This document shows, piece by piece, positions 1 to 64,000 of a stretch of DNA of 64,000 bases (positions within the stretch are counted from its first letter, which is position 1; the number at the start of each line of letters is the position of its first letter). The DNA is taken from sequence record NC_048747.1. One strand, given 5' to 3'. The notes under the pieces are model-generated. The model made no database searches and had not been told where the DNA came from. It worked only from the letters and a program-made list of their open reading frames with translations. A program made the position numbers and the translations under genes.

Positions 1-201
1 CCAGTAACCCAACAACTCACCAACGCCTAAGTAGAAAGGTGATTGGCGAAGAGTGTTAGCGGGTACAGCACCTAGGTCGTTGTGATAAGTTAGGTCCGCG
101 TTAATTACAGTAAGACAGTTTTTACCAGTGCGCTGGTTGTGAACCATCTCACCTTCATTAAGTACACGTTGACCCAGTTCTTTGAAGTTTGTATAAATCA
201 C
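1..201 (-). CDS. thyA: Thymidylate synthase, 5' part only (runs off window start); not in ORF track
   Basis: Manual translation from GTG at 201: MIYTNFKELGQRVLNEGEMVHNQRTGKNCLTVINADLTY...GELLGYW. RTGKxCLTVINADL and ELLGY match the ThyA N-terminus of the Vibrio/Haemophilus type as I recall it. Confidence 0.8.
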   Translation of the reverse strand, partial: MIYTNFKELGQRVLNEGEMVHNQRTGKNCLTVINADLTYHNDLGAVPANTLRQSPFYLGVGELLGYW

Positions 202-204
202 TCT

Positions 205-1026
205 TTATCCCTTAAACCGTATCTTACGGTCATTGTTACGTTTACCCCACAACCCCATGTATTGCGTGTCTACATGTTCAACCGGTCGGATTAACCCAGT
301 TCGGTTGTATTGTTCGGTGTAGGTGTTGACTAATGAATTTACGTTCTTACGTAAGAGGAGTCGATCAAACGTACGCCAGTCTTCGGCAAACAGTTCTAAT
401 CCACTACTAGGATAGCTATCCCAGTTATAACCTTCCGTACGACCAAATTTTTCTAACAAGTGGTTGTAGATTTCATTGGTCATTTGACGTTGAGTTAGTT
501 CCTCCTTACAACGGAACAAGAAACAACGCATTACGTATAAAGGGAAGTTTGGCTTACCTCGATCAGCTAAAGCCACTAAAGTGCTAAGCTCCGTAGTAGG
601 ACCACCCTTATAACTACTACGATGTTCCAAACAACACAATCCTACTTGTGCTATTTGTTCTTCACTTAATTCTTTCCCACCAAACGAAGTCAATAGTTCT
701 TCTGCTAAAATGGCGGACTCCACATGATGTGAAGCTCGATCCCAACGGCAGCCTAAATCGTGCATCAGACATCCGTAGTAGATGATTAGCATTTCTTTAG
801 TGCCGTAGTATCCCTTCTTTATTCCTAGCTCCACCCCGAGCTTTACAACAGCTAACACGTGTTCTAGATTGTGTGCAGCGTCGTTCTTATTAATACTTGA
901 TGTGCAAAACCCAACAATAGGTTTATTAACAGTAATTCCAGCTTGTTCAGCTAACCATAAAAACCTGGCTTGATATTTGTCGATGCGTTCTTTCATAGTT
1001 GCTTCCTTAAGAAAACTAAGTCTCAT
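205..1026 (-). CDS. HD-domain metal-dependent phosphohydrolase
   Basis: H(NLEH)...LMHDLG...HH...H...LAD pattern of the HD superfamily. Confidence 0.8.
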   Translation of the reverse strand: MRLSFLKEATMKERIDKYQARFLWLAEQAGITVNKPIVGFCTSSINKNDAAHNLEHVLAVVKLGVELGIKKGYYGTKEMLIIYYGCLMHDLGCRWDRASHHVESAILAEELLTSFGGKELSEEQIAQVGLCCLEHRSSYKGGPTTELSTLVALADRGKPNFPLYVMRCFLFRCKEELTQRQMTNEIYNHLLEKFGRTEGYNWDSYPSSGLELFAEDWRTFDRLLLRKNVNSLVNTYTEQYNRTGLIRPVEHVDTQYMGLWGKRNNDRKIRFKG

Positions 1027-1034
1027 AACACTTT

Positions 1035-1059
1035 GATAATATAGATTTAATAATTTTTA
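1035..1059 (-). promoter_or_regulatory. Putative phage early-type promoter (AT-rich + CTATAT core)
   Basis: Minus strand TAAAAATTATTAAATCTATATTATC, 9 nt upstream of the HD gene start and just downstream of a terminator; motif recurs in the window. Confidence 0.55.
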
Positions 1060-1061
1060 GT

Positions 1062-1105
1062 AAAAAAATAAAGTGTAAAGAACAGAGAGGTGGATGACCC
1101 ACCTC
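1062..1105 (-). terminator. Hairpin + T-tract terminator
   Basis: GAGGTGG/CCACCTC stem at 1087-1105, then TTATTTTTTT on the minus strand. Confidence 0.55.
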
Positions 1106-1128
1106 CCTACATCAGCCTTTGTTTATAA

Positions 1129-1605
1129 TTATTTATCTAGCACAACCGCACGACATTCTTTTCTGAATGAGAAAAGTTCATTAGCCGCCATCCTGTTGTC
1201 GTTGGGGAAAGAAGTAATCTCCTTACCGTCCTTATCAGTAAACCATATGGTTTCGTATTGTGCGAAGAAATGAGCGAAGTCACCGTAGTTCCATTCACCT
1301 GGAGTGAAGCCCATGTTCTGGGCTAAGTCGTAGTACGAATCATACCCATACAACTTACCCAGATCTTTCTCTTCATATATACGTCCATCCAGTATTAATT
1401 TAAATTTCCCTTCACCCTGGATAGGGTCACAAAAGAAACTCAATTCCAACGAGCGATTAACTTGATAATTGAACTGGTAGGTGAAAGCGTCCTTACCTGG
1501 ATTGTACTCCCATTTTTGTGTGGAGGTTTGATCCAGTACAACGTAGTCCGCTGACACAGTCATGCTGATGCACATTAACAGTAAACAAGAGTATAGCTTT
1601 TTCAT
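1129..1605 (-). CDS. Hypothetical exported protein
   Basis: MKK + hydrophobic stretch + VSA-D, typical signal peptide. Confidence 0.6.
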   Translation of the reverse strand: MKKLYSCLLLMCISMTVSADYVVLDQTSTQKWEYNPGKDAFTYQFNYQVNRSLELSFFCDPIQGEGKFKLILDGRIYEEKDLGKLYGYDSYYDLAQNMGFTPGEWNYGDFAHFFAQYETIWFTDKDGKEITSFPNDNRMAANELFSFRKECRAVVLDK

Positions 1606-1643
1606 TATTGATTCCTTTTTAATACACTAAACACCAGCGCTTA

Positions 1644-2162
1644 TTAAATAGCTAGACGAAGTGAACTCGCAAGATGTTCTTTTGCTGATTCACTGATCGA
1701 ATAATCTTCATAACAAGTATGACTGATGACGGGTTTCTGGTGAGTCAACACCAACATCAAGTTAAAGAAATGATCACTGACTGAAGAACGTTCCTCTTCA
1801 TTAAGTGAACTAAGGTGCTTAACTAAGTTCAAAGAGTCGCGTTCGAAGTTGTGAGTCAGGAACACCATTCTGTTCAACGAATCATAAGCCGGTTCAACAG
1901 AACTGCCCGGTTCACAACTTTCTTGCACGTCTAGTTGATACTCAGTTTTTAGATTATGATCATAAATACAGAAACTAGTTACACCACGCTTACGAGTGGC
2001 AGTAACACGGAAACGACTTTCTTCTTTATTGTCGAGCAGTTTCATAACGCACCATCCTGCTGAAACTACTAAGATCATAATAAGGTAAAGTGATTGGTAA
2101 TGCTCAGGACCAAATACGAACCCGGCACTTAATAAAACGATAAACATAATTACAAAGATCAT
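1644..2162 (-). CDS. Hypothetical membrane protein (2 N-terminal TM segments)
   Basis: Two hydrophobic segments in the first 42 aa; ATGA-coupled to the upstream gene. Confidence 0.6.
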   Translation of the reverse strand: MIFVIMFIVLLSAGFVFGPEHYQSLYLIMILVVSAGWCVMKLLDNKEESRFRVTATRKRGVTSFCIYDHNLKTEYQLDVQESCEPGSSVEPAYDSLNRMVFLTHNFERDSLNLVKHLSSLNEEERSSVSDHFFNLMLVLTHQKPVISHTCYEDYSISESAKEHLASSLRLAI

Positions 2163-2644
2163 AATGTCCTTCCTAAAGCCTTTATACGTCGAGCTGCACG
2201 ATAACCAACCTTGAAGTTGCTTTTGTCAGTTATACACATTCTCGACTGCTGACGATGGATTAGTGCAAATAGATCGTGAGTTATCAATAAACGTTCTTCT
2301 AGAGGTTCCACACCTTTATGTAAGGTGAGTCTCTTTCGAAGTTGTTTCATGATATCTGTGTAGAATTGTTTACCGGAATCGTAACCCAAGTGTATAGTGG
2401 ATGGGTCACGTTCGGTGTCTAAATTCAAATCTAGTACATTTTCTAATCCGTTAGAAATTAAAACCAGAGTAAAGCTCTTGCTTGAATCCGAACACTCTAG
2501 GTTGAGTGTCAGTCTTCCTGCGGCTTCTTCTCTTCCCAAGGTGACGTAATAGAAATCACCGACTCCGTTGTATTGAGTTCCAAGGGCGTGTATTAACGCC
2601 CCTATCAACACTACAACGAGTAAACCCATCCACGCTAAAGTCAT
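2159..2644 (-). CDS. Hypothetical membrane-anchored protein (start revised to MTLAW)
   Basis: ATG overlaps the TGA of the upstream gene (ATGA); N-terminal TM helix. Confidence 0.6.
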   Translation of the reverse strand: MTLAWMGLLVVVLIGALIHALGTQYNGVGDFYYVTLGREEAAGRLTLNLECSDSSKSFTLVLISNGLENVLDLNLDTERDPSTIHLGYDSGKQFYTDIMKQLRKRLTLHKGVEPLEERLLITHDLFALIHRQQSRMCITDKSNFKVGYRAARRIKALGRTL

Positions 2645-3303
2645 GCTGCTTGTTGTAACCACTTGTAGCTGACTTTACGAGGCTCGTCTTCTCCTGATCT
2701 TAGATTATAACTCAATGCATTGATCTTAGAGAACTCCTTAGTAGCGTTAGCAATAGAGTCATACATTTCAGGAGAATAGACTTGTGTTGCCATTTGAAGT
2801 TCTTTGTAATCGAACCCAAATAGCAGATCACGTAATAAACCCATATCAAACTTGACACGGTCTTCAGACATGGTTAGTTGTTGTTGCAAGCACATGTCGA
2901 TGATTTGCTCACCCAATAAGTTAATGTCCAAGTAATGAGAGTCAGTGTTCACACCTCGGAATGTGTAGACACGTTTCCCGAAGTATTGTTGCATGTGAGG
3001 TTTAGCGTAAGCCGGACGTTGACGTCCTTCACGGAAACCAAAGATTTCCATTTCTTCCCCATCGATGCTTTTAACAAACTCTTCTACTTGTTCTCTTTTA
3101 GTTGGATAGAAGTGTGCTTCAAACCCCAGCTTAGGATTGACTTGGTTGGTAACTTCCACAAGGATGATACCGCGCTCACTACGGATGTTAAAAGTGAAAG
3201 CCTTATTAGGGTCGCGACGCAACCCATTGAAATATGTGTAGAGTGCAATAACGCTTAACGTGAAGATGATAGCCACGGCTGCGTGAAGTGATGTGAATTC
3301 CAT
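2641..3303 (-). CDS. Hypothetical membrane-anchored protein
   Basis: N-terminal TM helix followed by a soluble domain. Confidence 0.6.
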   Translation of the reverse strand: MEFTSLHAAVAIIFTLSVIALYTYFNGLRRDPNKAFTFNIRSERGIILVEVTNQVNPKLGFEAHFYPTKREQVEEFVKSIDGEEMEIFGFREGRQRPAYAKPHMQQYFGKRVYTFRGVNTDSHYLDINLLGEQIIDMCLQQQLTMSEDRVKFDMGLLRDLLFGFDYKELQMATQVYSPEMYDSIANATKEFSKINALSYNLRSGEDEPRKVSYKWLQQAA

Positions 3304-3331
3304 AATTATCTCTCTTTTATTATCGGTGGTA

Positions 3332-3805
3332 TTACATGCTGTCCAAGAAGTGTGCGTATTGTTTACGTACCGTCTCGAATTGATCTTTAGTTTGTTCGTT
3401 GAAGCGAGGGTCCACAGTATCGGTCATGATCATACGGATGATCTCAAGATCTTTGTAAAGGATGTGTTCTTTACCTTCACGTTCGATTTGGTTGTACTGT
3501 AAAGCTTCTAGAGCGCGCATGTGAGTCTCGTAAGGCTCACGTGGGTTTGTACCTAATGAAAGTACGTATGATTTGTTGTCGTTGTCATATACTAACTCAG
3601 TAGGGCGAGTACGGTCACGTACCACCATAAGAGTTAGTTCGTGGTCGTTTGTTTCAGTATTGTAAACTGCTACTGTAAAACGATCACCAGTATCGAACCA
3701 ACGCATAAATAGTGATTCAACACCGTCTACGTTGTATTGACGGTAAACTACAATGCAAAGTACTAGAGCAAGAAGAGTGATTGGTAGAATAACTAATAGG
3801 TTCAT
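3332..3805 (-). CDS. Hypothetical membrane-anchored protein
   Basis: N-terminal TM helix LLVILPITLLALVLCIVVY. Confidence 0.6.
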   Translation of the reverse strand: MNLLVILPITLLALVLCIVVYRQYNVDGVESLFMRWFDTGDRFTVAVYNTETNDHELTLMVVRDRTRPTELVYDNDNKSYVLSLGTNPREPYETHMRALEALQYNQIEREGKEHILYKDLEIIRMIMTDTVDPRFNEQTKDQFETVRKQYAHFLDSM

Positions 3806-3809
3806 GGAC

Positions 3810-3917
3810 TTAATCCTTATTGAAAAGTTTGTTGAAATTATTTAAAGCTCGCCACCAAGTTCGAATAAACTTAATGAAGTAGTAGGCGACGAATAGAAAG
3901 AAAAATAGTTTAATCAT
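3810..3917 (-). CDS. Small membrane protein, 35 aa; not in ORF track
   Basis: MIKLFFFLFVAYYFIKFIRTWWRALNNFNKLFNKD*; GAGG RBS upstream; fills the gap between terminator and next gene. Confidence 0.55.
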   Translation of the reverse strand: MIKLFFFLFVAYYFIKFIRTWWRALNNFNKLFNKD

Positions 3918-3935
3918 GATAACCTCACTTGCTCT

Positions 3936-3963
3936 AAAAAGATAGGAGGGAGTTCCTCCTATC
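3936..3963 (-). terminator. Intrinsic terminator
   Basis: GATAGGAGG/CCTCCTATC 9-bp stem followed by TTTTT on the minus strand. Confidence 0.6.
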
Positions 3964-3978
3964 GAATTACTTTAGCGT

Positions 3979-4422
3979 TTAACAAGCAAGTTGCTTGGCA
4001 TGCAAGTGACGTAGTTGTAATGTCATGAAGTTTGAGAGCATGTACTTACGGAGCTTACGCATGCTTGAAGCATGGCGGAACATGAAGTCTTCGTCCTCAA
4101 GGTTATCTGTCATGATTTTGTAAAGGAACTCACCAGCCGGACCACTCTCTCGAATGTCTTTAACGGTGAGCGATCGACGAAGATACTCAGTATCCGATAG
4201 TGAACGGGTGATTACTAATGTGTCACCGTCATATTGGAATTCTTCGTCATGCTGACTCAGCTTTAAGATAATGTGATGATCACCCTGTTTGGTTTTGAAA
4301 GTGAATGATACACGATTACCTAAAATGCTTGAACCGTACTCGTTTGGGTCGATACGGTTATGGTATGAATAAACAACCCATGCTACAAAAAGTAGCGCGA
4401 TTACTGCGATAGTGATGTACAT
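3979..4422 (-). CDS. Hypothetical membrane-anchored protein
   Basis: N-terminal TM helix; AAGGA RBS. Confidence 0.6.
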   Translation of the reverse strand: MYITIAVIALLFVAWVVYSYHNRIDPNEYGSSILGNRVSFTFKTKQGDHHIILKLSQHDEEFQYDGDTLVITRSLSDTEYLRRSLTVKDIRESGPAGEFLYKIMTDNLEDEDFMFRHASSMRKLRKYMLSNFMTLQLRHLHAKQLAC

Positions 4423-4480
4423 AAATATTTCCTTAGTAAAGGTTAATTGATAATGAATAACTCATTGCTATTCACTTAGA

Positions 4481-4499
4481 CTATATAGATTTGAAAAAG
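4481..4499 (-). promoter_or_regulatory. Putative early-type promoter (CTATAT core)
   Basis: Minus strand CTTTTTCAAATCTATATAG, between a terminator and the 4422 start. Confidence 0.45.
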
Positions 4500-4508
4500 A
4501 CTGTATGT

Positions 4509-4562
4509 AAAAAAAATAATGAATGCAAATAGGACCCCTACTCCCGTGAAGGAGTAGAGGTC
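4509..4562 (-). terminator. CTACTCC-family hairpin terminator
   Basis: GACCCCTACTCC-cgtgaa-GGAGTAGAGGTC (1 mismatch); TTATTTTTTTT about 13 nt downstream on the minus strand. Confidence 0.6.
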
Positions 4563-4568
4563 AGATGC

Positions 4569-5015
4569 TTAGCTAAACAACTTACGTGCTAAAGATTCAT
4601 TTGACTCTCGTTGAGCCGCCAACCAGTCTGAAGCTTCTTCCGTGTGTTGGAAGTCAGTCATGGTTGTACTACCGCCATAAAGTGTGTCGTCACCAACTTC
4701 CATGCGGAGGTTATGTTGAGTGTTGAACGTTAGGCCCGGAAGGTTTAATGTACCTTCGGTCATGAAGTGTTCTTCATTCTCTTTATGCAGTTCGCGTGTG
4801 ATTTCGGCGTTAGTTACTTCCACCGCACCACTTAGCTGGTTAAAGTAGTTAACGTGGTTTTGAATCGTGTCGCTAGTTACGCCCTCTGGCATCTCTAGTT
4901 TATCAGCATCAAAAACTACCACATTGGTCGCTTTATTGTATTCGTGATTTTTCTTTAGATTTTCAATAAGCGATTTTTGAAGATCAGAGTAGTTTGGTTG
5001 AGTTTCTTTAGACAT
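4569..5015 (-). CDS. Hypothetical protein
   Basis: 148-aa ORF with GAGG RBS, own promoter motif and terminator. Confidence 0.65.
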   Translation of the reverse strand: MSKETQPNYSDLQKSLIENLKKNHEYNKATNVVVFDADKLEMPEGVTSDTIQNHVNYFNQLSGAVEVTNAEITRELHKENEEHFMTEGTLNLPGLTFNTQHNLRMEVGDDTLYGGSTTMTDFQHTEEASDWLAAQRESNESLARKLFS

Positions 5016-5093
5016 GAGTAACCTCGATTACGATTAATGATAATAAAAGGGAATCAGTTAATGACCTATCCCTTGACGCTGTGGTCTTTCTTC

Positions 5094-5123
5094 ACCTAAG
5101 TTATATAGGTTTAAAAATATTTA
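5094..5123 (-). promoter_or_regulatory. Putative early-type promoter; 30-bp element repeated at 29290-29319
   Basis: ACCTAAGTTATATAGGTTTAAAAATATTTA, 29/30 identical to 29290-29319. Confidence 0.6.
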
Positions 5124-5127
5124 GCAA

Positions 5128-5793
5128 TTACTGTAAAGTGGTAGGTTGAGCCACACGCACAGTAATAATGTCTTTAACCATCTCGAACGCATCTAGGTAA
5201 TCTTTACCAGCTACAGTGTTTAGAGCTTCATTCCAGAACAAGTCACGTTGTTCATGCAGTTGTTCAATGAGTTCAGGTTCTAATGCACCCACCACCATTA
5301 CATCAGCATATTCAGCGTCTGCTAGGCCGTGTTTACGAATACCATATTGGAATGTTAGTTTAGCAATCTCTTCTTTGGTCTCGTTCATCTCTAGGATGGA
5401 TTCAACCATAGTTTGATCGTAACCTACTACCGTAGACATAATGGTTGCAAACGCTCGCTCAAAGGTAAGGTTGTTAACTGCCGCCAGACGAGAGATAGTA
5501 GAAGTAAAGCGATCATGTTTCTCAACAATCATGTCGTCACTGTAACCGTTCAACACTTTACCTTTGGCATCGAAAGCCAACTTTAATACTGCCGCTGAGA
5601 ATGACTTCAAAGATTCTGTCTTCAAGTTACTGAATGCCACGCCTTCGATAAGGTGAGAACCTGTAGACTTATCACGGTAGTTGTCCCAAACAACACGACT
5701 GCCTTCTTGCAAGCCCTTGATGATCATGACTTCACCACGCACTGATGCCATAGTAGAAATGATAGCCAATTTTTGTGTGTACGATACGTGCAT
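5128..5793 (-). CDS. Hypothetical protein (adjacent to head-maturation genes)
   Basis: 221-aa ORF; position next to the protease gene. Confidence 0.55.
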   Translation of the reverse strand: MHVSYTQKLAIISTMASVRGEVMIIKGLQEGSRVVWDNYRDKSTGSHLIEGVAFSNLKTESLKSFSAAVLKLAFDAKGKVLNGYSDDMIVEKHDRFTSTISRLAAVNNLTFERAFATIMSTVVGYDQTMVESILEMNETKEEIAKLTFQYGIRKHGLADAEYADVMVVGALEPELIEQLHEQRDLFWNEALNTVAGKDYLDAFEMVKDIITVRVAQPTTLQ

Positions 5794-5901
5794 TTACGTG
5801 TTCCTTTTTGAATTAGAGTAGTTACCAATATATTAACCACCCAAGTAAAAATTTATTGAAAGCAAAGAAGAGGACGGGAAACCCCGCCCACTTAATAAAG
5901 T

Positions 5902-6798
5902 TTAGAACAGGGACATCGGGTTAACCGACTTAACGAGTTCACGCTTACCACCCACAATGTGATGGTTTTTCTTAAGCGTAGTTAACATGTCATTAAGTTG
6001 GTTAAATGATTCCATGCCTTCACGAGTGACGATTTTGTTCTTATCACCCAGAGCCGCTTCCATCATTTCGATAGACTCCGCCGCTGATATGGTAAGACCA
6101 CGGTTTTCATCACGATGATTTAAGTCTTGCATTAAGGATTCTAAACCACCCACTTGGGAACCCCCAGTGCGATACTTAGTCGCTTCTGCAAAACCAGGTT
6201 CAGGCACCCAGTCTAAACCAGTCCAGTATTCAACTTCACGAACCACCGAACCAAATTGTTGAGGGGCAGTCACTGTACGAATACTAACGGCTGTCCCCAT
6301 TTTTGGTGTGTCCAGGTTCTCTTTGAACAAGTGACCAAAAGGACCATGTGGCATAACTTCGATATCAAACGTCACGGGACCGTTCATAGTGCGTGGGTCG
6401 AACTTACTGAAGTCTGGATCGATGTTACCAATGCTCGCACACATGCGATCCATATCGATAGTTTTAAGTCGGTTGATCCACGTCATCAAATCAGTAATTT
6501 GAGTGCGAACGACTTTACCATCAATCTTCTCATAGAACCACTGCACAGGGTGGTTCATTTCCATGTAAGCTTCACCACGTTCAATACGGCGACGAAGATC
6601 ACTACCGCTACCTACCGTATCACCTTGTTCTAAGCAAGACAGTAAGTATTGGTTCATTCGGTACGTAATACCTAAACGGTTTGGGATGTTAAAACCACCA
6701 CCCGCAATTCGGTAATAACCGTCTGCGTTGGGTGTTAATACCCCTTTGTTTTCGGCCATCGCTAATTCGATGTTACCGTAAGTTAGTGTGTTACTCAT
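5902..6798 (-). CDS. Prohead maturation protease, phiKZ gp175-like (start revised to MSNTL)
   Basis: EMNHP (His), AVSIRT (Ser) and DWVPEPG motifs of phiKZ-type head proteases; synteny upstream of vRNAP genes; ATG overlaps the upstream stop. Confidence 0.75.
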   Translation of the reverse strand: MSNTLTYGNIELAMAENKGVLTPNADGYYRIAGGGFNIPNRLGITYRMNQYLLSCLEQGDTVGSGSDLRRRIERGEAYMEMNHPVQWFYEKIDGKVVRTQITDLMTWINRLKTIDMDRMCASIGNIDPDFSKFDPRTMNGPVTFDIEVMPHGPFGHLFKENLDTPKMGTAVSIRTVTAPQQFGSVVREVEYWTGLDWVPEPGFAEATKYRTGGSQVGGLESLMQDLNHRDENRGLTISAAESIEMMEAALGDKNKIVTREGMESFNQLNDMLTTLKKNHHIVGGKRELVKSVNPMSLF

Positions 6799-7525
6799 CA
6801 GCAAAACCACCTTTGATAATTAATTCTTCTGCTGTCACTTTAGTATCTTTTTCCAATACTGCCATGATTAAGTTGTCTTGATCGTAACCACCTATCAAAC
6901 GGTTGTAAGTGCCGTCAATCAGCAAGCTGCCGTTGTTGAGACCAACGGTAAGCGGAGGACGCCCTTCAACAATAGCCTTAGAGTAACGGTAAGCTTGATT
7001 AGGGTCATCCGGGTCTCGTTCATTTAAAGAGGTCAAGACACGGAATACCGATGGGGAGCTACCCACTACTCGTCCGGTGATTGTTTTAGCTCGGTCGAAC
7101 ATACTTCGAACCTTACTAGGGTCGGTGTACCACGGGAGTTTACTCAACCAAGAGAATTCACGATAGAAGAAGAAGTTTAAGTTTGCATCTTGGATACTGC
7201 TTAAACTCTTGAAGACCAAATCCCCTTCTTCAAATTCCATGGTTAAGTAACGTTGCCCACCTACATTTTCTTCACCCATGTTGCTCGGCATTAGTGTGAA
7301 CTTGCTCTGCACAAAAGTGCTGAAGTACTGATCTGTCTTAGGGTCGACGAATCCGATAGCACCAATGGTTTCTACAACGTCAGTGACTGTAGCTAAACTG
7401 GACTCCACGAAACGTTGAGGGATGTACCCGACTAAGTGTCGGGTAGCAACAACGGAACCGTCCTCGAGGACTTTAAGGGCCTTACGGTTTAATAGCTGGT
7501 TACGGGTAAGTTTATTGGGTTCCAT
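6791..7525 (-). CDS. rpoC: Virion RNA polymerase beta' C-terminal subunit (phiKZ gp176-like)
   Basis: C-terminal GLNNGSLLIDGTYNRLIGGYDQDNLIMAV parallels bacterial beta' GITKASL..SFISAASFQET; lies next to the protease as in phiKZ/SPN3US. Confidence 0.65.
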   Translation of the reverse strand: MEPNKLTRNQLLNRKALKVLEDGSVVATRHLVGYIPQRFVESSLATVTDVVETIGAIGFVDPKTDQYFSTFVQSKFTLMPSNMGEENVGGQRYLTMEFEEGDLVFKSLSSIQDANLNFFFYREFSWLSKLPWYTDPSKVRSMFDRAKTITGRVVGSSPSVFRVLTSLNERDPDDPNQAYRYSKAIVEGRPPLTVGLNNGSLLIDGTYNRLIGGYDQDNLIMAVLEKDTKVTAEELIIKGGFADE

Positions 7526-7541
7526 TTATCCCGTCCTTTTA

Positions 7542-9035
7542 TTAAAGGTAACGACCTAGACACAGACGAACAATACACTCAGTCACTGCTTCAGCAAGCT
7601 TAGTGCGTTGTTGTTCCAGAGACATGTCTGTACTCACAACAGAACGTTCTAGGATGTCTGCTGCCAGAGCCATACCCAATTTACGAGCCACGGCGATAGC
7701 CAGTTGAGGACGTGCTAGGAACTCATCCACAGGAACGTTTTGGTTAACAACACGTTCTTTGTATTGAGCGACCCAAGTGTCAGCAACATCTTTCACCGAA
7801 TCATACAGACGACGGTAAGGTAGATTACCACCTGTATCTTCAAGACGCTCGCTGAGTTCACCGTGTTTCTTCTGGAAGTTCACCACTGCGTTCTCAACCA
7901 CTTGCTTAACGCGGGCTTCGGACTCAGAGATGATCTTAGATTTCACCATAGCGATGTATTCACGATAGATCGTTACGTAACCTTGAATGTCAGCTAAAGG
8001 AAGAGGAAGAGAACCTGCACCACCTTTATCGTAACAAGCTTTAGCGTAACCCACCAACACTTCAGACAACGTAGTGTCCGTTGATTCGAGTTCAGCGATT
8101 GCAGCGTCTGTCAAACCCACAGTCAAGTCACCAGAGATAGTACCGTACTCGTAAGGACGATCACCCATATCTACTTTCAACACAGGGAGCTTAAGTTTCG
8201 CTAACTCACGGTTGTTGTCACGAAGACGTTGTAAAGCGTAAGTCGTTACTGACAGAATTTGGTGGATGTAACCACGGTACTGGTCTAGTGTCATACGGTT
8301 GACACCTTCCAATACGTTTTCTTCTACGTCAAGACGAGAAGCAATGATGTGCGCTTGTGCTAAGTTGCTTGCATTCTTTCGAACACTACCAAGTTCAAAG
8401 ACACCTTCGTTGACATCAAACAACAAACCCCAGTTACCACGAACGAAACACTCGTTGTAAATTTCAGTAGCACGTTCTAGCTCTACTTGAGCGTGTAAGT
8501 CTTCACTTGCCGTTTGTAGTAACTTAGCAACACCTTCTTCGTTTAGCTCTGGGAAACGGTCTGCCCATTGGTTCAGAGCCTTAGCTTCGAAGTTTTCGTA
8601 ATCGAAAATAGGGTCCGGTGTTTTAGTTGGGAAGAAGTTAGAATCAAAGAACGGATGATCTAGTTCAACGTAACGGATGTACAGGTTGTTGTGCACAGCA
8701 GTAATTGCACTAGTTGGTGTATAGATGCGATGAACACCTTCACGAATCTCCGCATCCATAGGACGCAAGTAAGTACGGATTTGTGTGAACGCACGATTAA
8801 CACCTTCAGCGATCATGTCGACTGATTGGTTTTGTAGTGGTGTGTGGTCGCTTGTAGTGCCAGTGCCAGCCGGTACTTCTTTGGCTAGGTTATCTGGCGT
8901 CAACGGAGTACCACCAGTACTTACTTCCACTAGAGCGTGGATAAAGTCAGCGGTGTTCTCTAAAAGAGACTGACCTTTTTCTTGACGAGCTAAAGCAATC
9001 GGAGCTGCTACCAAGACTGAGTTAGTGCTAATCAT
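7542..9035 (-). CDS. Putative virion structural protein (phiKZ gp177-like by synteny)
   Basis: 497-aa ORF between the beta'C and beta genes. Confidence 0.5.
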   Translation of the reverse strand: MISTNSVLVAAPIALARQEKGQSLLENTADFIHALVEVSTGGTPLTPDNLAKEVPAGTGTTSDHTPLQNQSVDMIAEGVNRAFTQIRTYLRPMDAEIREGVHRIYTPTSAITAVHNNLYIRYVELDHPFFDSNFFPTKTPDPIFDYENFEAKALNQWADRFPELNEEGVAKLLQTASEDLHAQVELERATEIYNECFVRGNWGLLFDVNEGVFELGSVRKNASNLAQAHIIASRLDVEENVLEGVNRMTLDQYRGYIHQILSVTTYALQRLRDNNRELAKLKLPVLKVDMGDRPYEYGTISGDLTVGLTDAAIAELESTDTTLSEVLVGYAKACYDKGGAGSLPLPLADIQGYVTIYREYIAMVKSKIISESEARVKQVVENAVVNFQKKHGELSERLEDTGGNLPYRRLYDSVKDVADTWVAQYKERVVNQNVPVDEFLARPQLAIAVARKLGMALAADILERSVVSTDMSLEQQRTKLAEAVTECIVRLCLGRYL

Positions 9036-9037
9036 GA

Positions 9038-9199
9038 TTACGCTTCCTCTTTGATCGCTTTAGAAACAATTTCAACAACCTTGGAATCTTCCACAGGAGG
9101 GAGAACTTCCAAACCAATTTTAGTTAACACACCACGTGCTACTTCTTGGATGTTTGCGATGACCAAAACATCCTCAACGTATTGTTCAGGGTTATTCAT
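9038..9199 (-). CDS. Small protein, 53 aa; not in ORF track
   Basis: MNNPEQYVEDVLVIANIQEVARGVLTKIGLEVLPPVEDSKVVEIVSKAIKEEA*; ATG overlaps the endolysin stop (ATGAATAA), and its stop lies 2 nt before the next ATG. Confidence 0.65.
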   Translation of the reverse strand: MNNPEQYVEDVLVIANIQEVARGVLTKIGLEVLPPVEDSKVVEIVSKAIKEEA

Positions 9200-10052
9200 T
9201 AATGATACTCCGGTTCTTAGGTTTCATGCCTTCGTAATACATGCGGTAGATCGTTTCGGCGATCTCACCCACTAGAATATTGCCGTCTTTGTTTTTGTCC
9301 AAACCACGGTTTTGACGATAACCAACACTGCCTTCTTGGAATAAAACTTCGTCTAGAGCTTTACCCACGTAAGCCGGATAGAGAACGCTCAAGTAAAAGT
9401 CTTCTAGATTACGCATCGGTTTACGACGAGCACGCATGTCGAAGTAAGGCAACACACATTTCTCTAGTTGTTCGATTTGACCCATCTTACGGATTTCGTC
9501 TAACTTGAATCCTAGGTCTTGTGCGGCTGGTGCCATGAACTGTATTAGACCAAAGGCTTGACTACCTGCTGCGTTTTGAATAGAAGGGTCGAAAGTACGA
9601 CCTGATTCAAATGCCATGATCGACATTACGTAGTCACCAACGTGGTGTTCGTAACCACGAGCTTCTACCCACTCTTTAACAATGCGAGTGAATTCAGGAC
9701 AGACTCGTTCAGACCAAGCCAGATCTAAATCAGGTTGACCGTTAAAGCGACGGCTCGCCAGTACTAGGTTGTCTAGAGCTGCTTGACTACCTTTCCCCCA
9801 GATACCGTCCACACGACCGATGTAGAAGCCTGTTAGTTGAGCATTACGTTGGAATCCCTTCACTACGTCAATGGCTTTTGACCATGCCGGGATGTCCACT
9901 AGTTCTTCTTTACTTGCAACGACATTAAAAAGACCAAGGGCAGCCATACGGCTACCCTTACCCCAAATGCCGTCAATGCTGCTGTTGTACGTTCCAGCAA
10001 TTAGACAACCTAACTGGATACGTTTTACAGCGCCAATTAACGCGAATGACAT
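9192..10052 (-). CDS. Modular endolysin: peptidoglycan-binding repeats + lysozyme-like lytic transglycosylase domain
   Basis: Two DGIWGKGS PG-binding motifs; catalytic-type MAFESG followed by AFGLIQFM. Confidence 0.8.
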   Translation of the reverse strand: MSFALIGAVKRIQLGCLIAGTYNSSIDGIWGKGSRMAALGLFNVVASKEELVDIPAWSKAIDVVKGFQRNAQLTGFYIGRVDGIWGKGSQAALDNLVLASRRFNGQPDLDLAWSERVCPEFTRIVKEWVEARGYEHHVGDYVMSIMAFESGRTFDPSIQNAAGSQAFGLIQFMAPAAQDLGFKLDEIRKMGQIEQLEKCVLPYFDMRARRKPMRNLEDFYLSVLYPAYVGKALDEVLFQEGSVGYRQNRGLDKNKDGNILVGEIAETIYRMYYEGMKPKNRSIINE

Positions 10053-10054
10053 TT

Positions 10055-13000
10055 TTAATTACCTCGATAGATATCGATCATTTGTTTTGTTGAGTGAGTA
10101 ACTAACTCGTTAGTTACCAGTTTGTCACGAAGACTAAGTACCATTCGGTTGAACAGAGATTTGAAAGAGAACAGGATTTGAATCTTGCGACCATCTTTCG
10201 TAAAGTACTCGTTCGGGAAGATGTTCCCAACCGTACCTTTCATCTGGTTACCAATAACGAACTTATCAACGGTGGAGGTTTCAATGAACTCTTCCACAAA
10301 GACTTCGATAGAGACTTGTCCCGGCTCAAGAGATTCACGCATACCACGGCTGCCTGCCACGTTACCTGTAACAATACCGTCACCAGTAATAGCTGCTGCA
10401 CGTTTACGTAAGCGGTCGTGTTTAGCCACGAACTTACGTAATGGTTCTGACATGTCTTCTAAGTTACCGTTATAGCGAACATCGATCTTCACTACCTTAC
10501 CATGGTGATTACTTTTCTCTTGACGAGTTCCCATGCGGTCCAGAACACCGAAATCATCTTCAGGATCTTCTTCTACACCAACCAAGGACGCATCCTCGAT
10601 GTGACATAAAATCGTATCGTAGTCTACTTCATCACCAATATCCACGTGCATCTTCAGACCTTGGTCAAAGGCTAAGTAGAACTTATTACCCAAGATGTAG
10701 GATGTTTTGGTTTCTTCTGCAAACTCTTTAGAGATTTCGATTGAGTCTTCGAACGTGAACTGGTTCTCGATAAGTGCAATACGAGTCATCACACCACACT
10801 TCCAAACTACTTGGCGTGGGTTAGCGACATCACGTTGGAAGTAGACTTCATCCCAACCGAGAATCTCACCCGCTTTGAAAGTATCTCCAGCGATTAAATC
10901 CGTGACACGATTATGTCGGTGGACTTCACCTGCCGCGTCACCTAACTTGATACCCAATGGGTAGGTATCGATAGTCCCATCTTCGTATTCAAGTTTAATG
11001 CCTTCCGAAGTTACTTCTAAAACCTTGCCGTCTTGTTTAGCGGGTTTAGAGTAAAGTTCCGAAGTACGGTGAGCAACCACCAAGTCGTAAGGAGAACGCA
11101 TGATGTTAGGTGTGTAGTTAACCGCACTGGTACCCTGTGAGTGCTGGACTCCTGAGAAGAGGGTTCGTTTAGGGTCATCTTTGTTTGCTCCCGGCATGAG
11201 GTTCATAGTAACTGAACCTAAACCAGCGTTACCCACATCACGACTCAAATCCACGTTACCACGGAAATCAGCAATCTTAGGGTTTGACGTAGTGTAAGTT
11301 ACGTAACCTACTTTACTCGAGTCTTTACCGGCTTCAGAGATCACCCCTTTGTAAGTTGGTAACTGACCGCGAGTACGACGAACCATCGATACATCGTTAC
11401 GACCGTTATTACCACCAAAGGTAACCGTTTCTTGCTCCTTCAACTCATGGGCAGGGTTAACTTCCTGTACCATGTCAACAGCCGTGTCTTTCAAACACGC
11501 TTCCATCATCACTGACTCAGGATTCAGGTCAAACGTAGCACGACCATCCATTGCCTTACTCCAATACTGGCGGGCAGACGATGTCATCTGGTGATAAATA
11601 GAACCAGCGAAAGATTCGTAACCAATGAAACGTTGCTCCTTGATCTCGACTTCATGTTCGTGCTGTTCAGTGCGTAGCATCTCCGTCGCTTCAATTAACA
11701 AGTAATCAAAACTGGTAGCGTGACCTAAACGTTTCAGTTCATCTCGTGTAATTGGGTCGATGAACATGTCGAACATGTTAGTCATCTCTTGGAAGTGAGA
11801 TGGTTTGACTTTCGGGTTATCGATGGCGGTTACCCAGATACCTGGGTCGTTCATATCCACGCGGTTAAAGGAGTGTAAGTTATTTAACTTAGTCATCCCA
11901 CCAAACACCAATGAGGTCATTGGGTCACGTCGATTGAATACCAGGGTTTCGTCAGCACAACGTAAAGCAAACTCATCTGCTTCTAACTTAACTCGAGTCC
12001 CACCCGGAATCACCTTAGGTTCAACCTTAAGGATCTTCAACAGTTCATCAAAACCAAAGTAGTAACTCAACACCACACCCATTGGGAAACGGTAACCATT
12101 AATGTTAACGTTCGCCGTATCCATCGGTGCTTTCTTAATATCGATACCTAAGTAAGCTTCAATAGGACCTAGGTCTTCTTTACCTGCTTTTAAGTTACCG
12201 TATTCGTCAATGGTTACTGGGGTCTTACCTTTGAAACCAATGACTGCTGAAGTTGGAGTGAGTTTCGATTCCAAAGCTGGATCACGTTTAATGATCTCTT
12301 TGACATCAAACACAAACTCAACGTCTTTAGTATTGATTCCTTTAAAGCGACGAGATAATGCGGTAAATGTGCGAGGAAGAGCAAACTGGTTACTGTAGGT
12401 GTTACCTACGAATAATTCAAAGTCATCCTTCAATGCACGTTTACGGACCTGTTTAGACAACCAGAGGTCATAATCGTCCGCAGCCATTTTAGAACGACTG
12501 ATGATCAGTTTGCGACCATAGTAAGAGTTCAAACCAACTCGGTAGTCATCCATCTTACGAATAGGTAAGTCCATGCGTTGTAAAGCTTTGGTTCGCTTCT
12601 TACCGTCTACGGTAAATGTACCATCCTTATTAACACGAGCAATACGGAAGTAACGTGTAACCGGTTTACCGCCTACTGGATGGAACTGAACCTTAAACAC
12701 GTCATACGTACCGTCAACGTTGTGCACGGTTTCTTGTTCAAAGTTGGTTACACAAATACCCGCTTGCTGTACTGCGATGATGGCATTCACCATGTCACGC
12801 ATCATGAAGTGTTCTACGTAACCATTCTTCAAGTGAGTAACGGTAGACTGAAGATAAGACGGGTCTTGAACACCAACCATTTCTGGAGCCACTTTACTTG
12901 GCAAGTCGCGCAACAGTTTCTCGTCAATACGCATGAACTCTTCTAAAGTCTGACCATTCGGCATAGCGAGATCTTTATAGCGTTCCGCTTGACGTAGGAA

Positions 13001-14416
13001 AAAGTCTTGTTGAGACTTAGTCAACTGACCGTCACGCGCCTTTCGTTCAATAGCTCGGCGGATACCCGCCTCTGGGGATTCATCCACCATACGACTATGA
13101 CTGGTTGGTTGGAGTACTTCTTCCGTCACGAACTCGCCGTCATCTATATCGTCGGTCCAGCTTTCGACAGTTTCTTGAGATCCAGTTGTTTCTGAATCTG
13201 ATCCTGCACCACTTCCGCGTGGTTCTTCTCCTGACTGTCCAGGAAGTCCATCAACGTCAGTTTTACGTCCATTGAGAAAATCATTGAACAAATCAGAATC
13301 ATCAGCAGAATCCAGGTCGGTAATCTCCTCACCAAGTTCTTCTTCTTCGGATTCATGTGACCCGATCGGTCCATCCCCGTTTTCTTTTGTACTAGCCTCT
13401 TTAGACGTTGTGTCATCGTCATGTTGTTCTACCTCCTCTACGTTAGCTTGAGCGATCATTCGCATGAACACTGCTAAAGTACGTTTCACAGCGTTTTGTC
13501 GCTGAGAGGTATTGTAATCGATTTGTTCTTCTCCGTCAACCTTTGTGACCTTGTTTAATTCATCTAACCAAGAACGCAATAAGCCAGGTTTTAAGATTAC
13601 CGCTTTACCGTGTTTAGTGAACACGATGTTGAGACGTTCTAAGGCGTCGTCACTCAGGCGGTTGAACAAAGAGTATTCGTATTTACCACTCAGCCAAGCA
13701 AACCAGTCTAATAACCAGAAAGCCCCTGTGCGTTTTAAATCTCGAATAGCTTGGTCGTTAGGACCGGTGAATTCCAGTTCCCCTTCTTTATTCGTTTCAA
13801 AGCACTTTTCGTAATGACGGAAATACTCAGTAAACTTAGTAAAGATAGGGACTTGGTTAGGTAACTCCATACGGAAGAACAGTTGACGTTTATTGCCTTC
13901 CGCATTTTGATTAACTACGTCTAACAGACTTGCTAACTGGTTATAGCTCTTATCAAAGGCCAGGAAGCGGTTAGGGACGTAGTTCCACTTTAACACACCC
14001 AATGCGTTGTTAACAACAACAAGTTCCTTAGAACGCCCCATAGGGGTCTTAATGTTGCGTGCGTATTTGTAGCGATAGTGTCCGTTACGATATTTCTGAA
14101 TTTGTTTGCGCTCATCCAGAGGAGCAGGTCTTGCTTTACCTGATTCAATCACGTAATGACTATCGAACCCGATGTTAACCACATCAGGATAGTTATTGAT
14201 CAAAGGCTCGTGGTTACTAGGACCTAAGTCATTATTGTGTTTAGGGTAATAAAAGAGAATTGAATCACGTGGGAGTTCAATATCACTTAGGGAATGGAAC
14301 GCAGGATTCGTTAAATCGTTTTTACGACGAAGCACGTACTCTTTGAAAAACAAAGGATACATTGCTTCTAATCCATCTACTACTTCACCTAAGTAAAAAG
14401 GTTGTTGGTCTTGCAT
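10055..14416 (-). CDS. rpoB: Virion RNA polymerase beta subunit, N-terminal/major part (phiKZ gp178-like)
   Basis: FTFEDSIEIS (bacterial YNFEDS) and DKFVIGNQMKG (bacterial DKMAGRHGNKG, both catalytic Lys); acidic insert at about aa 325-445. Confidence 0.9.
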   Translation of the reverse strand: MQDQQPFYLGEVVDGLEAMYPLFFKEYVLRRKNDLTNPAFHSLSDIELPRDSILFYYPKHNNDLGPSNHEPLINNYPDVVNIGFDSHYVIESGKARPAPLDERKQIQKYRNGHYRYKYARNIKTPMGRSKELVVVNNALGVLKWNYVPNRFLAFDKSYNQLASLLDVVNQNAEGNKRQLFFRMELPNQVPIFTKFTEYFRHYEKCFETNKEGELEFTGPNDQAIRDLKRTGAFWLLDWFAWLSGKYEYSLFNRLSDDALERLNIVFTKHGKAVILKPGLLRSWLDELNKVTKVDGEEQIDYNTSQRQNAVKRTLAVFMRMIAQANVEEVEQHDDDTTSKEASTKENGDGPIGSHESEEEELGEEITDLDSADDSDLFNDFLNGRKTDVDGLPGQSGEEPRGSGAGSDSETTGSQETVESWTDDIDDGEFVTEEVLQPTSHSRMVDESPEAGIRRAIERKARDGQLTKSQQDFFLRQAERYKDLAMPNGQTLEEFMRIDEKLLRDLPSKVAPEMVGVQDPSYLQSTVTHLKNGYVEHFMMRDMVNAIIAVQQAGICVTNFEQETVHNVDGTYDVFKVQFHPVGGKPVTRYFRIARVNKDGTFTVDGKKRTKALQRMDLPIRKMDDYRVGLNSYYGRKLIISRSKMAADDYDLWLSKQVRKRALKDDFELFVGNTYSNQFALPRTFTALSRRFKGINTKDVEFVFDVKEIIKRDPALESKLTPTSAVIGFKGKTPVTIDEYGNLKAGKEDLGPIEAYLGIDIKKAPMDTANVNINGYRFPMGVVLSYYFGFDELLKILKVEPKVIPGGTRVKLEADEFALRCADETLVFNRRDPMTSLVFGGMTKLNNLHSFNRVDMNDPGIWVTAIDNPKVKPSHFQEMTNMFDMFIDPITRDELKRLGHATSFDYLLIEATEMLRTEQHEHEVEIKEQRFIGYESFAGSIYHQMTSSARQYWSKAMDGRATFDLNPESVMMEACLKDTAVDMVQEVNPAHELKEQETVTFGGNNGRNDVSMVRRTRGQLPTYKGVISEAGKDSSKVGYVTYTTSNPKIADFRGNVDLSRDVGNAGLGSVTMNLMPGANKDDPKRTLFSGVQHSQGTSAVNYTPNIMRSPYDLVVAHRTSELYSKPAKQDGKVLEVTSEGIKLEYEDGTIDTYPLGIKLGDAAGEVHRHNRVTDLIAGDTFKAGEILGWDEVYFQRDVANPRQVVWKCGVMTRIALIENQFTFEDSIEISKEFAEETKTSYILGNKFYLAFDQGLKMHVDIGDEVDYDTILCHIEDASLVGVEEDPEDDFGVLDRMGTRQEKSNHHGKVVKIDVRYNGNLEDMSEPLRKFVAKHDRLRKRAAAITGDGIVTGNVAGSRGMRESLEPGQVSIEVFVEEFIETSTVDKFVIGNQMKGTVGNIFPNEYFTKDGRKIQILFSFKSLFNRMVLSLRDKLVTNELVTHSTKQMIDIYRGN

Positions 14417-14418
14417 GT

Positions 14419-14595
14419 TTACTCCAAGCCGCTAGTTAGAGCGCGTAATAAGAATTCGTGAGGCTCAACAATTGGTTCGTATAAGAACGACCCTGTACCA
14501 GTGATGTAGTAACTACGTTCACCCATACGTTTCAACGCTTGCTTAATCGAATCTTCTGCCTCAATACCATTACTGTTCAATTGGTCACCATCATA
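14419..14595 (-). CDS. rpoC: Exon 2 of virion RNAP beta' N/catalytic subunit (58 aa); not in ORF track
   Basis: YDGDQLNSNGIEAEDSIKQALKRMGERSYYITGTGSFLYEPIVEPHEFLLRALTSGLE*; joined to exon 1 it gives GGD-YDGD; stop is 2 nt from the beta ATG. Confidence 0.9.
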   Translation of the reverse strand, partial: YDGDQLNSNGIEAEDSIKQALKRMGERSYYITGTGSFLYEPIVEPHEFLLRALTSGLE

Positions 14596-16312
14596 CGGAT
14601 ATGTTCAGTGCGCCTTTGCACCCGGTAATTTAATACCTGCTCTGGGATTTCCCCAGATGCCCAGACTATATCTTCGCCATAGGTCTTAGACCCTTAGGCA
14701 TCCCACACTTCCCCCAACATCGGCTAGGTGTTGGAGTACAGGCTGGCTAAGCCTTAGTCGTTGAACTTTCCCCGTACCCGAAGGTCCTTAGGGGAGTAGC
14801 TGCTAGATCACCCATTATTAGAGCCCTTAGTGTTATTGTTTAACTTAGGCTATCTGCTGTGTTATTTCTGCCTTTCGGCACCGTCAGATCGTTTTGTGAA
14901 CCCTTTCAGGTCATCTTGTGGTCTCAGCAGCTTTAGGGACTCCCAGCAATTCACGGGAATACGCATTAGGACTTTCGTGCCTAATGGGACTTGAATTAGT
15001 TCAAGGTTTTAATTAAATAACGTTGTTTATACTTTCTCTTTTCTCGAACTACGAAGGTAATAGTTCTAGAATTTATATCAGGGATGATTTGGATTAATTC
15101 TTTTTTACCATAACAGATGTGGGTTTTATTTTTTGCAAGGTCCTGTATTTCATAGACCTTTGTCGTGGGTTGCAACCCCCTACGATAAATTTCTTTGTCG
15201 TAGTCGGTAGGTGTGTTCCATGAGTCACCCGGTTTTCTAAAGATATGCCACTGCACAATTCCGGAAGTCTTGTTCTCCAAAACCTTTCGTATCGTTCCTC
15301 TCCCCCCACCGTTATTTTTTATAAACTCGTCGACGTTTCGCCATTTAAAAACTTCACCGGTTTTTAAATTCATGCTTTCAAAGTTAGTGTACTTAACTTT
15401 CTTTAAATCTAACAATTCTTCAAAGGTTGTGTTATCGGAAGTCGCCTTGATAACGTACCTCCCTTTATAAGTCTTATTAGGGGTATTGAAAGCGTTTATT
15501 ACACAAGTGGGATTTACTCCTAACACGTTTGCAAAGTTAGAAAGACTCGGATAAGAAGATGAGTTTTTTGTTAACTTATCATAAACATCAACAGAAATAA
15601 CCTGTTTATTATTTCCATCCTTATACGCACCTTTCATCATATTCTCATATGGGGTCAACCATTGCAGGTTAAGTTGGGAGAAATCTTGTTTGTCACCATT
15701 TTTGTGATCGACGTGCATGTTTGGGTAATCTTCAGGTGGGTCGCAGAATGTCAACCCTATTAAACGGTGTGTCAATAACCTATTATCTTTATTAACAACA
15801 TCACATCTCGTAAAAGGGTAAAAATTAGAATTATCTTCACCTTCCTTACCAAGATAGGGTAAACGGTACCGATCTTTCTTAAGCTGGTAAACTTCACCTT
15901 TAGAGTTAATGACATTTAACTCTTCCCCAGGGATAAAGTAAAAACCCTTTATACTTGGGTGTTCTATTTTTTCTTTATAGTACGGAAAAAGGTTAGTGGG
16001 GGTAAAGTTCAGTTTATCTTTGTCTTTAAAGACAACTTTCATCTTATCCCAGTACTCTCTAGGTAAATAACACCTATTCCAATATTCCATGATTGCTTTA
16101 CCTAAAAACACCTTCACACCTGATTCAATGAAAAAGGTTCCTTCGGAAAGGTCTTCAAATAAAACCACTTCTTTATTTTCACGATATAAATTCAAATCAT
16201 CTTTTAAAGTATATTCACGCGCATTAAATTTAAAATTCACTTCCATTACCAGCTCCTTATTTTAACGTTTGTTATAAAATAAGTTAGGTAAGGACTTGAC
16301 ACTAATTCCTTA
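14596..16312 (-). mobile_element. Group I self-splicing intron (1717 nt, IA-like) carrying an HNH homing endonuclease
   Basis: 5' exon ends in U and the intron ends in G. P1 is AU|UAA-GGAA-UUAGU with a U.G wobble at the splice site. Conserved elements: P AATTGCTGGGA (14941-14951), R GTTCAACGACTA (14755-14766), S AAGATATAGTCT (14663-14674), with P7 GACTA/TAGTC. Splicing restores the frame. Confidence 0.92.
14996..16246 (-). CDS. Intron-encoded HNH homing endonuclease
   Basis: THRLIG...HVDHKNGDKQD...NLQWLTPYENM HNH motif; NUMOD4-like segment before it; three short NUMOD1-like C-terminal repeats; AAGGAG RBS; visibly more AT-rich than the flanks. Confidence 0.88.
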   Translation of the reverse strand: MEVNFKFNAREYTLKDDLNLYRENKEVVLFEDLSEGTFFIESGVKVFLGKAIMEYWNRCYLPREYWDKMKVVFKDKDKLNFTPTNLFPYYKEKIEHPSIKGFYFIPGEELNVINSKGEVYQLKKDRYRLPYLGKEGEDNSNFYPFTRCDVVNKDNRLLTHRLIGLTFCDPPEDYPNMHVDHKNGDKQDFSQLNLQWLTPYENMMKGAYKDGNNKQVISVDVYDKLTKNSSSYPSLSNFANVLGVNPTCVINAFNTPNKTYKGRYVIKATSDNTTFEELLDLKKVKYTNFESMNLKTGEVFKWRNVDEFIKNNGGGRGTIRKVLENKTSGIVQWHIFRKPGDSWNTPTDYDKEIYRRGLQPTTKVYEIQDLAKNKTHICYGKKELIQIIPDINSRTITFVVREKRKYKQRYLIKTLN

Positions 16313-17743
16313 ATCGCCACCTAGGCGTTCTAGCCGGGAACCATCGACCGACATTGCATCGAAGTAACTCGGACGACCTGTCAGTATTGGGTAGTTGTTT
16401 AGACGTTTGTCTTCTTCCCAGAACTCATCCAGAAGAACACGAGGTTTGGACTGAATCGTAGTACGGAGATTGATCTTAGAAGGATAGATAGAACCCACAC
16501 CAGTAATCGGGTAACGAGTGATTTGACTCATTCTCGATTCGATCAAGTTACCGCAACTGATGTAGAACAACTCCATGTAAGTTAAAGGACGGAGATGTTT
16601 AGGATCGCGATCACCAATTTCGGATTTATCACCAACAATCTTAACCGTTTCACCGTCATCATAAATGAGACCCATGTAGAGTCCTTCAATCATGATCGGT
16701 TTAGCTCGCAGGTGACTGTCTTTGAATCCGTTAAATAAACGGGTTAATCCTTCAGGAGTCATCCATTTGTCAACAATCTTAGTGTCGACTTCTTTGTACT
16801 CGTATTCGAAGGTTTTCGGGTTAACCAACTTAGCAAGGTTGGAACCAATAGTGAAGACGTTTTGCACCCAACCATTTAACATCCCATAACGACATGTGTA
16901 CTGGAACTCCAGCATGGCTTGATACAAACCGATGTCCGTGGTATTAACGTCGACGTTATTCGGAGCATCTGCATCTTCCACCGATACGTGGCGAGCTGAG
17001 ATGACGTTACGAGTACCACCAACCACACCACGAGTTGCGACACGTTTCTGCCAGAAACCCGTCTTACCTTTCATCAACCCTTGGATGTAAGTGTCGATGT
17101 CATTGAAGTTGGACTGAGCGCCCCAACGTAAGTTATCGTAAACAGGAGAGTTCTCTTCACCATCCCCGACTACCACAGCTTTGGTACGGAATAACAGTTT
17201 ACGGTAGTATTCGTTAATCTCTGGCTCGATAGTACGATCATCCGGAGAGAACTGCACGTCACGTAAACCTGCCGGGATAACGATCACTTTATTGCAGAGT
17301 GCTTGAGGGCGATAAGTGTGGAACAGTTCGATCTTCTTTTTACGACGGAAAGATTCCGTTAACTTCGGCTCTAACTCATTGAAGTATTGCATGAAGAAAC
17401 TATAACCGGTCTCTCCGTCCAACAAGTTGGATTTTATGAAGTCTTTAGTCTCGCTATCCCAGACGGCGTATTCCGTCCCTTTGATTATACCCAAGTATAA
17501 AGATTTGAGTGTAATCATGGCTTTGAAATACGTAGGGTTAAAGATAGGTAGTTTAACGTCAATGTAAGATAACTTACGATCACGTTCCGCACTACCAACA
17601 CGTCCGAAGGTTTCTACCGAATATAACCCGTCTGGGTGCAGACTGGTAGAAGAACCCTCGTTTACATCCGCTGAGGACACGGGTCTCATCAGCGACCAAG
17701 CGATCTTGCTTGGGTTTAATAAAGAAACGTTAGTCGGTTTCAT
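16313..17743 (-). CDS. rpoC: Exon 1 of virion RNAP beta' N/catalytic subunit (phiKZ gp180-like); spliced product 535 aa
   Basis: HPDGLYSVETFG (DGLFCARIFG), VIPAGLRDV (VLPPDLRPL), MKGKTGFW (KGKQGRFR), RYP; ends at the first Asp of DxDGD. Confidence 0.9.
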
Positions 17744-17764
17744 AATACACCATGAGGTTTCAAA

Positions 17765-20700
17765 ATGGCAAGTGAATCAGATTATGATTGGGGAGATGAT
17801 TTCCTTGATGGAGATATGGATTTTGACTTTGATTTTGACGGGAATAAAGATCAAGGATTCTTAAAGTCAGTCTCCAAAGGATTTCTCTCTGCCCTAAAAT
17901 CTAATACCGTCGGAGATACCGACACGAAAATTAAAACATTAAGACGTATCCTTCCTAGTTCTTTTGGTACAACCTTTGACTTCTACCGTGAACTGGATCG
18001 TAAGAAGCAAGAAGCATTTAAAGAGTTTAAAGAGAACAGCGCCGATCTCATGGGAGATCTGGCTTTTCTTTCTGGTTCTTTAAGTGAGTCGTTGCGTGAT
18101 CGTCTACCCAATAAAATCGTTGACGGACTCGAAGAGTTCAGTAAAAAAGATTTTAGTGATTGGGAAAAGACCGGAGAGTTCCGTGAAGAACAACTCCGCA
18201 TGGAAGATGTCGAAGAAGACGCTCAACAGCGTATGTTGGAGGTGTTAGAACAACAAGCTGTGGTGAACGTAGAATCCACGGACGCCATCACTCGAGTAAT
18301 GAGTAGCGTTGGTTCTAAGCAATTGTCGGCAGGGTTACAGAACAACGAACAGTTGTTTGAAGTGAATGCTAACCTACAACGTCTGTACCAATACCAGATG
18401 AAGGTCCATGGTCAGCGTGAGGCAATGAAGCTAAACTTGATGACACGTCAATACTTAACTAATGCTAAGTATTACAAATTCATGGAAGCTTCTCAACACC
18501 GTATTATTAAAGAGATCAAAGACGTTGTTAAAAACACGGCAATGTCTGATTTCGAAAAGACGTCGGTACTGCAAGCCAGTAAAGGTCGTTTACGTGATAA
18601 CATCCTTAAGTCGACGTTCTCTAGAGCAGGTGGTTTTGGTGAAGCGTTAGGGAACATCATCAGTAAAGATGGTATTAACGACTCTTTGTCTATCATGACA
18701 CAATTGGTTGGGGATGTGCGTTTCGCTTCTGAGATGTCTGCTGACGCCGGCGTGACCCCAGGGGAGATCATTGGTTCGATGCTTGGTCAGTTTGTTGTAG
18801 ACCGAGGACCAGAGTTCTTTGAAACAAAAGCAGGTCGTGACTTAATCGCTAAGGTGCGCACCAAGTACCCAGATCAAGCTAAGCTTTTCGACAAGACTCA
18901 AAAAGAATTACGTCAGTTCGGTGATTTGCTTTCTTACTCCACTAAAGCGATGGGATCAGTGATGGGTCGTCATTATCAGGAAACTGGTATGATGGACCAA
19001 CCTCATATGACTTATGAGGAATACTTAGAAGAACTTCCACCTAATGCTAAGCCGATGCCTAAGTTATTATGGCAAGCGGTCCGTAAAGCCACTGGCGCGG
19101 CAGGTAGTGCGTTTAACTTAGTTGGGGAGAACTATCAAGAATCTCAAGGTAGTGTTTACCAGATTAAAGAGAAGTCTCTTAAAGACCTTAAGAACAACTC
19201 GGTTTGGTCAGTTCATGATTCTCGTAGCTTGACTGAAGAAATCCCTGCACTACTTAGTGAAATCCATCACTCTATTGAGAAGATTCGTACAGGTTCAGAT
19301 GACGTGCCAAGATTACGTTACGATTACCGTACTTCAAGGGTGACAACCACTGATCGTTTGAATCAACAAATCCAACGCATGATCACTCCTGAATGGGAGT
19401 TAAACACTTATGCTGACGCAGCCAAGTCAATAGCAGGGGATATTGATAAGGATAAAGAGTTAAGTGAGAGTGCGAGCAACGCATTAGCGCAACGACTCGC
19501 AAGGGAAGCCGATAAAGGGAACGTCTTTAACCCTTACGACTATATCGGTATAGGTACTGATGAATACATGAACGAAGAGCAAGCCGCTGAAATAGAAGCG
19601 CTTGTAAGACGTCGTTTTGGCATTACCGATGAAATGATCGAGCGTACCCAAGACAGTACGTTAGATGGCCTTATGGCTCGTTTAACTGCCCCTACCCCAG
19701 AAGGGCAAGAGCTATTACATCGTTTATCACTTCGTACTGATTCATTAAAGAACTACACACCTAACATCGCTGACAAAATAGACTTGGTCCGTAGCCTTGG
19801 TTTAGATGAAGGATTAAAAGCATCTGGGTTTATTAGTGTTGACCCTGACTCTAATAAAGAGATCGTTAATCAGGAATTGATTTGGAAACAACTCAATAAC
19901 CGCATCAACGGTAATCCGATTAATGAAGACTTAGGTATTGGTAGTGATGAACCTTATCCTACTAAAGATGATCTATATCAGATATTTCATAAAAGAAATA
20001 ATAAGTCATCTCCTAATCTATCTAACTTATCTATTCCTTCCCCCCTCCCTTTGCAGGAAGAAGTTAGTGGTGCTCTCAGCAATATCATCGACACCTTAGT
20101 TAAAATTCAAGACAACACCAAAACCCTCCCAGCGATTGGAGTTAATGCGGACCCTATGAAAGCATTAACCATGGACCCGCTGTTAGACTTGGTGAAAGGC
20201 ACTAACACCACCTTAGCTGAAATCAGTCAGTCTCAGTTGGAACAGATCTCTTTGTTGAAGAAACTGAAGTCAGTGTCTACGGTAGGGATCGATGAAGGCC
20301 AAGCGTCCAATGAGATCACCGACCAACAGCGTATTGAAGAACGAGAGAAACAATCGTTATTAGAACGTTTACGCGCCCTCGTTCCTGCTGATGTATTTAA
20401 CCAAGGTGTGGAGGCGTTAATCGCTAACAAACCGATGGTGTTGGGTGGTTTATTGGGTGGTCTCGGCGTTACTGCGATGAGTAACCCTAAAGCAGCCGCT
20501 TTACTGGCAGGTGGTGCAGCGGTAGCTACCGCTTACGGTCAGTTAAGTAAGCTAGGTGGTTCAGGTTCCACCCCTGCTGAAGATGAAGACCTTTACGATG
20601 AAGACGGTAATGAAGTCTTATACGCAGCTAAGAAAAACGCAGGTGACTACTACGACCAAGCTTCCCGTAAAGTAATCAAGTCTTGGGGTGATATCAAAGG

Positions 20701-23700
20701 TACAGTCATAGACGTCTCTCAAGGGGCTTCTGAGATCGCTGCCAGCGGTAAACGCCTTGCAGGTCGACTATTCGGTCCTGACGGCAGAGAGATCATCCTA
20801 GACGGTTTACATCGATTCAAGTCATTCGTTAGTAAAACGTTCCAAGCAATCGACCCAGTAGGTAAAGCTAAGTCCTTAATCGACAAAGCTAAAACTGGAT
20901 TGGACCAAATGGACGTTTACATGAAAGGAGACCCAGATCCCGTTCTCACCAGCCGTGGGTTCAAGAACGGTTGGTACTTTGACGAGGAAGGGAATGAGAT
21001 CCTTGGTTGGCGAGATATCTTAGGCCCAGTTTATGACCAAGAAGGGAATTTGCTGGTTTCTGTGGAAGACCTTAACAGCCTCCAAACCATCGGTGGAGTT
21101 TCACTGGGTAAAGCCAGAGATGCCACAGGTACGTTTGGTAAGATGGTGAGTAAAGGTGCGAAGTGGTTACAAGAAAACGGTCGCGAACGTTTAGGGTCAG
21201 CCATCTTAGGTTCTGAACACGTTATCGAACGTGCGGGCAATATAGGTGGTGATCGTTACGAACCTATCACCCATCGCTTGGATTCTATCTACGGACTCAT
21301 AGCCGGACATTGGGGTCACGACACCAAGATGCCGGGCATGGAGAAAGTCAGTCCTAAGGTGAAGTCATTCATTGACGACTTAGGAGCTGGAGATCATGAA
21401 GACGAGAAGCCAACTGAAGGTATTCGTTTGAATTCTCTTGCTGACAAAATCCGTCGTAAGAAAGAAGCTAAGCAAGCACAGTTCCAAGATTCTGTTATTG
21501 ATATTGCCGAGAGTCTTAACCCGGATGATAAAGACGGTAAGAAGAAACAAGACGGTGGCATCTTAGGCAGACTCCTTGGGATGGCCGGCGGTGGTATCTT
21601 TGCTCTGATGAAGAAATTCTTCACACTAGGTATCGGTGGTTTTGCTAACTTAATGAAACTGAACGGAACGATCACTAAAGGGTTGTTCAGCTTAGGTAAA
21701 TTGTTAAGCGGTGCGCTACTGGGTCGTAGAGCAAAAGATGCAGCCCTGGATGGTTTAGGTGGTGTCGACGGTGATGATCGTCGTGGTAAACGTGGTAAAC
21801 GAGGCAGATTCGGTCGCTTTTCTAAACTTGGTCGTATGAGTAACATGACGAAGTTCGGATTAGGCGGCGCGCTGATGCTTGGTGGAGACATGGCTATCGA
21901 CGCGGCTAGGGACGGACTTGATGTAGAGGAAGGTTCTACTACAGACAAACTCTTGGACTACGGTTCTGTGGGTCTAGAAGCGGCCGGTTGGTTAGCAACG
22001 GGTTCAGCGGTCGCAGGTATGGCGGGGACATCGTTAGGAGGTATTGCAGCGGCTTCTGCACCATTCTTGTTAAACCCAATTACATTGGGGGTAGCAGGTG
22101 TCGGTCTAGCAGGTTACGCCGCATACAAGTTCTTCAGTTCCGACGACCTTACCATTCAACAAAAGCTTCGTATGGCACAGTACGGTATTGACGACCAAGA
22201 TGAAGAACTGATTAACGACGTATTACGTCTTGAGACGCAATTACAGGATTACATTCAGTTATCTGGTAGTAATGCTGGTTTCTCTAGAGAAACGCCGTTA
22301 GAACGCTTTATATCGCCATTCTTGAATAACCGCAGGACGCAACAAGGTCAACAAGATACACTGCAATGGTTCAGCCTTCGTTTCAAACCTGTGTATTTGT
22401 CTTACTACGCTCAATTCCAAAAACTGGACATTAATAAGTTTGAGGATTACGATAAGCTTAAGAACAACACTGTTCCGCTGATCGCTAAGCAAACACATGA
22501 CGAGGCAGGGATGATGAACCCATCTCCTTACCGCATCCAACTATGGATTAGTCGTGACACGTATGCATTGAGTGCGGAAGAAACCAAAGCACAAGTTGCT
22601 CGTTACTTAAGCGAGATGAAGGAAGAGTACGACACCGTCAATCTTAACTCCAAGAAACTGTCAGAAGACCTCTCCATCGATACCGTGAACTCTAAGATCA
22701 AGAAAGTAGAGAAAGCGGGAATGTTGGAAAGTGCTTGGATGCGATTGACTGGAGATCACAACGACGAAGAGAAACAGAAGAAGCTGGATACTTGGTTTAA
22801 ACAACCAGAAGTAATTAAGGGGATTGACATCTCTGACATGCTTCCTGGGGATAAACCAGTTGAGGTTATCACGGCTTTCCGTTTAGCCGCTTACGGTAAC
22901 GAAGATAACATGCCTTGGCGTGTGGAAGCGGTACTTAAGTTAGAGCGTTGGATGGAACGTTACACTTCTTACTCTAATAGTCGTTCTGAATTCACCGGTA
23001 CAGTAGAGGAATTCTGGGCTACCTTCAGTACAGCATTCCGAGTCACCTCTAGAAAAGGACGTGAGCTAGCGATTCGTTGGTTCCAGTACCGATTCTTACC
23101 AGTGTGGTTGGCATGGCACCAGGTGTGTCGTAACCAACGTGGTGGTGACCCGTCTAAAGTGTGGCGTACGTTGTCAGCAACGGCGCAGTTCCGTTTTGCT
23201 CAGCAAGTTGTGGAACTTAAAGTCTTTGTTGACGAACGCGTGAAGGGATTGTTTAGTGTAGATGAAGCACCGTTTGAAGGTGAACGTTCCGAGGGAATGA
23301 CCACTCGTATTAAACGCATGCTCCAAGCACTGGAAGTCAAAGCCAACCAAGCTAGACTGAAAGACCCTGAACTAGAGCAAAGCCGTACCGTAAAGGCTCC
23401 AGATCGTACCGACCAATCGGTGTACCGTTTGCCGGACAACTTGGAAATCAATAAACCTAAGAATGCTCCAGACATTTCAAACCAGTTCGGTCGTAGACAA
23501 CCGGGTCCTGTTCCTGAAATGACTAGTGACCTAAGTAAGGTGAAAGTCGACGTTAATCGAGACATCGAAACTGACGTTAAACTTAAGCCAGGTGATGACA
23601 AAGGTGTGTCCTTAAATAAAGACCAGATCACAAAAGTTCTTATTCGTGAGATGGTTAAGAAAGGTTACGATGATCCAAGACAGATTGCCGAGATGTTGGC

Positions 23701-24745
23701 ACTCACTGACTACGAAACTGGTGGCTACCGTAATACCGCAGAAAACATGTGTTACACAAACGCAGCACGAGCCCGTAACATCTTCCGTAAACTGAAGCAG
23801 TTCAACATTCCACAGATCCAAGAGATCATCCGAAAAGGCCCTGTTGCCTTCGCCAATGCCGTCTATAACGGGTGGTTAGGTAATACGGACTCCCCTAACG
23901 ATGGTTGGTTGTATCGTGGTCGTGGGTTGGTGCAGCTAACAGGTAAGGATAACTACGAGCGTGCAGCCAGTGACTTGGGTATCGACATTGTCAATAACCC
24001 TCGTATGGTTTCTGAGGACCCTGAGACCATGGCTAAGACTGCCATCTGGTTCTTTGAAAACTCACCACAAATGCAGTCCATCAAAGAACACGGTGACTTC
24101 AGCTTTGCAGCTCGTGGGTTAAACGGCGGTAAAGCGTTGCCGGGAATGGGTAAACGTGAACGTCTCTACAACGACTACTTGAGCAATTTGTTGAACGGTG
24201 AACTCACTAAAGACTTAATGCCAAGTGAGGAACTGGAAGGTGAAGACACTCCAAACACACCTGAAGGTAAAGTGGACCGTGTCCCAGAACACGTTCGTCG
24301 TAAGTTAGAAGGCAAACGTTCTAAGTTAGCGAGTAATGTCCCTACGGAAATGTTAAAGAAAGAAGAGCAAGCGTTAACATCAGCTAAGCCTACTACCCCA
24401 CCGTCTCTTGCAGACAACACGGCAGCAGCAACTAGTGCAGTTAAGCAAACTCGCAATCCTTCTTTATACAGTAACAAACCGATTCCTGATCTAAGTAAAA
24501 CGCCAGCTCCTGCTAAACCTCAGGCCGATGAGTACAACATTGCTAAGCAAGCGATTGAAGCTCAAGTTCGATCTAAGGTGAAAGAGGTTCCTCAAGAACC
24601 ACTTAAAGTAGAAGCAGCGATGAAGCCAGAGACGGAAGCAGCGTTGACCTCACAAACTCAAATCCTACAAGGTATCTTGAACGCCATCAATGCCAGCAAT
24701 GACATTGCAGCACGTAAGCGTCAAGATTCAGTAGCTTTGAACTAA
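17765..24745 (+). CDS. Tail tape-measure-like / tail-associated lysin (phiKZ gp181-like) with C-terminal GH19 domain
   Basis: 2326 aa, divergent from beta' as in phiKZ; acidic N-terminus; Gly/Ala-rich hydrophobic segments; YRGRGLVQLTGKDNY GH19 motif near 23912. Confidence 0.8.
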   Translation: MASESDYDWGDDFLDGDMDFDFDFDGNKDQGFLKSVSKGFLSALKSNTVGDTDTKIKTLRRILPSSFGTTFDFYRELDRKKQEAFKEFKENSADLMGDLAFLSGSLSESLRDRLPNKIVDGLEEFSKKDFSDWEKTGEFREEQLRMEDVEEDAQQRMLEVLEQQAVVNVESTDAITRVMSSVGSKQLSAGLQNNEQLFEVNANLQRLYQYQMKVHGQREAMKLNLMTRQYLTNAKYYKFMEASQHRIIKEIKDVVKNTAMSDFEKTSVLQASKGRLRDNILKSTFSRAGGFGEALGNIISKDGINDSLSIMTQLVGDVRFASEMSADAGVTPGEIIGSMLGQFVVDRGPEFFETKAGRDLIAKVRTKYPDQAKLFDKTQKELRQFGDLLSYSTKAMGSVMGRHYQETGMMDQPHMTYEEYLEELPPNAKPMPKLLWQAVRKATGAAGSAFNLVGENYQESQGSVYQIKEKSLKDLKNNSVWSVHDSRSLTEEIPALLSEIHHSIEKIRTGSDDVPRLRYDYRTSRVTTTDRLNQQIQRMITPEWELNTYADAAKSIAGDIDKDKELSESASNALAQRLAREADKGNVFNPYDYIGIGTDEYMNEEQAAEIEALVRRRFGITDEMIERTQDSTLDGLMARLTAPTPEGQELLHRLSLRTDSLKNYTPNIADKIDLVRSLGLDEGLKASGFISVDPDSNKEIVNQELIWKQLNNRINGNPINEDLGIGSDEPYPTKDDLYQIFHKRNNKSSPNLSNLSIPSPLPLQEEVSGALSNIIDTLVKIQDNTKTLPAIGVNADPMKALTMDPLLDLVKGTNTTLAEISQSQLEQISLLKKLKSVSTVGIDEGQASNEITDQQRIEEREKQSLLERLRALVPADVFNQGVEALIANKPMVLGGLLGGLGVTAMSNPKAAALLAGGAAVATAYGQLSKLGGSGSTPAEDEDLYDEDGNEVLYAAKKNAGDYYDQASRKVIKSWGDIKGTVIDVSQGASEIAASGKRLAGRLFGPDGREIILDGLHRFKSFVSKTFQAIDPVGKAKSLIDKAKTGLDQMDVYMKGDPDPVLTSRGFKNGWYFDEEGNEILGWRDILGPVYDQEGNLLVSVEDLNSLQTIGGVSLGKARDATGTFGKMVSKGAKWLQENGRERLGSAILGSEHVIERAGNIGGDRYEPITHRLDSIYGLIAGHWGHDTKMPGMEKVSPKVKSFIDDLGAGDHEDEKPTEGIRLNSLADKIRRKKEAKQAQFQDSVIDIAESLNPDDKDGKKKQDGGILGRLLGMAGGGIFALMKKFFTLGIGGFANLMKLNGTITKGLFSLGKLLSGALLGRRAKDAALDGLGGVDGDDRRGKRGKRGRFGRFSKLGRMSNMTKFGLGGALMLGGDMAIDAARDGLDVEEGSTTDKLLDYGSVGLEAAGWLATGSAVAGMAGTSLGGIAAASAPFLLNPITLGVAGVGLAGYAAYKFFSSDDLTIQQKLRMAQYGIDDQDEELINDVLRLETQLQDYIQLSGSNAGFSRETPLERFISPFLNNRRTQQGQQDTLQWFSLRFKPVYLSYYAQFQKLDINKFEDYDKLKNNTVPLIAKQTHDEAGMMNPSPYRIQLWISRDTYALSAEETKAQVARYLSEMKEEYDTVNLNSKKLSEDLSIDTVNSKIKKVEKAGMLESAWMRLTGDHNDEEKQKKLDTWFKQPEVIKGIDISDMLPGDKPVEVITAFRLAAYGNEDNMPWRVEAVLKLERWMERYTSYSNSRSEFTGTVEEFWATFSTAFRVTSRKGRELAIRWFQYRFLPVWLAWHQVCRNQRGGDPSKVWRTLSATAQFRFAQQVVELKVFVDERVKGLFSVDEAPFEGERSEGMTTRIKRMLQALEVKANQARLKDPELEQSRTVKAPDRTDQSVYRLPDNLEINKPKNAPDISNQFGRRQPGPVPEMTSDLSKVKVDVNRDIETDVKLKPGDDKGVSLNKDQITKVLIREMVKKGYDDPRQIAEMLALTDYETGGYRNTAENMCYTNAARARNIFRKLKQFNIPQIQEIIRKGPVAFANAVYNGWLGNTDSPNDGWLYRGRGLVQLTGKDNYERAASDLGIDIVNNPRMVSEDPETMAKTAIWFFENSPQMQSIKEHGDFSFAARGLNGGKALPGMGKRERLYNDYLSNLLNGELTKDLMPSEELEGEDTPNTPEGKVDRVPEHVRRKLEGKRSKLASNVPTEMLKKEEQALTSAKPTTPPSLADNTAAATSAVKQTRNPSLYSNKPIPDLSKTPAPAKPQADEYNIAKQAIEAQVRSKVKEVPQEPLKVEAAMKPETEAALTSQTQILQGILNAINASNDIAARKRQDSVALN

Positions 24746-24748
24746 CCT

Positions 24749-24776
24749 GAGGGGATTCGTCCCCTCTATCTTTTTA
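24749..24776 (+). terminator. Intrinsic terminator
   Basis: GAGGGGA-TTCG-TCCCCTC then TATCTTTTT. Confidence 0.6.
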
Positions 24777-24793
24777 TTCAAGGAGACTCAAGC

Positions 24794-26971
24794 ATGAGTG
24801 TTACAGTCACGGACCGCGACCTCATTAAGAAGTCGTTCCGACTGATGGCGGCGGGTGTTGAAAACGTCACCGTCCGAGACCACCTCAACAAAGATTTGTA
24901 TTACAACTTCTTTTCTTCCGCTCCGGGGGACAACCGATACATAAACCCCTTACCTCAGTTTTCTCCAGCCACTGATCCTCGATTCACCCAGTTCATGGAG
25001 TCTAAGGAAGGCGGGATGGGTACTCAGTATAAGCGCGTCTTTGATGAGCACGCTTCCCTAGTTACTATCACGCCAGGCGTTGCCGAGTTTACTGGATTAT
25101 TAACGTTCATCACGAACATGTTTGATCCAGTCGCAGCAGTAATGGCAAACAAAGGTCGTACACCCGGGTTTATGTTCTACGTAGGTCAAGCAGTTGGTAC
25201 TATCGCCTTTGCACCTATCCAGTTGGTTTCCATTGGTATGCAGTTTTTGTACTGGTTAACCAACACACCTAAGAACCAGTTTTATTACGTTAAGCCTGCG
25301 GTTGGTTTATACATGCAGTCTGCTAACAACGTATTGAACGACATCATGGTTGCATTAGGTGCGATTAAACCAGTACTCCCTATGAAGTACGATGACGTGT
25401 CTCCAGTTAATGGTATTGATCCTTCTTACAAAACCGAATACCAAGAAGAAGTTGCAAGACTTTCTAAAACCTTCGGTGATGTGGTAAATGAAGACGGCAC
25501 CATTGACTTAGCACGGATGATGACTCGCGGGGTAAGAAAGTTCCGTCACTTTGTTAAAGAAATAAAGAAACTGGACGATGCTGCGATCAACTCACCAAAT
25601 GAGAAGCTGGATGCCATCGAACAAAAGATGAAGGACTTCCGACCTGGGGATGGTGGGACTTACGACACCACCTTACAACAATTCCTGGATAAGGAATTAA
25701 ACACGGTTGGTAAGATTCGTGGTGACGGTAGTGATGAACCCCATACTCCGGAAAAACACTCAGCTTATCTGGATAAGGATGCTTACGAGAACGCAAGACC
25801 TACCCCGAGTAATTCGTACAGCTCTGGTGGTGGAGGTACACTACCTGGCTTATACGGCAACGAAAATAACCAAGGTGGGGCGGCTCCTTCCTCTAATAAC
25901 TCGGTAAGTGGTCAAGCCCCTGCACACCCAGGTGATTCAAATCGTCCTCCGTCTACCGGTACGACGCCTAACATTTATCAAGGGTTTGAACAACAGGCGA
26001 CCTACGAGGACAATACTCAAGACCGTAGCTGGATGGGCGATGTAGTCGACCTATTAGAGACCTCTCTTTATGGCGGCTTTGATGCGATCACTTTCCGTCA
26101 CGATCACCAAGGTGCGGTGTCAGATAGCATCACCAACACCACTACTCAATCACCGATGGCATCTAAGTTCAACTCTGCCGTGAAATCAGTGAACGATTTC
26201 CGTTTCGATATGGCGGATGCTCAAACAGGTATTGCACCAATTGATGGTGTGATGAACATGGCTCGTGACGCCATTGCCGGTGTAGCAAGTTCGGCAGCTA
26301 TCGTTAACATCCCACTAGCATTAACGAACAACGCTCACATCAACATACCAGAACACTGGAGTGAGTCTTCAGCCAACCTTCACCGAGAAACATATAAGTT
26401 TGAATTCAAATCGACTTACGCTTCTATGTACTCACAGATCACAACAATGTGGGCTCCGTTCGCTATGTTGTTACCTTTGATCTTCCCTAACTCAGCGGGT
26501 GCGTCTGCTCAAACGTCTCCTTTCTTGTGTAAGGTATTTTCTAAAGGTCGTCAAGTCATTCGTACAGGGATGGTTGAGTCAGCTACGATTCGTTTTGGTG
26601 ACGGTGTTGGTGGTTGGACTAAGGACCGCAAGTGTTTGAACATTACCGTCGAATTAACTTTCGTCGATATGGAGAAATACATCAGTCTTCCGATCTCTCG
26701 TACCTCTGGGTTGCTGAACTCCCTAACTAACCCTGCGGCAGCGGTATCTCGTATGCTGACTGACGTTGGTCCGTACAACTCTTACTTGACACGTATTACC
26801 GGTACAGACTACCTAGATACCTTACTCCGATGGAGTCAGTTATCCAGACGTCTAACCACACAAGTTACATCTTGGAAACAAAGTGTGGCTCCGGGTAATA
26901 TTGCAGGTATGGTAGCGGACTCTGTGGTCGGGGATATCTCGAAAGTATTTGTCAGACCTTTAGCTCGATAA
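24794..26971 (+). CDS. Virion structural protein, probably tail/baseplate (phiKZ gp182-like)
   Basis: Follows the tape-measure gene; N-terminal GG...INPLPQF..ATDPR pattern recalled from this family; central G/S/N/P low-complexity insert. Confidence 0.6.
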   Translation: MSVTVTDRDLIKKSFRLMAAGVENVTVRDHLNKDLYYNFFSSAPGDNRYINPLPQFSPATDPRFTQFMESKEGGMGTQYKRVFDEHASLVTITPGVAEFTGLLTFITNMFDPVAAVMANKGRTPGFMFYVGQAVGTIAFAPIQLVSIGMQFLYWLTNTPKNQFYYVKPAVGLYMQSANNVLNDIMVALGAIKPVLPMKYDDVSPVNGIDPSYKTEYQEEVARLSKTFGDVVNEDGTIDLARMMTRGVRKFRHFVKEIKKLDDAAINSPNEKLDAIEQKMKDFRPGDGGTYDTTLQQFLDKELNTVGKIRGDGSDEPHTPEKHSAYLDKDAYENARPTPSNSYSSGGGGTLPGLYGNENNQGGAAPSSNNSVSGQAPAHPGDSNRPPSTGTTPNIYQGFEQQATYEDNTQDRSWMGDVVDLLETSLYGGFDAITFRHDHQGAVSDSITNTTTQSPMASKFNSAVKSVNDFRFDMADAQTGIAPIDGVMNMARDAIAGVASSAAIVNIPLALTNNAHINIPEHWSESSANLHRETYKFEFKSTYASMYSQITTMWAPFAMLLPLIFPNSAGASAQTSPFLCKVFSKGRQVIRTGMVESATIRFGDGVGGWTKDRKCLNITVELTFVDMEKYISLPISRTSGLLNSLTNPAAAVSRMLTDVGPYNSYLTRITGTDYLDTLLRWSQLSRRLTTQVTSWKQSVAPGNIAGMVADSVVGDISKVFVRPLAR

Positions 26972-27019
26972 AAAAAATAAGCAAATATAACTCCTACTCC
27001 CGTTGGGAGTAGGAGTTAT
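26970..27019 (-). terminator. CTCCTACTCC-family hairpin terminator at a convergent junction
   Basis: Perfect 15-bp stem ATAACTCCTACTCCC-gtt-GGGAGTAGGAGTTAT; TTATTTTTTT 6 nt downstream on the minus strand. Confidence 0.7.
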
Positions 27020-27021
27020 TA

Positions 27022-28158
27022 TTATAAAGTAATACGTGGGGTGTCTGGGAAATGTTCAAAGAACACTTCAGCAGCAGGGAACTCAGTGAATGTGTGTTGC
27101 AGTGAAACCAGAACACCCAAGTCTTCATTTAAAGAAAGTAAGGTGACAGCGTCTGCGCTACAATTAGATCCAATAAGTACGTTATAAGCTTCACCATGCT
27201 CAGTATTAACTTTGTACCAACTTGGACCATAGATGTCTACTAACGTTTGACTCAGTTTGTCTGAGAGTGCTTGATGTTCATGCAAGTAAACTTTTTTGTC
27301 TATGTAGCAGTTGCCTAGAAAGTCCTTAGGTAAACTCGGGTAGTTGCGTTTCACCAATGGGTAATTGCTTTCCCCTAGGATGTTCAGCATCTCCACTAAG
27401 CTATTGAAGTCCCCATTACGGATGACGTATTCAATCGCATTAACCATCATGTCCCGAGCTTTACTCTTAGGTTTGATTTTCTCATAGATGGGACGATAGG
27501 CTTCAACCATCCCGGATTGTGCAGCGGAGTAAAGCTGTGTCGCATCAAACGAGTCTTCTAAAGCAGAGTCTTTAACTTCTTCATAGAGGTCGTATCCGCG
27601 CATTGCCAAGGAATAGATTAATCCCTCAGTTGTACCGTCTCGCCAACCATCTTTAAAACTTAACTCATTACCGTTCTTGTCTAAGAGTGCACCGCCGTCA
27701 GGGTCAGTCAGTTGAACGAACCGCTTAAAGAGTTCGTCGCCCGCTTCACCCTTAAAGGCTTCAGTGTCTCCCAGGGTATAACCTAACGTGTCTGAGAGTT
27801 CACTCATCACGTAATCTTTGTTCAGTCCCAACGACCCTTCTTCTACTTTAGCTAACTGTTCTAAGTCATCTAAGGTAAAGTTGGAAGTTTTCTGTTGGTA
27901 ACTGTCACTGATATGACCTAATGTATCAGATTTAAAACTGTTAAGGGTTTTATCTAAAGCACCGTTCTCAGGCTTTACGGTCTCCACACCCTTGTTGTTA
28001 TCTTTGGAACTCGAGTCGATCGGATTCGTGGCTTTCTTACGAATCGACGAAACATCCCCTTGGATTTCACTTGACTTCTTACTGACTGGGTCGGTAGAGG
28101 ATAAGCCTTCAAAAGGATCGAAAGAGTCGAGTATGTTACTAAATTCACTCATCGTCAC
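27022..28158 (-). CDS. Putative virion structural protein
   Basis: 378-aa ORF; inferred from position in the conserved structural block. Confidence 0.45.
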   Translation of the reverse strand: MTMSEFSNILDSFDPFEGLSSTDPVSKKSSEIQGDVSSIRKKATNPIDSSSKDNNKGVETVKPENGALDKTLNSFKSDTLGHISDSYQQKTSNFTLDDLEQLAKVEEGSLGLNKDYVMSELSDTLGYTLGDTEAFKGEAGDELFKRFVQLTDPDGGALLDKNGNELSFKDGWRDGTTEGLIYSLAMRGYDLYEEVKDSALEDSFDATQLYSAAQSGMVEAYRPIYEKIKPKSKARDMMVNAIEYVIRNGDFNSLVEMLNILGESNYPLVKRNYPSLPKDFLGNCYIDKKVYLHEHQALSDKLSQTLVDIYGPSWYKVNTEHGEAYNVLIGSNCSADAVTLLSLNEDLGVLVSLQHTFTEFPAAEVFFEHFPDTPRITL

Positions 28159-28251
28159 ACACCGTTACAAAAAAATAAGGAACATAAAATTCGTGGACGA
28201 CCCCGTAAGGGACCGCCCACGTTCTTTCATTACGTAATGATCGAGTCCGTG

Positions 28252-28668
28252 TTATTTCGTGTTTCTGGCGTTGTGCACACGTCCAGTTTCGGAAACTTCC
28301 ACGGTTTTCCCATCCTCCATTTCAACTTTTAGAGTCAGGGTGTATTTCTTGACCTGTAGAATACTTAGGCCAGTTAAAAGTTTAGGAAATGTCATAGTGT
28401 CATTCTTAAAGAAAGCCGCTCGAATATTCCCCATGAGGGTATTGCGTTCCGACTTAGCCTTCGCAGGGTCATCCGTCGTCACTTCCCACTTAATGTACTC
28501 TTGTAAAAGCAACACTAATTGGGAGACGTTCAATCCTTGCGATTCTAGTTTTCGCAATAAAGCTCTAAATAAGCGTGCCGGTGGATCTTTTAAATCCCGG
28601 TCCTCCGTATAGTTTTTAGTGACGACGCCTAAGTCTAACTTATCTTTGTGGTTGGTTGGTTTGCTCAA
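28252..28668 (-). CDS. Hypothetical protein
   Basis: 138-aa ORF with GAGG RBS. Confidence 0.6.
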   Translation of the reverse strand: MSKPTNHKDKLDLGVVTKNYTEDRDLKDPPARLFRALLRKLESQGLNVSQLVLLLQEYIKWEVTTDDPAKAKSERNTLMGNIRAAFFKNDTMTFPKLLTGLSILQVKKYTLTLKVEMEDGKTVEVSETGRVHNARNTK

Positions 28669-29251
28669 GGTCCGTACCTCTCGGTTGAGTGCGTAAGATC
28701 AGGTCCATTAACTCGACGTAGTCGTTTAATACCTTAACGAACACACTACTGAATACAAAGTCCTTTTGGTTTTGAGTTATAGGTTGATCATAGTTCCCAG
28801 GATCCCCTTCCCCGGAACGTTCGAAGTGAGCACGCATCCCTAACTGACACCACTCCATCATGTCATGAGTAATCAGTTCAATCGATCCCATGTTCGAGTA
28901 CCACGACGGAACTGCACGTTCGACTTTACCAGAAAGATCGATTTCGTACTGTGCCATGACTCTTCGGAAAGGATGATTAAATGCTTCTGAGAGTAGCTGT
29001 GCGAGTCCCAGAGAAGTATCGAAATGCGTCTTTATACTTTGTCCTCGTAACGTATAAAAGTCTTCTATGAAACGGAACGGGCTCTCCTGATGGAAATTGT
29101 ATAGAGTGAACAATACTTCATTGATGGGTGTCAGACTACTTGGTTTCATCATAGTCCTAATGCGCTCTATTTCTTCTTGGGCGGTAATTAGTGTGTAAGG
29201 TTCTTTCTTCTTTCTAGTTAAGAACCCTAACCACCGTAAAAACATTTTCAT
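28640..29251 (-). CDS. Hypothetical protein
   Basis: 203-aa ORF with GGAG RBS downstream of a promoter motif. Confidence 0.6.
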   Translation of the reverse strand: MKMFLRWLGFLTRKKKEPYTLITAQEEIERIRTMMKPSSLTPINEVLFTLYNFHQESPFRFIEDFYTLRGQSIKTHFDTSLGLAQLLSEAFNHPFRRVMAQYEIDLSGKVERAVPSWYSNMGSIELITHDMMEWCQLGMRAHFERSGEGDPGNYDQPITQNQKDFVFSSVFVKVLNDYVELMDLILRTQPRGTDLEQTNQPQR

Positions 29252-29289
29252 AATTACTCTCCTTTTCTTTTTAATAAGGTAGTTTATCT

Positions 29290-29319
29290 ACCTAAGTAAT
29301 ATAGGTTTAAAAATATTTA
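29290..29319 (-). promoter_or_regulatory. Putative early-type promoter; second copy of the 30-bp element
   Basis: Minus strand TAAATATTTTTAAACCTATATTACTTAGGT, includes TATTAC. Confidence 0.6.
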
Positions 29320-29816
29320 TGGCCGATGAATACAAACCCTATAGTGCAGACGCCTCTGAAGAAACCGTAAGAAGTGTACTGCAAGCCCTTTTTAAAGCTA
29401 ACCAGAAAGACGAAGAAGATCCGTCTCAGAAAGCTTTAATCCAAGCTATCCAAAAACACCGTGGTGTAATCCTAGATAATGCCACCGCCGCTTATCTAAA
29501 ACGACCGAACGACCCTAAGCTGTTAGATGCGTTAAACTCGTTAATTGGTGCTCTTGAGAAATCCGTTCGTGATGACCGCAAAGAGGCAGAACGTGCTAAG
29601 GATAAAGAGGAAAACCGAGCCAGCTTTAACCAGTTGATCGAAGCCATGGGTACCATGAACCAAATGAACATCCACATTCCAACTTGGGGTGAAGGTTCGT
29701 TCATCGTCAACATGGACGCGAGCATGGATGAGTTGCTAGAAGACCAACCTAAGATTCGTCCTGACGAACTGGAACAAGGTCAAGCCTACCTTGACTTTGA
29801 CGGTAACCCGGTCTAA
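29319..29816 (+). CDS. Hypothetical protein
   Basis: 165-aa helical ORF ending at a hairpin. Confidence 0.6.
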   Translation: MADEYKPYSADASEETVRSVLQALFKANQKDEEDPSQKALIQAIQKHRGVILDNATAAYLKRPNDPKLLDALNSLIGALEKSVRDDRKEAERAKDKEENRASFNQLIEAMGTMNQMNIHIPTWGEGSFIVNMDASMDELLEDQPKIRPDELEQGQAYLDFDGNPV

Positions 29817-29831
29817 AAAAATAGAGAAACC

Positions 29832-29866
29832 AAAAAAGTACTCCTACTCCTAAGGGAGTAGGAGTA
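29832..29866 (-). terminator. CTCCTACTCC-family hairpin terminator
   Basis: TACTCCTACTCC-taag-GGAGTAGGAGTA 12-bp stem then CTTTTTT on the minus strand. Confidence 0.7.
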
Positions 29867-29885
29867 TATAATTGCATTACCAAGA

Positions 29886-30221
29886 TTACGCACTATGGGC
29901 ATCACCTGATCGTGGCATAAAAGAGAGATCTAAGAAACATTCTCCCCAACCCACACTTAGAGTAAAACGCAAACGCCCGTGATGTGAAATATCCGGTTGA
30001 CCGATCTGAACGAGTGAGAATGTGTCACAAAATCCATTAACCACACACTCAGGGTCATGTGGGGATTCAGTCCAAGGAACACACACCATATCAAAGTCCC
30101 GAGCCATACTACCAAGGATGGTTAACGCCCAACCGTGCTGTCTGGCGATCTTAACCAACTCAGGATACATCGCACAATAAGCGGGTGCAAAGGACGGTGG
30201 CGGTTTAATACGTTCGCTCAT
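29886..30221 (-). CDS. Small protein with a nucleotidyltransferase-like GS..RDxD motif
   Basis: GWALTILGSMARDFDMVCVPW. Confidence 0.4.
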   Translation of the reverse strand: MSERIKPPPSFAPAYCAMYPELVKIARQHGWALTILGSMARDFDMVCVPWTESPHDPECVVNGFCDTFSLVQIGQPDISHHGRLRFTLSVGWGECFLDLSFMPRSGDAHSA

Positions 30222-30943
30222 AATTTAGCCTCTAACTTACGCTGTTCCTCTAATGAAACGGCGTCAAAGAATTTAAGCGGTAAAGGAACCACAGTCCAGA
30301 TCACGGACCACAACAACCCAACACGTTGAATCTGGGTCGTAGGGGAAATACCAATTTCCTCTGGTTCTTTAATGAACACCGCTGGGATGAAGAGTTTAGT
30401 ATCCGGACTCGGTCTTTGATCGAATGTTTTAGAGAACTCTGGATACGCTTCACCAAGCAAATGGTAGACGAACGTATGGGTGAAGTTAGAAACGTAACTA
30501 CCTGTCACCTTTGAAGGATCACGACGATCAAAAGTGATCTTACAACGATACCCCAAGTTACCCTCAAGTATTTTCTTAAGGTCAGCAAGGATGTCGTCTG
30601 ATAAATCATAAGGTTGGGTAAGTACAGTGATCTCGATAGTTTCTACTCGAATAGGTTTCCCCGTCAAAGCTTCAGCATCCACCAATACGTTGAACAGGTT
30701 TCTTAGTAAACGAGTCGGTCGTGACTTCACGATGGTATGAATACCCCGGTCTTTAAAAGCAGCTCGGTAGTTATCCATAGTGATACCAAAAGGTTCACGG
30801 TCGAACTTATCCAATACCCGCTTATAATACAGATCAGCGTAAACAGTATCAAAGGTTTCTTTAGCCGGTTCCAGTAAAACATCCAACGTACCTTGTCTAG
30901 TATCCAAAAGGCTATCTATGTCAGTGAGTACTTTGAAGGTCAT
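30218..30943 (-). CDS. Hypothetical protein with a HAD-like N-terminal DxD motif
   Basis: VLTDIDSLLD at the N-terminus. Confidence 0.45.
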   Translation of the reverse strand: MTFKVLTDIDSLLDTRQGTLDVLLEPAKETFDTVYADLYYKRVLDKFDREPFGITMDNYRAAFKDRGIHTIVKSRPTRLLRNLFNVLVDAEALTGKPIRVETIEITVLTQPYDLSDDILADLKKILEGNLGYRCKITFDRRDPSKVTGSYVSNFTHTFVYHLLGEAYPEFSKTFDQRPSPDTKLFIPAVFIKEPEEIGISPTTQIQRVGLLWSVIWTVVPLPLKFFDAVSLEEQRKLEAKL

Positions 30944-31458
30944 TATTTCTCCTCCTTAGGAGGATTAGTTTGGAGACCCAACAACTCTTCCAACATAGGC
31001 TGATGTGGACCTAACATCGGGTTGTGTTTTCCTGGTTCGTATGTCTTGACACGAGCTGAGATTTCAACAGCGTAAATACGATGCAGTAAAGAGAAAATGA
31101 TCAAAGACGTTTCTTCACTCAACCAAGTTAAACCCAGACCTCCGAATTCTTTTTCTAAGTCTTTGTAGAGACTCTTAGTTTCTTTTAGCAACTCAGCAAA
31201 ATCTATTTTGCTGTTGACGCGGAAACACAACTCCATGAGTTCCGTCACAGCGGTAGAAGCGGCATTACCTACAAACACTTGATCTTTAAATGAATTGAAA
31301 CTTTCTTCAAAGGAAATTAAAGGTTCGGTTGCAATAACAGAACTCAGGTGGAAGATGGTGTGGTGTTGGTCTTGGTCACTCATCAAGCTCCACTTCAGTA
31401 TTGCTAGTTCCTGTGACCAGACGTTTAACCAGTGATCGATATGTGGATACTTAACCAT
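30943..31458 (-). CDS. Hypothetical protein
   Basis: 171-aa ORF, translationally coupled on both sides. Confidence 0.6.
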   Translation of the reverse strand: MVKYPHIDHWLNVWSQELAILKWSLMSDQDQHHTIFHLSSVIATEPLISFEESFNSFKDQVFVGNAASTAVTELMELCFRVNSKIDFAELLKETKSLYKDLEKEFGGLGLTWLSEETSLIIFSLLHRIYAVEISARVKTYEPGKHNPMLGPHQPMLEELLGLQTNPPKEEK

Positions 31459-32138
31459 TATCGTTCTCCTACGTTATTTTCCAGGTGACGACCCATCATC
31501 AACATAGAAGCAGTTTGAAGTGACCGCACACCAGTACCGTGACGTAGTGATTCTTGCACCGTAGCATGTCCAGTCTCCTGAATTCCTTTACGGTATTCAT
31601 CCAAGGCTCCTAAGTCACCACCTTTAACATCGTAAAGCTCCTTAGCCACGAGATCCAGACCTAAGGTCTTAAGAACGCGTACTTCAGGAATAGAGATACC
31701 CGTACCACGAGAATCACCAAAGACTTGACCAGTTAAGTCATCGATCTTGGAGTCGTCCTTCGCTGCACCGAATTTCTTAACCCACATCTGACGTTGCTTA
31801 CGAGTCTCAGCAGTGCCCACCACAAACGTTTCTGGTGTTTCATAACGAAGTCCAGTATCTTGATCATAAAAGACAAGATGTTGTTCAGGTTCCAAACCAC
31901 GTTCACGGCTCAACTTAGTGATGACATCAAACACCGGGTATTCTTTTGGATTATTGTTATCCACATGGATACTTAATATCCCACCTGCTTCTAATCGAAC
32001 CATGAACTCTTCAAACTGATCGTCGTCCATTTTGTCAAACAAGTTTTTGTAGACAGTATAGTTATAACCACCTTCGGTGATTTCCTTCATTAATGTAAGC
32101 CAGTAACGCTCGGCGGCCTTACGGTTACGATTCTTCAT
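31458..32138 (-). CDS. rpoB: Virion RNA polymerase beta C-terminal subunit (phiKZ gp149-like); start revised to MKNRN
   Basis: LTGQV...ISIPEVRVLKTLG...ELYDVKGGD parallels bacterial VTQQP...FGEMEVWALEAYG...EMLTVKSDD; GAGG RBS before 32138. Confidence 0.78.
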   Translation of the reverse strand: MKNRNRKAAERYWLTLMKEITEGGYNYTVYKNLFDKMDDDQFEEFMVRLEAGGILSIHVDNNNPKEYPVFDVITKLSRERGLEPEQHLVFYDQDTGLRYETPETFVVGTAETRKQRQMWVKKFGAAKDDSKIDDLTGQVFGDSRGTGISIPEVRVLKTLGLDLVAKELYDVKGGDLGALDEYRKGIQETGHATVQESLRHGTGVRSLQTASMLMMGRHLENNVGER

Positions 32139-32139
32139 G

Positions 32140-32505
32140 TTACTTCCTCTCGTATTTGTAGCGGCGGATAGTGATGCAACGCTCACTCAATGCTGAAGCC
32201 AAAGCTTCTATGTGAGCATCATGTTCCGCGATGGAAATAATGATAAGTTCACTGGTTCGATCAACTAAGTTTTCGATAGTTTGTACGAACGAGGTTTTAT
32301 TACGATCTTCGATACTCAACACTTCAACGTCTTGATCCAAATCTCCGATGCCGTATTTACCGCTTACTGTGTGAAACTTAAAGTCGCTGTTAGTACGGTC
32401 GCTAACTACTCCCTTGAGACGACTGAGGTAATCCTGAGGCTCGGCACATAGACTACCAAAACCAGAGTCACAAATGACTAGGATGTTTTTAGTGTTGACT
32501 GACAT
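32140..32505 (-). CDS. Hypothetical protein (start revised to MSVNT)
   Basis: GGAG RBS precedes the ATG at 32505; alpha/beta pattern. Confidence 0.55.
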   Translation of the reverse strand: MSVNTKNILVICDSGFGSLCAEPQDYLSRLKGVVSDRTNSDFKFHTVSGKYGIGDLDQDVEVLSIEDRNKTSFVQTIENLVDRTSELIIISIAEHDAHIEALASALSERCITIRRYKYERK

Positions 32506-32528
32506 TGTTATTATTCTCCGAATTCTGT

Positions 32529-32558
32529 AAAAAAAGATGGGGTGGTAGTCCACCCCAT
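32529..32558 (-). terminator. Intrinsic terminator after uvsX
   Basis: ATGGGGTGG-tagt-CCACCCCAT then CTTTTTTT on the minus strand. Confidence 0.65.
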
Positions 32559-32571
32559 AATATTTAAATGT

Positions 32572-34005
32572 TTATTTCTTAGCAGGACGACCAGTAGCTG
32601 TAGATTCACCAGTAGCTAGGCGGAAGATTTGCATTGCGGTGATGGTCGGCTTATCGATATCTGGGTTAGTGTGCCAGAAGTCAACTGAGTCCAGTAGTTC
32701 GTCCCAGTCAAAACCTTTCTCTTTAACAGCTTTGTAGATTTCTTCTGGGGTCATGCGGTAATGGTCCGGTAGGCGTAACCACTGGCGTTGCATTACCATG
32801 ATGTGATACATCAACGTGATTGCTCGGTAGAACTTAGGGTTCTTAGCAATAACACTACGAACTGTAGTACGACCTACTTTAACACCCGGCAGGAAAGTAC
32901 ACTCATGAGAGATCTTAGACCCATCTAAACCGAAGTAACCGTTACTCTTCAGTGCGTGGTACATAGACAGACCTTCTTGAATACCGTCTGACTGAGAACC
33001 GATAAACGTACCACTGATGCCAGAAGAACCACCCTTGTTACGGAACATGGTGTAAGCGTAAGATAACAAGTCCGGGTTTTCACGAGCATCTGCATCGATG
33101 ATTACGTCACGACCTAATGGGTTAGGGTACATCCATTGTTGGTCTGACTTAAGAGCTGAACCACGAATGATTTCGTAACCTTGTGCAGGCAACTGTAGAA
33201 TTGCTTTAGGACACTTAGCGATTTTCTTACCTTGACGGATAAAGGTCGATTGTTTCTCTTGAGGTTTACCATCCATGTTGATGACGTCGGTGGTTTGACC
33301 TACCCACCAAAGTTTAAGACCAGCTACACCGCCCAAGTGGTGAGCATCTTCGAACACGATACGTTTTAAGTTACCGAATTCCATATCACGAGTACGCTTT
33401 TTACCACCCTCGTCCACATCGCCTTCTTGGAACTTAACAGATGCTTCATTAAAACGAAGTTCACCCAGTGAGTCGGTAATGACCATGATAGGCGTGTAGA
33501 TAGAAATCAGTTTACCTGACTTATCATAGAACGGAGTTTCGATGTAACGAGACTTGTCACCTTTAGAGTCTTGGAATTCTTTGTAGGCATCTTTGATGAT
33601 GTTGTGTAACTGAGTACCATCGTACCCGTCATTAGAACTTAGGTAGATGAAACGTTTACCTAAGATTTCACGGTTAAAGTAACCTGTCTCGCCAAAGCGT
33701 GCGTCTACGGCTTCTGATAGACGACCGATGTCCAGAGTCGCCTCCGTGTCACCGTAAATGATAATGCCTTGTGGAATGCGTTGTAGGAAGCTTAAACAGC
33801 TTAAGATCAACATACCCGTTTTCTGAGTATTCGAGCCACCTGCGATTGCGTTGTTTGGTGTTACCCCACCGTTACAGTATGCTAAGTCATCTTTACCGAC
33901 AAAGAAGCGACCGTTATTGATGTCGTAGATTGGAGAGAAGTTTAGACCAATCTGAATCGATTCGGAAGATTCGATTTTGTTAATGAAATTAAAAGCGGTG
34001 GACAT
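32572..34005 (-). CDS. uvsX: UvsX/RecA-like recombinase (phiKZ-type)
   Basis: Variant P-loop AGGSNTQKT, YGDTE, ITDSLG Walker B, MFRNKGG; synteny between betaC and RNase H-like genes. Confidence 0.75.
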   Translation of the reverse strand: MSTAFNFINKIESSESIQIGLNFSPIYDINNGRFFVGKDDLAYCNGGVTPNNAIAGGSNTQKTGMLILSCLSFLQRIPQGIIIYGDTEATLDIGRLSEAVDARFGETGYFNREILGKRFIYLSSNDGYDGTQLHNIIKDAYKEFQDSKGDKSRYIETPFYDKSGKLISIYTPIMVITDSLGELRFNEASVKFQEGDVDEGGKKRTRDMEFGNLKRIVFEDAHHLGGVAGLKLWWVGQTTDVINMDGKPQEKQSTFIRQGKKIAKCPKAILQLPAQGYEIIRGSALKSDQQWMYPNPLGRDVIIDADARENPDLLSYAYTMFRNKGGSSGISGTFIGSQSDGIQEGLSMYHALKSNGYFGLDGSKISHECTFLPGVKVGRTTVRSVIAKNPKFYRAITLMYHIMVMQRQWLRLPDHYRMTPEEIYKAVKEKGFDWDELLDSVDFWHTNPDIDKPTITAMQIFRLATGESTATGRPAKK

Positions 34006-34027
34006 ACTTACCTCTGTTTTTGAATTT

Positions 34028-34050
34028 TATGTTAGTTAACCTATATAAAG
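34028..34050 (+). promoter_or_regulatory. Putative promoter (CTATAT core), plus strand
   Basis: TATGTTAGTTAACCTATATAAA just upstream of the ATG at 34062. Confidence 0.4.
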
Positions 34051-34061
34051 GCATTACAGTC

Positions 34062-34871
34062 ATGGAAAATTATTACTTGGAACGTCTACTGTCAGAAGGT
34101 CAAGTAGACGGAAATGAAGCATTCGGCATCCCTAAGTTTTTGACTCCAGTTGAAGGATTCCGTTTACGTCTAAAGAATTTGTCTTTGGATTTAGATCGTA
34201 AGATTTCAGCTATCTCTTCATCGATTCATACCGTTGATTACCGTAAAGCGCAAGGTAAAGCGAAAAAGCTTAGCTACCTTTCTAAGGCGGAAAGCGAACT
34301 ACCTGTTCCAGTTCACTACGACAACCGTAAGATGGCGTGGGACGAATACGTTAAGATGTGTGTTCAGGGCATCTCTTTATTAGATGGGTTCAAAACCGAC
34401 TCTGCTCGTTTCTACGATTGGTTGAAAGAAATCGCAGCTAAGGGTAAAGTGGCGGGTACTTATCGTCATACGATCTCCAGCACTGCGCGACAGATTGATG
34501 ACCTAGATAAGTTCATCAAGACACTGGGTGACTCTAAACGTTCAATGACACAACCAATGGAAAACTTGTACCCTTCCTTTGATAAAATGTTCGGTCTGAT
34601 TAACGACTTTAACCTTCGCGCTAAATTGGTTAAAGCTCGAGACGTAGAGATCGTTGCCCGTCAACTTAAGCTGAACGCAGAACTAGGTGACTTAGTATTA
34701 GATCGCATTTTGTCTAATGACATTGTGCTGGATGAACGAGAAATCAATCAGTTCAAACAAACCTTTGATGAGTTTGAACGTTACATGAACGTAACTGGAG
34801 CTACCGTTGGTCTATTAAACGAGTTGTCTGCGGTACTTAAAGGCCACTGCGATGCCGTTGAATCTTGGTAA
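34062..34871 (+). CDS. Putative virion head protein with N-terminal propeptide (start revised to MENYY)
   Basis: Acidic N-terminus with DGNE-A candidate protease site; divergent from uvsX as in phiKZ-like phages. Confidence 0.5.
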   Translation: MENYYLERLLSEGQVDGNEAFGIPKFLTPVEGFRLRLKNLSLDLDRKISAISSSIHTVDYRKAQGKAKKLSYLSKAESELPVPVHYDNRKMAWDEYVKMCVQGISLLDGFKTDSARFYDWLKEIAAKGKVAGTYRHTISSTARQIDDLDKFIKTLGDSKRSMTQPMENLYPSFDKMFGLINDFNLRAKLVKARDVEIVARQLKLNAELGDLVLDRILSNDIVLDEREINQFKQTFDEFERYMNVTGATVGLLNELSAVLKGHCDAVESW

Positions 34872-34887
34872 GAAATAAACAGTAAGC

Positions 34888-34918
34888 AAAAAAGAAGAGG
34901 TAGGGGAAACCCTACCTC
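34888..34918 (-). terminator. Hairpin terminator at a convergent junction
   Basis: GAGGTAGGG-gaaa-CCCTACCTC then TTCTTTTTT on the minus strand. Confidence 0.65.
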
Positions 34919-34922
34919 CGTC

Positions 34923-36455
34923 TTATTTGGTTTCACCCAATTCTTTCTTGTTCAATACACGAACGTTAGCCGACGCTGAAGTAAAGACGTAAATCCAATC
35001 AGAAGTCTCAATGATGGTGCGGTAGATCAAACAACGCTCGTTGCTGTAATCCAAGTTTAACCACACCTTTACATCAGGGTCAGTGATTGAGTTGAAACAG
35101 TTACGTTCCGGCACGTCATAACCAATACTCAACATGATAGGGACCGGACACACTGCTTTAGGGTGTTGTGCGGTATGTCGAATGATGGCCTCGCTAGGCT
35201 TAAACGCAGGATTGAGTTTAAGTTTGATGTCGCCTTTTTTGTTTGGTTCTTTAACGAAGAACTTATCGGTGATGTCAAAGTATTCCTGATACTCCCCGTA
35301 ACGGTTGTTCTCGTCTCGGTTCTTCCAACAGCGGAACGTTAAGTCGATACGGTCCATGGATTCAACGATCATAAAAGACAACCCCGGTGGGTCAATCAAT
35401 TCAACTAAGGTCGGGTCCTCTTTAGTCCCTACTACAAACGGAACGACTAAGTCCTTACCTTTACGAACACCCGGATAACTGTCGATGAGTCGAGCCACGC
35501 CTTTACTGGTTACGTACTGCATGTTACCAGTGCACATTAACTCACGAGGGTTGTCTGTACGCTCCTCAGTGAAGTTAAACAACTTATCAAAGTATGGGAT
35601 AGGTTCTTTAACAAACAACGCACTGTAGGTCACGTCAGGTGTTAATTTACCGTAGTAATGTTTACCTTTCTCTACCTTACCGAACTGGTAACGACGATAA
35701 CCCTCAATCTCATCCCAGTAGTCCGTGCCTTTACCAGTACGGAAGTACCAGCGGTTACCACTGATAATCTTAGGCAAACCAGTTTCTGGGTTCTCGTATT
35801 CTTTCAGCGGAGTGGCGGTAACGTAACACTCAGGTTGGTCACCCCATAGGGTCATGACATCCGCTAAGCCCATCTCTTCACCCAGACGCTTCGCGCCCAA
35901 ACCGCCTTTCACAAACGCTACTTTAACATCAACGTTTTTAGTAACTGGCATGTAAGGTTTGAAGAACTCCTGAACCGCTTTGATGCGTTTGAAGAGAGCG
36001 TCTTCGCATTTACCCTTGCGTCCCTCAGTCAACTCCATAACACGGTAAAAGAAAGGAGAATCTGGAATGAACAAAATACGTGTCCACTCTACATCGTATT
36101 CCACTTCCTCTTTCTTCTCAATTACAATTTCTTTAGTGATGGAGCTGATGTAATTTTGAAGTTGTTCCAATAAACTCACCCAAGCTTCATATTCGTCGTC
36201 TCTCGAAGAAGAGTAGCCGGCGATGATATCTTGTTGGTTAACAACAATCCCTGATGAAGTGGTAGAGCTCGTCCAATAACCCATAGTAGCTGGGACGTTT
36301 TTCTTGAGCTGCTTTTTACCTTCGACTTCCGGGTTGTATGTGTACCCGTGTAACGCCGTATAGAACTGTTTACGTTCTGGTGTACGACGCGTCTTTTTGA
36401 AGGTGGTGGTTCCAGCTCCGATATATACCACCATGTTCTTTTTAAGTGTTGTCAT
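34923..36455 (-). CDS. RNase H-like protein (phiKZ-type, long form)
   Basis: N-terminal RNase HI-like pattern (LHGY, E, PDS, LAD) plus C-terminal IGYDVPERN...YRTII; synteny near uvsX. Confidence 0.6.
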   Translation of the reverse strand: MTTLKKNMVVYIGAGTTTFKKTRRTPERKQFYTALHGYTYNPEVEGKKQLKKNVPATMGYWTSSTTSSGIVVNQQDIIAGYSSSRDDEYEAWVSLLEQLQNYISSITKEIVIEKKEEVEYDVEWTRILFIPDSPFFYRVMELTEGRKGKCEDALFKRIKAVQEFFKPYMPVTKNVDVKVAFVKGGLGAKRLGEEMGLADVMTLWGDQPECYVTATPLKEYENPETGLPKIISGNRWYFRTGKGTDYWDEIEGYRRYQFGKVEKGKHYYGKLTPDVTYSALFVKEPIPYFDKLFNFTEERTDNPRELMCTGNMQYVTSKGVARLIDSYPGVRKGKDLVVPFVVGTKEDPTLVELIDPPGLSFMIVESMDRIDLTFRCWKNRDENNRYGEYQEYFDITDKFFVKEPNKKGDIKLKLNPAFKPSEAIIRHTAQHPKAVCPVPIMLSIGYDVPERNCFNSITDPDVKVWLNLDYSNERCLIYRTIIETSDWIYVFTSASANVRVLNKKELGETK

Positions 36456-36547
36456 TCTGATACCACTAGTTTATATTGATAACCTATAGATCTGCACCTG
36501 TGTGGAAATATACTAACCCGCCCCCTAAGGAACGGGTTAGTATCGTC

Positions 36548-36988
36548 TTATTGTTTTTCATTCTGAATAGAACACTGTTTCGAATCGATTAAACGTTTAA
36601 GCTGAATATTTTCACGAGTTAACCTTTCATTATCTCTAGCCAATACTGCACGTTCTTTTAAAATTGCGATGTGTTCGTCCTGGATAGTTTCTAAGCGAGC
36701 GGTCAACCCCCGGTTAATGGTCACGAATGACTTTAACGGGTTGTCCTCCACTGCAAAGATTTGCTGGATAACCGCACTGGTTTCCTTCCATTCTTGCTTC
36801 TTCAACAACGTGTGAGTATACTGAATGCCTAAGCCAAACAGTAGCCACGTCACGATGGTTGCGTAGAAGATTGTCCACCTTAGAACTACCCTTATCTTTT
36901 CTCCGTATGTCTCTCCTTGAACCTTCGGGACCACAGATTCTATGATACGGTCCGCCAGTTCTTGTAGAACTATCTGCATCGCTAACAC
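36548..36988 (-). CDS. Membrane protein with a C-terminal coiled coil
   Basis: One TM segment WTIFYATIVTWLLFGLGI then heptad repeats. Confidence 0.55.
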   Translation of the reverse strand: MLAMQIVLQELADRIIESVVPKVQGETYGEKIRVVLRWTIFYATIVTWLLFGLGIQYTHTLLKKQEWKETSAVIQQIFAVEDNPLKSFVTINRGLTARLETIQDEHIAILKERAVLARDNERLTRENIQLKRLIDSKQCSIQNEKQ

Positions 36989-37019
36989 ACCTTATTGTTT
37001 TTATTAGTGGGAAACTATT

Positions 37020-38348
37020 ATGCCTGTTAATTTCTTATCGTTCGGAAGTATTCCGGAACTCCATGATCGACACCCTTTGGTGACGTCCCCGATTGGTGAA
37101 CTCACCTCTCAGGAAATGACCTTTAGTAAAGACCCGAACTTTTACCCAAGTAAAGATGGGGTTACTAGTCTGGTCAACTTCTATTCCAAAAACCAACTAG
37201 GCGAAGAAGTCTATTTAGACGAAGCCTTAATTGATCGTCAAAACGAAATTACCGCGTGGTTATTAGACCAAGGTAAGAAAGGCAACTTGAACCAAAACGC
37301 CCAAGAGTGCCTGCAACAGCTCCGAGCCACGTTCACAAAAGATATTGAAATTGTTAGCGTCGGTGAGATGGTAACGAATAGCGCTATTTACCTACCGTCT
37401 TTTGTAGAGATGACTTTCCCTACTACGGATCCAGTAACGGCTCGAGTATGGTACGCAACCGGTCACTTTGAATCCGGCTACCCATATCGTGAGGTCCTGG
37501 TAGCATTACCTCTACCCCCTGAAGAGATGGACTTCTTATTGGTTCACAACCATCTAGAAATAGAAGAACGTTTGCAACAAGAAACTGCCGATCGCATTCA
37601 GGGACGCGTTAACGAACTGACCGCAGATCAGAAATACCCGTATACTGCACGTAAGCCAGTGAAGTTTGAGTTCTTGGACACCACGAATGGTGTTACCGTC
37701 CCTCTCTTCTTCACCGTCATCATTTATGGCAATGCCACTGACGCTGATGAGCAAATATACGAAGTCATTAAAGACACCATCCTAGCGAACTCGGATAGCG
37801 GCGAAACGACTTGGGAACCTCACTTACCTGATTTGTTCAATCCACTAGAGTTTACTTGCGTTCCATATTGGAACACGGTCGGTGTAACGAACGAGACTAA
37901 GAGAGCGTCGACGTACTCCCCTATTGGTGATTACGAAACTATGCTCGCCTTACCTACCAAGTATTGTCCTTCTGTTAATAACGAGGACCTCATAAAATCC
38001 TTGCAAACTGTACCGTTCATGTATAATAACACTTTAGTGGCGTTTGTAGCTAAGCCAAACAACTACGGTGAGAAAATTAAGATCAAGCAAGTCGTCCCAG
38101 ATTATCAGATCTTAAGTACAATTGACGTGGACAACGGGCGTGTTGAACCAGACACCTACCACTTCGTAAAACAAATGGAAAGCCTTTTGTCTGCGGCGGA
38201 AGTAGTGCGTCCTGACGGCATCCCTCCAGCGGGGATTAAACGTTTGGAACGTCATGGTTTGTTGTATGTCACTAAACGTATCGGCAAAGTAAACTACTTG
38301 TGCCCTACCATGTGGCAAATGAAACAAGATGGGGTAATTAATGAATAA
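37020..38348 (+). CDS. Putative virion structural protein
   Basis: 442 aa; PDLFNPLEF..VPYW pattern recalled from phiKZ-like virion proteins. Confidence 0.5.
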   Translation: MPVNFLSFGSIPELHDRHPLVTSPIGELTSQEMTFSKDPNFYPSKDGVTSLVNFYSKNQLGEEVYLDEALIDRQNEITAWLLDQGKKGNLNQNAQECLQQLRATFTKDIEIVSVGEMVTNSAIYLPSFVEMTFPTTDPVTARVWYATGHFESGYPYREVLVALPLPPEEMDFLLVHNHLEIEERLQQETADRIQGRVNELTADQKYPYTARKPVKFEFLDTTNGVTVPLFFTVIIYGNATDADEQIYEVIKDTILANSDSGETTWEPHLPDLFNPLEFTCVPYWNTVGVTNETKRASTYSPIGDYETMLALPTKYCPSVNNEDLIKSLQTVPFMYNNTLVAFVAKPNNYGEKIKIKQVVPDYQILSTIDVDNGRVEPDTYHFVKQMESLLSAAEVVRPDGIPPAGIKRLERHGLLYVTKRIGKVNYLCPTMWQMKQDGVINE

Positions 38349-38976
38349 CGTCATCCCACAAATTGGAGCTAGTGGGTCTTTCGTTGCTTTAGAACCTTTT
38401 GATCAAATATGTGATCCCAAATACATGTATACGGTGGAAGCGATTCGTACCGTAGACGAACTGAACATTGCTAAGGTTAATACTCACTTGTTGGTGGGTG
38501 AACCCGTAGGAATGACTTCAGAAGAATCCGCATCGTTAATGGATCAACTCGATCAAGCCGATGGTGCTGTAGTTACACTGATTGCTCCCGGACTCCCAAC
38601 TTTACACATCCCTTCTATCTACTTTAAATCATTCCCTCTTATCGATGGCGTCATCTATGAGCGACTTTGTTTTATTGTAGATCTGGGTGCTGTACCTCCT
38701 ACCCTAAAAGACGAACTAAAGACTTTCCAGACCTTCTTGAAAGATCAAACGTCTGCCATTACTGGTATCGAGGAACCTGAAGTTCACTTAGGAACCGTCC
38801 CTACTAAGACTTACGTTTCTAAAGAACAAAACGAAGTATTTGAAAACACTCGACGAGCGGCTATTACTAAGAACCCCTCTGATGCTATTCGTGTTAAGCA
38901 ATTAGAGGCGGAACAAATTGCTGACCGTAAATACATCGCAGTGTTAGAAGAACAACTCCGTAATCTTCAGAGTTAA
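38341..38976 (+). CDS. Putative virion structural protein
   Basis: 211 aa, coupled to the upstream gene. Confidence 0.45.
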   Translation: MNNVIPQIGASGSFVALEPFDQICDPKYMYTVEAIRTVDELNIAKVNTHLLVGEPVGMTSEESASLMDQLDQADGAVVTLIAPGLPTLHIPSIYFKSFPLIDGVIYERLCFIVDLGAVPPTLKDELKTFQTFLKDQTSAITGIEEPEVHLGTVPTKTYVSKEQNEVFENTRRAAITKNPSDAIRVKQLEAEQIADRKYIAVLEEQLRNLQS

Positions 38977-38977
38977 G

Positions 38978-39031
38978 AAAAAAAAAAACAGGTATAATAG
39001 TACCCTCCTCCCATTACGGGAGGAGGGTACT
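38978..39031 (-). terminator. Hairpin terminator at a convergent junction
   Basis: AGTACCCTCCTCCC-attac-GGGAGGAGGGTACT 14-bp stem; T11 tract 10 nt downstream on the minus strand. Confidence 0.7.
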
Positions 39032-39039
39032 TACCTTTA

Positions 39040-39369
39040 TTATTCACCGGATGCCGGTTTTACTTCATAACCGTGAGCTGCCAGTGTGTCTAGCATCTCT
39101 TGGTATTGCGGGACAAACACGATGATGCGATTGCGGTCTAGCGTCTCCAACTTACGAATGTGAGATAACAACACCTCACCACTCAACTGTCGTAAGACGA
39201 TGACCGGAACATGATGATCAAACGTATCCCCAAAGAAATGACTTTCTTCAGAATGTGTGTCGTATTCAATCTGACAATAAACATAGTGTCGATTATCAAG
39301 ATCTCTTACGGCACGATAGTCTTCAGGATTCAGTTCATCGTAAGCCCATAGATTTAACTCAATAGACAT
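39040..39369 (-). CDS. Hypothetical protein
   Basis: 109-aa ORF. Confidence 0.55.
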   Translation of the reverse strand: MSIELNLWAYDELNPEDYRAVRDLDNRHYVYCQIEYDTHSEESHFFGDTFDHHVPVIVLRQLSGEVLLSHIRKLETLDRNRIIVFVPQYQEMLDTLAAHGYEVKPASGE

Positions 39370-39976
39370 AGTGAACCATACCTTTTTCGGTCATTAATTT
39401 AGAAAGCCCGTTACCACACTGGAGATAGACGCTAGCTTTCTTCACTCGAGTCGAGATAAGTTTAAGTACGTTCATCAACTCTTCAATGGTGTTGATAGGT
39501 TCGATACTAACTAACACCGCATCCACCGTGTCGTTTTCCGGTTCCGACTGCTGGTACGTTAAACGCCCGTTATCCATAAACACGGTTCCGACTCTGATGT
39601 GTTCTTGGAACTCTAACTCGTCCACATCGTCAACTCGATACAGACTTAAGTTTTTAATGTCTTTAAACACCGGGCAAGGGATCAAGTTAACGTAGTAATT
39701 ATGTTTACGTAGGTGAACGACAACCTCCGGAGAGAAATTCCCGTAAACTTCAGCTCGGCGAAAGTCACGATCGATTTCCGTTAATTGAATCAACGCTTCT
39801 TTAGGGTCATTACAGACTAGGTCACTTAAATGGAAGAACGGTCTACCTTTACCCGCCACCATGGTGATGGTAAGGAAGGTCTCTCCTTCTTCTTCATGAC
39901 GCATTACCATACCTCGACGGTAACCATCGCAAACCTTAGGTAGGTCGTTAGTACTATCAATCTTTTTAATTAACAC
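39359..39976 (-). CDS. Hypothetical protein, two similar halves
   Basis: 205-aa ORF with GGAG RBS. Confidence 0.55.
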   Translation of the reverse strand: MLIKKIDSTNDLPKVCDGYRRGMVMRHEEEGETFLTITMVAGKGRPFFHLSDLVCNDPKEALIQLTEIDRDFRRAEVYGNFSPEVVVHLRKHNYYVNLIPCPVFKDIKNLSLYRVDDVDELEFQEHIRVGTVFMDNGRLTYQQSEPENDTVDAVLVSIEPINTIEELMNVLKLISTRVKKASVYLQCGNGLSKLMTEKGMVHYVY

Positions 39977-39987
39977 GCGGGACTCCT

Positions 39988-40662
39988 TTAATTAGTGTAA
40001 AGTGTTAATGTTCTCGGGAATAAACTGGTGAGGCGATGGGCATCGACTTCCAGGTCGTACTTAAGCTGACCCAGTTCGGATAAGTGAGTACGAAGGTCTT
40101 TCGCACTTTCCATTGGAATCACTTCATCTAAATTGCGGTAATGAACTGAGAGCATGCGACACAAAGTCTCAAAGCCTTTATCAAACTCTTCGACCTTAAG
40201 GTTAACCAATCCCGTCTTTTTAGTTAAACTCACACCCAGCGTATTTTCTTCAGCATCTGGTAAGAAGTCCAGCTCATGAAGCTTAACCGGTAAAGAATAG
40301 ATGTTAATAGACTCCAACCATTTCCAAAGTATCCAGTGGAACGTTTTGATCTGTGCTTGGAGTGAATGATCTTGGATCGCTTCTTCGGCTATGGAGAATT
40401 TAGCTTCGGCACGATTCCCGTAGTTACCTCGCTGCCAAATGACGATATCATAATCACCGAGCTCCAATCCCTTAGTGTCAAGGAACGACACGTACCCATC
40501 ATCAACTCGATAGTTAGCAATGTAAACCGCTCGGGTAGTCCCAGTGTTCAAGTTAGTTAGGTCCGCGTTTAAGGTAACGTTAGGGCGGTGTTTAAAGTGA
40601 GTGGTTTCGATACGAATGTAATCCCCGAGCAACACCCGGGGTTTATTAATCTTTATTAACAT
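39988..40662 (-). CDS. Hypothetical protein, N-terminal beta-rich domain
   Basis: 224 aa; coupled (TAATG) to the upstream gene. Confidence 0.55.
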   Translation of the reverse strand: MLIKINKPRVLLGDYIRIETTHFKHRPNVTLNADLTNLNTGTTRAVYIANYRVDDGYVSFLDTKGLELGDYDIVIWQRGNYGNRAEAKFSIAEEAIQDHSLQAQIKTFHWILWKWLESINIYSLPVKLHELDFLPDAEENTLGVSLTKKTGLVNLKVEEFDKGFETLCRMLSVHYRNLDEVIPMESAKDLRTHLSELGQLKYDLEVDAHRLTSLFPRTLTLYTN

Positions 40663-41441
40663 TACTTCACCTTTCTAGCCATGTTGGTGATAACACGAAT
40701 CCCTGTAGGTAAGTTAGCGATAGGGTTGTGTGCACTCGCTAGCGCCATAAGGAACGTGTAGTGGTACATCAGGTCGTTACCTAGAGGTTCTTCGATAACC
40801 GCTTTACGGAAGCTAGGATGAACCACCCACGCTTTCACAGGAGAATCTAACAGAGGTAATAGAGACGCACCAATAGCTACGTGTTCAGAAGACTTTATTT
40901 CGATGGCAGTGATGTTCTCGATGTCGTTCGATGGACAGTACGTAAAGTCGTAAGCCTTACGCTCGACGTCCCAATAAAGTTCAAAGAACCACGGGCCGAC
41001 TTCCCAAGCAAACAGTTTATAACGTTCACTAGGGTGTTCAGCACCACGATCTAAACGAAGTGCCATTAATGCTAAGGCTTGGAAGAATGTAGCAAAGAAA
41101 TCCATACCACGAGTCTTCAAGTTCATGTCAGAGATCTCAGTACTCAATCGCGTTTCAACACGCAACCACGCTTCATGGGATTCGAACAACACCTCATGGT
41201 TTCGGTAAATCACCACTTTGATACGATAGTCTTCATTTTTAAGATTGAGTTCTTCAGGGATCGTGTAAGTCACTTCGTCAATATTAAACCCTGCTGCCAC
41301 TACTTCGTCATTAAGGAACAAAGTGGCGTGCAGTTCGTGACGATCTTCCAAAGGTCCTAGGTCACGCCAAGAAGGGTGAACCGTGATGCTTTCACTAGCG
41401 TGGTGAATTTGTTTGTTCAATTCAATATTAAATTTTTTCAT
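40662..41441 (-). CDS. Hypothetical protein, N-terminal beta-rich domain
   Basis: 259-aa ORF. Confidence 0.55.
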   Translation of the reverse strand: MKKFNIELNKQIHHASESITVHPSWRDLGPLEDRHELHATLFLNDEVVAAGFNIDEVTYTIPEELNLKNEDYRIKVVIYRNHEVLFESHEAWLRVETRLSTEISDMNLKTRGMDFFATFFQALALMALRLDRGAEHPSERYKLFAWEVGPWFFELYWDVERKAYDFTYCPSNDIENITAIEIKSSEHVAIGASLLPLLDSPVKAWVVHPSFRKAVIEEPLGNDLMYHYTFLMALASAHNPIANLPTGIRVITNMARKVK

Positions 41442-41446
41442 GTCGA

Positions 41447-41959
41447 TTACTCGTTATCTAAAAGTGGTGTGGTTAGGGAGATGTAAAGTTCTTGTAAAGA
41501 TTCTTTGAAACGGTGTTTGCCACCTAATAAGTAAATCTCACCTAAAGTGAAGTTTTCTAAGATGTCGTTACCAGACTCAGCAATGCGCGTTAAAGTATCT
41601 GGGTAACGGAACGCTAAGATGTGGAGTAAATTGCACCACAGTGTCTCTAGGGTGACGTTAGGGTCGGAGATATCCAGAGAAATAGTATTTATGTGATTAC
41701 CCTGACCTTCATCACGAATGGTGATCAAAGCGATCTCTTTATCCAGTTCGGCATGGAACCAGTAATCCAGAGTGATGTCGAACACACTGAATCGGTAAGA
41801 AGCTGGATCAAAACAATTAACCAGCTCTTTGCAGAAACGATTGTCCTTGTATTCTCGGGACAACTCTTTCATCGACGACTCTTGATCACGCAGACGTTTT
41901 AATGCTCCGTATAAAGTTAAGAACAAACCAATAGCTGGTTTAATGTCAGGTTGTTGCAT
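41447..41959 (-). CDS. Hypothetical protein
   Basis: 170-aa ORF. Confidence 0.55.
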   Translation of the reverse strand: MQQPDIKPAIGLFLTLYGALKRLRDQESSMKELSREYKDNRFCKELVNCFDPASYRFSVFDITLDYWFHAELDKEIALITIRDEGQGNHINTISLDISDPNVTLETLWCNLLHILAFRYPDTLTRIAESGNDILENFTLGEIYLLGGKHRFKESLQELYISLTTPLLDNE

Positions 41960-42061
41960 GGTATTAACCCTTAATAAAAGTTGGAGGTCCTATCAATGGA
42001 CCCCCGGATTACAATTTACATGTGTGTCTTTCTAGAAGAATTGAGGAACTCCCAAACGAGT

Positions 42062-42313
42062 TCATTGAACCCCCACTTCCCACTCACCTTTCTCCCCTCG
42101 TTTAAACGTTAGACCGTAGGCGTCGTGCAACCAACGACTATCAACGTTTTCGTAAGAACGGAGGTGTTTAAGCATGGCTTCCCCAAAAGGTTTAGAGTAG
42201 TGTTCCATTAACGTTGGATATCTTTCGTGTTTAGATGGTTCCGGGTTTGTTGCAAACCAACCATCCAACCAACGTTTGAAACTCACCATATCGAAGTAAG
42301 GCTTATGAAACAT
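42062..42313 (-). CDS. Hypothetical protein, paralogue of the C-terminal domain of 42303-43394
   Basis: Shared KHL..WL...Y.L.F....G.WE pattern. Confidence 0.55.
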   Translation of the reverse strand: MFHKPYFDMVSFKRWLDGWFATNPEPSKHERYPTLMEHYSKPFGEAMLKHLRSYENVDSRWLHDAYGLTFKRGEKGEWEVGVQ

Positions 42314-43394
42314 GTTCCAGTAACTCCTTCACGTTCTGGTTACCTTCGTACTCCCATTTTCCTTCACGAAGGTGGAACGATAAGTAATAGTCACGCTCTA
42401 ACCACTCTGGTTCGATGTCGAACGTTTTCAAGTGTTTAACGAAGTTAGACGAGAACAGATTTAAGAACAAGCGACGATCGATGGTTTGCCCGAACCCTTC
42501 TTCGAATCGACCTTCTAACTCACCCACGAAATTCAGGTATTCTAAGATAGAAAACTTAGGACTGGTCTGTGTGATCGCTTCGTCGATAAACTTATCGAGA
42601 TCTTCTTTTGTTTCAATCTCAGATGGAACTTGCGCGGTAACCACCATTCGAACTTCTTTGGTGTGTTCGTCAATGTTCTTAAAGACAAAGTCTTCCATTA
42701 ACTTGACACGAGTCCCGAAAGCCTTTGAGTGTTTATTGAAAGTAACCGGACCCATGAAACGTTCGAATAAACGACAAGAATCCACAAGCTCTCTTAAATC
42801 CCCATCCCCTTTAATACGCATAAACAGTTCTTGGAATGTCGGCGCACTGATTGCCAACTCAATTTCATCCAGTTCTTGATATAACGTCAACATCCAACGT
42901 CCTACCACCGAACGGATTTCTAAACGTTTGCCAGCAATATAAGAATCAAACAGTGTGACGTCTTCACCACCCCAGTAGTTCAGGCCGGACGTGATTACTT
43001 CAAAACGATCCAACACTAATTGTGCATTAGTTTTCAAGTTTGCCTTCATATCGAAGCTGTTCGAATGATGAACCATGAGATCTTTGACCTCGGCTACTGA
43101 CTCATCGTTGTCATCCAGCACATGAACGTTCACTTCGTAAGTATGGCCGTTAGGTAAACTACGGTTTGGAATAATCACCGTAGTGATATCGGATTCCAAC
43201 AATTCATGATAAACCGTCGTACCACGGTCTAACACAGAAAGATCTTGGTCGTGTTCTTCCAGTTCATTAATGGTGGTGGTGAGGTAAACCAATAACGTTT
43301 TACCAAACAAGTCTTGATCCGCATAAACGTAAATGGTGTTATCCATTGTTGTTGGGTGTGTGCGGTGGGCTAATTCTGCATGCAGCTTTTTCAT
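42303..43394 (-). CDS. Hypothetical multidomain protein
   Basis: 363 aa with AAGGA RBS. Confidence 0.6.
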   Translation of the reverse strand: MKKLHAELAHRTHPTTMDNTIYVYADQDLFGKTLLVYLTTTINELEEHDQDLSVLDRGTTVYHELLESDITTVIIPNRSLPNGHTYEVNVHVLDDNDESVAEVKDLMVHHSNSFDMKANLKTNAQLVLDRFEVITSGLNYWGGEDVTLFDSYIAGKRLEIRSVVGRWMLTLYQELDEIELAISAPTFQELFMRIKGDGDLRELVDSCRLFERFMGPVTFNKHSKAFGTRVKLMEDFVFKNIDEHTKEVRMVVTAQVPSEIETKEDLDKFIDEAITQTSPKFSILEYLNFVGELEGRFEEGFGQTIDRRLFLNLFSSNFVKHLKTFDIEPEWLERDYYLSFHLREGKWEYEGNQNVKELLEHVS

Positions 43395-43443
43395 TGGAAT
43401 GATCCTTATAAGAAATGAGGGGTGTTTCCACCCCTTTGTAAGT

Positions 43444-44964
43444 TTAGATAATTTCGTTTACAGCGTTGTAAATCCAACCGTCGTTTAGGTTACCGGTTGT
43501 GCTAAGTTTAACGATGATACAATCAAGTAGATGTGTGTCAGGGTATTCCGCGTCGTTGACTTTAACTAGGACCGTGGCATATTTTGGATCCATGAGTTTG
43601 TAATGCTCAAACCTTGCTTTATCTTCCTCAGAAAGCTCTGAGAACGGTTTTAGTTCAACACCGCATAGTTTATGCATGAAGTCGATAAACGCCGGTGTAG
43701 AGTCTTTACGGGACTCAAATGAGTAAGTACGTTTATCACTAACATGAATTAAGGTCTGATGACGACGAGCGGTTTCTAACTCGACTCCATTGGATAGTGC
43801 AAACCCCTCAACAAAGTTAATGAGGTGGCGTTCCACGTGATTGCAGTTTTCAGTGGTTGCCGACAACAACCCCGTTTCTTTAGAAACGAACTCTCGGGTT
43901 TGTTTGCTCAACTTCCCTAAAACCGAATCCTCCAATGGTTCCTTAGAATGAATAAACAAATCGCGACTGATTTGTTCACCTGACATGTCTTTGATTCGGA
44001 TGGACGCCACATGCACTGGAACAAACCCGTAAGCAGGACGATTGTTTCGAACAGCTCTGAGATTCTCCCAACGAACATGACCGGTAGTAGGTGGAATGAG
44101 TACACCATCCATCATTTCGTTTAAATCATTAACAACACTCGGTGTGAATTCTTCCGGAGATTCAATGTTAATGTCTTTTACTTTACTACCGCTAACATTA
44201 CCCAGTTTCACACCATCACTGGTGACCACTAATCGACGTCCCTTATAACTCAAAGACAACATAAGTTCTTTAGTGTCATCGAGACTAATAGGAGTGTGCA
44301 TATGCACCGGCAATAGTTTGTCAAAATGACCCCAACTGATTTGTACCTTTCGGTAATTGTTAAAGAACGGTAATAGTCCGCGCTCCACTAAGGTTTCACG
44401 TAACTGCATGGCACGAGCCAAGACACCGGAAGCTGCATTAGTGAATAACTTCTGATCTTCATCACGGTCGCCATACACGTCATTAAGTAATGCCAAGACT
44501 TGTCGATTTAACTCATCATTTAACAACGCGTTTGGTCTTAAGATGGTTTTCATGATATTGAATTCACTTAATCCCTTAAACGTATAAGTCCACTCTAAGG
44601 TCTTATAGTTCATCCGTGCGTTAGCCCAATCTAAGTCGATAATAAGACCGTCAGATAACGTGACGCATTTCTTTAACTCTGGATCCACTTTCTCTAATAA
44701 AGCTTCCCAACCCTCTTTATCACTAGGGATGAACTCACCTCCCCAAGAATCCGCTTCACGAACCAATCGGTACTTAGGGTCTGGTTTAACGTCATCAGAA
44801 CCCGCATAGCCAAAATCGTTCACTCGGTACTTCTCGGGGAGTAAGGCGTCGGCAATGATGCCGTGTAATACCTCACGGCTACCGCTACGGATTTGAAGCT
44901 TGCGTTCTTGCATTTCTAAAGAAGTTGCTAAAACGTCTAATGCAGCTAAAATACTTTTGTTCAT
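43444..44964 (-). CDS. Hypothetical protein
   Basis: 506-aa ORF, no recognised motif. Confidence 0.6.
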   Translation of the reverse strand: MNKSILAALDVLATSLEMQERKLQIRSGSREVLHGIIADALLPEKYRVNDFGYAGSDDVKPDPKYRLVREADSWGGEFIPSDKEGWEALLEKVDPELKKCVTLSDGLIIDLDWANARMNYKTLEWTYTFKGLSEFNIMKTILRPNALLNDELNRQVLALLNDVYGDRDEDQKLFTNAASGVLARAMQLRETLVERGLLPFFNNYRKVQISWGHFDKLLPVHMHTPISLDDTKELMLSLSYKGRRLVVTSDGVKLGNVSGSKVKDINIESPEEFTPSVVNDLNEMMDGVLIPPTTGHVRWENLRAVRNNRPAYGFVPVHVASIRIKDMSGEQISRDLFIHSKEPLEDSVLGKLSKQTREFVSKETGLLSATTENCNHVERHLINFVEGFALSNGVELETARRHQTLIHVSDKRTYSFESRKDSTPAFIDFMHKLCGVELKPFSELSEEDKARFEHYKLMDPKYATVLVKVNDAEYPDTHLLDCIIVKLSTTGNLNDGWIYNAVNEII

Positions 44965-44974
44965 CTTAATTCCC

Positions 44975-45730
44975 TTATTTTTCGTGACGGGTTACAGTTA
45001 GGAGGGTGTTGGTTAATACTTCTTTGTATTGCTCATCATCGGCTAAGCGAAGTAAGGTCTTAGTGCCTGATGGTTTAGATAAATCAATTAATGCTTTCAT
45101 CACCGCAGGTTCAGCAACAGAGTCTAAGATTTTGTCGCGAGTTACCTGCCAGCCCATTAAGCGGAAGTTAGTTTCGTACTGCGCACCATCCAAGTCCGTA
45201 CAGTACATAGTTAAAATCGGCATTCCGCCATATCGAGTGTTGCGTACAAAGAACGTGTAATCTAACTCAGGCGTAGCAAACTCTAAAAACTTAATACCGA
45301 CCCGACTCTCTTCCATAGAGGGATCTTCTTTATTGAAATTCACTCTGGCATTGAACGCCATGTGGGTGATGATGTCTAGGTTACGTTTCAACGCCTTTAA
45401 GTTCTCTCCCATCGAAATGATGTTTTTCGATGCAAAGACACGTTCTGGAACTACATCGTATTCGTAACCTTTAAGTTCGATATATTGTCTGTCTTCATGC
45501 ACTAATATTTTTAATGTGAAATGTGTGAGGTCAAAGTGTTCTAGATCAATGCCAACTCGGTGTTCTGAACGATCACTCTTAATCCAGTTACGATGAACTT
45601 CGTCGTCGTTTATAAGTAAGGACACTTCTTTACCTTTACAACCGATGACAGTGAAAGTGATGCCGAACTTACCTTTCTCTGGAACATAGCGACCTGAGGT
45701 GATTACGTTTTTAATGTGTTTATTGGACAT
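44975..45730 (-). CDS. Hypothetical protein, N-terminal beta-rich domain
   Basis: 251 aa with AAGGA RBS downstream of a promoter motif. Confidence 0.6.
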   Translation of the reverse strand: MSNKHIKNVITSGRYVPEKGKFGITFTVIGCKGKEVSLLINDDEVHRNWIKSDRSEHRVGIDLEHFDLTHFTLKILVHEDRQYIELKGYEYDVVPERVFASKNIISMGENLKALKRNLDIITHMAFNARVNFNKEDPSMEESRVGIKFLEFATPELDYTFFVRNTRYGGMPILTMYCTDLDGAQYETNFRLMGWQVTRDKILDSVAEPAVMKALIDLSKPSGTKTLLRLADDEQYKEVLTNTLLTVTRHEK

Positions 45731-45785
45731 GATGTTTATCCTTTTAAGTTAATGAAATAAATAGTGTATGGATTCACACACCATA

Positions 45786-45809
45786 GTAATATAGATCTGT
45801 TAAAATTTA
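45786..45809 (-). promoter_or_regulatory. Putative early-type promoter
   Basis: Minus strand TAAATTTTAACAGATCTATATTAC directly after a hairpin terminator. Confidence 0.6.
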
Positions 45810-45810
45810 C

Positions 45811-45854
45811 AGAAAGCAAATAACTCCCTACTCCCGTTAAGGAGTAGGGAGTTA
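45811..45854 (-). terminator. CTACTCC-family hairpin terminator
   Basis: TAACTCCCTACTCC-cgttaa-GGAGTAGGGAGTTA 14-bp stem. Confidence 0.65.
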
Positions 45855-45862
45855 ATAAGGGT

Positions 45863-46150
45863 TTACTTAGTCACACGGACTTTGATATCACCTGTGTGTT
45901 CTTGACCTGCTTCTGTGTTCTCTTCTAGGAAGTAGGACACCGTATGAGCACCAACACTCAAGCCTTTAGAATCAAGCTCAGCTTTGAAGTAACCTTGTTG
46001 GTCTGTGTAGATTTGCTCTACTACTTTACCGTCCAAAGACAAAGTCACTAAATGTGGTTGTGCTAGACCATCGAACTTACCGTTAACCTGAATAGCTTGA
46101 CCGCGACCAACTTTACCTGAAGCTACCGCATGATTAATAATCGCTGACAT
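45863..46150 (-). CDS. Stand-alone Ig-like (beta-sandwich) small protein
   Basis: 95 aa of alternating beta strands; VTLSLDG..IYTDQQGYF..L...G.HTV resembles bacterial Ig-like domains. Confidence 0.5.
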   Translation of the reverse strand: MSAIINHAVASGKVGRGQAIQVNGKFDGLAQPHLVTLSLDGKVVEQIYTDQQGYFKAELDSKGLSVGAHTVSYFLEENTEAGQEHTGDIKVRVTK

Positions 46151-46200
46151 GATTGTCTCCTGTAATTAAATGATAAGGGGGCTGGGTCCCCATAACATTA

Positions 46201-47559
46201 TTAATGGATAGTAGGTGAGTTCAACAAGTCTTGTTCAGTAATCACGTTAGTAGACTCTAAATCTGCCGGCTTCACGTTAGTGTACGGTGCAAACAGTTCA
46301 GTTTCTACATCGAACAGGTGTTGGTGTAACGCGTCGTAGAACGTACCTGAGTAAGTTTGACAACGTTTTGCAATTAGCTGTTCTTCGTGTGGTAAGATAA
46401 AGGTTTCACCTTCTTGTGTAGTGTGCAGGTACATATTAGAAATATCCAGCTTCACTTCACGCGACATGTTAGTTGAGATGTCGTTGATGGTTTCCAGCAT
46501 CCAAGAAATCTCTTCATCAATCTTAGCACGACCTGCTTCGCAAACATCGTCGAATCCCCAAACACGAACCGTGTGTTTAGCGATAGGGTGGTGGATAGCA
46601 CGGATGTACAATTGCTCGATTTCTTTGTTCAACACTTCGTAACCAGTATTGTAGTTCAGCAAGTTACCGATAATGATGTTCATGTGATCAATGTGTTCTT
46701 GAATCTTAGACAAAATCTCACGGTCGGTATTATCTTCACCCCATACTGCTAGATCGACTGGGGAGCGTTCGATAACGAAATCTGACTCAGAACGGTAAGG
46801 TTGGAAGTCCAAGCCAAGAGTGATTTTATGATCTTCGATGTTGAGCGAGAACCATAAGTCGTTGTCTTTAACTTGTTCAGTTTTACCTGACCAATCATTG
46901 ACCAGATCACCGATTTTACCCAAGCTGTCCGCAATACGTTTAGCGTTACGGTTAACCACAGTTTCAACGTGTTGTACGTCGCCAGCTGTCATGTCGCCAA
47001 AGTGTTTATCGATCCATTCATCAGATGGCTCCGGAACTACAGCGTTAGGCACACGGTTCACTACCATTGGGTAATGTTTGTTACGGTGTTTGCTGATGTC
47101 TTCCGCTACGTCTTCCATGCTTAAGTTGGCTAGGAACTTAATCAGTTCTTTTAACTTAGATTGATCTTCATAAGTAGTCGCTTCACCCATCCCTTTACGG
47201 ATCTCAGTGAGTTGCTCTAGGATGGTCTTCACCATCACGTTGTAGATCAAGTATTCTACAGGACCACGTTCGTCGAACCACTTCTTGAGTTCTTTCGCTC
47301 CAGCTGGCATTGTTGGGTCGTCAGACTTCAGGTACTCATCTAACTCGACTGGTAGATTAAAGTCTACACGAATGCGAGTCATAGGTAAGTAGGCGTGCTC
47401 ACTGATGGTAATCTCCATATCTTCAGGATCAACACCAGTGTGTGATAAAGCCATCGTCCCATTTTGTACAACCGGCATGACGAATGTACGATCACTGAGT
47501 CCTTCAATAACGTAGACAAACAGTTTCCAAAGTTCGTGGTTAGGTTTTGACTTAGTCAT
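46201..47559 (-). CDS. Hypothetical protein (possibly virion), divergent from the helicase
   Basis: 452-aa ORF. Confidence 0.55.
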   Translation of the reverse strand: MTKSKPNHELWKLFVYVIEGLSDRTFVMPVVQNGTMALSHTGVDPEDMEITISEHAYLPMTRIRVDFNLPVELDEYLKSDDPTMPAGAKELKKWFDERGPVEYLIYNVMVKTILEQLTEIRKGMGEATTYEDQSKLKELIKFLANLSMEDVAEDISKHRNKHYPMVVNRVPNAVVPEPSDEWIDKHFGDMTAGDVQHVETVVNRNAKRIADSLGKIGDLVNDWSGKTEQVKDNDLWFSLNIEDHKITLGLDFQPYRSESDFVIERSPVDLAVWGEDNTDREILSKIQEHIDHMNIIIGNLLNYNTGYEVLNKEIEQLYIRAIHHPIAKHTVRVWGFDDVCEAGRAKIDEEISWMLETINDISTNMSREVKLDISNMYLHTTQEGETFILPHEEQLIAKRCQTYSGTFYDALHQHLFDVETELFAPYTNVKPADLESTNVITEQDLLNSPTIH

Positions 47560-47606
47560 GTCAGTTTCCTTTTTCTTTTTGATTTAAACTATAATAAGAG
47601 GTTAAT

Positions 47607-50372
47607 ATGTTTAGTGGTTTATTTGGACCTAGTATCGAGGTTGATGATAACCGTGCTATTATTAGCGGGTTATCTTGGCGACCTTTCGAACAGGACATAA
47701 TTAGACTTTACGGAACCACGACCGTAACGAAGTATATGATGAATCGAATTAACTCACGTAAATTCGAAGTCAAGTCATTTTTCCTTTTGGAGCTTAATCA
47801 CCTAATAACTAAACTATTGCAGTTAAAAAGTACCCGGGTGAATCGTCGTGATCTGAAGAAAGTTCAAGAGCTCATTCAAACCGAAACGTGGATACAGGAC
47901 ACCATGGTCCCTAAACCATCTACGTTTGATTACAATAAGTTAAAGCGCACAGTTAAACTAAAACCACTGGACCCTCAACTCCGATTCTTGGAAACGTATA
48001 CTTCCCGCAAAGAATCGTACCACCTAAAGGGTTTGTTATTAGATGGTAAGGCGGGTAGCGGTAAAGCTCAACCACTGAGCGCTAAAATTAAAGTCCCGGG
48101 TGGTTGGTCTACCATGGGTGAAATGTACCGTGGTAAAGTCGTAGAGACACCAGACGGAGGTTACACTACAGTACTAGGTGTCTACCCTCAAGGTCTTACT
48201 GAAGTCGTTGAAGTAGAGCTAGAGGATGGTCGTAAGACTCAGTGTAACCCGGAGCACTTGTGGAAAGTCTACGTCGATGGCGAATGGGTAGTTAAAGAAA
48301 CCCAAGACATCATGGAAGATTACACTGAGAAAAACTATTACATTCCTTTAGTTGACTCCATTATCCCAGAAGAACTTATTCCTAGCTGGTTTAACCAAGG
48401 CATGTCGTTGCGAGTGGGCGCTAAGAACGGTTATGAACGTGACTTGATTCATAAGACCACCAACGACGAACGTTACTCTTGGTTACGTGGTGTCTTAGAG
48501 CCAGGTCAAGCCCATGGTCGCTTTGATGACGAATACCTAGCCAACCTCGTAGTAGAAGTTGCTCGCAGTCTAGGTCACCATGCTAAGTTGTGTCCTGAAG
48601 ACAACGGTTGGTTGGTGGAGACTCATTTAGGGTTTGATCGCATCCGTATTAAACACATCACCCGTAAAGAAGACCAACTGACGCAATGCATCATGGTAGA
48701 AGGTCCAGATCACCTTTACATTACCGATGACTATATCGTTACCCACAATACCGCTTTGTCGTTGATGTGGGCTGAGTCACTCCCTAAAGGTAAGACCGTG
48801 GGGTTTGTTCCCCTTAACGTGATTGATGAAGTGTGGGCTAACCACATGACCAATAACATCAAACACGAAGTCTGGGTTAAACCACCGAAGTTCTGGCACT
48901 CTAAGATGGGACGTCCTCCTCAAAAAGATGACGAGTATTACTTTATCCATTACGAGTTTATGCTGGATCCATTGTGTGACAAATACATGCGAATGATCAA
49001 TCAATTCAATGCTGGTAATCCGGCGTTTAAAATGATCGTCGATGAATGTCACAACTTCAACGACCCTAACTCTAAGCGCACTAAGAAACTTATCGAATAT
49101 AACGAAGTCTATAAGTTCACAGATGCGTTACCAATGTCCGGTACGCCTATTAAAGGGATCGGTAAAGAGTCGTACGCAGTCTTTTGTCTTATCGATGGGT
49201 TCTTTAAGGGTAATGTTCGTAAAGCCTTCCAGGATGGTTATGGGCGTTCTCGTGATAAACTTAACGAGTTGCTGGCTCACCGTATTGGTGCGGAGAAATA
49301 CACCATCGCAGTATTGGACGGTATGGATGATGCGCCTCCAGCGGAACGAGTTAAAGTCAAAGTCCCTAATGCGGAACACTTTACTTTGGATTCTATCCGT
49401 AACCAGATGCAAACTTACATCCAAGACCGCTACAAGTATTACTCCAACAACATGGATAAATACGTTAACTACTTTAACCAAGTCATCTCTGATTACCGAC
49501 ATTACTGTGCGAAACGTAACGACTTACAAGCTTTGTCCGAACTAGATGAATACCTCACTATTGTAAACAAATTCCGTAAAGAAGGTTACAACAACTTTAC
49601 TGATGCGGATTTGTCTAAGCGAGCGAAGGCTATCGAGTTAGACATCGAAGCTTGGATGGCACCAACGGACCGTAAACACTTCCGTAATGCTAAGTCTATC
49701 GTTAAGTATGTTGGGTTGAAGATTCAAGGTGAAGCCCTAGGTAACGTTTTAGGTAAGGCTCGCATCGAAGCGGTTAAAGCTTTAGTAGAGTACGCTGATC
49801 TACCTAAGTACATCGACCATGTAGAAAAGAAAACGTTGATCTTTACTGACCACGTTGACGTAGTCTACGAATGTGACGAACGCTTAAGCCGACAAGGTTA
49901 CGACACCATCTTTGTTTACGGAGAGAACACCAACGACCGAGATCGTCTCGTCAAAGAGTTTGAACAAAAAGACACTAAGAACCCTTTGATCACGACATTC
50001 AAATCTCTATCGACTGGTTATCCGTTACTCATGGCTAACCAAGTGTTGTGTATGAACGCACCTTGGCGTGAGTACATCATGACACAAACTATTGCTCGTG
50101 TGCACCGTCAAGGTCAAACCGCTCCAACCTTCGCCTACATCTTTGAGTTAGACACCAATGGTCGTGAGAACGTCACTGGTCGTAACTTGGATATCATGGA
50201 GTGGAGTAAACAACAAGTAGCACAAATCATGTCAGTACAACACGGTGATGATGTCACTTTAGTTGGTGTCGCTGGTATGGAAGATTTGTTTGATTCTGAT
50301 CGTACGTTGTGGAACGAACCATTATCTATGCCAAAGGTTATCACTTCAGCTAACCCTATGGATTTGTTTTAA
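47607..50372 (+). CDS. SF2 SNF2/DExH-type helicase containing an intein
   Basis: Walker A GKAGSGK|T split by the intein; IVDECH; MSGTP; QTIARVHRQGQ. Confidence 0.88.
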   Translation: MFSGLFGPSIEVDDNRAIISGLSWRPFEQDIIRLYGTTTVTKYMMNRINSRKFEVKSFFLLELNHLITKLLQLKSTRVNRRDLKKVQELIQTETWIQDTMVPKPSTFDYNKLKRTVKLKPLDPQLRFLETYTSRKESYHLKGLLLDGKAGSGKAQPLSAKIKVPGGWSTMGEMYRGKVVETPDGGYTTVLGVYPQGLTEVVEVELEDGRKTQCNPEHLWKVYVDGEWVVKETQDIMEDYTEKNYYIPLVDSIIPEELIPSWFNQGMSLRVGAKNGYERDLIHKTTNDERYSWLRGVLEPGQAHGRFDDEYLANLVVEVARSLGHHAKLCPEDNGWLVETHLGFDRIRIKHITRKEDQLTQCIMVEGPDHLYITDDYIVTHNTALSLMWAESLPKGKTVGFVPLNVIDEVWANHMTNNIKHEVWVKPPKFWHSKMGRPPQKDDEYYFIHYEFMLDPLCDKYMRMINQFNAGNPAFKMIVDECHNFNDPNSKRTKKLIEYNEVYKFTDALPMSGTPIKGIGKESYAVFCLIDGFFKGNVRKAFQDGYGRSRDKLNELLAHRIGAEKYTIAVLDGMDDAPPAERVKVKVPNAEHFTLDSIRNQMQTYIQDRYKYYSNNMDKYVNYFNQVISDYRHYCAKRNDLQALSELDEYLTIVNKFRKEGYNNFTDADLSKRAKAIELDIEAWMAPTDRKHFRNAKSIVKYVGLKIQGEALGNVLGKARIEAVKALVEYADLPKYIDHVEKKTLIFTDHVDVVYECDERLSRQGYDTIFVYGENTNDRDRLVKEFEQKDTKNPLITTFKSLSTGYPLLMANQVLCMNAPWREYIMTQTIARVHRQGQTAPTFAYIFELDTNGRENVTGRNLDIMEWSKQQVAQIMSVQHGDDVTLVGVAGMEDLFDSDRTLWNEPLSMPKVITSANPMDLF
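48066..48749 (+). mobile_element. Class 3 intein (Ala1, 228 aa, residues 154-381) with a decayed LAGLIDADG remnant
   Basis: Starts AQPLSAKI after GSGK; block B NPEHLW, block F TQCIMV, block G IVTHN then extein Thr; W-C-T class 3 signature. Confidence 0.88.
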
Positions 50373-50420
50373 AAAATAAAAGCAACTATAACCTCCTACC
50401 CTGTTCGGGTAGGAGGTTAT
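50371..50420 (-). terminator. CTCCTACC-family hairpin terminator at a convergent junction
   Basis: ATAACCTCCTACCC-tgttc-GGGTAGGAGGTTAT 14-bp stem; TTTTATTTTTT downstream on the minus strand. Confidence 0.7.
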
Positions 50421-50426
50421 TTACGT

Positions 50427-50918
50427 TTATCGCTTTTTAGAGTGGCGTTCTGAAGCATTCATGATCTCAGTTAACATAGTGGTGGTGAGCTCACGGATGT
50501 TAGGGGTTTCGATCATAATGTCTTCTTCAATTTGAGAAGAGATGCGAACGTAATCCATACTGAAGTCCAGCTTGGTATAGAAGAAGCAACCTTGGATACA
50601 GAACTCTTCACGATAAATGTTAATGAGTATGGACAGACATGTGCGAGGAGTGCGGGTTAATGTGATCACACCATTAGGTTCAATTAAGAATAAACCCAGT
50701 AGAATTTGAGTTAGGTTTTGTGGACCCCATTCCTCACTTCCATAAAAGCCGTCTATGAAGCTTTTCGGATAAGTGCGTCTAACGGTAGTGGTGTCTTGAC
50801 CATTGTTGAGTGAAATAACCAACACCCCATAATTACCGTTCATGGACGATTCGATTGAAGAACTGGTTTGTGTGCTAAAGGTAAATCGACGACCTTCAAA
50901 AATAGTTTCTTTGTGCAT
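50427..50918 (-). CDS. Hypothetical protein
   Basis: 163-aa ORF. Confidence 0.55.
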   Translation of the reverse strand: MHKETIFEGRRFTFSTQTSSSIESSMNGNYGVLVISLNNGQDTTTVRRTYPKSFIDGFYGSEEWGPQNLTQILLGLFLIEPNGVITLTRTPRTCLSILINIYREEFCIQGCFFYTKLDFSMDYVRISSQIEEDIMIETPNIRELTTTMLTEIMNASERHSKKR

Positions 50919-51408
50919 GGAAAGATTCCTTAATTAAGTAGTGACGCTGGAAGACGTGACGGTCTAGTATAGTTGGTTTCCAGTCATCTATGTTTAAAAT
51001 GAGATTGCGTTCACCGACTACCTTTAATCCGATCTTACGACCTTCCTTTAAGTAGAGTGAAGCGTTGCGTGTACGATAACTTACCTTCCACTCTGATTCA
51101 TCCAGAGCGTCGAGTAATTGTTTTAAAGTCGCTAATACGAACTTGTACGTTCGACGACTGACTTGATCAAATAGATATTGGTTAGTTAAAAATTCAAATA
51201 ACACACTAACTAAATCGTTAGGGTGAACCGGTCGGAATATAGTAAAAGCGGCATACTTGGTACGTTGGTTCCCCTTACCGGAGGAACCAACGTAACCTAA
51301 CCACTTACCATCCCGTTTTTCTACCACACACCAGTATTGTTGATGGCGGTGTAACACTGCCCTGGAGACGTCTATGTCATCAGGGAGGTCTGGGAGGTCA
51401 GTATCCAT
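50896..51408 (-). CDS. Hypothetical protein
   Basis: 170-aa ORF. Confidence 0.55.
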   Translation of the reverse strand: MDTDLPDLPDDIDVSRAVLHRHQQYWCVVEKRDGKWLGYVGSSGKGNQRTKYAAFTIFRPVHPNDLVSVLFEFLTNQYLFDQVSRRTYKFVLATLKQLLDALDESEWKVSYRTRNASLYLKEGRKIGLKVVGERNLILNIDDWKPTILDRHVFQRHYLIKESFHAQRNYF

Positions 51409-51409
51409 G

Positions 51410-51934
51410 TCATTCTACCAAATCCGTTAACACTAGGTTAAAAGACGCGCTAGGAGTGTGTGGGTTGAATATCGTTCCACTTAATCCTAAACGACTGTCT
51501 TCAGGTAAATGATTATTGAGTTGGTCTACAAAGCGTTCTTGTAAATCTTCACCAGTAAAGTACTTACCGTTTTCCTCTTTAGCGAGACGATAAGACTCAA
51601 CACAAATATGACGGAAGAACTCTTCCGGCAATACTCGCTTCAAATCATTGGTGACTGGGAACTCTTTGTACTTGAGTCCGTTCTTAAGACCGAGCTTGGT
51701 GTTCAACGTAGAAGTGAACCCTTTAGGCAGAACCGTCATTTGAATGCAGTTAGAAACAGTGAGTGTTCCCGGTTTAGCCCCCAGGTGAGTTACTTCACGA
51801 TGCACTTGGCGACGAGCATCATTAAGCCGAGTGGAGATTCCACGCAAACAAGCAGACTCACTGCTCTTACGTAGAGAGACAACTGAACTAGCAAAATCCT
51901 CTGCCATTTTTATAAAAATTATTTCCTTGCTCAT
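51410..51934 (-). CDS. Hypothetical protein
   Basis: 174-aa ORF. Confidence 0.55.
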   Translation of the reverse strand: MSKEIIFIKMAEDFASSVVSLRKSSESACLRGISTRLNDARRQVHREVTHLGAKPGTLTVSNCIQMTVLPKGFTSTLNTKLGLKNGLKYKEFPVTNDLKRVLPEEFFRHICVESYRLAKEENGKYFTGEDLQERFVDQLNNHLPEDSRLGLSGTIFNPHTPSASFNLVLTDLVE

Positions 51935-51954
51935 GGTTATAAAACCTTAATCTA

Positions 51955-52407
51955 TTAGCTTGCTTTAGGTAACAAGACATTGGTGAAAATGCGACCGTAA
52001 TAACATGGGTGTTGTAATACCCAACGGCCTTCAAAACCTTCCGGTTTAAAAATGAGTTGGTCTTCTGTGAAAGAAGAACCTAGCAAGCGGTTGATATCTT
52101 CCAGCTTATGGTTAGGACGAACAGCGACGTAATGATGCATGGCACCTTCATCGTAGTACAACCCTTCTTCTCCTTCTTTGAGTCCACCTTGAGTGTTACA
52201 AAGATCATTGAGTTTAGGTGTAATACTTATACGCTTCCAAGACAATGGAATGCGTCTGCCGTTGTTAAACCCCTCTGCTGTGAAACGATCTGGGTAATCT
52301 GGGTTTTGCTTGATGGTGTCTAGATTGACTTCGAATTCTCCATCTAACGCAATACCGTGTTGTGAGATTACCAAACGTTTAATCATTTCCGCTAATGACG
52401 CTTTCAT
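51955..52407 (-). CDS. Putative virion protein consisting only of the N-terminal domain shared with 54784-59313 and 59384-60568
   Basis: GLYY...DINRLLGSSF..DQL vs GLYY...DIQKLLGFEFDPGEL. Confidence 0.5.
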   Translation of the reverse strand: MKASLAEMIKRLVISQHGIALDGEFEVNLDTIKQNPDYPDRFTAEGFNNGRRIPLSWKRISITPKLNDLCNTQGGLKEGEEGLYYDEGAMHHYVAVRPNHKLEDINRLLGSSFTEDQLIFKPEGFEGRWVLQHPCYYGRIFTNVLLPKAS

Positions 52408-52492
52408 AGACTGTACCTTATTATTTTTACTGAGTTTTCACTTTGTGAGAGAGTGAAGTTTTTTGATCAATAAAATTCAAAGGTACAGTCTA
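52407..52492 (-). promoter_or_regulatory. Long inverted repeat sequestering the RBS and start of 51955-52407
   Basis: TAGACTGTACCTT (52407-52419) and AAGGTACAGTCTA (52480-52492) form a perfect 13-bp inverted repeat enclosing an inner TTCACT/AGTGAA hairpin. Confidence 0.55.
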
Positions 52493-52499
52493 AAGTTAC

Positions 52500-52832
52500 T
52501 TATCGAATTTTGTTAAAGGTAAATCCGAATATGTAATCGCCCACTACCCAAGCATGACGGAATGGAATTCCTTCAGGTAACAGACTTGCTGCGTCCAAGT
52601 AAGGACCTTCGAATACACTCGTGATAGCACTGAGTAGTTCTCGTTCCATTGGTTGTAAATCATCCATCTCCAGTTCAGGGAGATCGTCCTTACCAGTGAC
52701 CGAGATTTTAGTGGCTGTAATAAGAACCTCGTAATCCAATACTTGGAAGTATTTACCGGTTGGGGTGTGCTCGGAGAACTGGTTGGCTTCTTCGATTGTC
52801 TTTTTGTAAAGCTCTAATTGGGTTTCTAACAT
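52500..52832 (-). CDS. Hypothetical protein
   Basis: 110-aa ORF. Confidence 0.55.
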   Translation of the reverse strand: MLETQLELYKKTIEEANQFSEHTPTGKYFQVLDYEVLITATKISVTGKDDLPELEMDDLQPMERELLSAITSVFEGPYLDAASLLPEGIPFRHAWVVGDYIFGFTFNKIR

Positions 52833-52835
52833 AAT

Positions 52836-53855
52836 TTAGATCTCGGTAAGTTGGTTGATTTTCTCGTCGATCATGTCACAGAACATCACGCGTCCACATG
52901 GTTCGGCGTCATGGTTACCAAAGTAGTTGTAAATGTACGTGATAAGCACCACATTCAATTTTAGATAATCACTTGGGAGAATGTCTTCAGGGAGATCTAA
53001 GACCGCTCCTGATTCGATAGAGACACAAAAATGATTGCCTTCGATTTCCACTTCTAAGATGCGTCCGTGTTCTTCACTTGGTCGCATGCTAAGGGTTACA
53101 TTGCTGGAATCACCTGTGATGTTAGGAGCAGGAAGATGCCCGTAAGTGGCAAGGTATTTAGGGTGGTCCATCAGTTCTGCTAGAATGGTGAGGCTGATTG
53201 GGACGTCGTAATAGAACTCCACACCGAAGCGTGCTTTTGCTTCTTCTCGGAGTTGTTGAATCAGTTCATCCACGACTGATTTATTACGACCACACCACAT
53301 CGCTAAAGATTCACTCGCCATACAGTGACGAGGTTCTGGGTCATCTAACACCGTTAAAACTTTACTACCTTCTAGGCGGTACGACCAAAGTATTTTCTCA
53401 GGTTCTGATGCCCAACGTCCTATGGACATAGGTAATACGGTTTCTTCGCCCAGTTCAACAGGAAAGGGGAATTTTTCTTCATTGGCCTTAAGGTGACGTA
53501 AGATGGTTCGCACGGTCACCAGTAGGTTAAAATACCCACGAGTCATGTCACGATCAACAATCTTAGGAATCCAACGGTTAATATCTCGGTGATCCAAGTA
53601 AGCCAGGTTCACCGCATCTCCCAAACGCCCAATCAAGAAATTGAACTTATTAGGAGATTCTTTAAAGGCCACGTCCACGGTACCACGACTACAAGTCAAG
53701 ATGTCTTCTTGTTCAGTCGTCCGCAACTTCCAATCTTCAGGAGATTGACATTCCAAAACAACACAACGGTCTCCGTCTAGTTCTGTTGCAAAAGGAACAA
53801 AGTTTACATCTAGTCCACCTAAGGTAGTTTTTATAGCTTGTATTAATTTTTTCAT
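52836..53855 (-). CDS. Hypothetical protein
   Basis: 339 aa with GGAG RBS. Confidence 0.6.
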   Translation of the reverse strand: MKKLIQAIKTTLGGLDVNFVPFATELDGDRCVVLECQSPEDWKLRTTEQEDILTCSRGTVDVAFKESPNKFNFLIGRLGDAVNLAYLDHRDINRWIPKIVDRDMTRGYFNLLVTVRTILRHLKANEEKFPFPVELGEETVLPMSIGRWASEPEKILWSYRLEGSKVLTVLDDPEPRHCMASESLAMWCGRNKSVVDELIQQLREEAKARFGVEFYYDVPISLTILAELMDHPKYLATYGHLPAPNITGDSSNVTLSMRPSEEHGRILEVEIEGNHFCVSIESGAVLDLPEDILPSDYLKLNVVLITYIYNYFGNHDAEPCGRVMFCDMIDEKINQLTEI

Positions 53856-53902
53856 ACTGACTCCGGTAAGTAACTAAAGGTGTCCGAAGACACCCTTAGC
53901 CG

Positions 53903-54673
53903 TTAACCTTGATATAAATGTTGGATGAGTTCAAATGAATCCAGACGATCATCGTCCCAGAACGTTGGATCCAAATGCTTGTACACGATGGCACTGTTGT
54001 TGGTGTTGATCGTTTCAAAGTGTAAAGTGATGTAAAAGTTATCCAGCTCAGTATGAACCATCTGCACTTTCGTTTCACAATACTCTCTAGAACGAGGACG
54101 AATCATACAATAAGTCAGCGTGATCGATTCATCTAGCTTTAAATCGAACTCTGCTGCGATATGAGGGAGGCTAAAGAACCACATCCATAAAGACATCCAA
54201 TTACTGCTAAAGTCCTTTAGATCTTCATCCAAGAGCTTTTGGTAATTACTCAATCCATATCGTAGTAACTTATTGGCAAGGTCGTCGTGATGGAGTTTCA
54301 TTAATTCTCCACCGACTTTAGTGACCAACGAATTAAGTGATTCTGCGTTCTCTGCAAACAAACGGAATAATTCCGAATGATTTAAGATAAGCGTTCGTAG
54401 TTCTTGAACCACTTTCACCGCAGGTACACGACCTTTATCGTTTAAGGTGACTTCATGATACTTCCCATCTTGATCTACGAAAAAGAATGAGGCGTATTGG
54501 TTTTCATGGTGTATCCCGAAAGACACTTCATCGGTACTAATCAGTTTACGATCTCGGTATTCATCGAATACTTCAACGTAACCCAGTATTTGACCTAGCC
54601 ATGACAAAGAGACCATTAACTGTTGGAAGTCATGACAATAACGTTGGTGTTGCATAGACATTTCCTTACTCAT
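53903..54673 (-). CDS. Hypothetical protein
   Basis: 256-aa ORF downstream of a promoter motif. Confidence 0.6.
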   Translation of the reverse strand: MSKEMSMQHQRYCHDFQQLMVSLSWLGQILGYVEVFDEYRDRKLISTDEVSFGIHHENQYASFFFVDQDGKYHEVTLNDKGRVPAVKVVQELRTLILNHSELFRLFAENAESLNSLVTKVGGELMKLHHDDLANKLLRYGLSNYQKLLDEDLKDFSSNWMSLWMWFFSLPHIAAEFDLKLDESITLTYCMIRPRSREYCETKVQMVHTELDNFYITLHFETINTNNSAIVYKHLDPTFWDDDRLDSFELIQHLYQG

Positions 54674-54704
54674 AAAAGCTTAATTAAGTTTCCCTTACAC
54701 TCTT

Positions 54705-54727
54705 ATGATATAGACTCGAAATAATAT
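54705..54727 (-). promoter_or_regulatory. Putative early-type promoter (CTATAT core)
   Basis: Minus strand ATATTATTTCGAGTCTATATCAT right after a hairpin. Confidence 0.4.
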
Positions 54728-54753
54728 AAAGCGGACTAAACGTCCGCTTTATA
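54725..54753 (-). terminator. Hairpin terminator after the Ig-repeat gene
   Basis: TATAAAGCGGAC-taaac-GTCCGCTTTATA 12-bp stem. Confidence 0.55.
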
Positions 54754-54783
54754 CTTCTTATTTTAATTATTTTGGTTTAGAGC

Positions 54784-57700
54784 TTAGCTCCAAGTTACGG
54801 TGTATTCTTTACGATCGTCTCCGCCAAGGAATGCGTAGGTTACGCTCTTAGCTTCAGCTTCCGTAAACTCAAACACTACCACACCATCTAGGTCCGAAGT
54901 GCGAGCCGGCCAAGTCATGTTACCATCGTACATCACTACTTGCTCTTGATCCATCGGTTGTCCGTTTTGGTCAAGAGTAGTGACGGTGAAGGTTACTGTC
55001 TCGCCTACTGCGACATCTAGATTACCGTGCTGAACGTCGATGCTTGTGTAAACCGGAGTAGGTTCAGACCACGTGATAGTGTGACTGAATCCAGTGACCC
55101 CACCACCTGCGAAGAAGTTGTAGGTGACATCACCTGCTGCATCCGCGCTTAGGTTGTAAGTGAGTGTACCGTCTGGAGCAGATGTGCGTTGAGGGAATGG
55201 AATACCACCATCATCCCAAACTACTGGTTGTAAGCCCATTGGTTCACCGTATTGGTCCAGAGTACGAACCACGACTTCAACTGGAGTACCCACGGTACCT
55301 GTAGTCGAACCAGACACTAGTTCAATAGAACTGTATACTGGCGCTGGTTTAGACCAAGTAATGGTGTGGGATGCACCTGTCACACCACCGCCGCCGTTGA
55401 AGTTGTACGTTACCGCACCTTCGTCGTCAGAGCTGAAGCTAAAGGTCTTCTCACCATTCTCATCGGTGTAAACTACTGGGAATGGAATACCGCCTGTATC
55501 CCAAGTTACAGCCTGGTTACCCATTGGGTTTCCGTCCTGGTCTTTGGTCACGATCTTAACAGGAACCGTCTCTCCGGTTGTACCAGTCGTTTCACCTGAA
55601 ACTACTTCGATGGTACTGTAAACCGCAGGAGGCGCTGCCCAAGTCAATGCGATTGGTAGATCTACACCATCCGCGCTCACGGTTAGGGTTGCGTTAGCAG
55701 CGTCAGCTTCAGTGATGGTGAGCGTCTTACCGTCTTGAGTTGGAGTCGCCGTACCAGTGTAAGTAAAGGTTGGTACCTTACCTACTACATCAACGCCAGA
55801 TGCATTTAGTGTCTCAACATTAACGGTGATGGTTTCACCCGCCACAACATCGTTATCAATTGGAGCCACCTGGTTGATAGTAGTAACCACGTTTGGATCC
55901 ACCCAAGTAACTTGGATGTCTTCAGATAGATCACCAACTTGTACAGTGTAGGTTTTAACACCCGCATCCGCAGAAGTTTGAGCGAAGCTGAATCGACCAT
56001 TGAACAATGTGTCTTGAGATTGAAGTACAGAACCACCTTCTTTAAGATCAACGTTAACACCAACCATGATGTTACCTTTCTGATCTTTAACCAGACCGGC
56101 GAACGTGACGTCTTGATTGATGTCAGAAGTCTTAGGATCTGTGTTGATAGACAGTGTAGTAGGAACCATGATCTCACGAATGATAACAGTGTAAGTACCA
56201 CCTTGTACTGTGCCGTAACGGAAGGTAACTGGTAGGGCTCCCGGAGTGTTGGTTGCGTAAGTGCCTGAGAACGTACCATCTGCTTCAGTAGTCACTGTGG
56301 TCAGTAGTGTGTCGGTACTGCTGTTAAGTACCTCGATTGTCTTACCACTAACGTCACCACCGCCTTCACTGTACAACGTACCTTGGAAACCAAACGGTTC
56401 ATTTTGAAGTACAGATTCATGCAGCATCTTAATGTTAGTGAACTCGTAAGTTACTGCTTTCCAAGTAATAGTTACGTCACGAGTCACATCACCAGCCGTG
56501 ATAGTCATTACTTCAGAACCCACACCTTCATGTGTTGCCGAGAATTCGAAGTGACCTGCATCAACCGCTGTGTTAGTCAACGGAACACCGCCTAATGTAG
56601 CAGTTACAGCCACGTCGATCAACTCACTTTCTTGGTCCAGAATCGTACCTGTGATTACCGCGGACTGTCCTTCAAACACACTTGCGCTATCTGGAAGGTC
56701 CACTACGTTGATCGAAGTAGGAACACGAGGTTCACGAACTGTCAACGTGATAGTTTCTTCAGGTGTCACTACGTCTACCGCATCAGCGATAATAGTAAAG
56801 GTGCCTTGAGCTACAGCCGTACCAGTGTAAGTGAATGAACCATCTGCTGCACACGTTACGTTAACTACCTCGCTTGCATCGTTAGTGATGGCTACACGGG
56901 TGGTTGACCAGTCGTATGGATAGTTGACTGAGATCTCACCAGTGACGGTGTAATTATCACCAATGTCTACCGTGTTAGGTACTACGGTTAGATTTGCAAT
57001 AACCGGGTCACTCTTAACTTCCCATGTCACATTAACCGTTGCAGTGAATGCGCCAGCTTTAACAGTGAGTGTGTGGTTCAGTGAACCGTTATCACGGTAA
57101 TCCGCTACGAAGTCAAATCCTGATTCAGTAGTCACTTGATTCACTGTATGACCATCTGGGTATTCCAGTGTCACGGTTTCACCTACCATGTTCTCCGAGT
57201 ACTGATCTAACAGATTACCGGTGATGTGGAAGGTTTCGTCAGTGAAGAGTGTTTGGGTCGTCGGACTGGTTAGATCGATCGAACTTAACACATGGGTCTT
57301 AGCCCACGTTACCGCGATAGACGCACCGATGTCGTTCTCACCAATAAACGAATACAAGTGTTCAGCTTCGTCGGTCTCAGAAACATCAACACTAAACACA
57401 CCTTGTGCGTTGGATGTGATGTCAGAGACTTTAAGACCGTCTGCTTTAAACACTAGTGGGACATTACCAACTGGGTCATCGATTTGGTCCAGTGTTTTAC
57501 CGGTTAAAGTGATAGTGTCGTCAGTCACACCAGTTGTAGGGTTTTCTGGTTCTAAGAACACTTCATCGAAACGACGCACTAGGTTCCAAGTAAAGTCTAC
57601 CGGAGTTTCCAGTGATTGACATTTCAATGTGATAGATTCAACTACGGTGTTCTCTACGTCAACTGGAGAGTCCAACGTTGCAACGTATTCTTCACCATCG

Positions 57701-59313
57701 ACAGTGTAAGCTTTAGGTGCACCGCCTTCACGGAACCACGTACCGCTCGTTCCCACCATAGGACGATCAACCGTATCGTAAATACGGAAGCGCAACTCAC
57801 CTTCTTTAAACAACTCACCTTCGTCATTAATGATCTCAAAACGACCAGGGACTTGATCAGATGGTTGAACAGTAATAGTGATGACATTACTTTCGTCAGT
57901 ACCAAGTCGCAGCTTAACGGCGTAGGTTACTGGGTCTAGCGTATCGTTCTCCACATCGTAAATGTGTTCCAACACACCTTCTGGTGTAGCGAACAGTTGA
58001 TTCGTGACTTGGTCGTCTACAAGAAACTCAACCGGCACATCCGTAAGCGTTAAACCATCTGAAGAACGTAACGTACTCGTTAGCGTAACTAGTTCGTCAG
58101 CACGGACTTCAGTCTTATCCGCAGACAAAGGACCTAGGATAAGGTCGTCAACAGATAGCGCTGCAAGAATCTGGTGGGTTTCAGAGAAAACGTTCAGATC
58201 TTGAGGAAGACCACAAACAAACTTAATGGTCATGTCACCCGCCACCACTGGAGTGTGTTGGATGTCAAACATGCCGTTTGTGTCGAATTGAACCACGACA
58301 GGTCCTTGACCAACTTCTTCAATAATGATCTTAGGTTCACGGAGTTCATCACCCCAAGGTGTGCGACCAAAGTCACCGACCACATGTCCGGCAATACGGA
58401 AAGGTTGACCTACACGAGTTAAATCCACTGGAGTGGTGACTTCACCGATCGTCCAATGTTCATCGATGTAAGTGACTGAATAAACATCAGTAAGTTTATC
58501 ACGGTCTAAACCAACAGAAACGATCATCTGTAAATCGTCAGTTTGCTGGTTCTTAAGATCTAGGTCTAGGTTGAAAGTGTTATCTTCACCTAACGTACCT
58601 TCAATGATATCACCTTGACGGTAAGTACCCACGAACTCAGCTTTAAAAGCTTTATCGATTTCTGCTGACATCACAGGTTCCGTACCTACACGTTCTACCG
58701 TGATGTACTGTGTTGGAGCGTATGGGTTGGCTGGAAGGATATTACCTTCAACTGAAGAGTCTGTGATATTAATCCCAGTGCCATCCGTCATTGTACCGTC
58801 TGGATTAGGTGTTACGGTCTTAAGTGGTAACGTACCGTCTACGATTGGAGACTGTACCTTTAAGTGACTCAAGCGAACTTCTAGTTCACCTGGGTCAAAT
58901 TCAAAACCTAACAGTTTCTGAATATCCAAGATCGACATGGATTCTTTTACCACCAAATACAGTTCAGCGATATCTTCCACGTAATAAAGACCAGGAATAA
59001 CAATGTTGCGGAACACTTCTAAGTTAGGTACTTTGATGCGTTCTTTCTTACTCAATACTGGAACGGTGTCACCCGGCGACCATTCTTGAACGAATTCAAA
59101 ACCGTCGCGCCCAGTTAACTTGATTTCACCGATGAAGGTACCTGCACCTTCATAACGTTCTTTGATACTTAGAAACTGGACCTCGTCGTCCATCAGACCG
59201 TCGAAGCGGGATTTAGCTAAAGCGATCTCCGCCGGGTCACCTTGGGACTCAGCATAACTGATGCGAATCAGTGCTGTTTTGTCCAACAGGATTTGTCGAA
59301 TATGTTTCATCAT
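54784..59313 (-). CDS. Large Ig-like (Big-1/invasin-type) repeat protein, putative tail fibre or virion appendage
   Basis: About 14 tandem 90-100 aa beta-rich units with DQ.G.P and terminal TW motifs after an N-terminal shared domain; T/V/D/E-rich. Confidence 0.75.
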   Translation of the reverse strand: MMKHIRQILLDKTALIRISYAESQGDPAEIALAKSRFDGLMDDEVQFLSIKERYEGAGTFIGEIKLTGRDGFEFVQEWSPGDTVPVLSKKERIKVPNLEVFRNIVIPGLYYVEDIAELYLVVKESMSILDIQKLLGFEFDPGELEVRLSHLKVQSPIVDGTLPLKTVTPNPDGTMTDGTGINITDSSVEGNILPANPYAPTQYITVERVGTEPVMSAEIDKAFKAEFVGTYRQGDIIEGTLGEDNTFNLDLDLKNQQTDDLQMIVSVGLDRDKLTDVYSVTYIDEHWTIGEVTTPVDLTRVGQPFRIAGHVVGDFGRTPWGDELREPKIIIEEVGQGPVVVQFDTNGMFDIQHTPVVAGDMTIKFVCGLPQDLNVFSETHQILAALSVDDLILGPLSADKTEVRADELVTLTSTLRSSDGLTLTDVPVEFLVDDQVTNQLFATPEGVLEHIYDVENDTLDPVTYAVKLRLGTDESNVITITVQPSDQVPGRFEIINDEGELFKEGELRFRIYDTVDRPMVGTSGTWFREGGAPKAYTVDGEEYVATLDSPVDVENTVVESITLKCQSLETPVDFTWNLVRRFDEVFLEPENPTTGVTDDTITLTGKTLDQIDDPVGNVPLVFKADGLKVSDITSNAQGVFSVDVSETDEAEHLYSFIGENDIGASIAVTWAKTHVLSSIDLTSPTTQTLFTDETFHITGNLLDQYSENMVGETVTLEYPDGHTVNQVTTESGFDFVADYRDNGSLNHTLTVKAGAFTATVNVTWEVKSDPVIANLTVVPNTVDIGDNYTVTGEISVNYPYDWSTTRVAITNDASEVVNVTCAADGSFTYTGTAVAQGTFTIIADAVDVVTPEETITLTVREPRVPTSINVVDLPDSASVFEGQSAVITGTILDQESELIDVAVTATLGGVPLTNTAVDAGHFEFSATHEGVGSEVMTITAGDVTRDVTITWKAVTYEFTNIKMLHESVLQNEPFGFQGTLYSEGGGDVSGKTIEVLNSSTDTLLTTVTTEADGTFSGTYATNTPGALPVTFRYGTVQGGTYTVIIREIMVPTTLSINTDPKTSDINQDVTFAGLVKDQKGNIMVGVNVDLKEGGSVLQSQDTLFNGRFSFAQTSADAGVKTYTVQVGDLSEDIQVTWVDPNVVTTINQVAPIDNDVVAGETITVNVETLNASGVDVVGKVPTFTYTGTATPTQDGKTLTITEADAANATLTVSADGVDLPIALTWAAPPAVYSTIEVVSGETTGTTGETVPVKIVTKDQDGNPMGNQAVTWDTGGIPFPVVYTDENGEKTFSFSSDDEGAVTYNFNGGGGVTGASHTITWSKPAPVYSSIELVSGSTTGTVGTPVEVVVRTLDQYGEPMGLQPVVWDDGGIPFPQRTSAPDGTLTYNLSADAAGDVTYNFFAGGGVTGFSHTITWSEPTPVYTSIDVQHGNLDVAVGETVTFTVTTLDQNGQPMDQEQVVMYDGNMTWPARTSDLDGVVVFEFTEAEAKSVTYAFLGGDDRKEYTVTWS
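54787..55632 (-). repeat. Three tandem 285-nt (95-aa) Ig-like repeats
   Basis: Units start at 55632, 55347 and 55062 (P.VY..I.V..G...GT.G...LDQ.G.PM...GGIPFP...TYNF.GGGGVTG.SHTITWS). Confidence 0.8.
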
Positions 59314-59383
59314 GTTTCCTTAGCATGCGTCAAAAATGAGCAGGGACGGACCCCCGCTCATAAAATGACAAAAAAATAAGGAG

Positions 59384-60568
59384 TTATTCTGGGGCGTTAA
59401 CCGTCAAAAGTCCTCCAAAGGTATTCGTGTAAGTACCTGGTGAACGAAAGTACATCCCGTACTTACCAGGTTCGAGTAAAGGTAACTCAAAGTCGTTTAG
59501 TGTGGTATCGTCCATAGGAACGAAGTGCACGAAACGTCCACGGTCGTAAAGATACATACCAGGCGGTTGGTCATCCTCAGGAACATACCAAGTTTGTTCA
59601 GGCTTGCCCTTAAACACCAAGCTACCGGTGATAACCCCAGGGTAAGTGACTTCAATATCGATACGTCCATCCGGGATATAAGAGTAGGCGTGAGCGATCA
59701 CCACAACACCACTCACCATACAGTTAAGTCCATTAGCACCAGTAATGGTAAACTGAATGATCTGACCCGGCACCATACGTTCGTCAGTAGGGATCTCTAG
59801 GGGTAAACCTTGTTGGTAAGTGATCGTATCTTTTTCAAGAGGGCGGTAGTCCCCGCTATAAGAAACCGTAAAGGTGTCACCGTCTTGAAGGTCTGGTGAG
59901 TCTTCCAGGTAAATACGGAACTTGGCATCTACGTTATGTCCTACCGGGAAGTGGTTCATATCACCTAACACCACTTCCTTATCTCCGTTCTCATCTTCCG
60001 TCCAAATGCGAACATCCACTGGATCATGGGTTCCACCCAATAACCCTTCTTTACCATCACGCACTATCATGCGACCACTGATGAAAGGACCGTCAAAATT
60101 GATGTAGTCGCCGAAGTTTTCTACACGTACGTCTTGAGGATCAAAAGGGAAAAGGGTTTCAAGTTCAGTTTGAGACAAATAACCGGTTGTGGTCAGGGCC
60201 ATCAAATCATGAGTATTAAAGTAATGCAAGAACGCAGCTTTACTACTCAGACGTATTTTGGTCACGTTATCCCCGTTCTGAGAGTATTCCCCCGTTTCCA
60301 ATAATTCGATTAAAGCCTCGGTAGGGTTGGCTGGTGACCAGTATTGTTTGATCACCGAACCACCACGTTGACTAAGATCGATATCTGCACGGTAACGTTG
60401 GGTGCCACGACCGACTTCTTCGATGTTACTGATAGTTACTTCACTCACTAATAAGTCTTTAAACAACGTATTAGCTTGTTCTATTTTAGTTGGATCTCCT
60501 GTTTCCATTGCATTACGGATGTGGACTTCACTCATTCGGTTAATGAGCATTTGTCTTACGTCTTTCAT
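59384..60568 (-). CDS. Putative virion fibre-family protein (shared N-terminal domain + beta-rich C-terminus)
   Basis: MKDVRQML...GDP...A...F..L...EV vs MKHIRQIL...GDP...A...F..L...EV of 54784-59313. Confidence 0.6.
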   Translation of the reverse strand: MKDVRQMLINRMSEVHIRNAMETGDPTKIEQANTLFKDLLVSEVTISNIEEVGRGTQRYRADIDLSQRGGSVIKQYWSPANPTEALIELLETGEYSQNGDNVTKIRLSSKAAFLHYFNTHDLMALTTTGYLSQTELETLFPFDPQDVRVENFGDYINFDGPFISGRMIVRDGKEGLLGGTHDPVDVRIWTEDENGDKEVVLGDMNHFPVGHNVDAKFRIYLEDSPDLQDGDTFTVSYSGDYRPLEKDTITYQQGLPLEIPTDERMVPGQIIQFTITGANGLNCMVSGVVVIAHAYSYIPDGRIDIEVTYPGVITGSLVFKGKPEQTWYVPEDDQPPGMYLYDRGRFVHFVPMDDTTLNDFELPLLEPGKYGMYFRSPGTYTNTFGGLLTVNAPE

Positions 60569-60626
60569 GGCATCTCCTTGATTAACTAAAGAGGTTCCTC
60601 ATGAACCTCCATAGCATTCCGGAGCA

Positions 60627-61223
60627 TTAAGACTTTTTGTGTACACCTAACTGGAAATGAGTGAAACACACCGCATGATAGGTTTCATTACCACCCACCA
60701 ATACCGCTGATTCGCCAGGAGCTCCGTAGTATGGTTTACCGTCCACCACCATTAGGTTGTGTGTTGCATTCTTCCCACACCAACACATGCCCTTTACAAT
60801 GTTAATACTGGAAGCGTTTCTTAACAACCAATCACTCGCAGGGAATCCACCACCTTGGAAGTTGTTACGTAGGCCGTAACACAACAAAGGAATATTAAGT
60901 TCTCGAGTTAACTCAGCCAAAGATGCAATTTGTTCTTCGCTGATAAACTGAACCTCATCAATAATCAGGACATCAGGTTGACGTTCGTGATTACGCAACC
61001 ACAACTCTAATTCACCGAGCCCTTCTTTAGGGAAAGGGATGCAGTTATCCCACTTAGCACCGCTACGACTGGTCAGTGTACGTGGGCAACCGTCTCGAGT
61101 ATCCACCACGGGTTTAAGTACGAAAGGAATCATTCCACGTTCTTGATAGTTGTACGCCGTCTGGATAGCTGTAGTTGTCTTACCGCTAGACATTGCGCTT
61201 GTATAGAAATAAATTTTAGACAT
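60627..61223 (-). CDS. tdk: Thymidine kinase (type II)
   Basis: SAMSSGKTT, IIDEVQF, YGLRNNFQG, CWCG..ATHN, GGNETY.AVC..HF. Confidence 0.93.
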   Translation of the reverse strand: MSKIYFYTSAMSSGKTTTAIQTAYNYQERGMIPFVLKPVVDTRDGCPRTLTSRSGAKWDNCIPFPKEGLGELELWLRNHERQPDVLIIDEVQFISEEQIASLAELTRELNIPLLCYGLRNNFQGGGFPASDWLLRNASSINIVKGMCWCGKNATHNLMVVDGKPYYGAPGESAVLVGGNETYHAVCFTHFQLGVHKKS

Positions 61224-61356
61224 GTGTTGCCTTTTTCGTTTTAGTTAGTTGTCGATAAATAAAAAAGAAAGGAGCGATGATGAGACCCATCACCACCACT
61301 CCAACAAAGACGAAGGCCCCGATACAATTCAGGGCCCAATAAGTTGTTTTGTTCAA
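61216..61356 (-). CDS. Small membrane protein (probable TTG start)
   Basis: Hydrophobic 46-aa ORF; TTGA overlap with the upstream stop, stop overlaps the tdk start. Confidence 0.4.
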   Translation of the reverse strand: MNKTTYWALNCIGAFVFVGVVVMGLIIAPFFFIYRQLTKTKKATHV

Positions 61357-61646
61357 TATAACACCCAATCCAAGAAATGCCAAATACCTAGACCTGCTAT
61401 AAAGGACCCGATGATTCTTCCCATGGTAAACCAATTGCTATCTGGTTCGTAAGGTCGAGTCACAAAAGAAGCAACTGCCAAGCCGTACAGTATTCCTATT
61501 GCCAAACCTCCTTTCACTGAAGGAAGTCCACAAACATGAAAGACATTACCAACGGTAATGATTATTACTATTCGGAATAAGTCACGATCGTTATTGAGTA
61601 CATCATAAGCACCCTTTAACCCTAACCTATTAAAAACCATTTCCAT
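61353..61646 (-). CDS. Small membrane protein (start revised to MEMVF)
   Basis: ATG 1 nt after the upstream stop; about three hydrophobic segments. Confidence 0.5.
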   Translation of the reverse strand: MEMVFNRLGLKGAYDVLNNDRDLFRIVIIITVGNVFHVCGLPSVKGGLAIGILYGLAVASFVTRPYEPDSNWFTMGRIIGSFIAGLGIWHFLDWVLY

Positions 61647-61647
61647 G

Positions 61648-62127
61648 TTAATCATAAGACGTGTCCATACTTGATTGGTTGTTACAAGACCCAGATGGTT
61701 CATCACGAACAGGAGTTGGTTCAGGTGAACGATCACACTCACTTCGAGTATTGGAGTGGCAAGTACTCTCATCGTGGTAGTGATGATGTTGGTGCTGAGT
61801 TACTACGGTTCCGAGGTGGTCTTGGTCGTGTCTTGTACGGGATGGGTTGTTTCTTAGCGTTTGGCTTGGCGTACTACGCTTAGGGGAGTTTGCTTGTTGT
61901 CTATGTTGTACCGTGCGATTGCTACCAAACTCTGCTTCAAACTGAGTTCGGAAGTCTGAGATCGATTTCGGGTTATCTTTTTCCTTTAACCACTCAGCGG
62001 CACGCACTAACTTAGGTTCCGTAGATAGCCAAGCTTCCATATCTCGGATACGTTGTTCCAAAACCCATAAACGTTGGATTTCTTTTTTCGCTACTTTAAG
62101 TTTAATAAAACGTTTAAACCAGTTCAT
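61648..62127 (-). CDS. Hypothetical protein, paralogue of 62156-62530, with a low-complexity polar tail
   Basis: Shared N-terminal 65-aa pattern; AAGGA RBS. Confidence 0.6.
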   Translation of the reverse strand: MNWFKRFIKLKVAKKEIQRLWVLEQRIRDMEAWLSTEPKLVRAAEWLKEKDNPKSISDFRTQFEAEFGSNRTVQHRQQANSPKRSTPSQTLRNNPSRTRHDQDHLGTVVTQHQHHHYHDESTCHSNTRSECDRSPEPTPVRDEPSGSCNNQSSMDTSYD

Positions 62128-62155
62128 GTTTATTCCTTTCTTTTTTATTTATAAC

Positions 62156-62530
62156 TCAATCCCTTGGGAACGGGACGACATTGGATGAACCGAGTTCATC
62201 GTTGATAGTCAGGCTAGGTGACCCGGAAGTTAATTCAGAGGTATCGCGTGTTCGGTAATACTTGGGTTGAGACTTGATCAGTTCTTCCCGGGAGTATTTT
62301 AAATTAGGTAACGAACGAGCTATGGCGGTGTATTTAAAACGATAGTGGTCACGGAAGCCTCGGATGTCGGATTTGTTCTTACCACTTATCCAATCAACCG
62401 TGTCGACCACTCTTGGGTCTTCCCGCATATAGGAACGTGCCTCACCAAGTCTTTTCTTCAACTCAGCTAATTCTCTTAGTTCCTCACCCGCCACCTTTTC
62501 ACGTAACCATAAGTAAAGTTTCTTTAACAT
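62156..62530 (-). CDS. Hypothetical protein, paralogue of 61648-62127
   Basis: Shared N-terminal pattern; AAGG RBS. Confidence 0.6.
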   Translation of the reverse strand: MLKKLYLWLREKVAGEELRELAELKKRLGEARSYMREDPRVVDTVDWISGKNKSDIRGFRDHYRFKYTAIARSLPNLKYSREELIKSQPKYYRTRDTSELTSGSPSLTINDELGSSNVVPFPRD

Positions 62531-62540
62531 AGATTACCTT

Positions 62541-62588
62541 AAAAAAATAATTATCTAAAGTATGTGGACTCCCGTAGGAGTCCACATA
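62541..62588 (-). terminator. Hairpin terminator after the chaperonin gene
   Basis: TATGTGGACTCC-cgta-GGAGTCCACATA 12-bp stem; TTATTTTTTT 10 nt downstream on the minus strand. Confidence 0.7.
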
Positions 62589-62596
62589 TCTTTTAT

Positions 62597-64000
62597 TTAG
62601 AATCGAAGTTCGCTAAGGCGAGAGTTAAGAATCATGGAGTCAGTGTCAATCAGCATGATCGCCATAGAAGTCGCAGCTTCTAGTGCAGTGATCGTTGCTA
62701 ACGACGCATCCCAGATTCCGATTTCACCCGGTTCTTTACCTTCTTCACCTGTTGCTAGGTTAGTGAAAGTCATGTCGTCAGAGTAATCGGTACTCATCAG
62801 GTATTGGGTTTGTTGTTTCAGAATAGCAACAAAGTCTTCCGCGATTTCACACTTAGGGTATTTAGCTTCTAAGATCTTAGACGCCATAACTAGTGAGTAA
62901 CCACAACCTTGTAGAACACCGTTACGTAGAGCCGACTTACAAACACGAGCCACGTCTTCAAAACGGTCTTTGCGTTCACGGATATCAGACTCAGTCAGAC
63001 CACCCACATACAACGTTACTGAACCACCAGATAAAATACGTAGACGAGATTCCACGATACGACCTAATGCAGAGTGACGTTGATCTACGTTCAGATCGTT
63101 TAGTGCACGGTTAACTTCTTTGATTGCTGTATCCAGTTGAGCTTCATGTTTATCAGAGAACCCTACGATAGTTAACGCCGCGCTACTGATGTGTGCGATA
63201 GGGTACTCTTTAGGTTCACGGAACTCAGGATGGTCAGCAAGCAACTCAGTATACATCTTAGAACCCATCACCGTGGCGATATCATTCATTAACGATACGC
63301 CAGAAGAACCCGCTGCACGGATAGTGACGATTTTGTAAGCCACTCGTCCAATGTGTGAGTTCAATGCTTTAATCGCGTTCTCACTCACACTCTCGGTACT
63401 ACGACACAACAACAAATACGTACCACCGGCACTCACGTAGTCTTTGGTGTACGCCATGAATTTATCAAGGTTTTCTTTACTTGATAACCCATTCAGTTCA
63501 CCTGACAACACGATTGGTCGGTATTGGTCTTTTTGATCAAAGTGTTCCGGAGCACCAGTGCCCAGATCAGAGAACTCAGGAGAAGCAAAGCCACCCGGCC
63601 AGCTACAACCCGTATTGGATTGAACTTGGTCTTTATCGTCGTTAGCTTCACGCAAATCTAGATCAGGGAGATGTGGATGTTCTTCATAGATCTCCAACAC
63701 TTTGTTAACGATGCGTTCGTCGTTGTTACTCGTGGTCATCATTACTTGACGCAGTAAATCAGAGTCGATCTTAACTTGGACGGAAAGTTGTTTCAAAATG
63801 TCTACGATTTCTTGAGAGTACTTGTTGATCAACTTCTTATTACGGAAGTTACACTTGTATTTAAAGCGGTTGTAGATCTCACGGAGTAAGAAGGCAGTCG
63901 TAGTAGTACCATCACCACAGATCTTGTCTGTACGCAAACAACACTCAGCGATCATCGATGCGATCAAATCCTTTTCTGGTTCATCAAAACGCATGGCTTT
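62597..64000 (-). CDS. groEL: Phage GroEL-like chaperonin, 5' end outside the window
   Basis: CGDGTTTT ATP-binding motif; TLYVGGLTE..I.ERKDRFED; GVLQGCG; GIWDASLATITALEAA; frame stays open to the window edge. Confidence 0.88.
   Translation of the reverse strand, partial: KAMRFDEPEKDLIASMIAECCLRTDKICGDGTTTTAFLLREIYNRFKYKCNFRNKKLINKYSQEIVDILKQLSVQVKIDSDLLRQVMMTTSNNDERIVNKVLEIYEEHPHLPDLDLREANDDKDQVQSNTGCSWPGGFASPEFSDLGTGAPEHFDQKDQYRPIVLSGELNGLSSKENLDKFMAYTKDYVSAGGTYLLLCRSTESVSENAIKALNSHIGRVAYKIVTIRAAGSSGVSLMNDIATVMGSKMYTELLADHPEFREPKEYPIAHISSAALTIVGFSDKHEAQLDTAIKEVNRALNDLNVDQRHSALGRIVESRLRILSGGSVTLYVGGLTESDIRERKDRFEDVARVCKSALRNGVLQGCGYSLVMASKILEAKYPKCEIAEDFVAILKQQTQYLMSTDYSDDMTFTNLATGEEGKEPGEIGIWDASLATITALEAATSMAIMLIDTDSMILNSRLSELRF

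Follow-up and report, generated by a model that had tools for sequence, protein, structure and literature searches.

A probable mobile group I intron carrying an HNH endonuclease gene in the predicted virion RNA polymerase β' gene of Vibrio phage 2 TSL-2019

The 64,000-nt stretch of DNA analysed here (NC_048747.1; hereafter, the window) belongs to the giant phage Vibrio phage 2 TSL-2019, whose laboratory host is Vibrio alginolyticus. A polymerase gene in it is divided within its DxDGD motif by 1717 nt. The features of the locus are as follows, a vertical bar marking a splice junction or insertion point.

16313..17743, minus strand: exon 1 of the predicted virion RNAP β' N-terminal subunit gene; 477 codons, ending in RLGGD (GGCGAT)
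14596..16312, minus strand: group I intron of 1717 nt, placed by the exact insertion relative to intron-less alleles and by the Rfam match
16310..16312, minus strand: in-frame TAA, the translation stop of unspliced RNA after RLGGD
16285..16296, minus strand: internal guide sequence, intron nt 17-28, AGUCCUUACCUA
16253..16258, minus strand: Shine-Dalgarno sequence AAGGAG, 6 nt before the endonuclease ATG, read from the sequence
14996..16246, minus strand: intron ORF of 416 aa, predicted HNH homing endonuclease (PF13392, PHROG 59, 1U3E)
15635..15769, minus strand: HNH motif, aa 160-204, ...HRLIGLTF...VDHKNGDK...NLQWLT..EN
14640..15007, minus strand: ribozyme core with P2, P2.1, P3-P9, a long P5 extension and P7.1/P7.2
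14952..14959, minus strand: 5' strand of P3, UUCCCGUG; partner at 14701-14707, from pair counts
14755..14759, minus strand: 5' strand of P7, GACUA, the guanosine-binding helix; partner UAGUC at 14664-14668
14712..14754, minus strand: P7.1 and P7.2, flanked by P7 and the 3' strand of P3; from pair counts, helices 12-14
14596..14639, minus strand: 3' terminal hairpins and 3' splice site, with the tail ...ACUGAACAUAUCCG|
14419..14595, minus strand: exon 2; 58 codons, YDGDQLNSNG...SGLE, plus TAA at 14421-14419
10055..14416, minus strand: downstream β gene, predicted virion RNAP β subunit (phiKZ gp178 orthologue)

The exon 1 ORF, including its stop codon, spans 17743..16310 on the minus strand and has the C-terminus ...RLERLGGD, the final D supplying the first Asp of DxDGD. 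The intron starts with UAAGGAAUU, its first three bases being the TAA directly after GGCGAT, and ends in ...AUAUCCG, with the terminal G at 14596. Unspliced RNA halts at the first intron codon, and the resulting 477-aa product would thus hold only one of the three catalytic aspartates. The reading frame restarts at 14595 with TATGATGGTGACCAATTGAAC (YDGDQLN), and the ATG of the β gene (1453 aa) follows at 14416, 2 nt past the end of exon 2. All coordinates and sequences given for this layout in the earlier note, from exon 1 through the 1717-nt intron and exon 2 to the β gene 2 nt on, were confirmed.

The identity of the split gene was examined by profile and protein searches. Exon 1 matched PHROG 2986 with E=4e-200 over profile positions 5-484, and exon 2 matched positions 485-539, so that the two exons tile the profile at 484|485. 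In tblastn searches, the β' gene found matches in 310 jumbo-phage records, several of which are labelled virion RNAP β'; against phiKZ-like phages, there was one match per genome, at ~33% identity and E ~1e-76. Pfam searches with the exon-encoded pieces and the β protein gave no match, and a PDB sequence search with exon 1 returned chance matches only. The neighbours follow the phiKZ order gp181/gp180/gp178, with a divergent gp181-like gene upstream and the gp178 orthologue downstream. The window β protein matched gp178 by BLASTP with E=9e-150 and bacterial RpoB weakly. These observations support the assignment of the split gene as the orthologue of phiKZ gp180, predicted to encode the N-terminal subunit of virion RNAP β'. 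In phiKZ, Gp180 is a virion RNAP subunit with the motif DFDGD (PMC10612078). The window β gene is unbroken through ...NKDDPKR..., and it therefore carries no intron of the PhiPA3 type.

The boundaries of the insertion were defined by comparison with empty alleles. The gene is uninterrupted in USC-1, Aphrodite1, 5 TSL-2019, pTD1, phiKT1019, and phiKT1028, and measured against those of phiKT1019, pTD1, USC-1, and Aphrodite1, the insertion is exactly 1717 nt long. The joined exons aligned without gaps to the phiKT1019 and pTD1 proteins, which are uninterrupted and 535-536 aa in length. The predicted junction, GGCGAT|TATGAT, restores the host frame and gives LGGDYDGDQLN, colinear with the intron-less alleles. 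The DxDGD-restoring junction proposed in the earlier note is thus borne out by both the gap-free alignment and the tiling of PHROG 2986. The predicted tryptic peptide of the spliced product is LGGDYDGDQLNSNGIEAEDSIK. A GAT codon precedes all bona fide introns at this position, while the empty Gorgonvirinae alleles have GAC. The full intron was present in no other Gorgonvirinae genome among those examined, and this patchy distribution is a signature of mobility.

A scan with group I models, suggested earlier as a check, yielded a full-length match to Rfam RF00028 (model positions 1-253) at 15007..14640 on the minus strand, with E=3e-10 and a score of 51.7 bits, just above the gathering score of 50. 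A permissive scan of the 64 kb returned no other Rfam element, even at E<0.1. The core structure was hand-built and checked by pair counts on a 433-column MAFFT alignment. An RNAalifold fold of the four cores, in which the P3/P7 pseudoknot was not drawable and spurious small hairpins appeared at its place, was replaced by this model. In the sample of four sequences (window, PDCC-1, VP4B, and EL), two of which are ~92% alike, 94.9% of the cells were paired and 21/74 pairs were doubly changed, compared with 1-6 in slid controls and with 0/500 shuffles. The P5a helix shows covariation too but was left out of this count, because the MAFFT alignment shifts it by one column. The P7 helix was invariant in 4/4 sequences, and the Rfam consensus likewise reads GACUA/UAGUC. 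Pairing in helices 12-14, corresponding to P7.1/P7.2, was 91-100%, and helices 12 and 13 contained double changes. Based on P7.1/P7.2, the hallmark of this subgroup, the intron is predicted to be of subgroup IA style, an assignment made at the IA level only. The model match and the covariation uphold the group I core that had been claimed from the letters alone.

The splice sites conform to group I rules, with U at -1 of the 5' splice site and G at the intron end. The guide sequence pairs with the exon stretch UAGGUGGCGAU|U (16323-16312) to form P1, in which G18 lies opposite U(-1) as a U.G wobble. This long P1 comprises 10 pairs and one mismatch and was equalled by 247/20000 shuffles (p ~0.012). 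The splice-site rules and the P1 wobble described earlier were thereby recovered. P10 is weak, with 4 pairs and a 2-nt offset. Between P1 and the core lies approximately 1.28 kb of ORF, and folding would therefore require long-range contacts.

This ORF occupies intron nt 67-1317, between P1 and P2, with its stop codon inside the P2 loop. It matched PF13392 (E=8e-12), PHROG 59 (E=3e-22), and I-HmuI (1U3E, E=6.6e-5), with conservation of the catalytic D-H...N...N relative to the last, and homologues sit inside the introns of phages EL and phiKZ. The 416-aa product is a predicted I-HmuI-like HNH homing endonuclease. The idea that the guide sequence masks the ribosome-binding site of the endonuclease gene was dropped, as minimum-free-energy folds did not support it.

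We conclude, with a probability of about 0.9, that the virion RNAP β' N-terminal subunit gene of 2 TSL-2019 is host to a mobile group I intron of subgroup IA. The β' gene would be co-transcribed with the β gene. P1 would form in the pre-mRNA between the final 11 bases of the exon and intron nt 17-28, placing U(-1) opposite G18, and the core in the last ~410 intron nt would fold into P3-P9, with P7 as the guanosine site. A free guanosine would cut after GGCGAU, the terminal G (14596) would dock, and ligation of the exons as GAU|UAU would restore D-Y-D-G-D; splicing is probably essential for the phage. Translation of the 416-aa HNH protein would start from a dedicated ribosome-binding site located between P1 and P2. 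In co-infections, it may nick intron-less alleles near the insertion site, and repair of the nick would copy the intron into them. It may also harm intron-less competitors, as PhiPA3 gp210 does.

An alternative accepts the intron as real and holds that its ribozyme is inefficient on its own in vivo, with splicing either conditional or reliant on a protein helper, which would throttle virion polymerase production. We consider this improbable. ONT-cappable-seq of phiKZ detected no spliced reads for the gp56, gp72, and gp179 introns (bioRxiv 10.1101/2023.10.13.562163), although this negative could reflect the low read counts of middle and late transcripts. The borderline Rfam score, the weak P10, and the long ORF between P1 and the core are consistent with an inefficient ribozyme, but the core helices are well conserved and covarying, and the phage is viable and requires DxDGD. 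Phage IA introns self-splice as a rule. A permanently split gene without splicing, with the 477-aa and ~58-aa pieces made separately around a free-standing HNH gene, is very unlikely: it agrees with the RefSeq annotation of three separate 'RNA polymerase beta subunit' CDSs and one hypothetical protein, and RNAP subunits of jumbo phages are split elsewhere (PMC7598289), but it would divide the Mg-binding triad over two chains, exon 2 lacks both a start codon and a ribosome-binding site at YDGD, the 53-aa CDS of the annotation begins at a TTG downstream of the catalytic motif, a covarying group I core lies exactly in the gap, and the closest relatives have one continuous gene.

The preferred reading, a mobile group IA intron, places the element in a known kind. 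The earlier note had left room for the site and the element to be new, and this did not hold. The phiKZ gp180/gp179 intron interrupts the same gene at the same codon boundary, D|[FY]DGD (PLGAD|FDGDTV in phiKZ), within the same order of gp181, gp180, intron with HNH gene, exon 2, and gp178. It also opens with TAA, has its HNH ORF between P1 and P2, and ends in a similar 3' tail (...ACUGAACAUAACG| in phiKZ and ...ACUGAACAUAUCCG| in the window; common form ACUGAACAUA.CG|). The gp179 and window HNH proteins are homologous (E=8e-21, 28-29% identity), over the N-terminal 245 aa only. These comparisons support placing the window element in the same intron and HNH family as that of phiKZ, judged from its sequence. 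Since a related intron lies at exactly this spot in phiKZ, the window intron is an unannotated new example of a kind already known, and nothing in it is categorically new. The two elements differ in HNH length (416 aa versus 357 aa in gp179), in the core, which is only ~51% identical, in the much longer P5 extension of the window intron, in the Rfam score (51.7 versus 92 bits for phiKZ), and in clade, the window phage belonging to the Gorgonvirinae of Vibrio. Mesyanzhinov 2002 and Ceyssens 2014 had already predicted the phiKZ introns (cited in PMC11512511).

Other relatives lie close by. The gp184/gp185 intron of Pseudomonas phage EL and its relatives (MIZ-Pa99 and others) is in the same gene as that of the window, with a core of the same architecture that is 61-67% identical, and the EL HNH protein is the closest full-length homologue outside PDCC-1 (34% identity over 91% of the length); the EL insertion is located 6 nt downstream, at DHD|GDQL. 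Vibrio phage VP4B, a Tidunavirus of the same subfamily, also has an intron in this gene, with a core 66-73% identical to that of the window. It differs in lacking an ORF, in its length of 497 nt, and in its position 12 nt downstream, at DYDGD|QLN. Phage phiKZ also carries a related intron in gp55, 6 nt upstream.

Two further HNH enzymes were compared. In the nucleus-forming jumbo phage PhiPA3, the gp210 intron likewise belongs to group I, bears an HNH gene, and interrupts a virion RNAP gene at conserved aspartates (PMC11620839). Its HNH protein, the only member with demonstrated function, nicks the empty allele and confers a competitive advantage (Birkholz et al. 2024, PMC11620839); it is distant from that of the window, at 27% identity over 154 aa. 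Membership in the gp210 type, defined by insertion in the β gene (gp178 homologue) after an Asp pair, the second residue of which corresponds to E. coli RpoB D675, does not extend to the window intron, which is in the β' gene. The closest solved structure is I-HmuI (1U3E) of the SPO1 DNA-polymerase intron, an HNH nicking enzyme in a phage IA intron. It differs in host gene and in length, with 174 aa compared with 416 aa, the window ORF having extra N- and C-terminal regions.

A broader reading of these positions is possible, although we put the odds of the whole somewhat below even. The ~20 nt coding N-A-D-x-D-G-D in both β'-like genes of nucleus-forming jumbo phages might serve as a shared landing pad, with one IA intron family re-targeted among at least four phase-0 positions 6 nt apart, N|AD|xD|GD|Q, each following a codon that ends in U; members might also have passed from one polymerase paralogue, virion or non-virion, to the other. 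The window HNH protein would then be an interference weapon against intron-less Vibrio phages sharing the host, comparable to PhiPA3 gp210 against phiKZ. The four insertion points, all inside one 20-nt motif, illustrate concisely how introns follow the codons that are most conserved and end in U.

Introns in RNAP genes, a theme known from phiKZ and PhiPA3, are thereby extended to marine Vibrio phages. The endonuclease-bearing intron of 2 TSL-2019, the ORF-less intron 12 nt away in VP4B, and the empty alleles of USC-1, 5 TSL-2019, Aphrodite1, and pTD1 offer a natural test set for intron endonucleases as competition weapons beyond Pseudomonas phages; 5 TSL-2019 and USC-1 are intron-less phages of the same host as 2 TSL-2019. 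The PDCC-1 record contains, at 158.9-162.3 kb, a suspicious hybrid that carries only the 5' 1346 nt of the window intron and may be an assembly artefact; two other blocks of the record are also 100% identical to 2 TSL-2019, and we found no paper on PDCC-1 in the literature search. Because this record is internally inconsistent, we rejected its 100%-identical endonuclease block as evidence for independent mobility of the endonuclease gene.

In GenBank and RefSeq, this essential gene appears as three fragments and a hypothetical protein; the annotation should instead show a single spliced CDS, an intron, and a homing-endonuclease gene. A second intron of 2 TSL-2019, which lacks an ORF, interrupts the non-virion polymerase gene at the equivalent position; re-annotation is called for there as well, and each polymerase paralogue thus holds one intron at the same codon boundary.

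The split polymerase gene lies on the minus strand of the window (Vibrio phage 2 TSL-2019, MK368614/NC_048747, Gorgonvirinae, Aphroditevirus; record coordinate = window coordinate + 62000). The exon 1 ORF stops at a TAA directly adjoining GGCGAT, the frame resumes 1717 nt later at 14595, and the next gene starts at 14416, 2 bases past the exon 2 stop. Re-reading the window ORFs and sequence, we found every coordinate and sequence in the earlier note correct; its observation is confirmed, and its interpretation of the interruption as an intron is supported.

Features of the split gene and its intron
17743..16310, minus: exon 1 ORF, 477 aa, C-terminus RLERLGGD
16296-16285, minus: P1 guide sequence, intron 5′ end
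16258-16253, minus: ribosome-binding site AAGGAG, ahead of the intron ORF
16246-14996, minus: intron ORF, 416 aa, stop codon within the P2 hairpin loop
14959-14952 with 14707-14701, minus: P3
14759-14755 (GACUA) with 14668-14664 (UAGUC), minus: P7
14754-14712, minus: P7.1/P7.2
14699-14676, minus: P8
14659-14640, minus: P9
14596, minus: terminal G, after two small terminal hairpins at the intron 3′ end
14595 to TAA 14421-14419, minus: exon 2, 58 codons in the same frame, beginning TATGATGGTGACCAATTG (YDGDQL)

Sequence comparison identified the split gene as the phiKZ gp180 orthologue. It matched phiKZ-like phages at about 33% identity (E about 1e-76, one match per genome), and its OBP, N1M2, and RAY homologues carry the annotation virion RNAP β′. 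The gene order is conserved, with a divergently transcribed 2326-aa gp181-like gene upstream and the gp178 orthologue (E=9e-150; also a weak match to bacterial RpoB) downstream. The phiKZ virion packages Gp180, a polymerase subunit with a Mg-binding DFDGD motif (PMC10612078). Since packaging is known from phiKZ Gp180, the 2 TSL-2019 gene is a putative ‘virion RNA polymerase’ gene by orthology.

Five independent lines of evidence indicate that the 1717-nt interruption is an intron. The joined exons aligned without gaps (...RLERLGGD/YDGDQLNSNG...; slashes mark junctions) with the continuous genes of phiKT1019 (535 aa) and pTD1 (536 aa), both among the closest relatives, and the gene is also uninterrupted in USC-1, Aphrodite1, and 5 TSL-2019; relative to these genes, a clean insertion of 1717 nt accounts for the interruption. 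Both exon products tile PHROG 2986 (exon 1, positions 5-484; exon 2, 485-539), which, with the gap-free fit, bears out the proposed junction restoring DxDGD. U precedes the intron 5′ end, and the final intron base is G. P1 pairs intron nt 17-28 (AGUCCUUACCUA) with exon UAGGUGGCGAU/U through 10 pairs and 1 mismatch, with G18 opposite U(−1), recovering the splice-site rules and U·G wobble read earlier from the sequence; when the 66 nt ahead of the intron ORF were shuffled, this pairing was equalled in only 1.2% of cases. An identical mRNA would result if both splice sites lay one base further downstream, but the U and G rules hold together only with the intron at 16312-14596. P10 is weak (4 pairs, 2-base offset), and the separation of P1 from the core by about 1.28 kb of ORF is a caveat.

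The core occupies the final ~410 nt of the intron. The group I model scan proposed in the earlier note gave a full-length Rfam match at 15007..14640, minus strand (51.7 bits, E=3e-10; threshold, 50 bits), and no other Rfam match was found within the 64-kb window, even at E<0.1. The near-threshold score is probably attributable to the long P5 extension and P7.1/P7.2. Our manual structure comprises P2.1, P3, P4, P5 with its extension, P6, P7 (a pseudoknot), P7.1, P7.2, P8, and P9. When applied to the aligned cores of the window, PDCC-1, VP4B, and EL, it gave 94.9% paired cells and both-side changes in 21 pairs, versus 30-49% and 1-6 pairs in slid controls; none of 500 shuffles reached the observed pairing values. 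The Rfam match and these paired changes support the P7 and core elements claimed previously. Based on the predicted P7.1 and P7.2 between P7 and the P3 3′ strand, we place the intron in subgroup IA, the usual intron type in phages.

The intron ORF is a predicted HNH endonuclease, matching Pfam HNH_3 (residues 160-204, E=8e-12) and PHROG 59 (E=3e-22). The nearest solved structure was I-HmuI (1U3E, E=6.6e-5), a nicking homing endonuclease encoded in the SPO1 DNA-polymerase intron, with which the ORF shares the D-H, N, and N motif residues. The best full-length homologues lie inside same-gene introns of EL and its relatives (34% identity over 91% of the length), and phiKZ gp179, phiKZ gp56, and the PhiPA3 gp210 region gave weaker matches.

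Standard group I chemistry is the best-supported reading for the intron. P1 would present the U·G pair for attack by an exogenous G, the terminal G would then swap into the P7 site, and exon ligation would rebuild GAU/UAU, restoring the Asp triad. Unspliced RNA would end at UAA and yield a protein with one of the three aspartates, in agreement with the earlier prediction of a product lacking two: exon 1 ends at the first Asp, followed by UAA. We infer that splicing is essential. During co-infection, nicking of empty alleles by the HNH enzyme would lead to homing, and the PhiPA3 gp210 analogy suggests that the enzyme could harm competitors lacking the intron as well. ONT-cappable-seq of phiKZ did not detect splicing of its introns (bioRxiv 10.1101/2023.10.13.562163), although the motif is clearly present in the mature proteins of that phage.

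The insertion site is not new. HNH introns are known from phiKZ and PhiPA3 RNAP genes, and we found the phiKZ gp180 intron at the same junction (PLGAD/FDGDTV). The phiKZ layout equals that of the window: gp180, gp179 (HNH), about 500 nt with a 92-bit group I core, an unannotated exon 2, and gp178. Its intron likewise opens with TAA and ends ...ACUGAACAUAACG; it was predicted by Mesyanzhinov 2002 and Ceyssens 2014, as relayed in PMC11512511 and bioRxiv 10.1101/2023.10.13.562163. In contrast, the PhiPA3 gp210 intron (Birkholz et al.) lies in the β gene (PMC11620839), which in the window is uninterrupted at that position. These comparisons support an unannotated member of a known HNH-bearing IA family at a known site. 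Among 60 IMG/VR loci with an exon 1 homologue, 52 were continuous across the motif and 8 interrupted. One main point of interest of the intron is the hot spot of four insertion positions in the catalytic motif.

Insertion positions on the catalytic motif
Position as in the window, D/xDGD: 2 TSL-2019; PDCC-1 (5′ side only); two metagenomic ORF-less introns (404 and 375 nt)
6 nt downstream, DxD/GD: EL (with endonuclease); one ORF-less intron (347 nt)
12 nt downstream, DxDGD/Q: VP4B, ORF-less, 497 nt, core 66-73% identical to the window's
6 nt upstream, KAPN/ADFDGDQLN: phiKZ gp55/gp56 intron, in the non-virion polymerase gene

All four positions follow a codon ending in U. The codon ahead of introns truly at the window position is GAT, versus GAC in empty Gorgonvirinae alleles. 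The fourth point came from scanning phiKZ 47000-51200 (Rfam 75.6 bits); the annotated gp55 CDS runs on into this intron (…NGQLNN*). In Vibrio phage VP4B (region 18645-20749), the intron is also unannotated, the exon 1 CDS stopping at the intron TAA after DYDGD and exon 2 being annotated as its own 59-aa CDS. The hot spot may hold further introns in Klebsiella phiKp_32 and in Aeromonas PS1, PS2, and ACP1, where the match across the motif comes in two pieces with about 380 and about 260 extra nt, respectively. Aeromonas AP1 gave two separate matches inside exon 1, and matches to SPN3US-like phages end at residue 442.

Across its colinear alignment with the window, Photobacterium phage PDCC-1 shows 85-88% identity; three blocks are 100.0% identical against this background, and the longest exact run after them is 287 nt.

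PDCC-1 blocks identical to the window
14967-16312: 1346 nt, exactly intron nt 1-1346
61207-62551: 1345 nt
3311-3975: 665 nt

In the PDCC-1 record (158.9-162.3 kb), the first block opens at the first intron base, preceded by GAC rather than GAT. Both the core and the 3′ splice site resemble those of VP4B once a 17-nt shared stretch is passed; PDCC-1 lacks the 12 nt for YDGD, and a search of its genome found no other copy of the motif. The deposited record would encode LGGD/QLNSNG, a dead polymerase. We think that the blocks are reference-guided assembly gaps filled with 2 TSL-2019 sequence; alternatively, the hybrid may be a dead-end product of illegitimate homing. As its origin is doubtful, we draw no conclusion from PDCC-1 on whether the endonuclease gene can move without the ribozyme.

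Scanning the remaining 2 TSL-2019 genome revealed one further group I intron.

NC_048747.1 234465-234856, minus: second intron, ORF-less, 392 nt, Rfam 66.5 bits

It splits the homologue of phiKZ gp55 (E=8e-29; non-virion RNAP β′ N-terminal subunit), annotated as gp213 and gp212, at ...SNFNAD/FDGDQMT..., the equivalent catalytic-motif codon boundary, and its core is 59% identical to that of the window intron. As a further main point of interest, Vibrio jumbo phages provide an existing natural system in which intron-mediated competition can be tested.

Annotation correction is another main point of interest. RefSeq gives exon 2 as a 53-aa CDS (14419-14580) with a TTG start downstream of YDGD, the HNH endonuclease (14996-16246) as ‘hypothetical protein’, and the 2326-aa gp181-like protein (17765-24745) as ‘tail fiber protein’, all of which we regard as annotation problems; the last is an endolysin in the phiKT1019 annotation, and the phiKZ record notes gp181 as a tail-associated endolysin. 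Additionally, the metagenomic jumbo-phage contig IMGVR_UViG_3300024308_000016 carries a second group I core (9766-10047, 65.2 bits) about 3.8 kb downstream of its β′ motif intron, which would lie inside the β gene, possibly at a PhiPA3-type site.

Follow-up and report, generated by a model that had tools for sequence, protein, structure and literature searches.

We identified an unannotated class 3 intein of 228 amino acids (Ala1 to Asn228; positions 48066 to 48749, plus strand) in the helicase gene gp096 of the jumbo vibriophage Vibrio phage 2 TSL-2019. The positions are those of the window that we analyzed, a 64-kb stretch of sequence record NC_048747.1. The intein lies between the Lys and the Thr of the Walker A motif GSGK|T. 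We consider it very likely that the full account given here holds, in which a class 3 intein in the P-loop splices by the class 3 route, carries a decayed nuclease, and has been vertically inherited. The element is a genuine intein, ordinary for its family, which is known and very large (more than 7,000 cluster representatives); the lengths of related inteins run continuously from 140 to 410 amino acids (aa).

The precursor open reading frame (ORF) encodes 921 aa (positions 47607 to 50372, plus strand). Its product is named "DarB-like antirestriction" in RefSeq and "hypothetical protein" in GenBank, and the record has no intein feature. The host protein is an SF2/SNF2-like helicase: Pfam matched Helicase_C, SNF2-rel_dom, and ResIII on the precursor, and PHROG 62 ("DNA helicase") matched the N-extein and the C-extein alike. 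The N-extein (153 aa; positions 47607 to 48065, plus strand) corresponds to PHROG 62 profile positions 477 to 639 and ends with the Walker A residues GKAGSGK (48045 to 48065). The C-extein (540 aa; positions 48750 to 50369, plus strand) opens as TALSLMW with a Thr codon (ACC) at 48750, followed by motif II, DECH, at 49041 to 49052 and by Helicase_C at about 49800 to 50114.

The boundaries of the intein were defined by comparison with orthologues that lack it. The first intein codon, GCT (Ala; 48066 to 48068), directly follows GKAGSGK, and the last two, CAC AAT (His-Asn), end at 48749. The orthologues of phages Aphrodite1, 5 TSL-2019, pTD1, and Miami, as well as 12 of 18 IMG/VR loci, have an uninterrupted GSGKT, and the intein-less orthologues are short of exactly these 228 codons, a residue-exact absence at a conserved host site. 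In Aphrodite1, the Pfam ResIII domain is continuous across the insertion site (residues 119 to 277; 32.1 bits versus a cutoff of 22.5). The original prediction, made from the DNA sequence, had an intein parting Lys from Thr of the helicase GSGK-T, and it was right to the base. The check that it proposed, a comparison with intein-less alleles in relatives, bore it out in the sister phages Aphrodite1, 5 TSL-2019, and pTD1, each with GSGKT and no insert.

All of the splicing blocks expected of an intein (A, B, F, and G) were present, with a terminal His-Asn followed by Thr and a predicted Hint fold. Class 3 inteins are defined by a WCT triad of Trp at B:12, Cys at F:4, and Thr at G:5 (PMC3196547, PMC5222942, PMC5050341). 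The block A region, AQPLSAKIKVPGG (positions 48066 to 48104, plus strand), begins with Ala, so the N-terminal nucleophile is absent; Ala opens the intein in 69% of 294 relatives, whereas Cys or Ser does so in only 4%. Block B contains His64-Leu65-Trp66 (HLW; positions 48255 to 48263, plus strand), with His at B:10 and Trp at B:12 as the W of the triad. These two residues are conserved in 100% and 99% of the relatives, respectively, and align to His65 and Trp67 of the Mycobacterium smegmatis DnaBi1 intein (6bs8). Block F, LTQCIMVEGPDHLYIT (positions 48678 to 48725, plus strand), includes TQCI (48681 to 48692) and, within it, Cys208 (48687 to 48689) at F:4. This residue, which is predicted to start the reaction as the nucleophile and to be the first branch point, is conserved in every one of the 294 relatives and aligned with Cys118 of 6bs8. 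Block G, DDYIVTHN with Thr+1 (positions 48726 to 48752, plus strand), ends in VTHN (48738 to 48749), comprising Thr226 at G:5 (the T of the triad and aligned with T137 of DnaBi1), His227 at G:6, and Asn228 at G:7; the +1 residue (48750 to 48752) is the P-loop Thr itself. Conservation among the relatives was 99% for Thr226, 99% for His227, and 100% for Asn228, with Thr (85%) or Ser (15%) at +1. In a 39-sequence alignment (A2), H64, W66, C208, T226, H227, and N228 were all invariant. Thus, the earlier observations that an N-terminal Cys or Ser is missing and that HLW, TQCI, and VTHN supply the triad were confirmed at each position, and the class 3 assignment holds on Ala1, the WCT triad, His-Asn|Thr, alignment to characterized class 3 inteins, and family-wide conservation.

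Profile searches pointed to the same gene. Hidden Markov models (HMMs) of the N-terminal and C-terminal splicing blocks, built from the 294 relatives, matched only this ORF in a six-frame search of the whole window (E values of 1.7e-33 and 6.5e-20), and the top phmmer matches in the PDB were solely intein chains (E values of 5.7e-07 to 4e-03). The Pfam model Intein_splicing (PF14890) scored below its gathering threshold (15.2 versus 35.8 bits), and an NCBIfam search with the intein gave no match.

The AlphaFold2 (AF2) model of the intein had a mean pLDDT of 94.8 and matched 85 PDB chains at a Z score of ≥8, mostly inteins and other Hint-fold domains. The closest folds were those of class 3 DnaB inteins, 6bs8 (Z score of 20.6; 1.6 Å over 123 residues) and 6riy (Z score of 19.9; 2.0 Å). 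Across sequence and structure searches, the top matches were the class 3 inteins 6bs8, 6rix, and 6riy or a WCT-engineered gp41-1, although class 1 gp41-1 and the Prp8 inteins scored nearly as high structurally. The inteins of M. smegmatis DnaBi1 (6bs8/6own) and Mycobacterium chimaera DnaB1 (6rix/6riy), which were the best or near-best PDB sequence matches, are likewise class 3 inteins in a helicase P-loop and share with the phage intein a nonnucleophilic residue 1, His at B:10, Trp at B:12, Cys at F:4, Thr at G:5, and the terminal His-Asn. However, the mycobacterial elements are mini-inteins of 139 to 145 aa with a disordered linker, whereas the phage intein has 228 aa and an ordered endonuclease remnant. 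Their host is the replicative DnaB, a RecA-fold hexameric helicase, rather than an SF2/SNF2-like helicase, and DnaBi1 has Ser at +1, where the phage intein has Thr. The founding class 3 inteins, those of Deinococcus radiodurans Snf2 and mycobacteriophage Bethlehem DnaB, resemble the phage intein by description in their class 3 signature and their helicase hosts, one of which is of the Snf2 type. A branched intermediate at the block F Cys has reportedly been demonstrated biochemically for both. The Bethlehem intein has a full LAGLIDADG endonuclease (PMC5050341), while that of the 2 TSL-2019 intein is decayed. A phage origin has been proposed for class 3 inteins (PMC3196547, PMC5222942).

From these features we infer, with good support, that splicing occurs and that it proceeds via Cys208. 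In the pathway that we propose, the 921-aa precursor would be translated with its Walker A motif split between Lys153 and Thr382. Cys208, positioned by His64, Trp66, and Thr226, would attack the Lys153-Ala154 bond, placing the N-extein on the thiol as a block F branched intermediate. Thr+1 would then take the N-extein by transesterification to give a block G branched intermediate, and cyclization of Asn228 would release the intein. A final O-to-N acyl shift would restore GSGKT and yield an active helicase of 693 aa. The WCT signature is necessary but not sufficient evidence for this route, since grafting the triad alone left gp41-1 unable to splice (PMC7664689).

That result is one reason to consider a dead (pseudo-)intein, with the 921-aa protein working unspliced or not at all, or a class 2-like route in which Thr+1 attacks the N-terminal junction. 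The class 3-like intein of Arthrobacter Arth_1007 is nonfunctional (PMC3196547), and the subthreshold Pfam intein score would also fit such a reading. However, Arth_1007 lacks the Cys at F:4 that the 2 TSL-2019 intein retains, and all catalytic positions in the latter are intact and strongly constrained. Among intein-bearing phages, dN/dS was 0.01 to 0.09 in the exteins, a sign of strong purifying selection, and 0.01 to 0.2 in the splicing lobes; with dS saturated in most pairs, these ratios are rough, and we relied only on the closest pairs and on dN ratios. A P-loop split by 228 residues in an otherwise conserved helicase under such constraint is hard to reconcile with an unspliced product. 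As for the class 2 (KlbA-type) route, inteins of that class have Ala1 but no WCT triad and are known so far only from KlbA genes (PMC3196547), whereas this intein has the WCT triad, sits in a helicase, and has class 3 inteins among its top sequence and structure matches. We therefore regard a dead intein or a class 2-like route as extremely improbable and retain class 3 splicing. The prediction that helicase activity depends on splicing is sound, given the continuous ResIII domain of the intein-less orthologue and the strong constraint on the exteins.

The middle of the intein, residues about 98 to 190 (positions 48357 to 48635, plus strand), is a vestige of a LAGLIDADG homing endonuclease, derived from its second half, as delimited by hhalign and fold comparison. 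Aligned by hhalign to the endonuclease inserts of 146 full-length relatives, it matched their block D-E-H region with a probability of 94.4% and an E value of 8.7e-08, and residues 70 to 192 matched with a probability of 96.5%. PI-SceI superposes on 223 of the 228 intein residues at 2.8 Å. In the full AF2 model, the remnant is ordered (pLDDT of 83 to 97), with helices at residues 106 to 116, 133 to 143 (the block E remnant, ERYSWLRGVLEPGQ), and 156 to 168 (LANLVVEVARSLG; positions 48537 to 48575), a strand at 150 to 153, and a hairpin at 172 to 187. When the middle region was folded alone, the model was poor (pLDDT of 61.5), and PI-SceI, WhiA, and I-DmoI headed a Foldseek list of nonsignificant matches (best E value of 0.07). 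No LAGLIDADG family in Pfam matched the intein at an E value of ≤1, and an HMM of the 146 full-length inserts matched nothing in the whole window, the remnant included. Because this HMM misses the remnant, the evidence for its identity is profile-profile and structural.

The remnant of the second LAGLIDADG motif, RYSWLRGVLEPGQ (positions 48471 to 48509, plus strand), begins with RYSWLRGVL (48471 to 48497) and aligns to ..LLqGLmDTDG of the full-length relatives. The DTDG position reads EPGQ, with Gly in place of the catalytic Asp. Among the seven orthologues, this position varies and never has the D-x-D-G of the family, whereas the Y, S, W, R, G, and L of the motif remnant are invariant in all seven. 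The remnant spans about 93 aa, versus about 250 aa between the splicing lobes of full-length family members. An active enzyme would be expected to have two motifs, or one in each subunit of a homodimer, with a terminal catalytic Asp or Glu, and a full insert detectable with Pfam LAGLIDADG_3 or Hom_end, and we found neither. The original prediction had read RYSWLRGVL and a second stretch as remnants of two LAGLIDADG blocks; the decayed LAGLIDADG identity stood, but the two stretches are the second motif (block E) and the helix that follows it. Its view that the middle is too short for a full enzyme agrees with the half size of the remnant and the missing catalytic Asp. A MAFFT alignment suggested IPSWFNQGMSLRVG as the first LAGLIDADG motif (block C); hhalign placed this segment in the helix before block D, a sub-profile test was nonsignificant, and we did not adopt the assignment. 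The candidate motif, QGMSLRVG, has no acidic residue, and we lean toward deletion of block C. The nuclease is predicted to be inactive. With about half of the endonuclease missing and no catalytic Asp left in its one recognizable motif, the element has probably lost the ability to home by itself.

Relatives at the same site show what a less decayed element looks like. The inteins of Shewanella phage FishSpeaker (355 aa) and Aeromonas phage CF8 (358 aa) and of two metagenomic alleles, P0036 (362 aa) and P0058 (353 aa), have the host protein family, the K|T insertion point, and the splicing blocks in common with that of 2 TSL-2019. They carry both motifs (LLGDG and LLDTDG) and match Pfam LAGLIDADG_3, while the 2 TSL-2019 intein is about 125 to 135 aa shorter and lacks the catalytic acid. 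In FishSpeaker, the LAGLIDADG_3 match falls at the place aligned with the 2 TSL-2019 remnant. Pseudomonas phage EL ORF166 (intein of 262 aa) and EL-like metagenomic alleles (268 to 271 aa) occupy the same orthologous helicase site. The EL intein is likewise unannotated, with class 3 ends (AMPL...VTHN|T), and is of intermediate size, but it represents a separate decay lineage, with a dissimilar middle and a branch outside the Vibrio phage intein clade. Searches of the literature turned up no relevant report of an intein in these phages or in EL.

The intein has been vertically inherited with the helicase gene, it predates the split between Aphroditevirus and Tidunavirus, and it was precisely removed in two lineages. 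Seven orthologous phage alleles of 227 to 228 aa share the decayed architecture at intein identities down to 50%, and the only indel among the five aligned isolate alleles is of 1 aa. The seven form one clade (99/99), and the resolved groupings, with 2 TSL-2019 and PDCC-1 paired and joined by phiKT1019, agree with the extein tree. The helices NQGMxLRVG and E.YSWxRGxL are invariant in the seven alleles, which span both Gorgonvirinae genera. We also asked whether the 228-aa form is a reduced lineage that is mobile and also occurs in other host proteins whose inteins are of similar length, and rejected this: the middle matches only orthologous helicase alleles, and the apparent "100% coverage" of matches in other hosts reflects weak alignment through the middle.

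The distribution of the intein could instead reflect gains, with the element still mobile, either by homologous recombination during coinfection or by means of a homing endonuclease provided in trans. Phages with and without the intein are intermixed in both genera (it occurs in VP4B but not in its sister pTD1, and in 2 TSL-2019 and PDCC-1 but not in Aphrodite1), and between VP4B and phiKT1028 the intein, at 86 to 91% amino acid identity, is slightly above the exteins at 85 to 86%. Homing is active elsewhere at this site, since in Klebsiella phage Miami-like genomes a full-length intein of 362 aa is present or absent on near-identical exteins. For the decayed element, however, intein and extein trees agree in their resolved groupings, and intein divergence scales with extein divergence. 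Because the basal metagenomic alleles P0005 and P0006 have the same decayed intein, parsimony favors one ancestral presence and two losses. We found no relative of the endonuclease encoded elsewhere in the window, and the missing catalytic Asp also speaks against mobility. Continued mobility is thus quite improbable. We infer, again with good support, that mobility has been lost; the original prediction that the element is probably no longer mobile agrees with both the remnant comparisons and the allele phylogeny.

In the closest pair, 2 TSL-2019 and PDCC-1, the remnant changes 3 to 6 times faster than the helicase and yet is under purifying selection. The middle of the intein differs at 20% of nucleotides versus 12% of amino acids (dN of 0.076; dS of about 1.6), and its dN exceeds the extein dN by a factor of 3 to 25, which is not so for VP4B versus phiKT1028. 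A remnant kept for a function, whether by stabilizing or tuning how the splicing domain folds or by serving as a regulatory or binding module that sets the time of helicase activation in response to redox, zinc, or an infection-stage cue, might account for the purifying pattern, for the seven-allele preservation of the architecture, for the two invariant blocks, and for the well-ordered prediction of the remnant in the full model. Purifying selection is nonetheless expected without any new function, because the folding of any in-frame insert must be preserved if the protein that carries it is required. The elevated dN of the middle, the existence of working mini-inteins entirely without the domain among relatives of 140 to 410 aa, and the loss of the whole intein in two lineages with no visible cost also weigh against a retained role, which we consider unlikely.

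Conditional splicing has precedents in a class 3 P-loop intein (PMC6195587, PMC7360933). In M. smegmatis DnaBi1, a regulatory disulfide involves the noncatalytic Cys48 (PMC6195587), but the aligned residue in the 2 TSL-2019 intein is Val, so the partner for redox gating of this type is missing. Of the other cysteines, Cys60 (B:6), the closest to the active site, occurs in only 56% of relatives, and Cys176, which lies within the remnant, is unconserved. Redox or condition gating of splicing, as raised in the original prediction, is conjecture. The zinc ligands of DnaBi1 are Cys118 and Tyr128 (PMC7360933). Their counterparts in the alignment are Cys208 and Tyr218, which makes it plausible that the phage intein is sensitive to zinc, as a trait common to class 3, and the correspondence would also suit a regulatory role. 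A bolder reading, that the half-endonuclease remnant was co-opted and that its two invariant helices make the intein a conditional switch keeping the injected or early-expressed helicase inactive until a specific cue in the infected cell, is very unlikely; if it held, a homing endonuclease would have given rise, in the remnant, to a new regulatory domain. Candidate cues for such a switch would be redox state, zinc, and entry into the phage nucleus compartment.

The finding leaves the known class 3 mechanism unchanged, but it alters how this gene should be read: the mature helicase would have 693 rather than 921 aa, although the gene is deposited as a single coding sequence. The same annotation gap affects phage EL ORF166 and several other jumbo phage helicases. 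The intein alone matched PHROGs named helicase loader, terminase, and primase, which shows that intein sequence contaminates phage protein family profiles and can mislead the transfer of function. The element is usable for splicing studies as a natural, compact class 3 intein that has Thr+1 and comes from a mesophilic marine phage. Together, the seven decayed alleles, the two precise losses, and the full-length same-site relatives form a dated, internally controlled series that informs the intein life cycle in virulent jumbo phages, from invasion through decay of the endonuclease to loss.

The window comes from Vibrio phage 2 TSL-2019 (Gorgonvirinae, Aphroditevirus), a 242-kb jumbo phage that infects Vibrio alginolyticus. 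Its 921-aa helicase open reading frame (ORF) lies at 47607-50372 on the plus strand and is a 100% match to record positions 109607-112369. The first 153 residues of the ORF match positions 477 to 639 of the PHROG 62 "DNA helicase" profile and the last 540 match positions 723 to 1159, collinearly, with the 228 residues of the intein (48066-48749, plus strand) between the two matching parts. At the N-junction GKAGSGK is followed by Ala, and at the C-junction Val-Thr-His-Asn is followed by Thr-Ala-Leu-Ser-Leu-Met-Trp. The helicase orthologues of Vibrio phages Aphrodite1, 5 TSL-2019, and pTD1 and of Klebsiella phage Miami (682 to 694 aa) have no intein; in these proteins G-S-G-K-T-(A/S/F) is continuous, and exactly the 228 intein codons are absent. 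The Pfam matches in the window ORF (Helicase_C, SNF2-rel_dom, and ResIII) are all C-terminal to residue 381. In the Aphrodite1 helicase, ResIII runs across the insertion site (residues 119 to 277; 32.1 bits, above the curated Pfam cutoff), which shows that the insert splits motif I (Walker A) of a superfamily 2 (SF2) ATPase; motif II, DECH, lies downstream of the intein at 49041-49052. A class 3 intein occupies this K/T site in 6 of 18 related IMG/VR loci, and the other 12 have none. At 46% GC, the intein differs little from the gene and the window (40 to 43.5%), which fits an old resident.

The product of 47607-50372 is named "DarB-like antirestriction" in RefSeq and "hypothetical protein" in GenBank. 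The names given to its orthologues vary and include DNA helicase, RapA-like RNA polymerase-associated protein, and, in phage OBP, virion-associated SNF2 helicase. The domain evidence supports only an SF2/SNF2-like helicase. For the phiKT1019 orthologue (L004, 1501-4260), the deposited coding sequence (CDS) begins at position 1630 of the locus and encodes 876 aa. Because the frame is already open and homologous from 1501, for 919 aa, the true start probably lies upstream of the annotated one. Elsewhere in the window, gp104 (~54784-59310, minus strand; record 116784-121310), a CDS of ~1,500 aa, bears a name unusual for a phage gene, [quoted passage not shown] in RefSeq, which we give as annotated.

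Class 3 inteins lack an N-terminal Cys, Ser, or Thr and carry a Trp(B:12)-Cys(F:4)-Thr(G:5) (WCT) triad, in which Cys F:4 necessarily makes the first nucleophilic attack (PMC3196547, PMC5222942, PMC5050341). The original prediction of an Ala-start class 3 intein agreed with what we found, and every motif that it quoted lies where it had been placed in the window. Residue 1 is Ala, and the C terminus is Thr226-His-Asn followed by Thr. In alignment with the Mycobacterium smegmatis DnaB-1 intein, His64-Leu-Trp66 corresponds to His65-Gln-Trp67 and Cys208 to the catalytic Cys118. The intein is assigned to class 3 on all of the features that can be tested by sequence.

An exhaustive profile-free search put the family at 7,451 cluster representatives at an E value of ≤1e-3 and 3,110 at ≤1e-10, and a word-indexed search with the intein retrieved 275 proteins. 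For family statistics, we delimited 293 inteins among 249 retrieved proteins (294 with the window's own). Lys precedes 83% of the 293, and Thr (85%) or Ser (15%) follows; residue 1 is Ala in 69% and Pro in 10%, then Leu, Glu, Asp, Gly, Met, or Phe, with Cys or Ser in only 4%. A few of these Cys- or Ser-start relatives also keep an intact WCT triad and might follow either splicing pathway. Across all 294, His64, Cys208, and Asn228 are 100% conserved and Trp66, Thr226, and His227 99%. The hosts are diverse P-loop NTPases, among them SNF2/ResIII helicases, DnaB, RecA, PhoH, and ClpB-like AAA+ proteins, and the P-loop K/T insertion is a "classic" site, already known from inteins of phages and bacteria (PMC5050341). 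In many metagenomic P-loop proteins of ClpB-like AAA+, PhoH-like, and SNF2-like type (P0007, P0008, P0009-P0014, P0121-P0139), a single polypeptide contains two or three members of this class 3 intein family, with three in P0008. The intein alone (48066-48749) matches PHROG 50 "DnaC-like helicase loader," PHROG 19299 "terminase large subunit," and PHROG 510 "DNA primase." These profiles include intein sequence and could pass wrong function names to intein-bearing proteins.

An AlphaFold2 model built from an alignment of 39 relatives was confident (mean pLDDT, 94.8). Its top structural matches were the class 3 DnaB inteins 6bs8 (M. smegmatis; Z score of 20.6, 1.6 Å over 123 residues) and 6rix/6riy (M. 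chimaera), and the gp41-1 intein and its WCT-engineered variant were also among the best. Class 1 mini-inteins had fold scores nearly equal to those of class 3 inteins, so the class 3 assignment rests on signature residues and sequence similarity, not on fold. Superposition covered 223 of the model's 228 residues for PI-SceI (2.8 Å) and 222 for PI-PfuI, which indicates that the whole model corresponds to part of a complete intein with its endonuclease.

Related inteins range from minis of 140 to 160 aa to a main mode of 340 to 370 aa that carries Pfam LAGLIDADG_3/Hom_end, with a continuous tail between. The minis align only to residues 1 to ~97 and ~190 to 228 of the window intein, so the extra material is approximately residues 98 to 190. 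Sequence-to-profile searches of this middle stretch gave no match. When we compared a profile of eight orthologous alleles with one built from the endonuclease inserts in 146 full-length relatives, residues 70 to 192 matched with 96.5% probability (E value of 9e-10) and residues 98 to 190 alone with 94.4% (8.7e-08). In this alignment, ERYSWLRGVLEPGQ falls on qRl.LLqGLmDTDG, the second LAGLIDADG motif (block E), and EYLANLVVEVARSLGHHAKL on LA.dv..LVrSLGG.a.i, the helix after block E. The two stretches originally read as LAGLIDADG remnants represent one LAGLIDADG motif and the helix that follows it. The Shewanella phage FishSpeaker orthologue has a 355-aa intein at the same site with LLGDGS and LLDTDGT motifs, and its LAGLIDADG_3 match falls exactly on the stretch aligned to the remnant. 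Folded alone, the middle region gave a weak model with nonsignificant top matches to PI-SceI, WhiA, and I-DmoI over ~70 residues, or one half-domain.

The predicted decay of the endonuclease was borne out. The catalytic Asp that ends the block E motif is Gly in the window intein, the D-x-D-G of the family is absent from all seven orthologues, and ~125 to 135 endonuclease residues are missing, DNA-binding sheets among them. Helix 106-116 (IPSWFNQGMSL) was placed as the first LAGLIDADG helix by MAFFT and as the helix before block D by hhalign; it has no acidic residue under either placement, and a direct test of the first was nonsignificant. The window intein lacked the defining features of an active LAGLIDADG endonuclease and is therefore not classed as one.

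Between the closest pair, the window and PDCC-1, dN was 0.003 for the N-extein, 0.025 for the C-extein, 0.013 and 0.012 for the N- and C-terminal splicing lobes, and 0.076 for the middle, with dS at ~0.3 to 1.6. The remnant is relaxed relative to the rest yet clearly not neutral, since its dN is the highest but 20% nucleotide differences yield only 12% residue differences. In deeper pairs dS was saturated, and we did not rely on dN/dS ratios from them. Extein dN/dS values of 0.01 to 0.09 among intein-bearing phages indicate strong purifying selection; these phages must therefore produce the helicase, and can do so only by splicing. The unspliced precursor would be unable to bind or hydrolyze ATP normally because the Lys and Thr of GSGKT are held 228 residues apart, and the disruption of the RadA ATPase by a P-loop intein (PMC6195587) supports this view. 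By homology, splicing would take the class 3 route: Cys208 would attack the Lys-Ala bond to form the block F branch, the N-extein would pass to Thr+1, Asn228 would cyclize, and an acyl shift would re-form the peptide bond. Grafting the WCT triad onto gp41-1 was insufficient for splicing (PMC7664689).

The redox gating originally suggested has a counterpart in the M. smegmatis DnaB intein 1 (DnaBi1), in which Cys48 forms a disulfide with the catalytic Cys118 (PMC6195587); the Cys48 position is Val in the window intein. Two further cysteines are Cys60 at block B:6, which is Cys in 56% of relatives, and Cys176 in the remnant, which varies among orthologues. The DnaBi1 zinc ligands, the Cys118 thiol and Tyr128 hydroxyl (PMC7360933), match Cys208 and Tyr218 (97% conserved), which makes zinc inhibition plausible as a generic property. 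We regard conditional splicing, which had been proposed, as a low-probability possibility.

Seven alleles (window, PDCC-1, phiKT1019, phiKT1028, VP4B, and metagenomic P0005 and P0006) share the 227- to 228-aa architecture, with intein identities to the window's from 92% down to 50%, and their inteins group in one clade (99/99). Where the intein tree is resolved, placing the window and PDCC-1 with phiKT1019, it agrees with the extein tree; its other forks lack resolution. In the extein tree, pTD1, which has no intein, pairs with VP4B as its sister (98/100), and Aphrodite1 and 5 TSL-2019 fall inside a supported clade (96/99) with the window, PDCC-1, and phiKT1019. Because both basal alleles carry the intein, the simplest history is one ancestral, already-decayed intein that was later lost precisely twice. 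Remnant similarity is detectable only within this orthologous group, so the decay is lineage specific. Pseudomonas phage EL ORF166 (L007, 1495-4317), HHBS47_1 (L010), and IMG/VR loci L019 to L021 have an unannotated class 3 intein of 262 to 271 aa (AMPL...VTHN/TFTS) at the same Walker A site, with a different, independently decayed middle region. Among Miami-like Klebsiella phages, whose exteins hardly differ, some have a full-length intein of 362 aa and others have none. The Miami helicase (L011, 301-2349) has none, metagenomic P0036 has a 362-aa LAGLIDADG class 3 intein at K/T, and their branch lengths are 0 and 0.015. This difference suggests that the intein was gained or lost very recently, and homing at the site is therefore probably still active in this group.

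The window intein is a member of the class 3 P-loop K/T group by all testable features. The mycobacterial DnaB-1 inteins are nearest to it in sequence and structure, and full-length inteins at the same site in other jumbo-phage helicases are nearest in context. Our literature search found no mention of an intein in these Vibrio phages or in the phage EL helicase, and the database records of the window helicase and its relatives annotate none; it is a new, unannotated addition to a well-known, very large family. The alleles at this one helicase site show invasion, decay, and loss alike. The window intein would not surprise a specialist, but it has value for annotation and neatly illustrates the intein life cycle.
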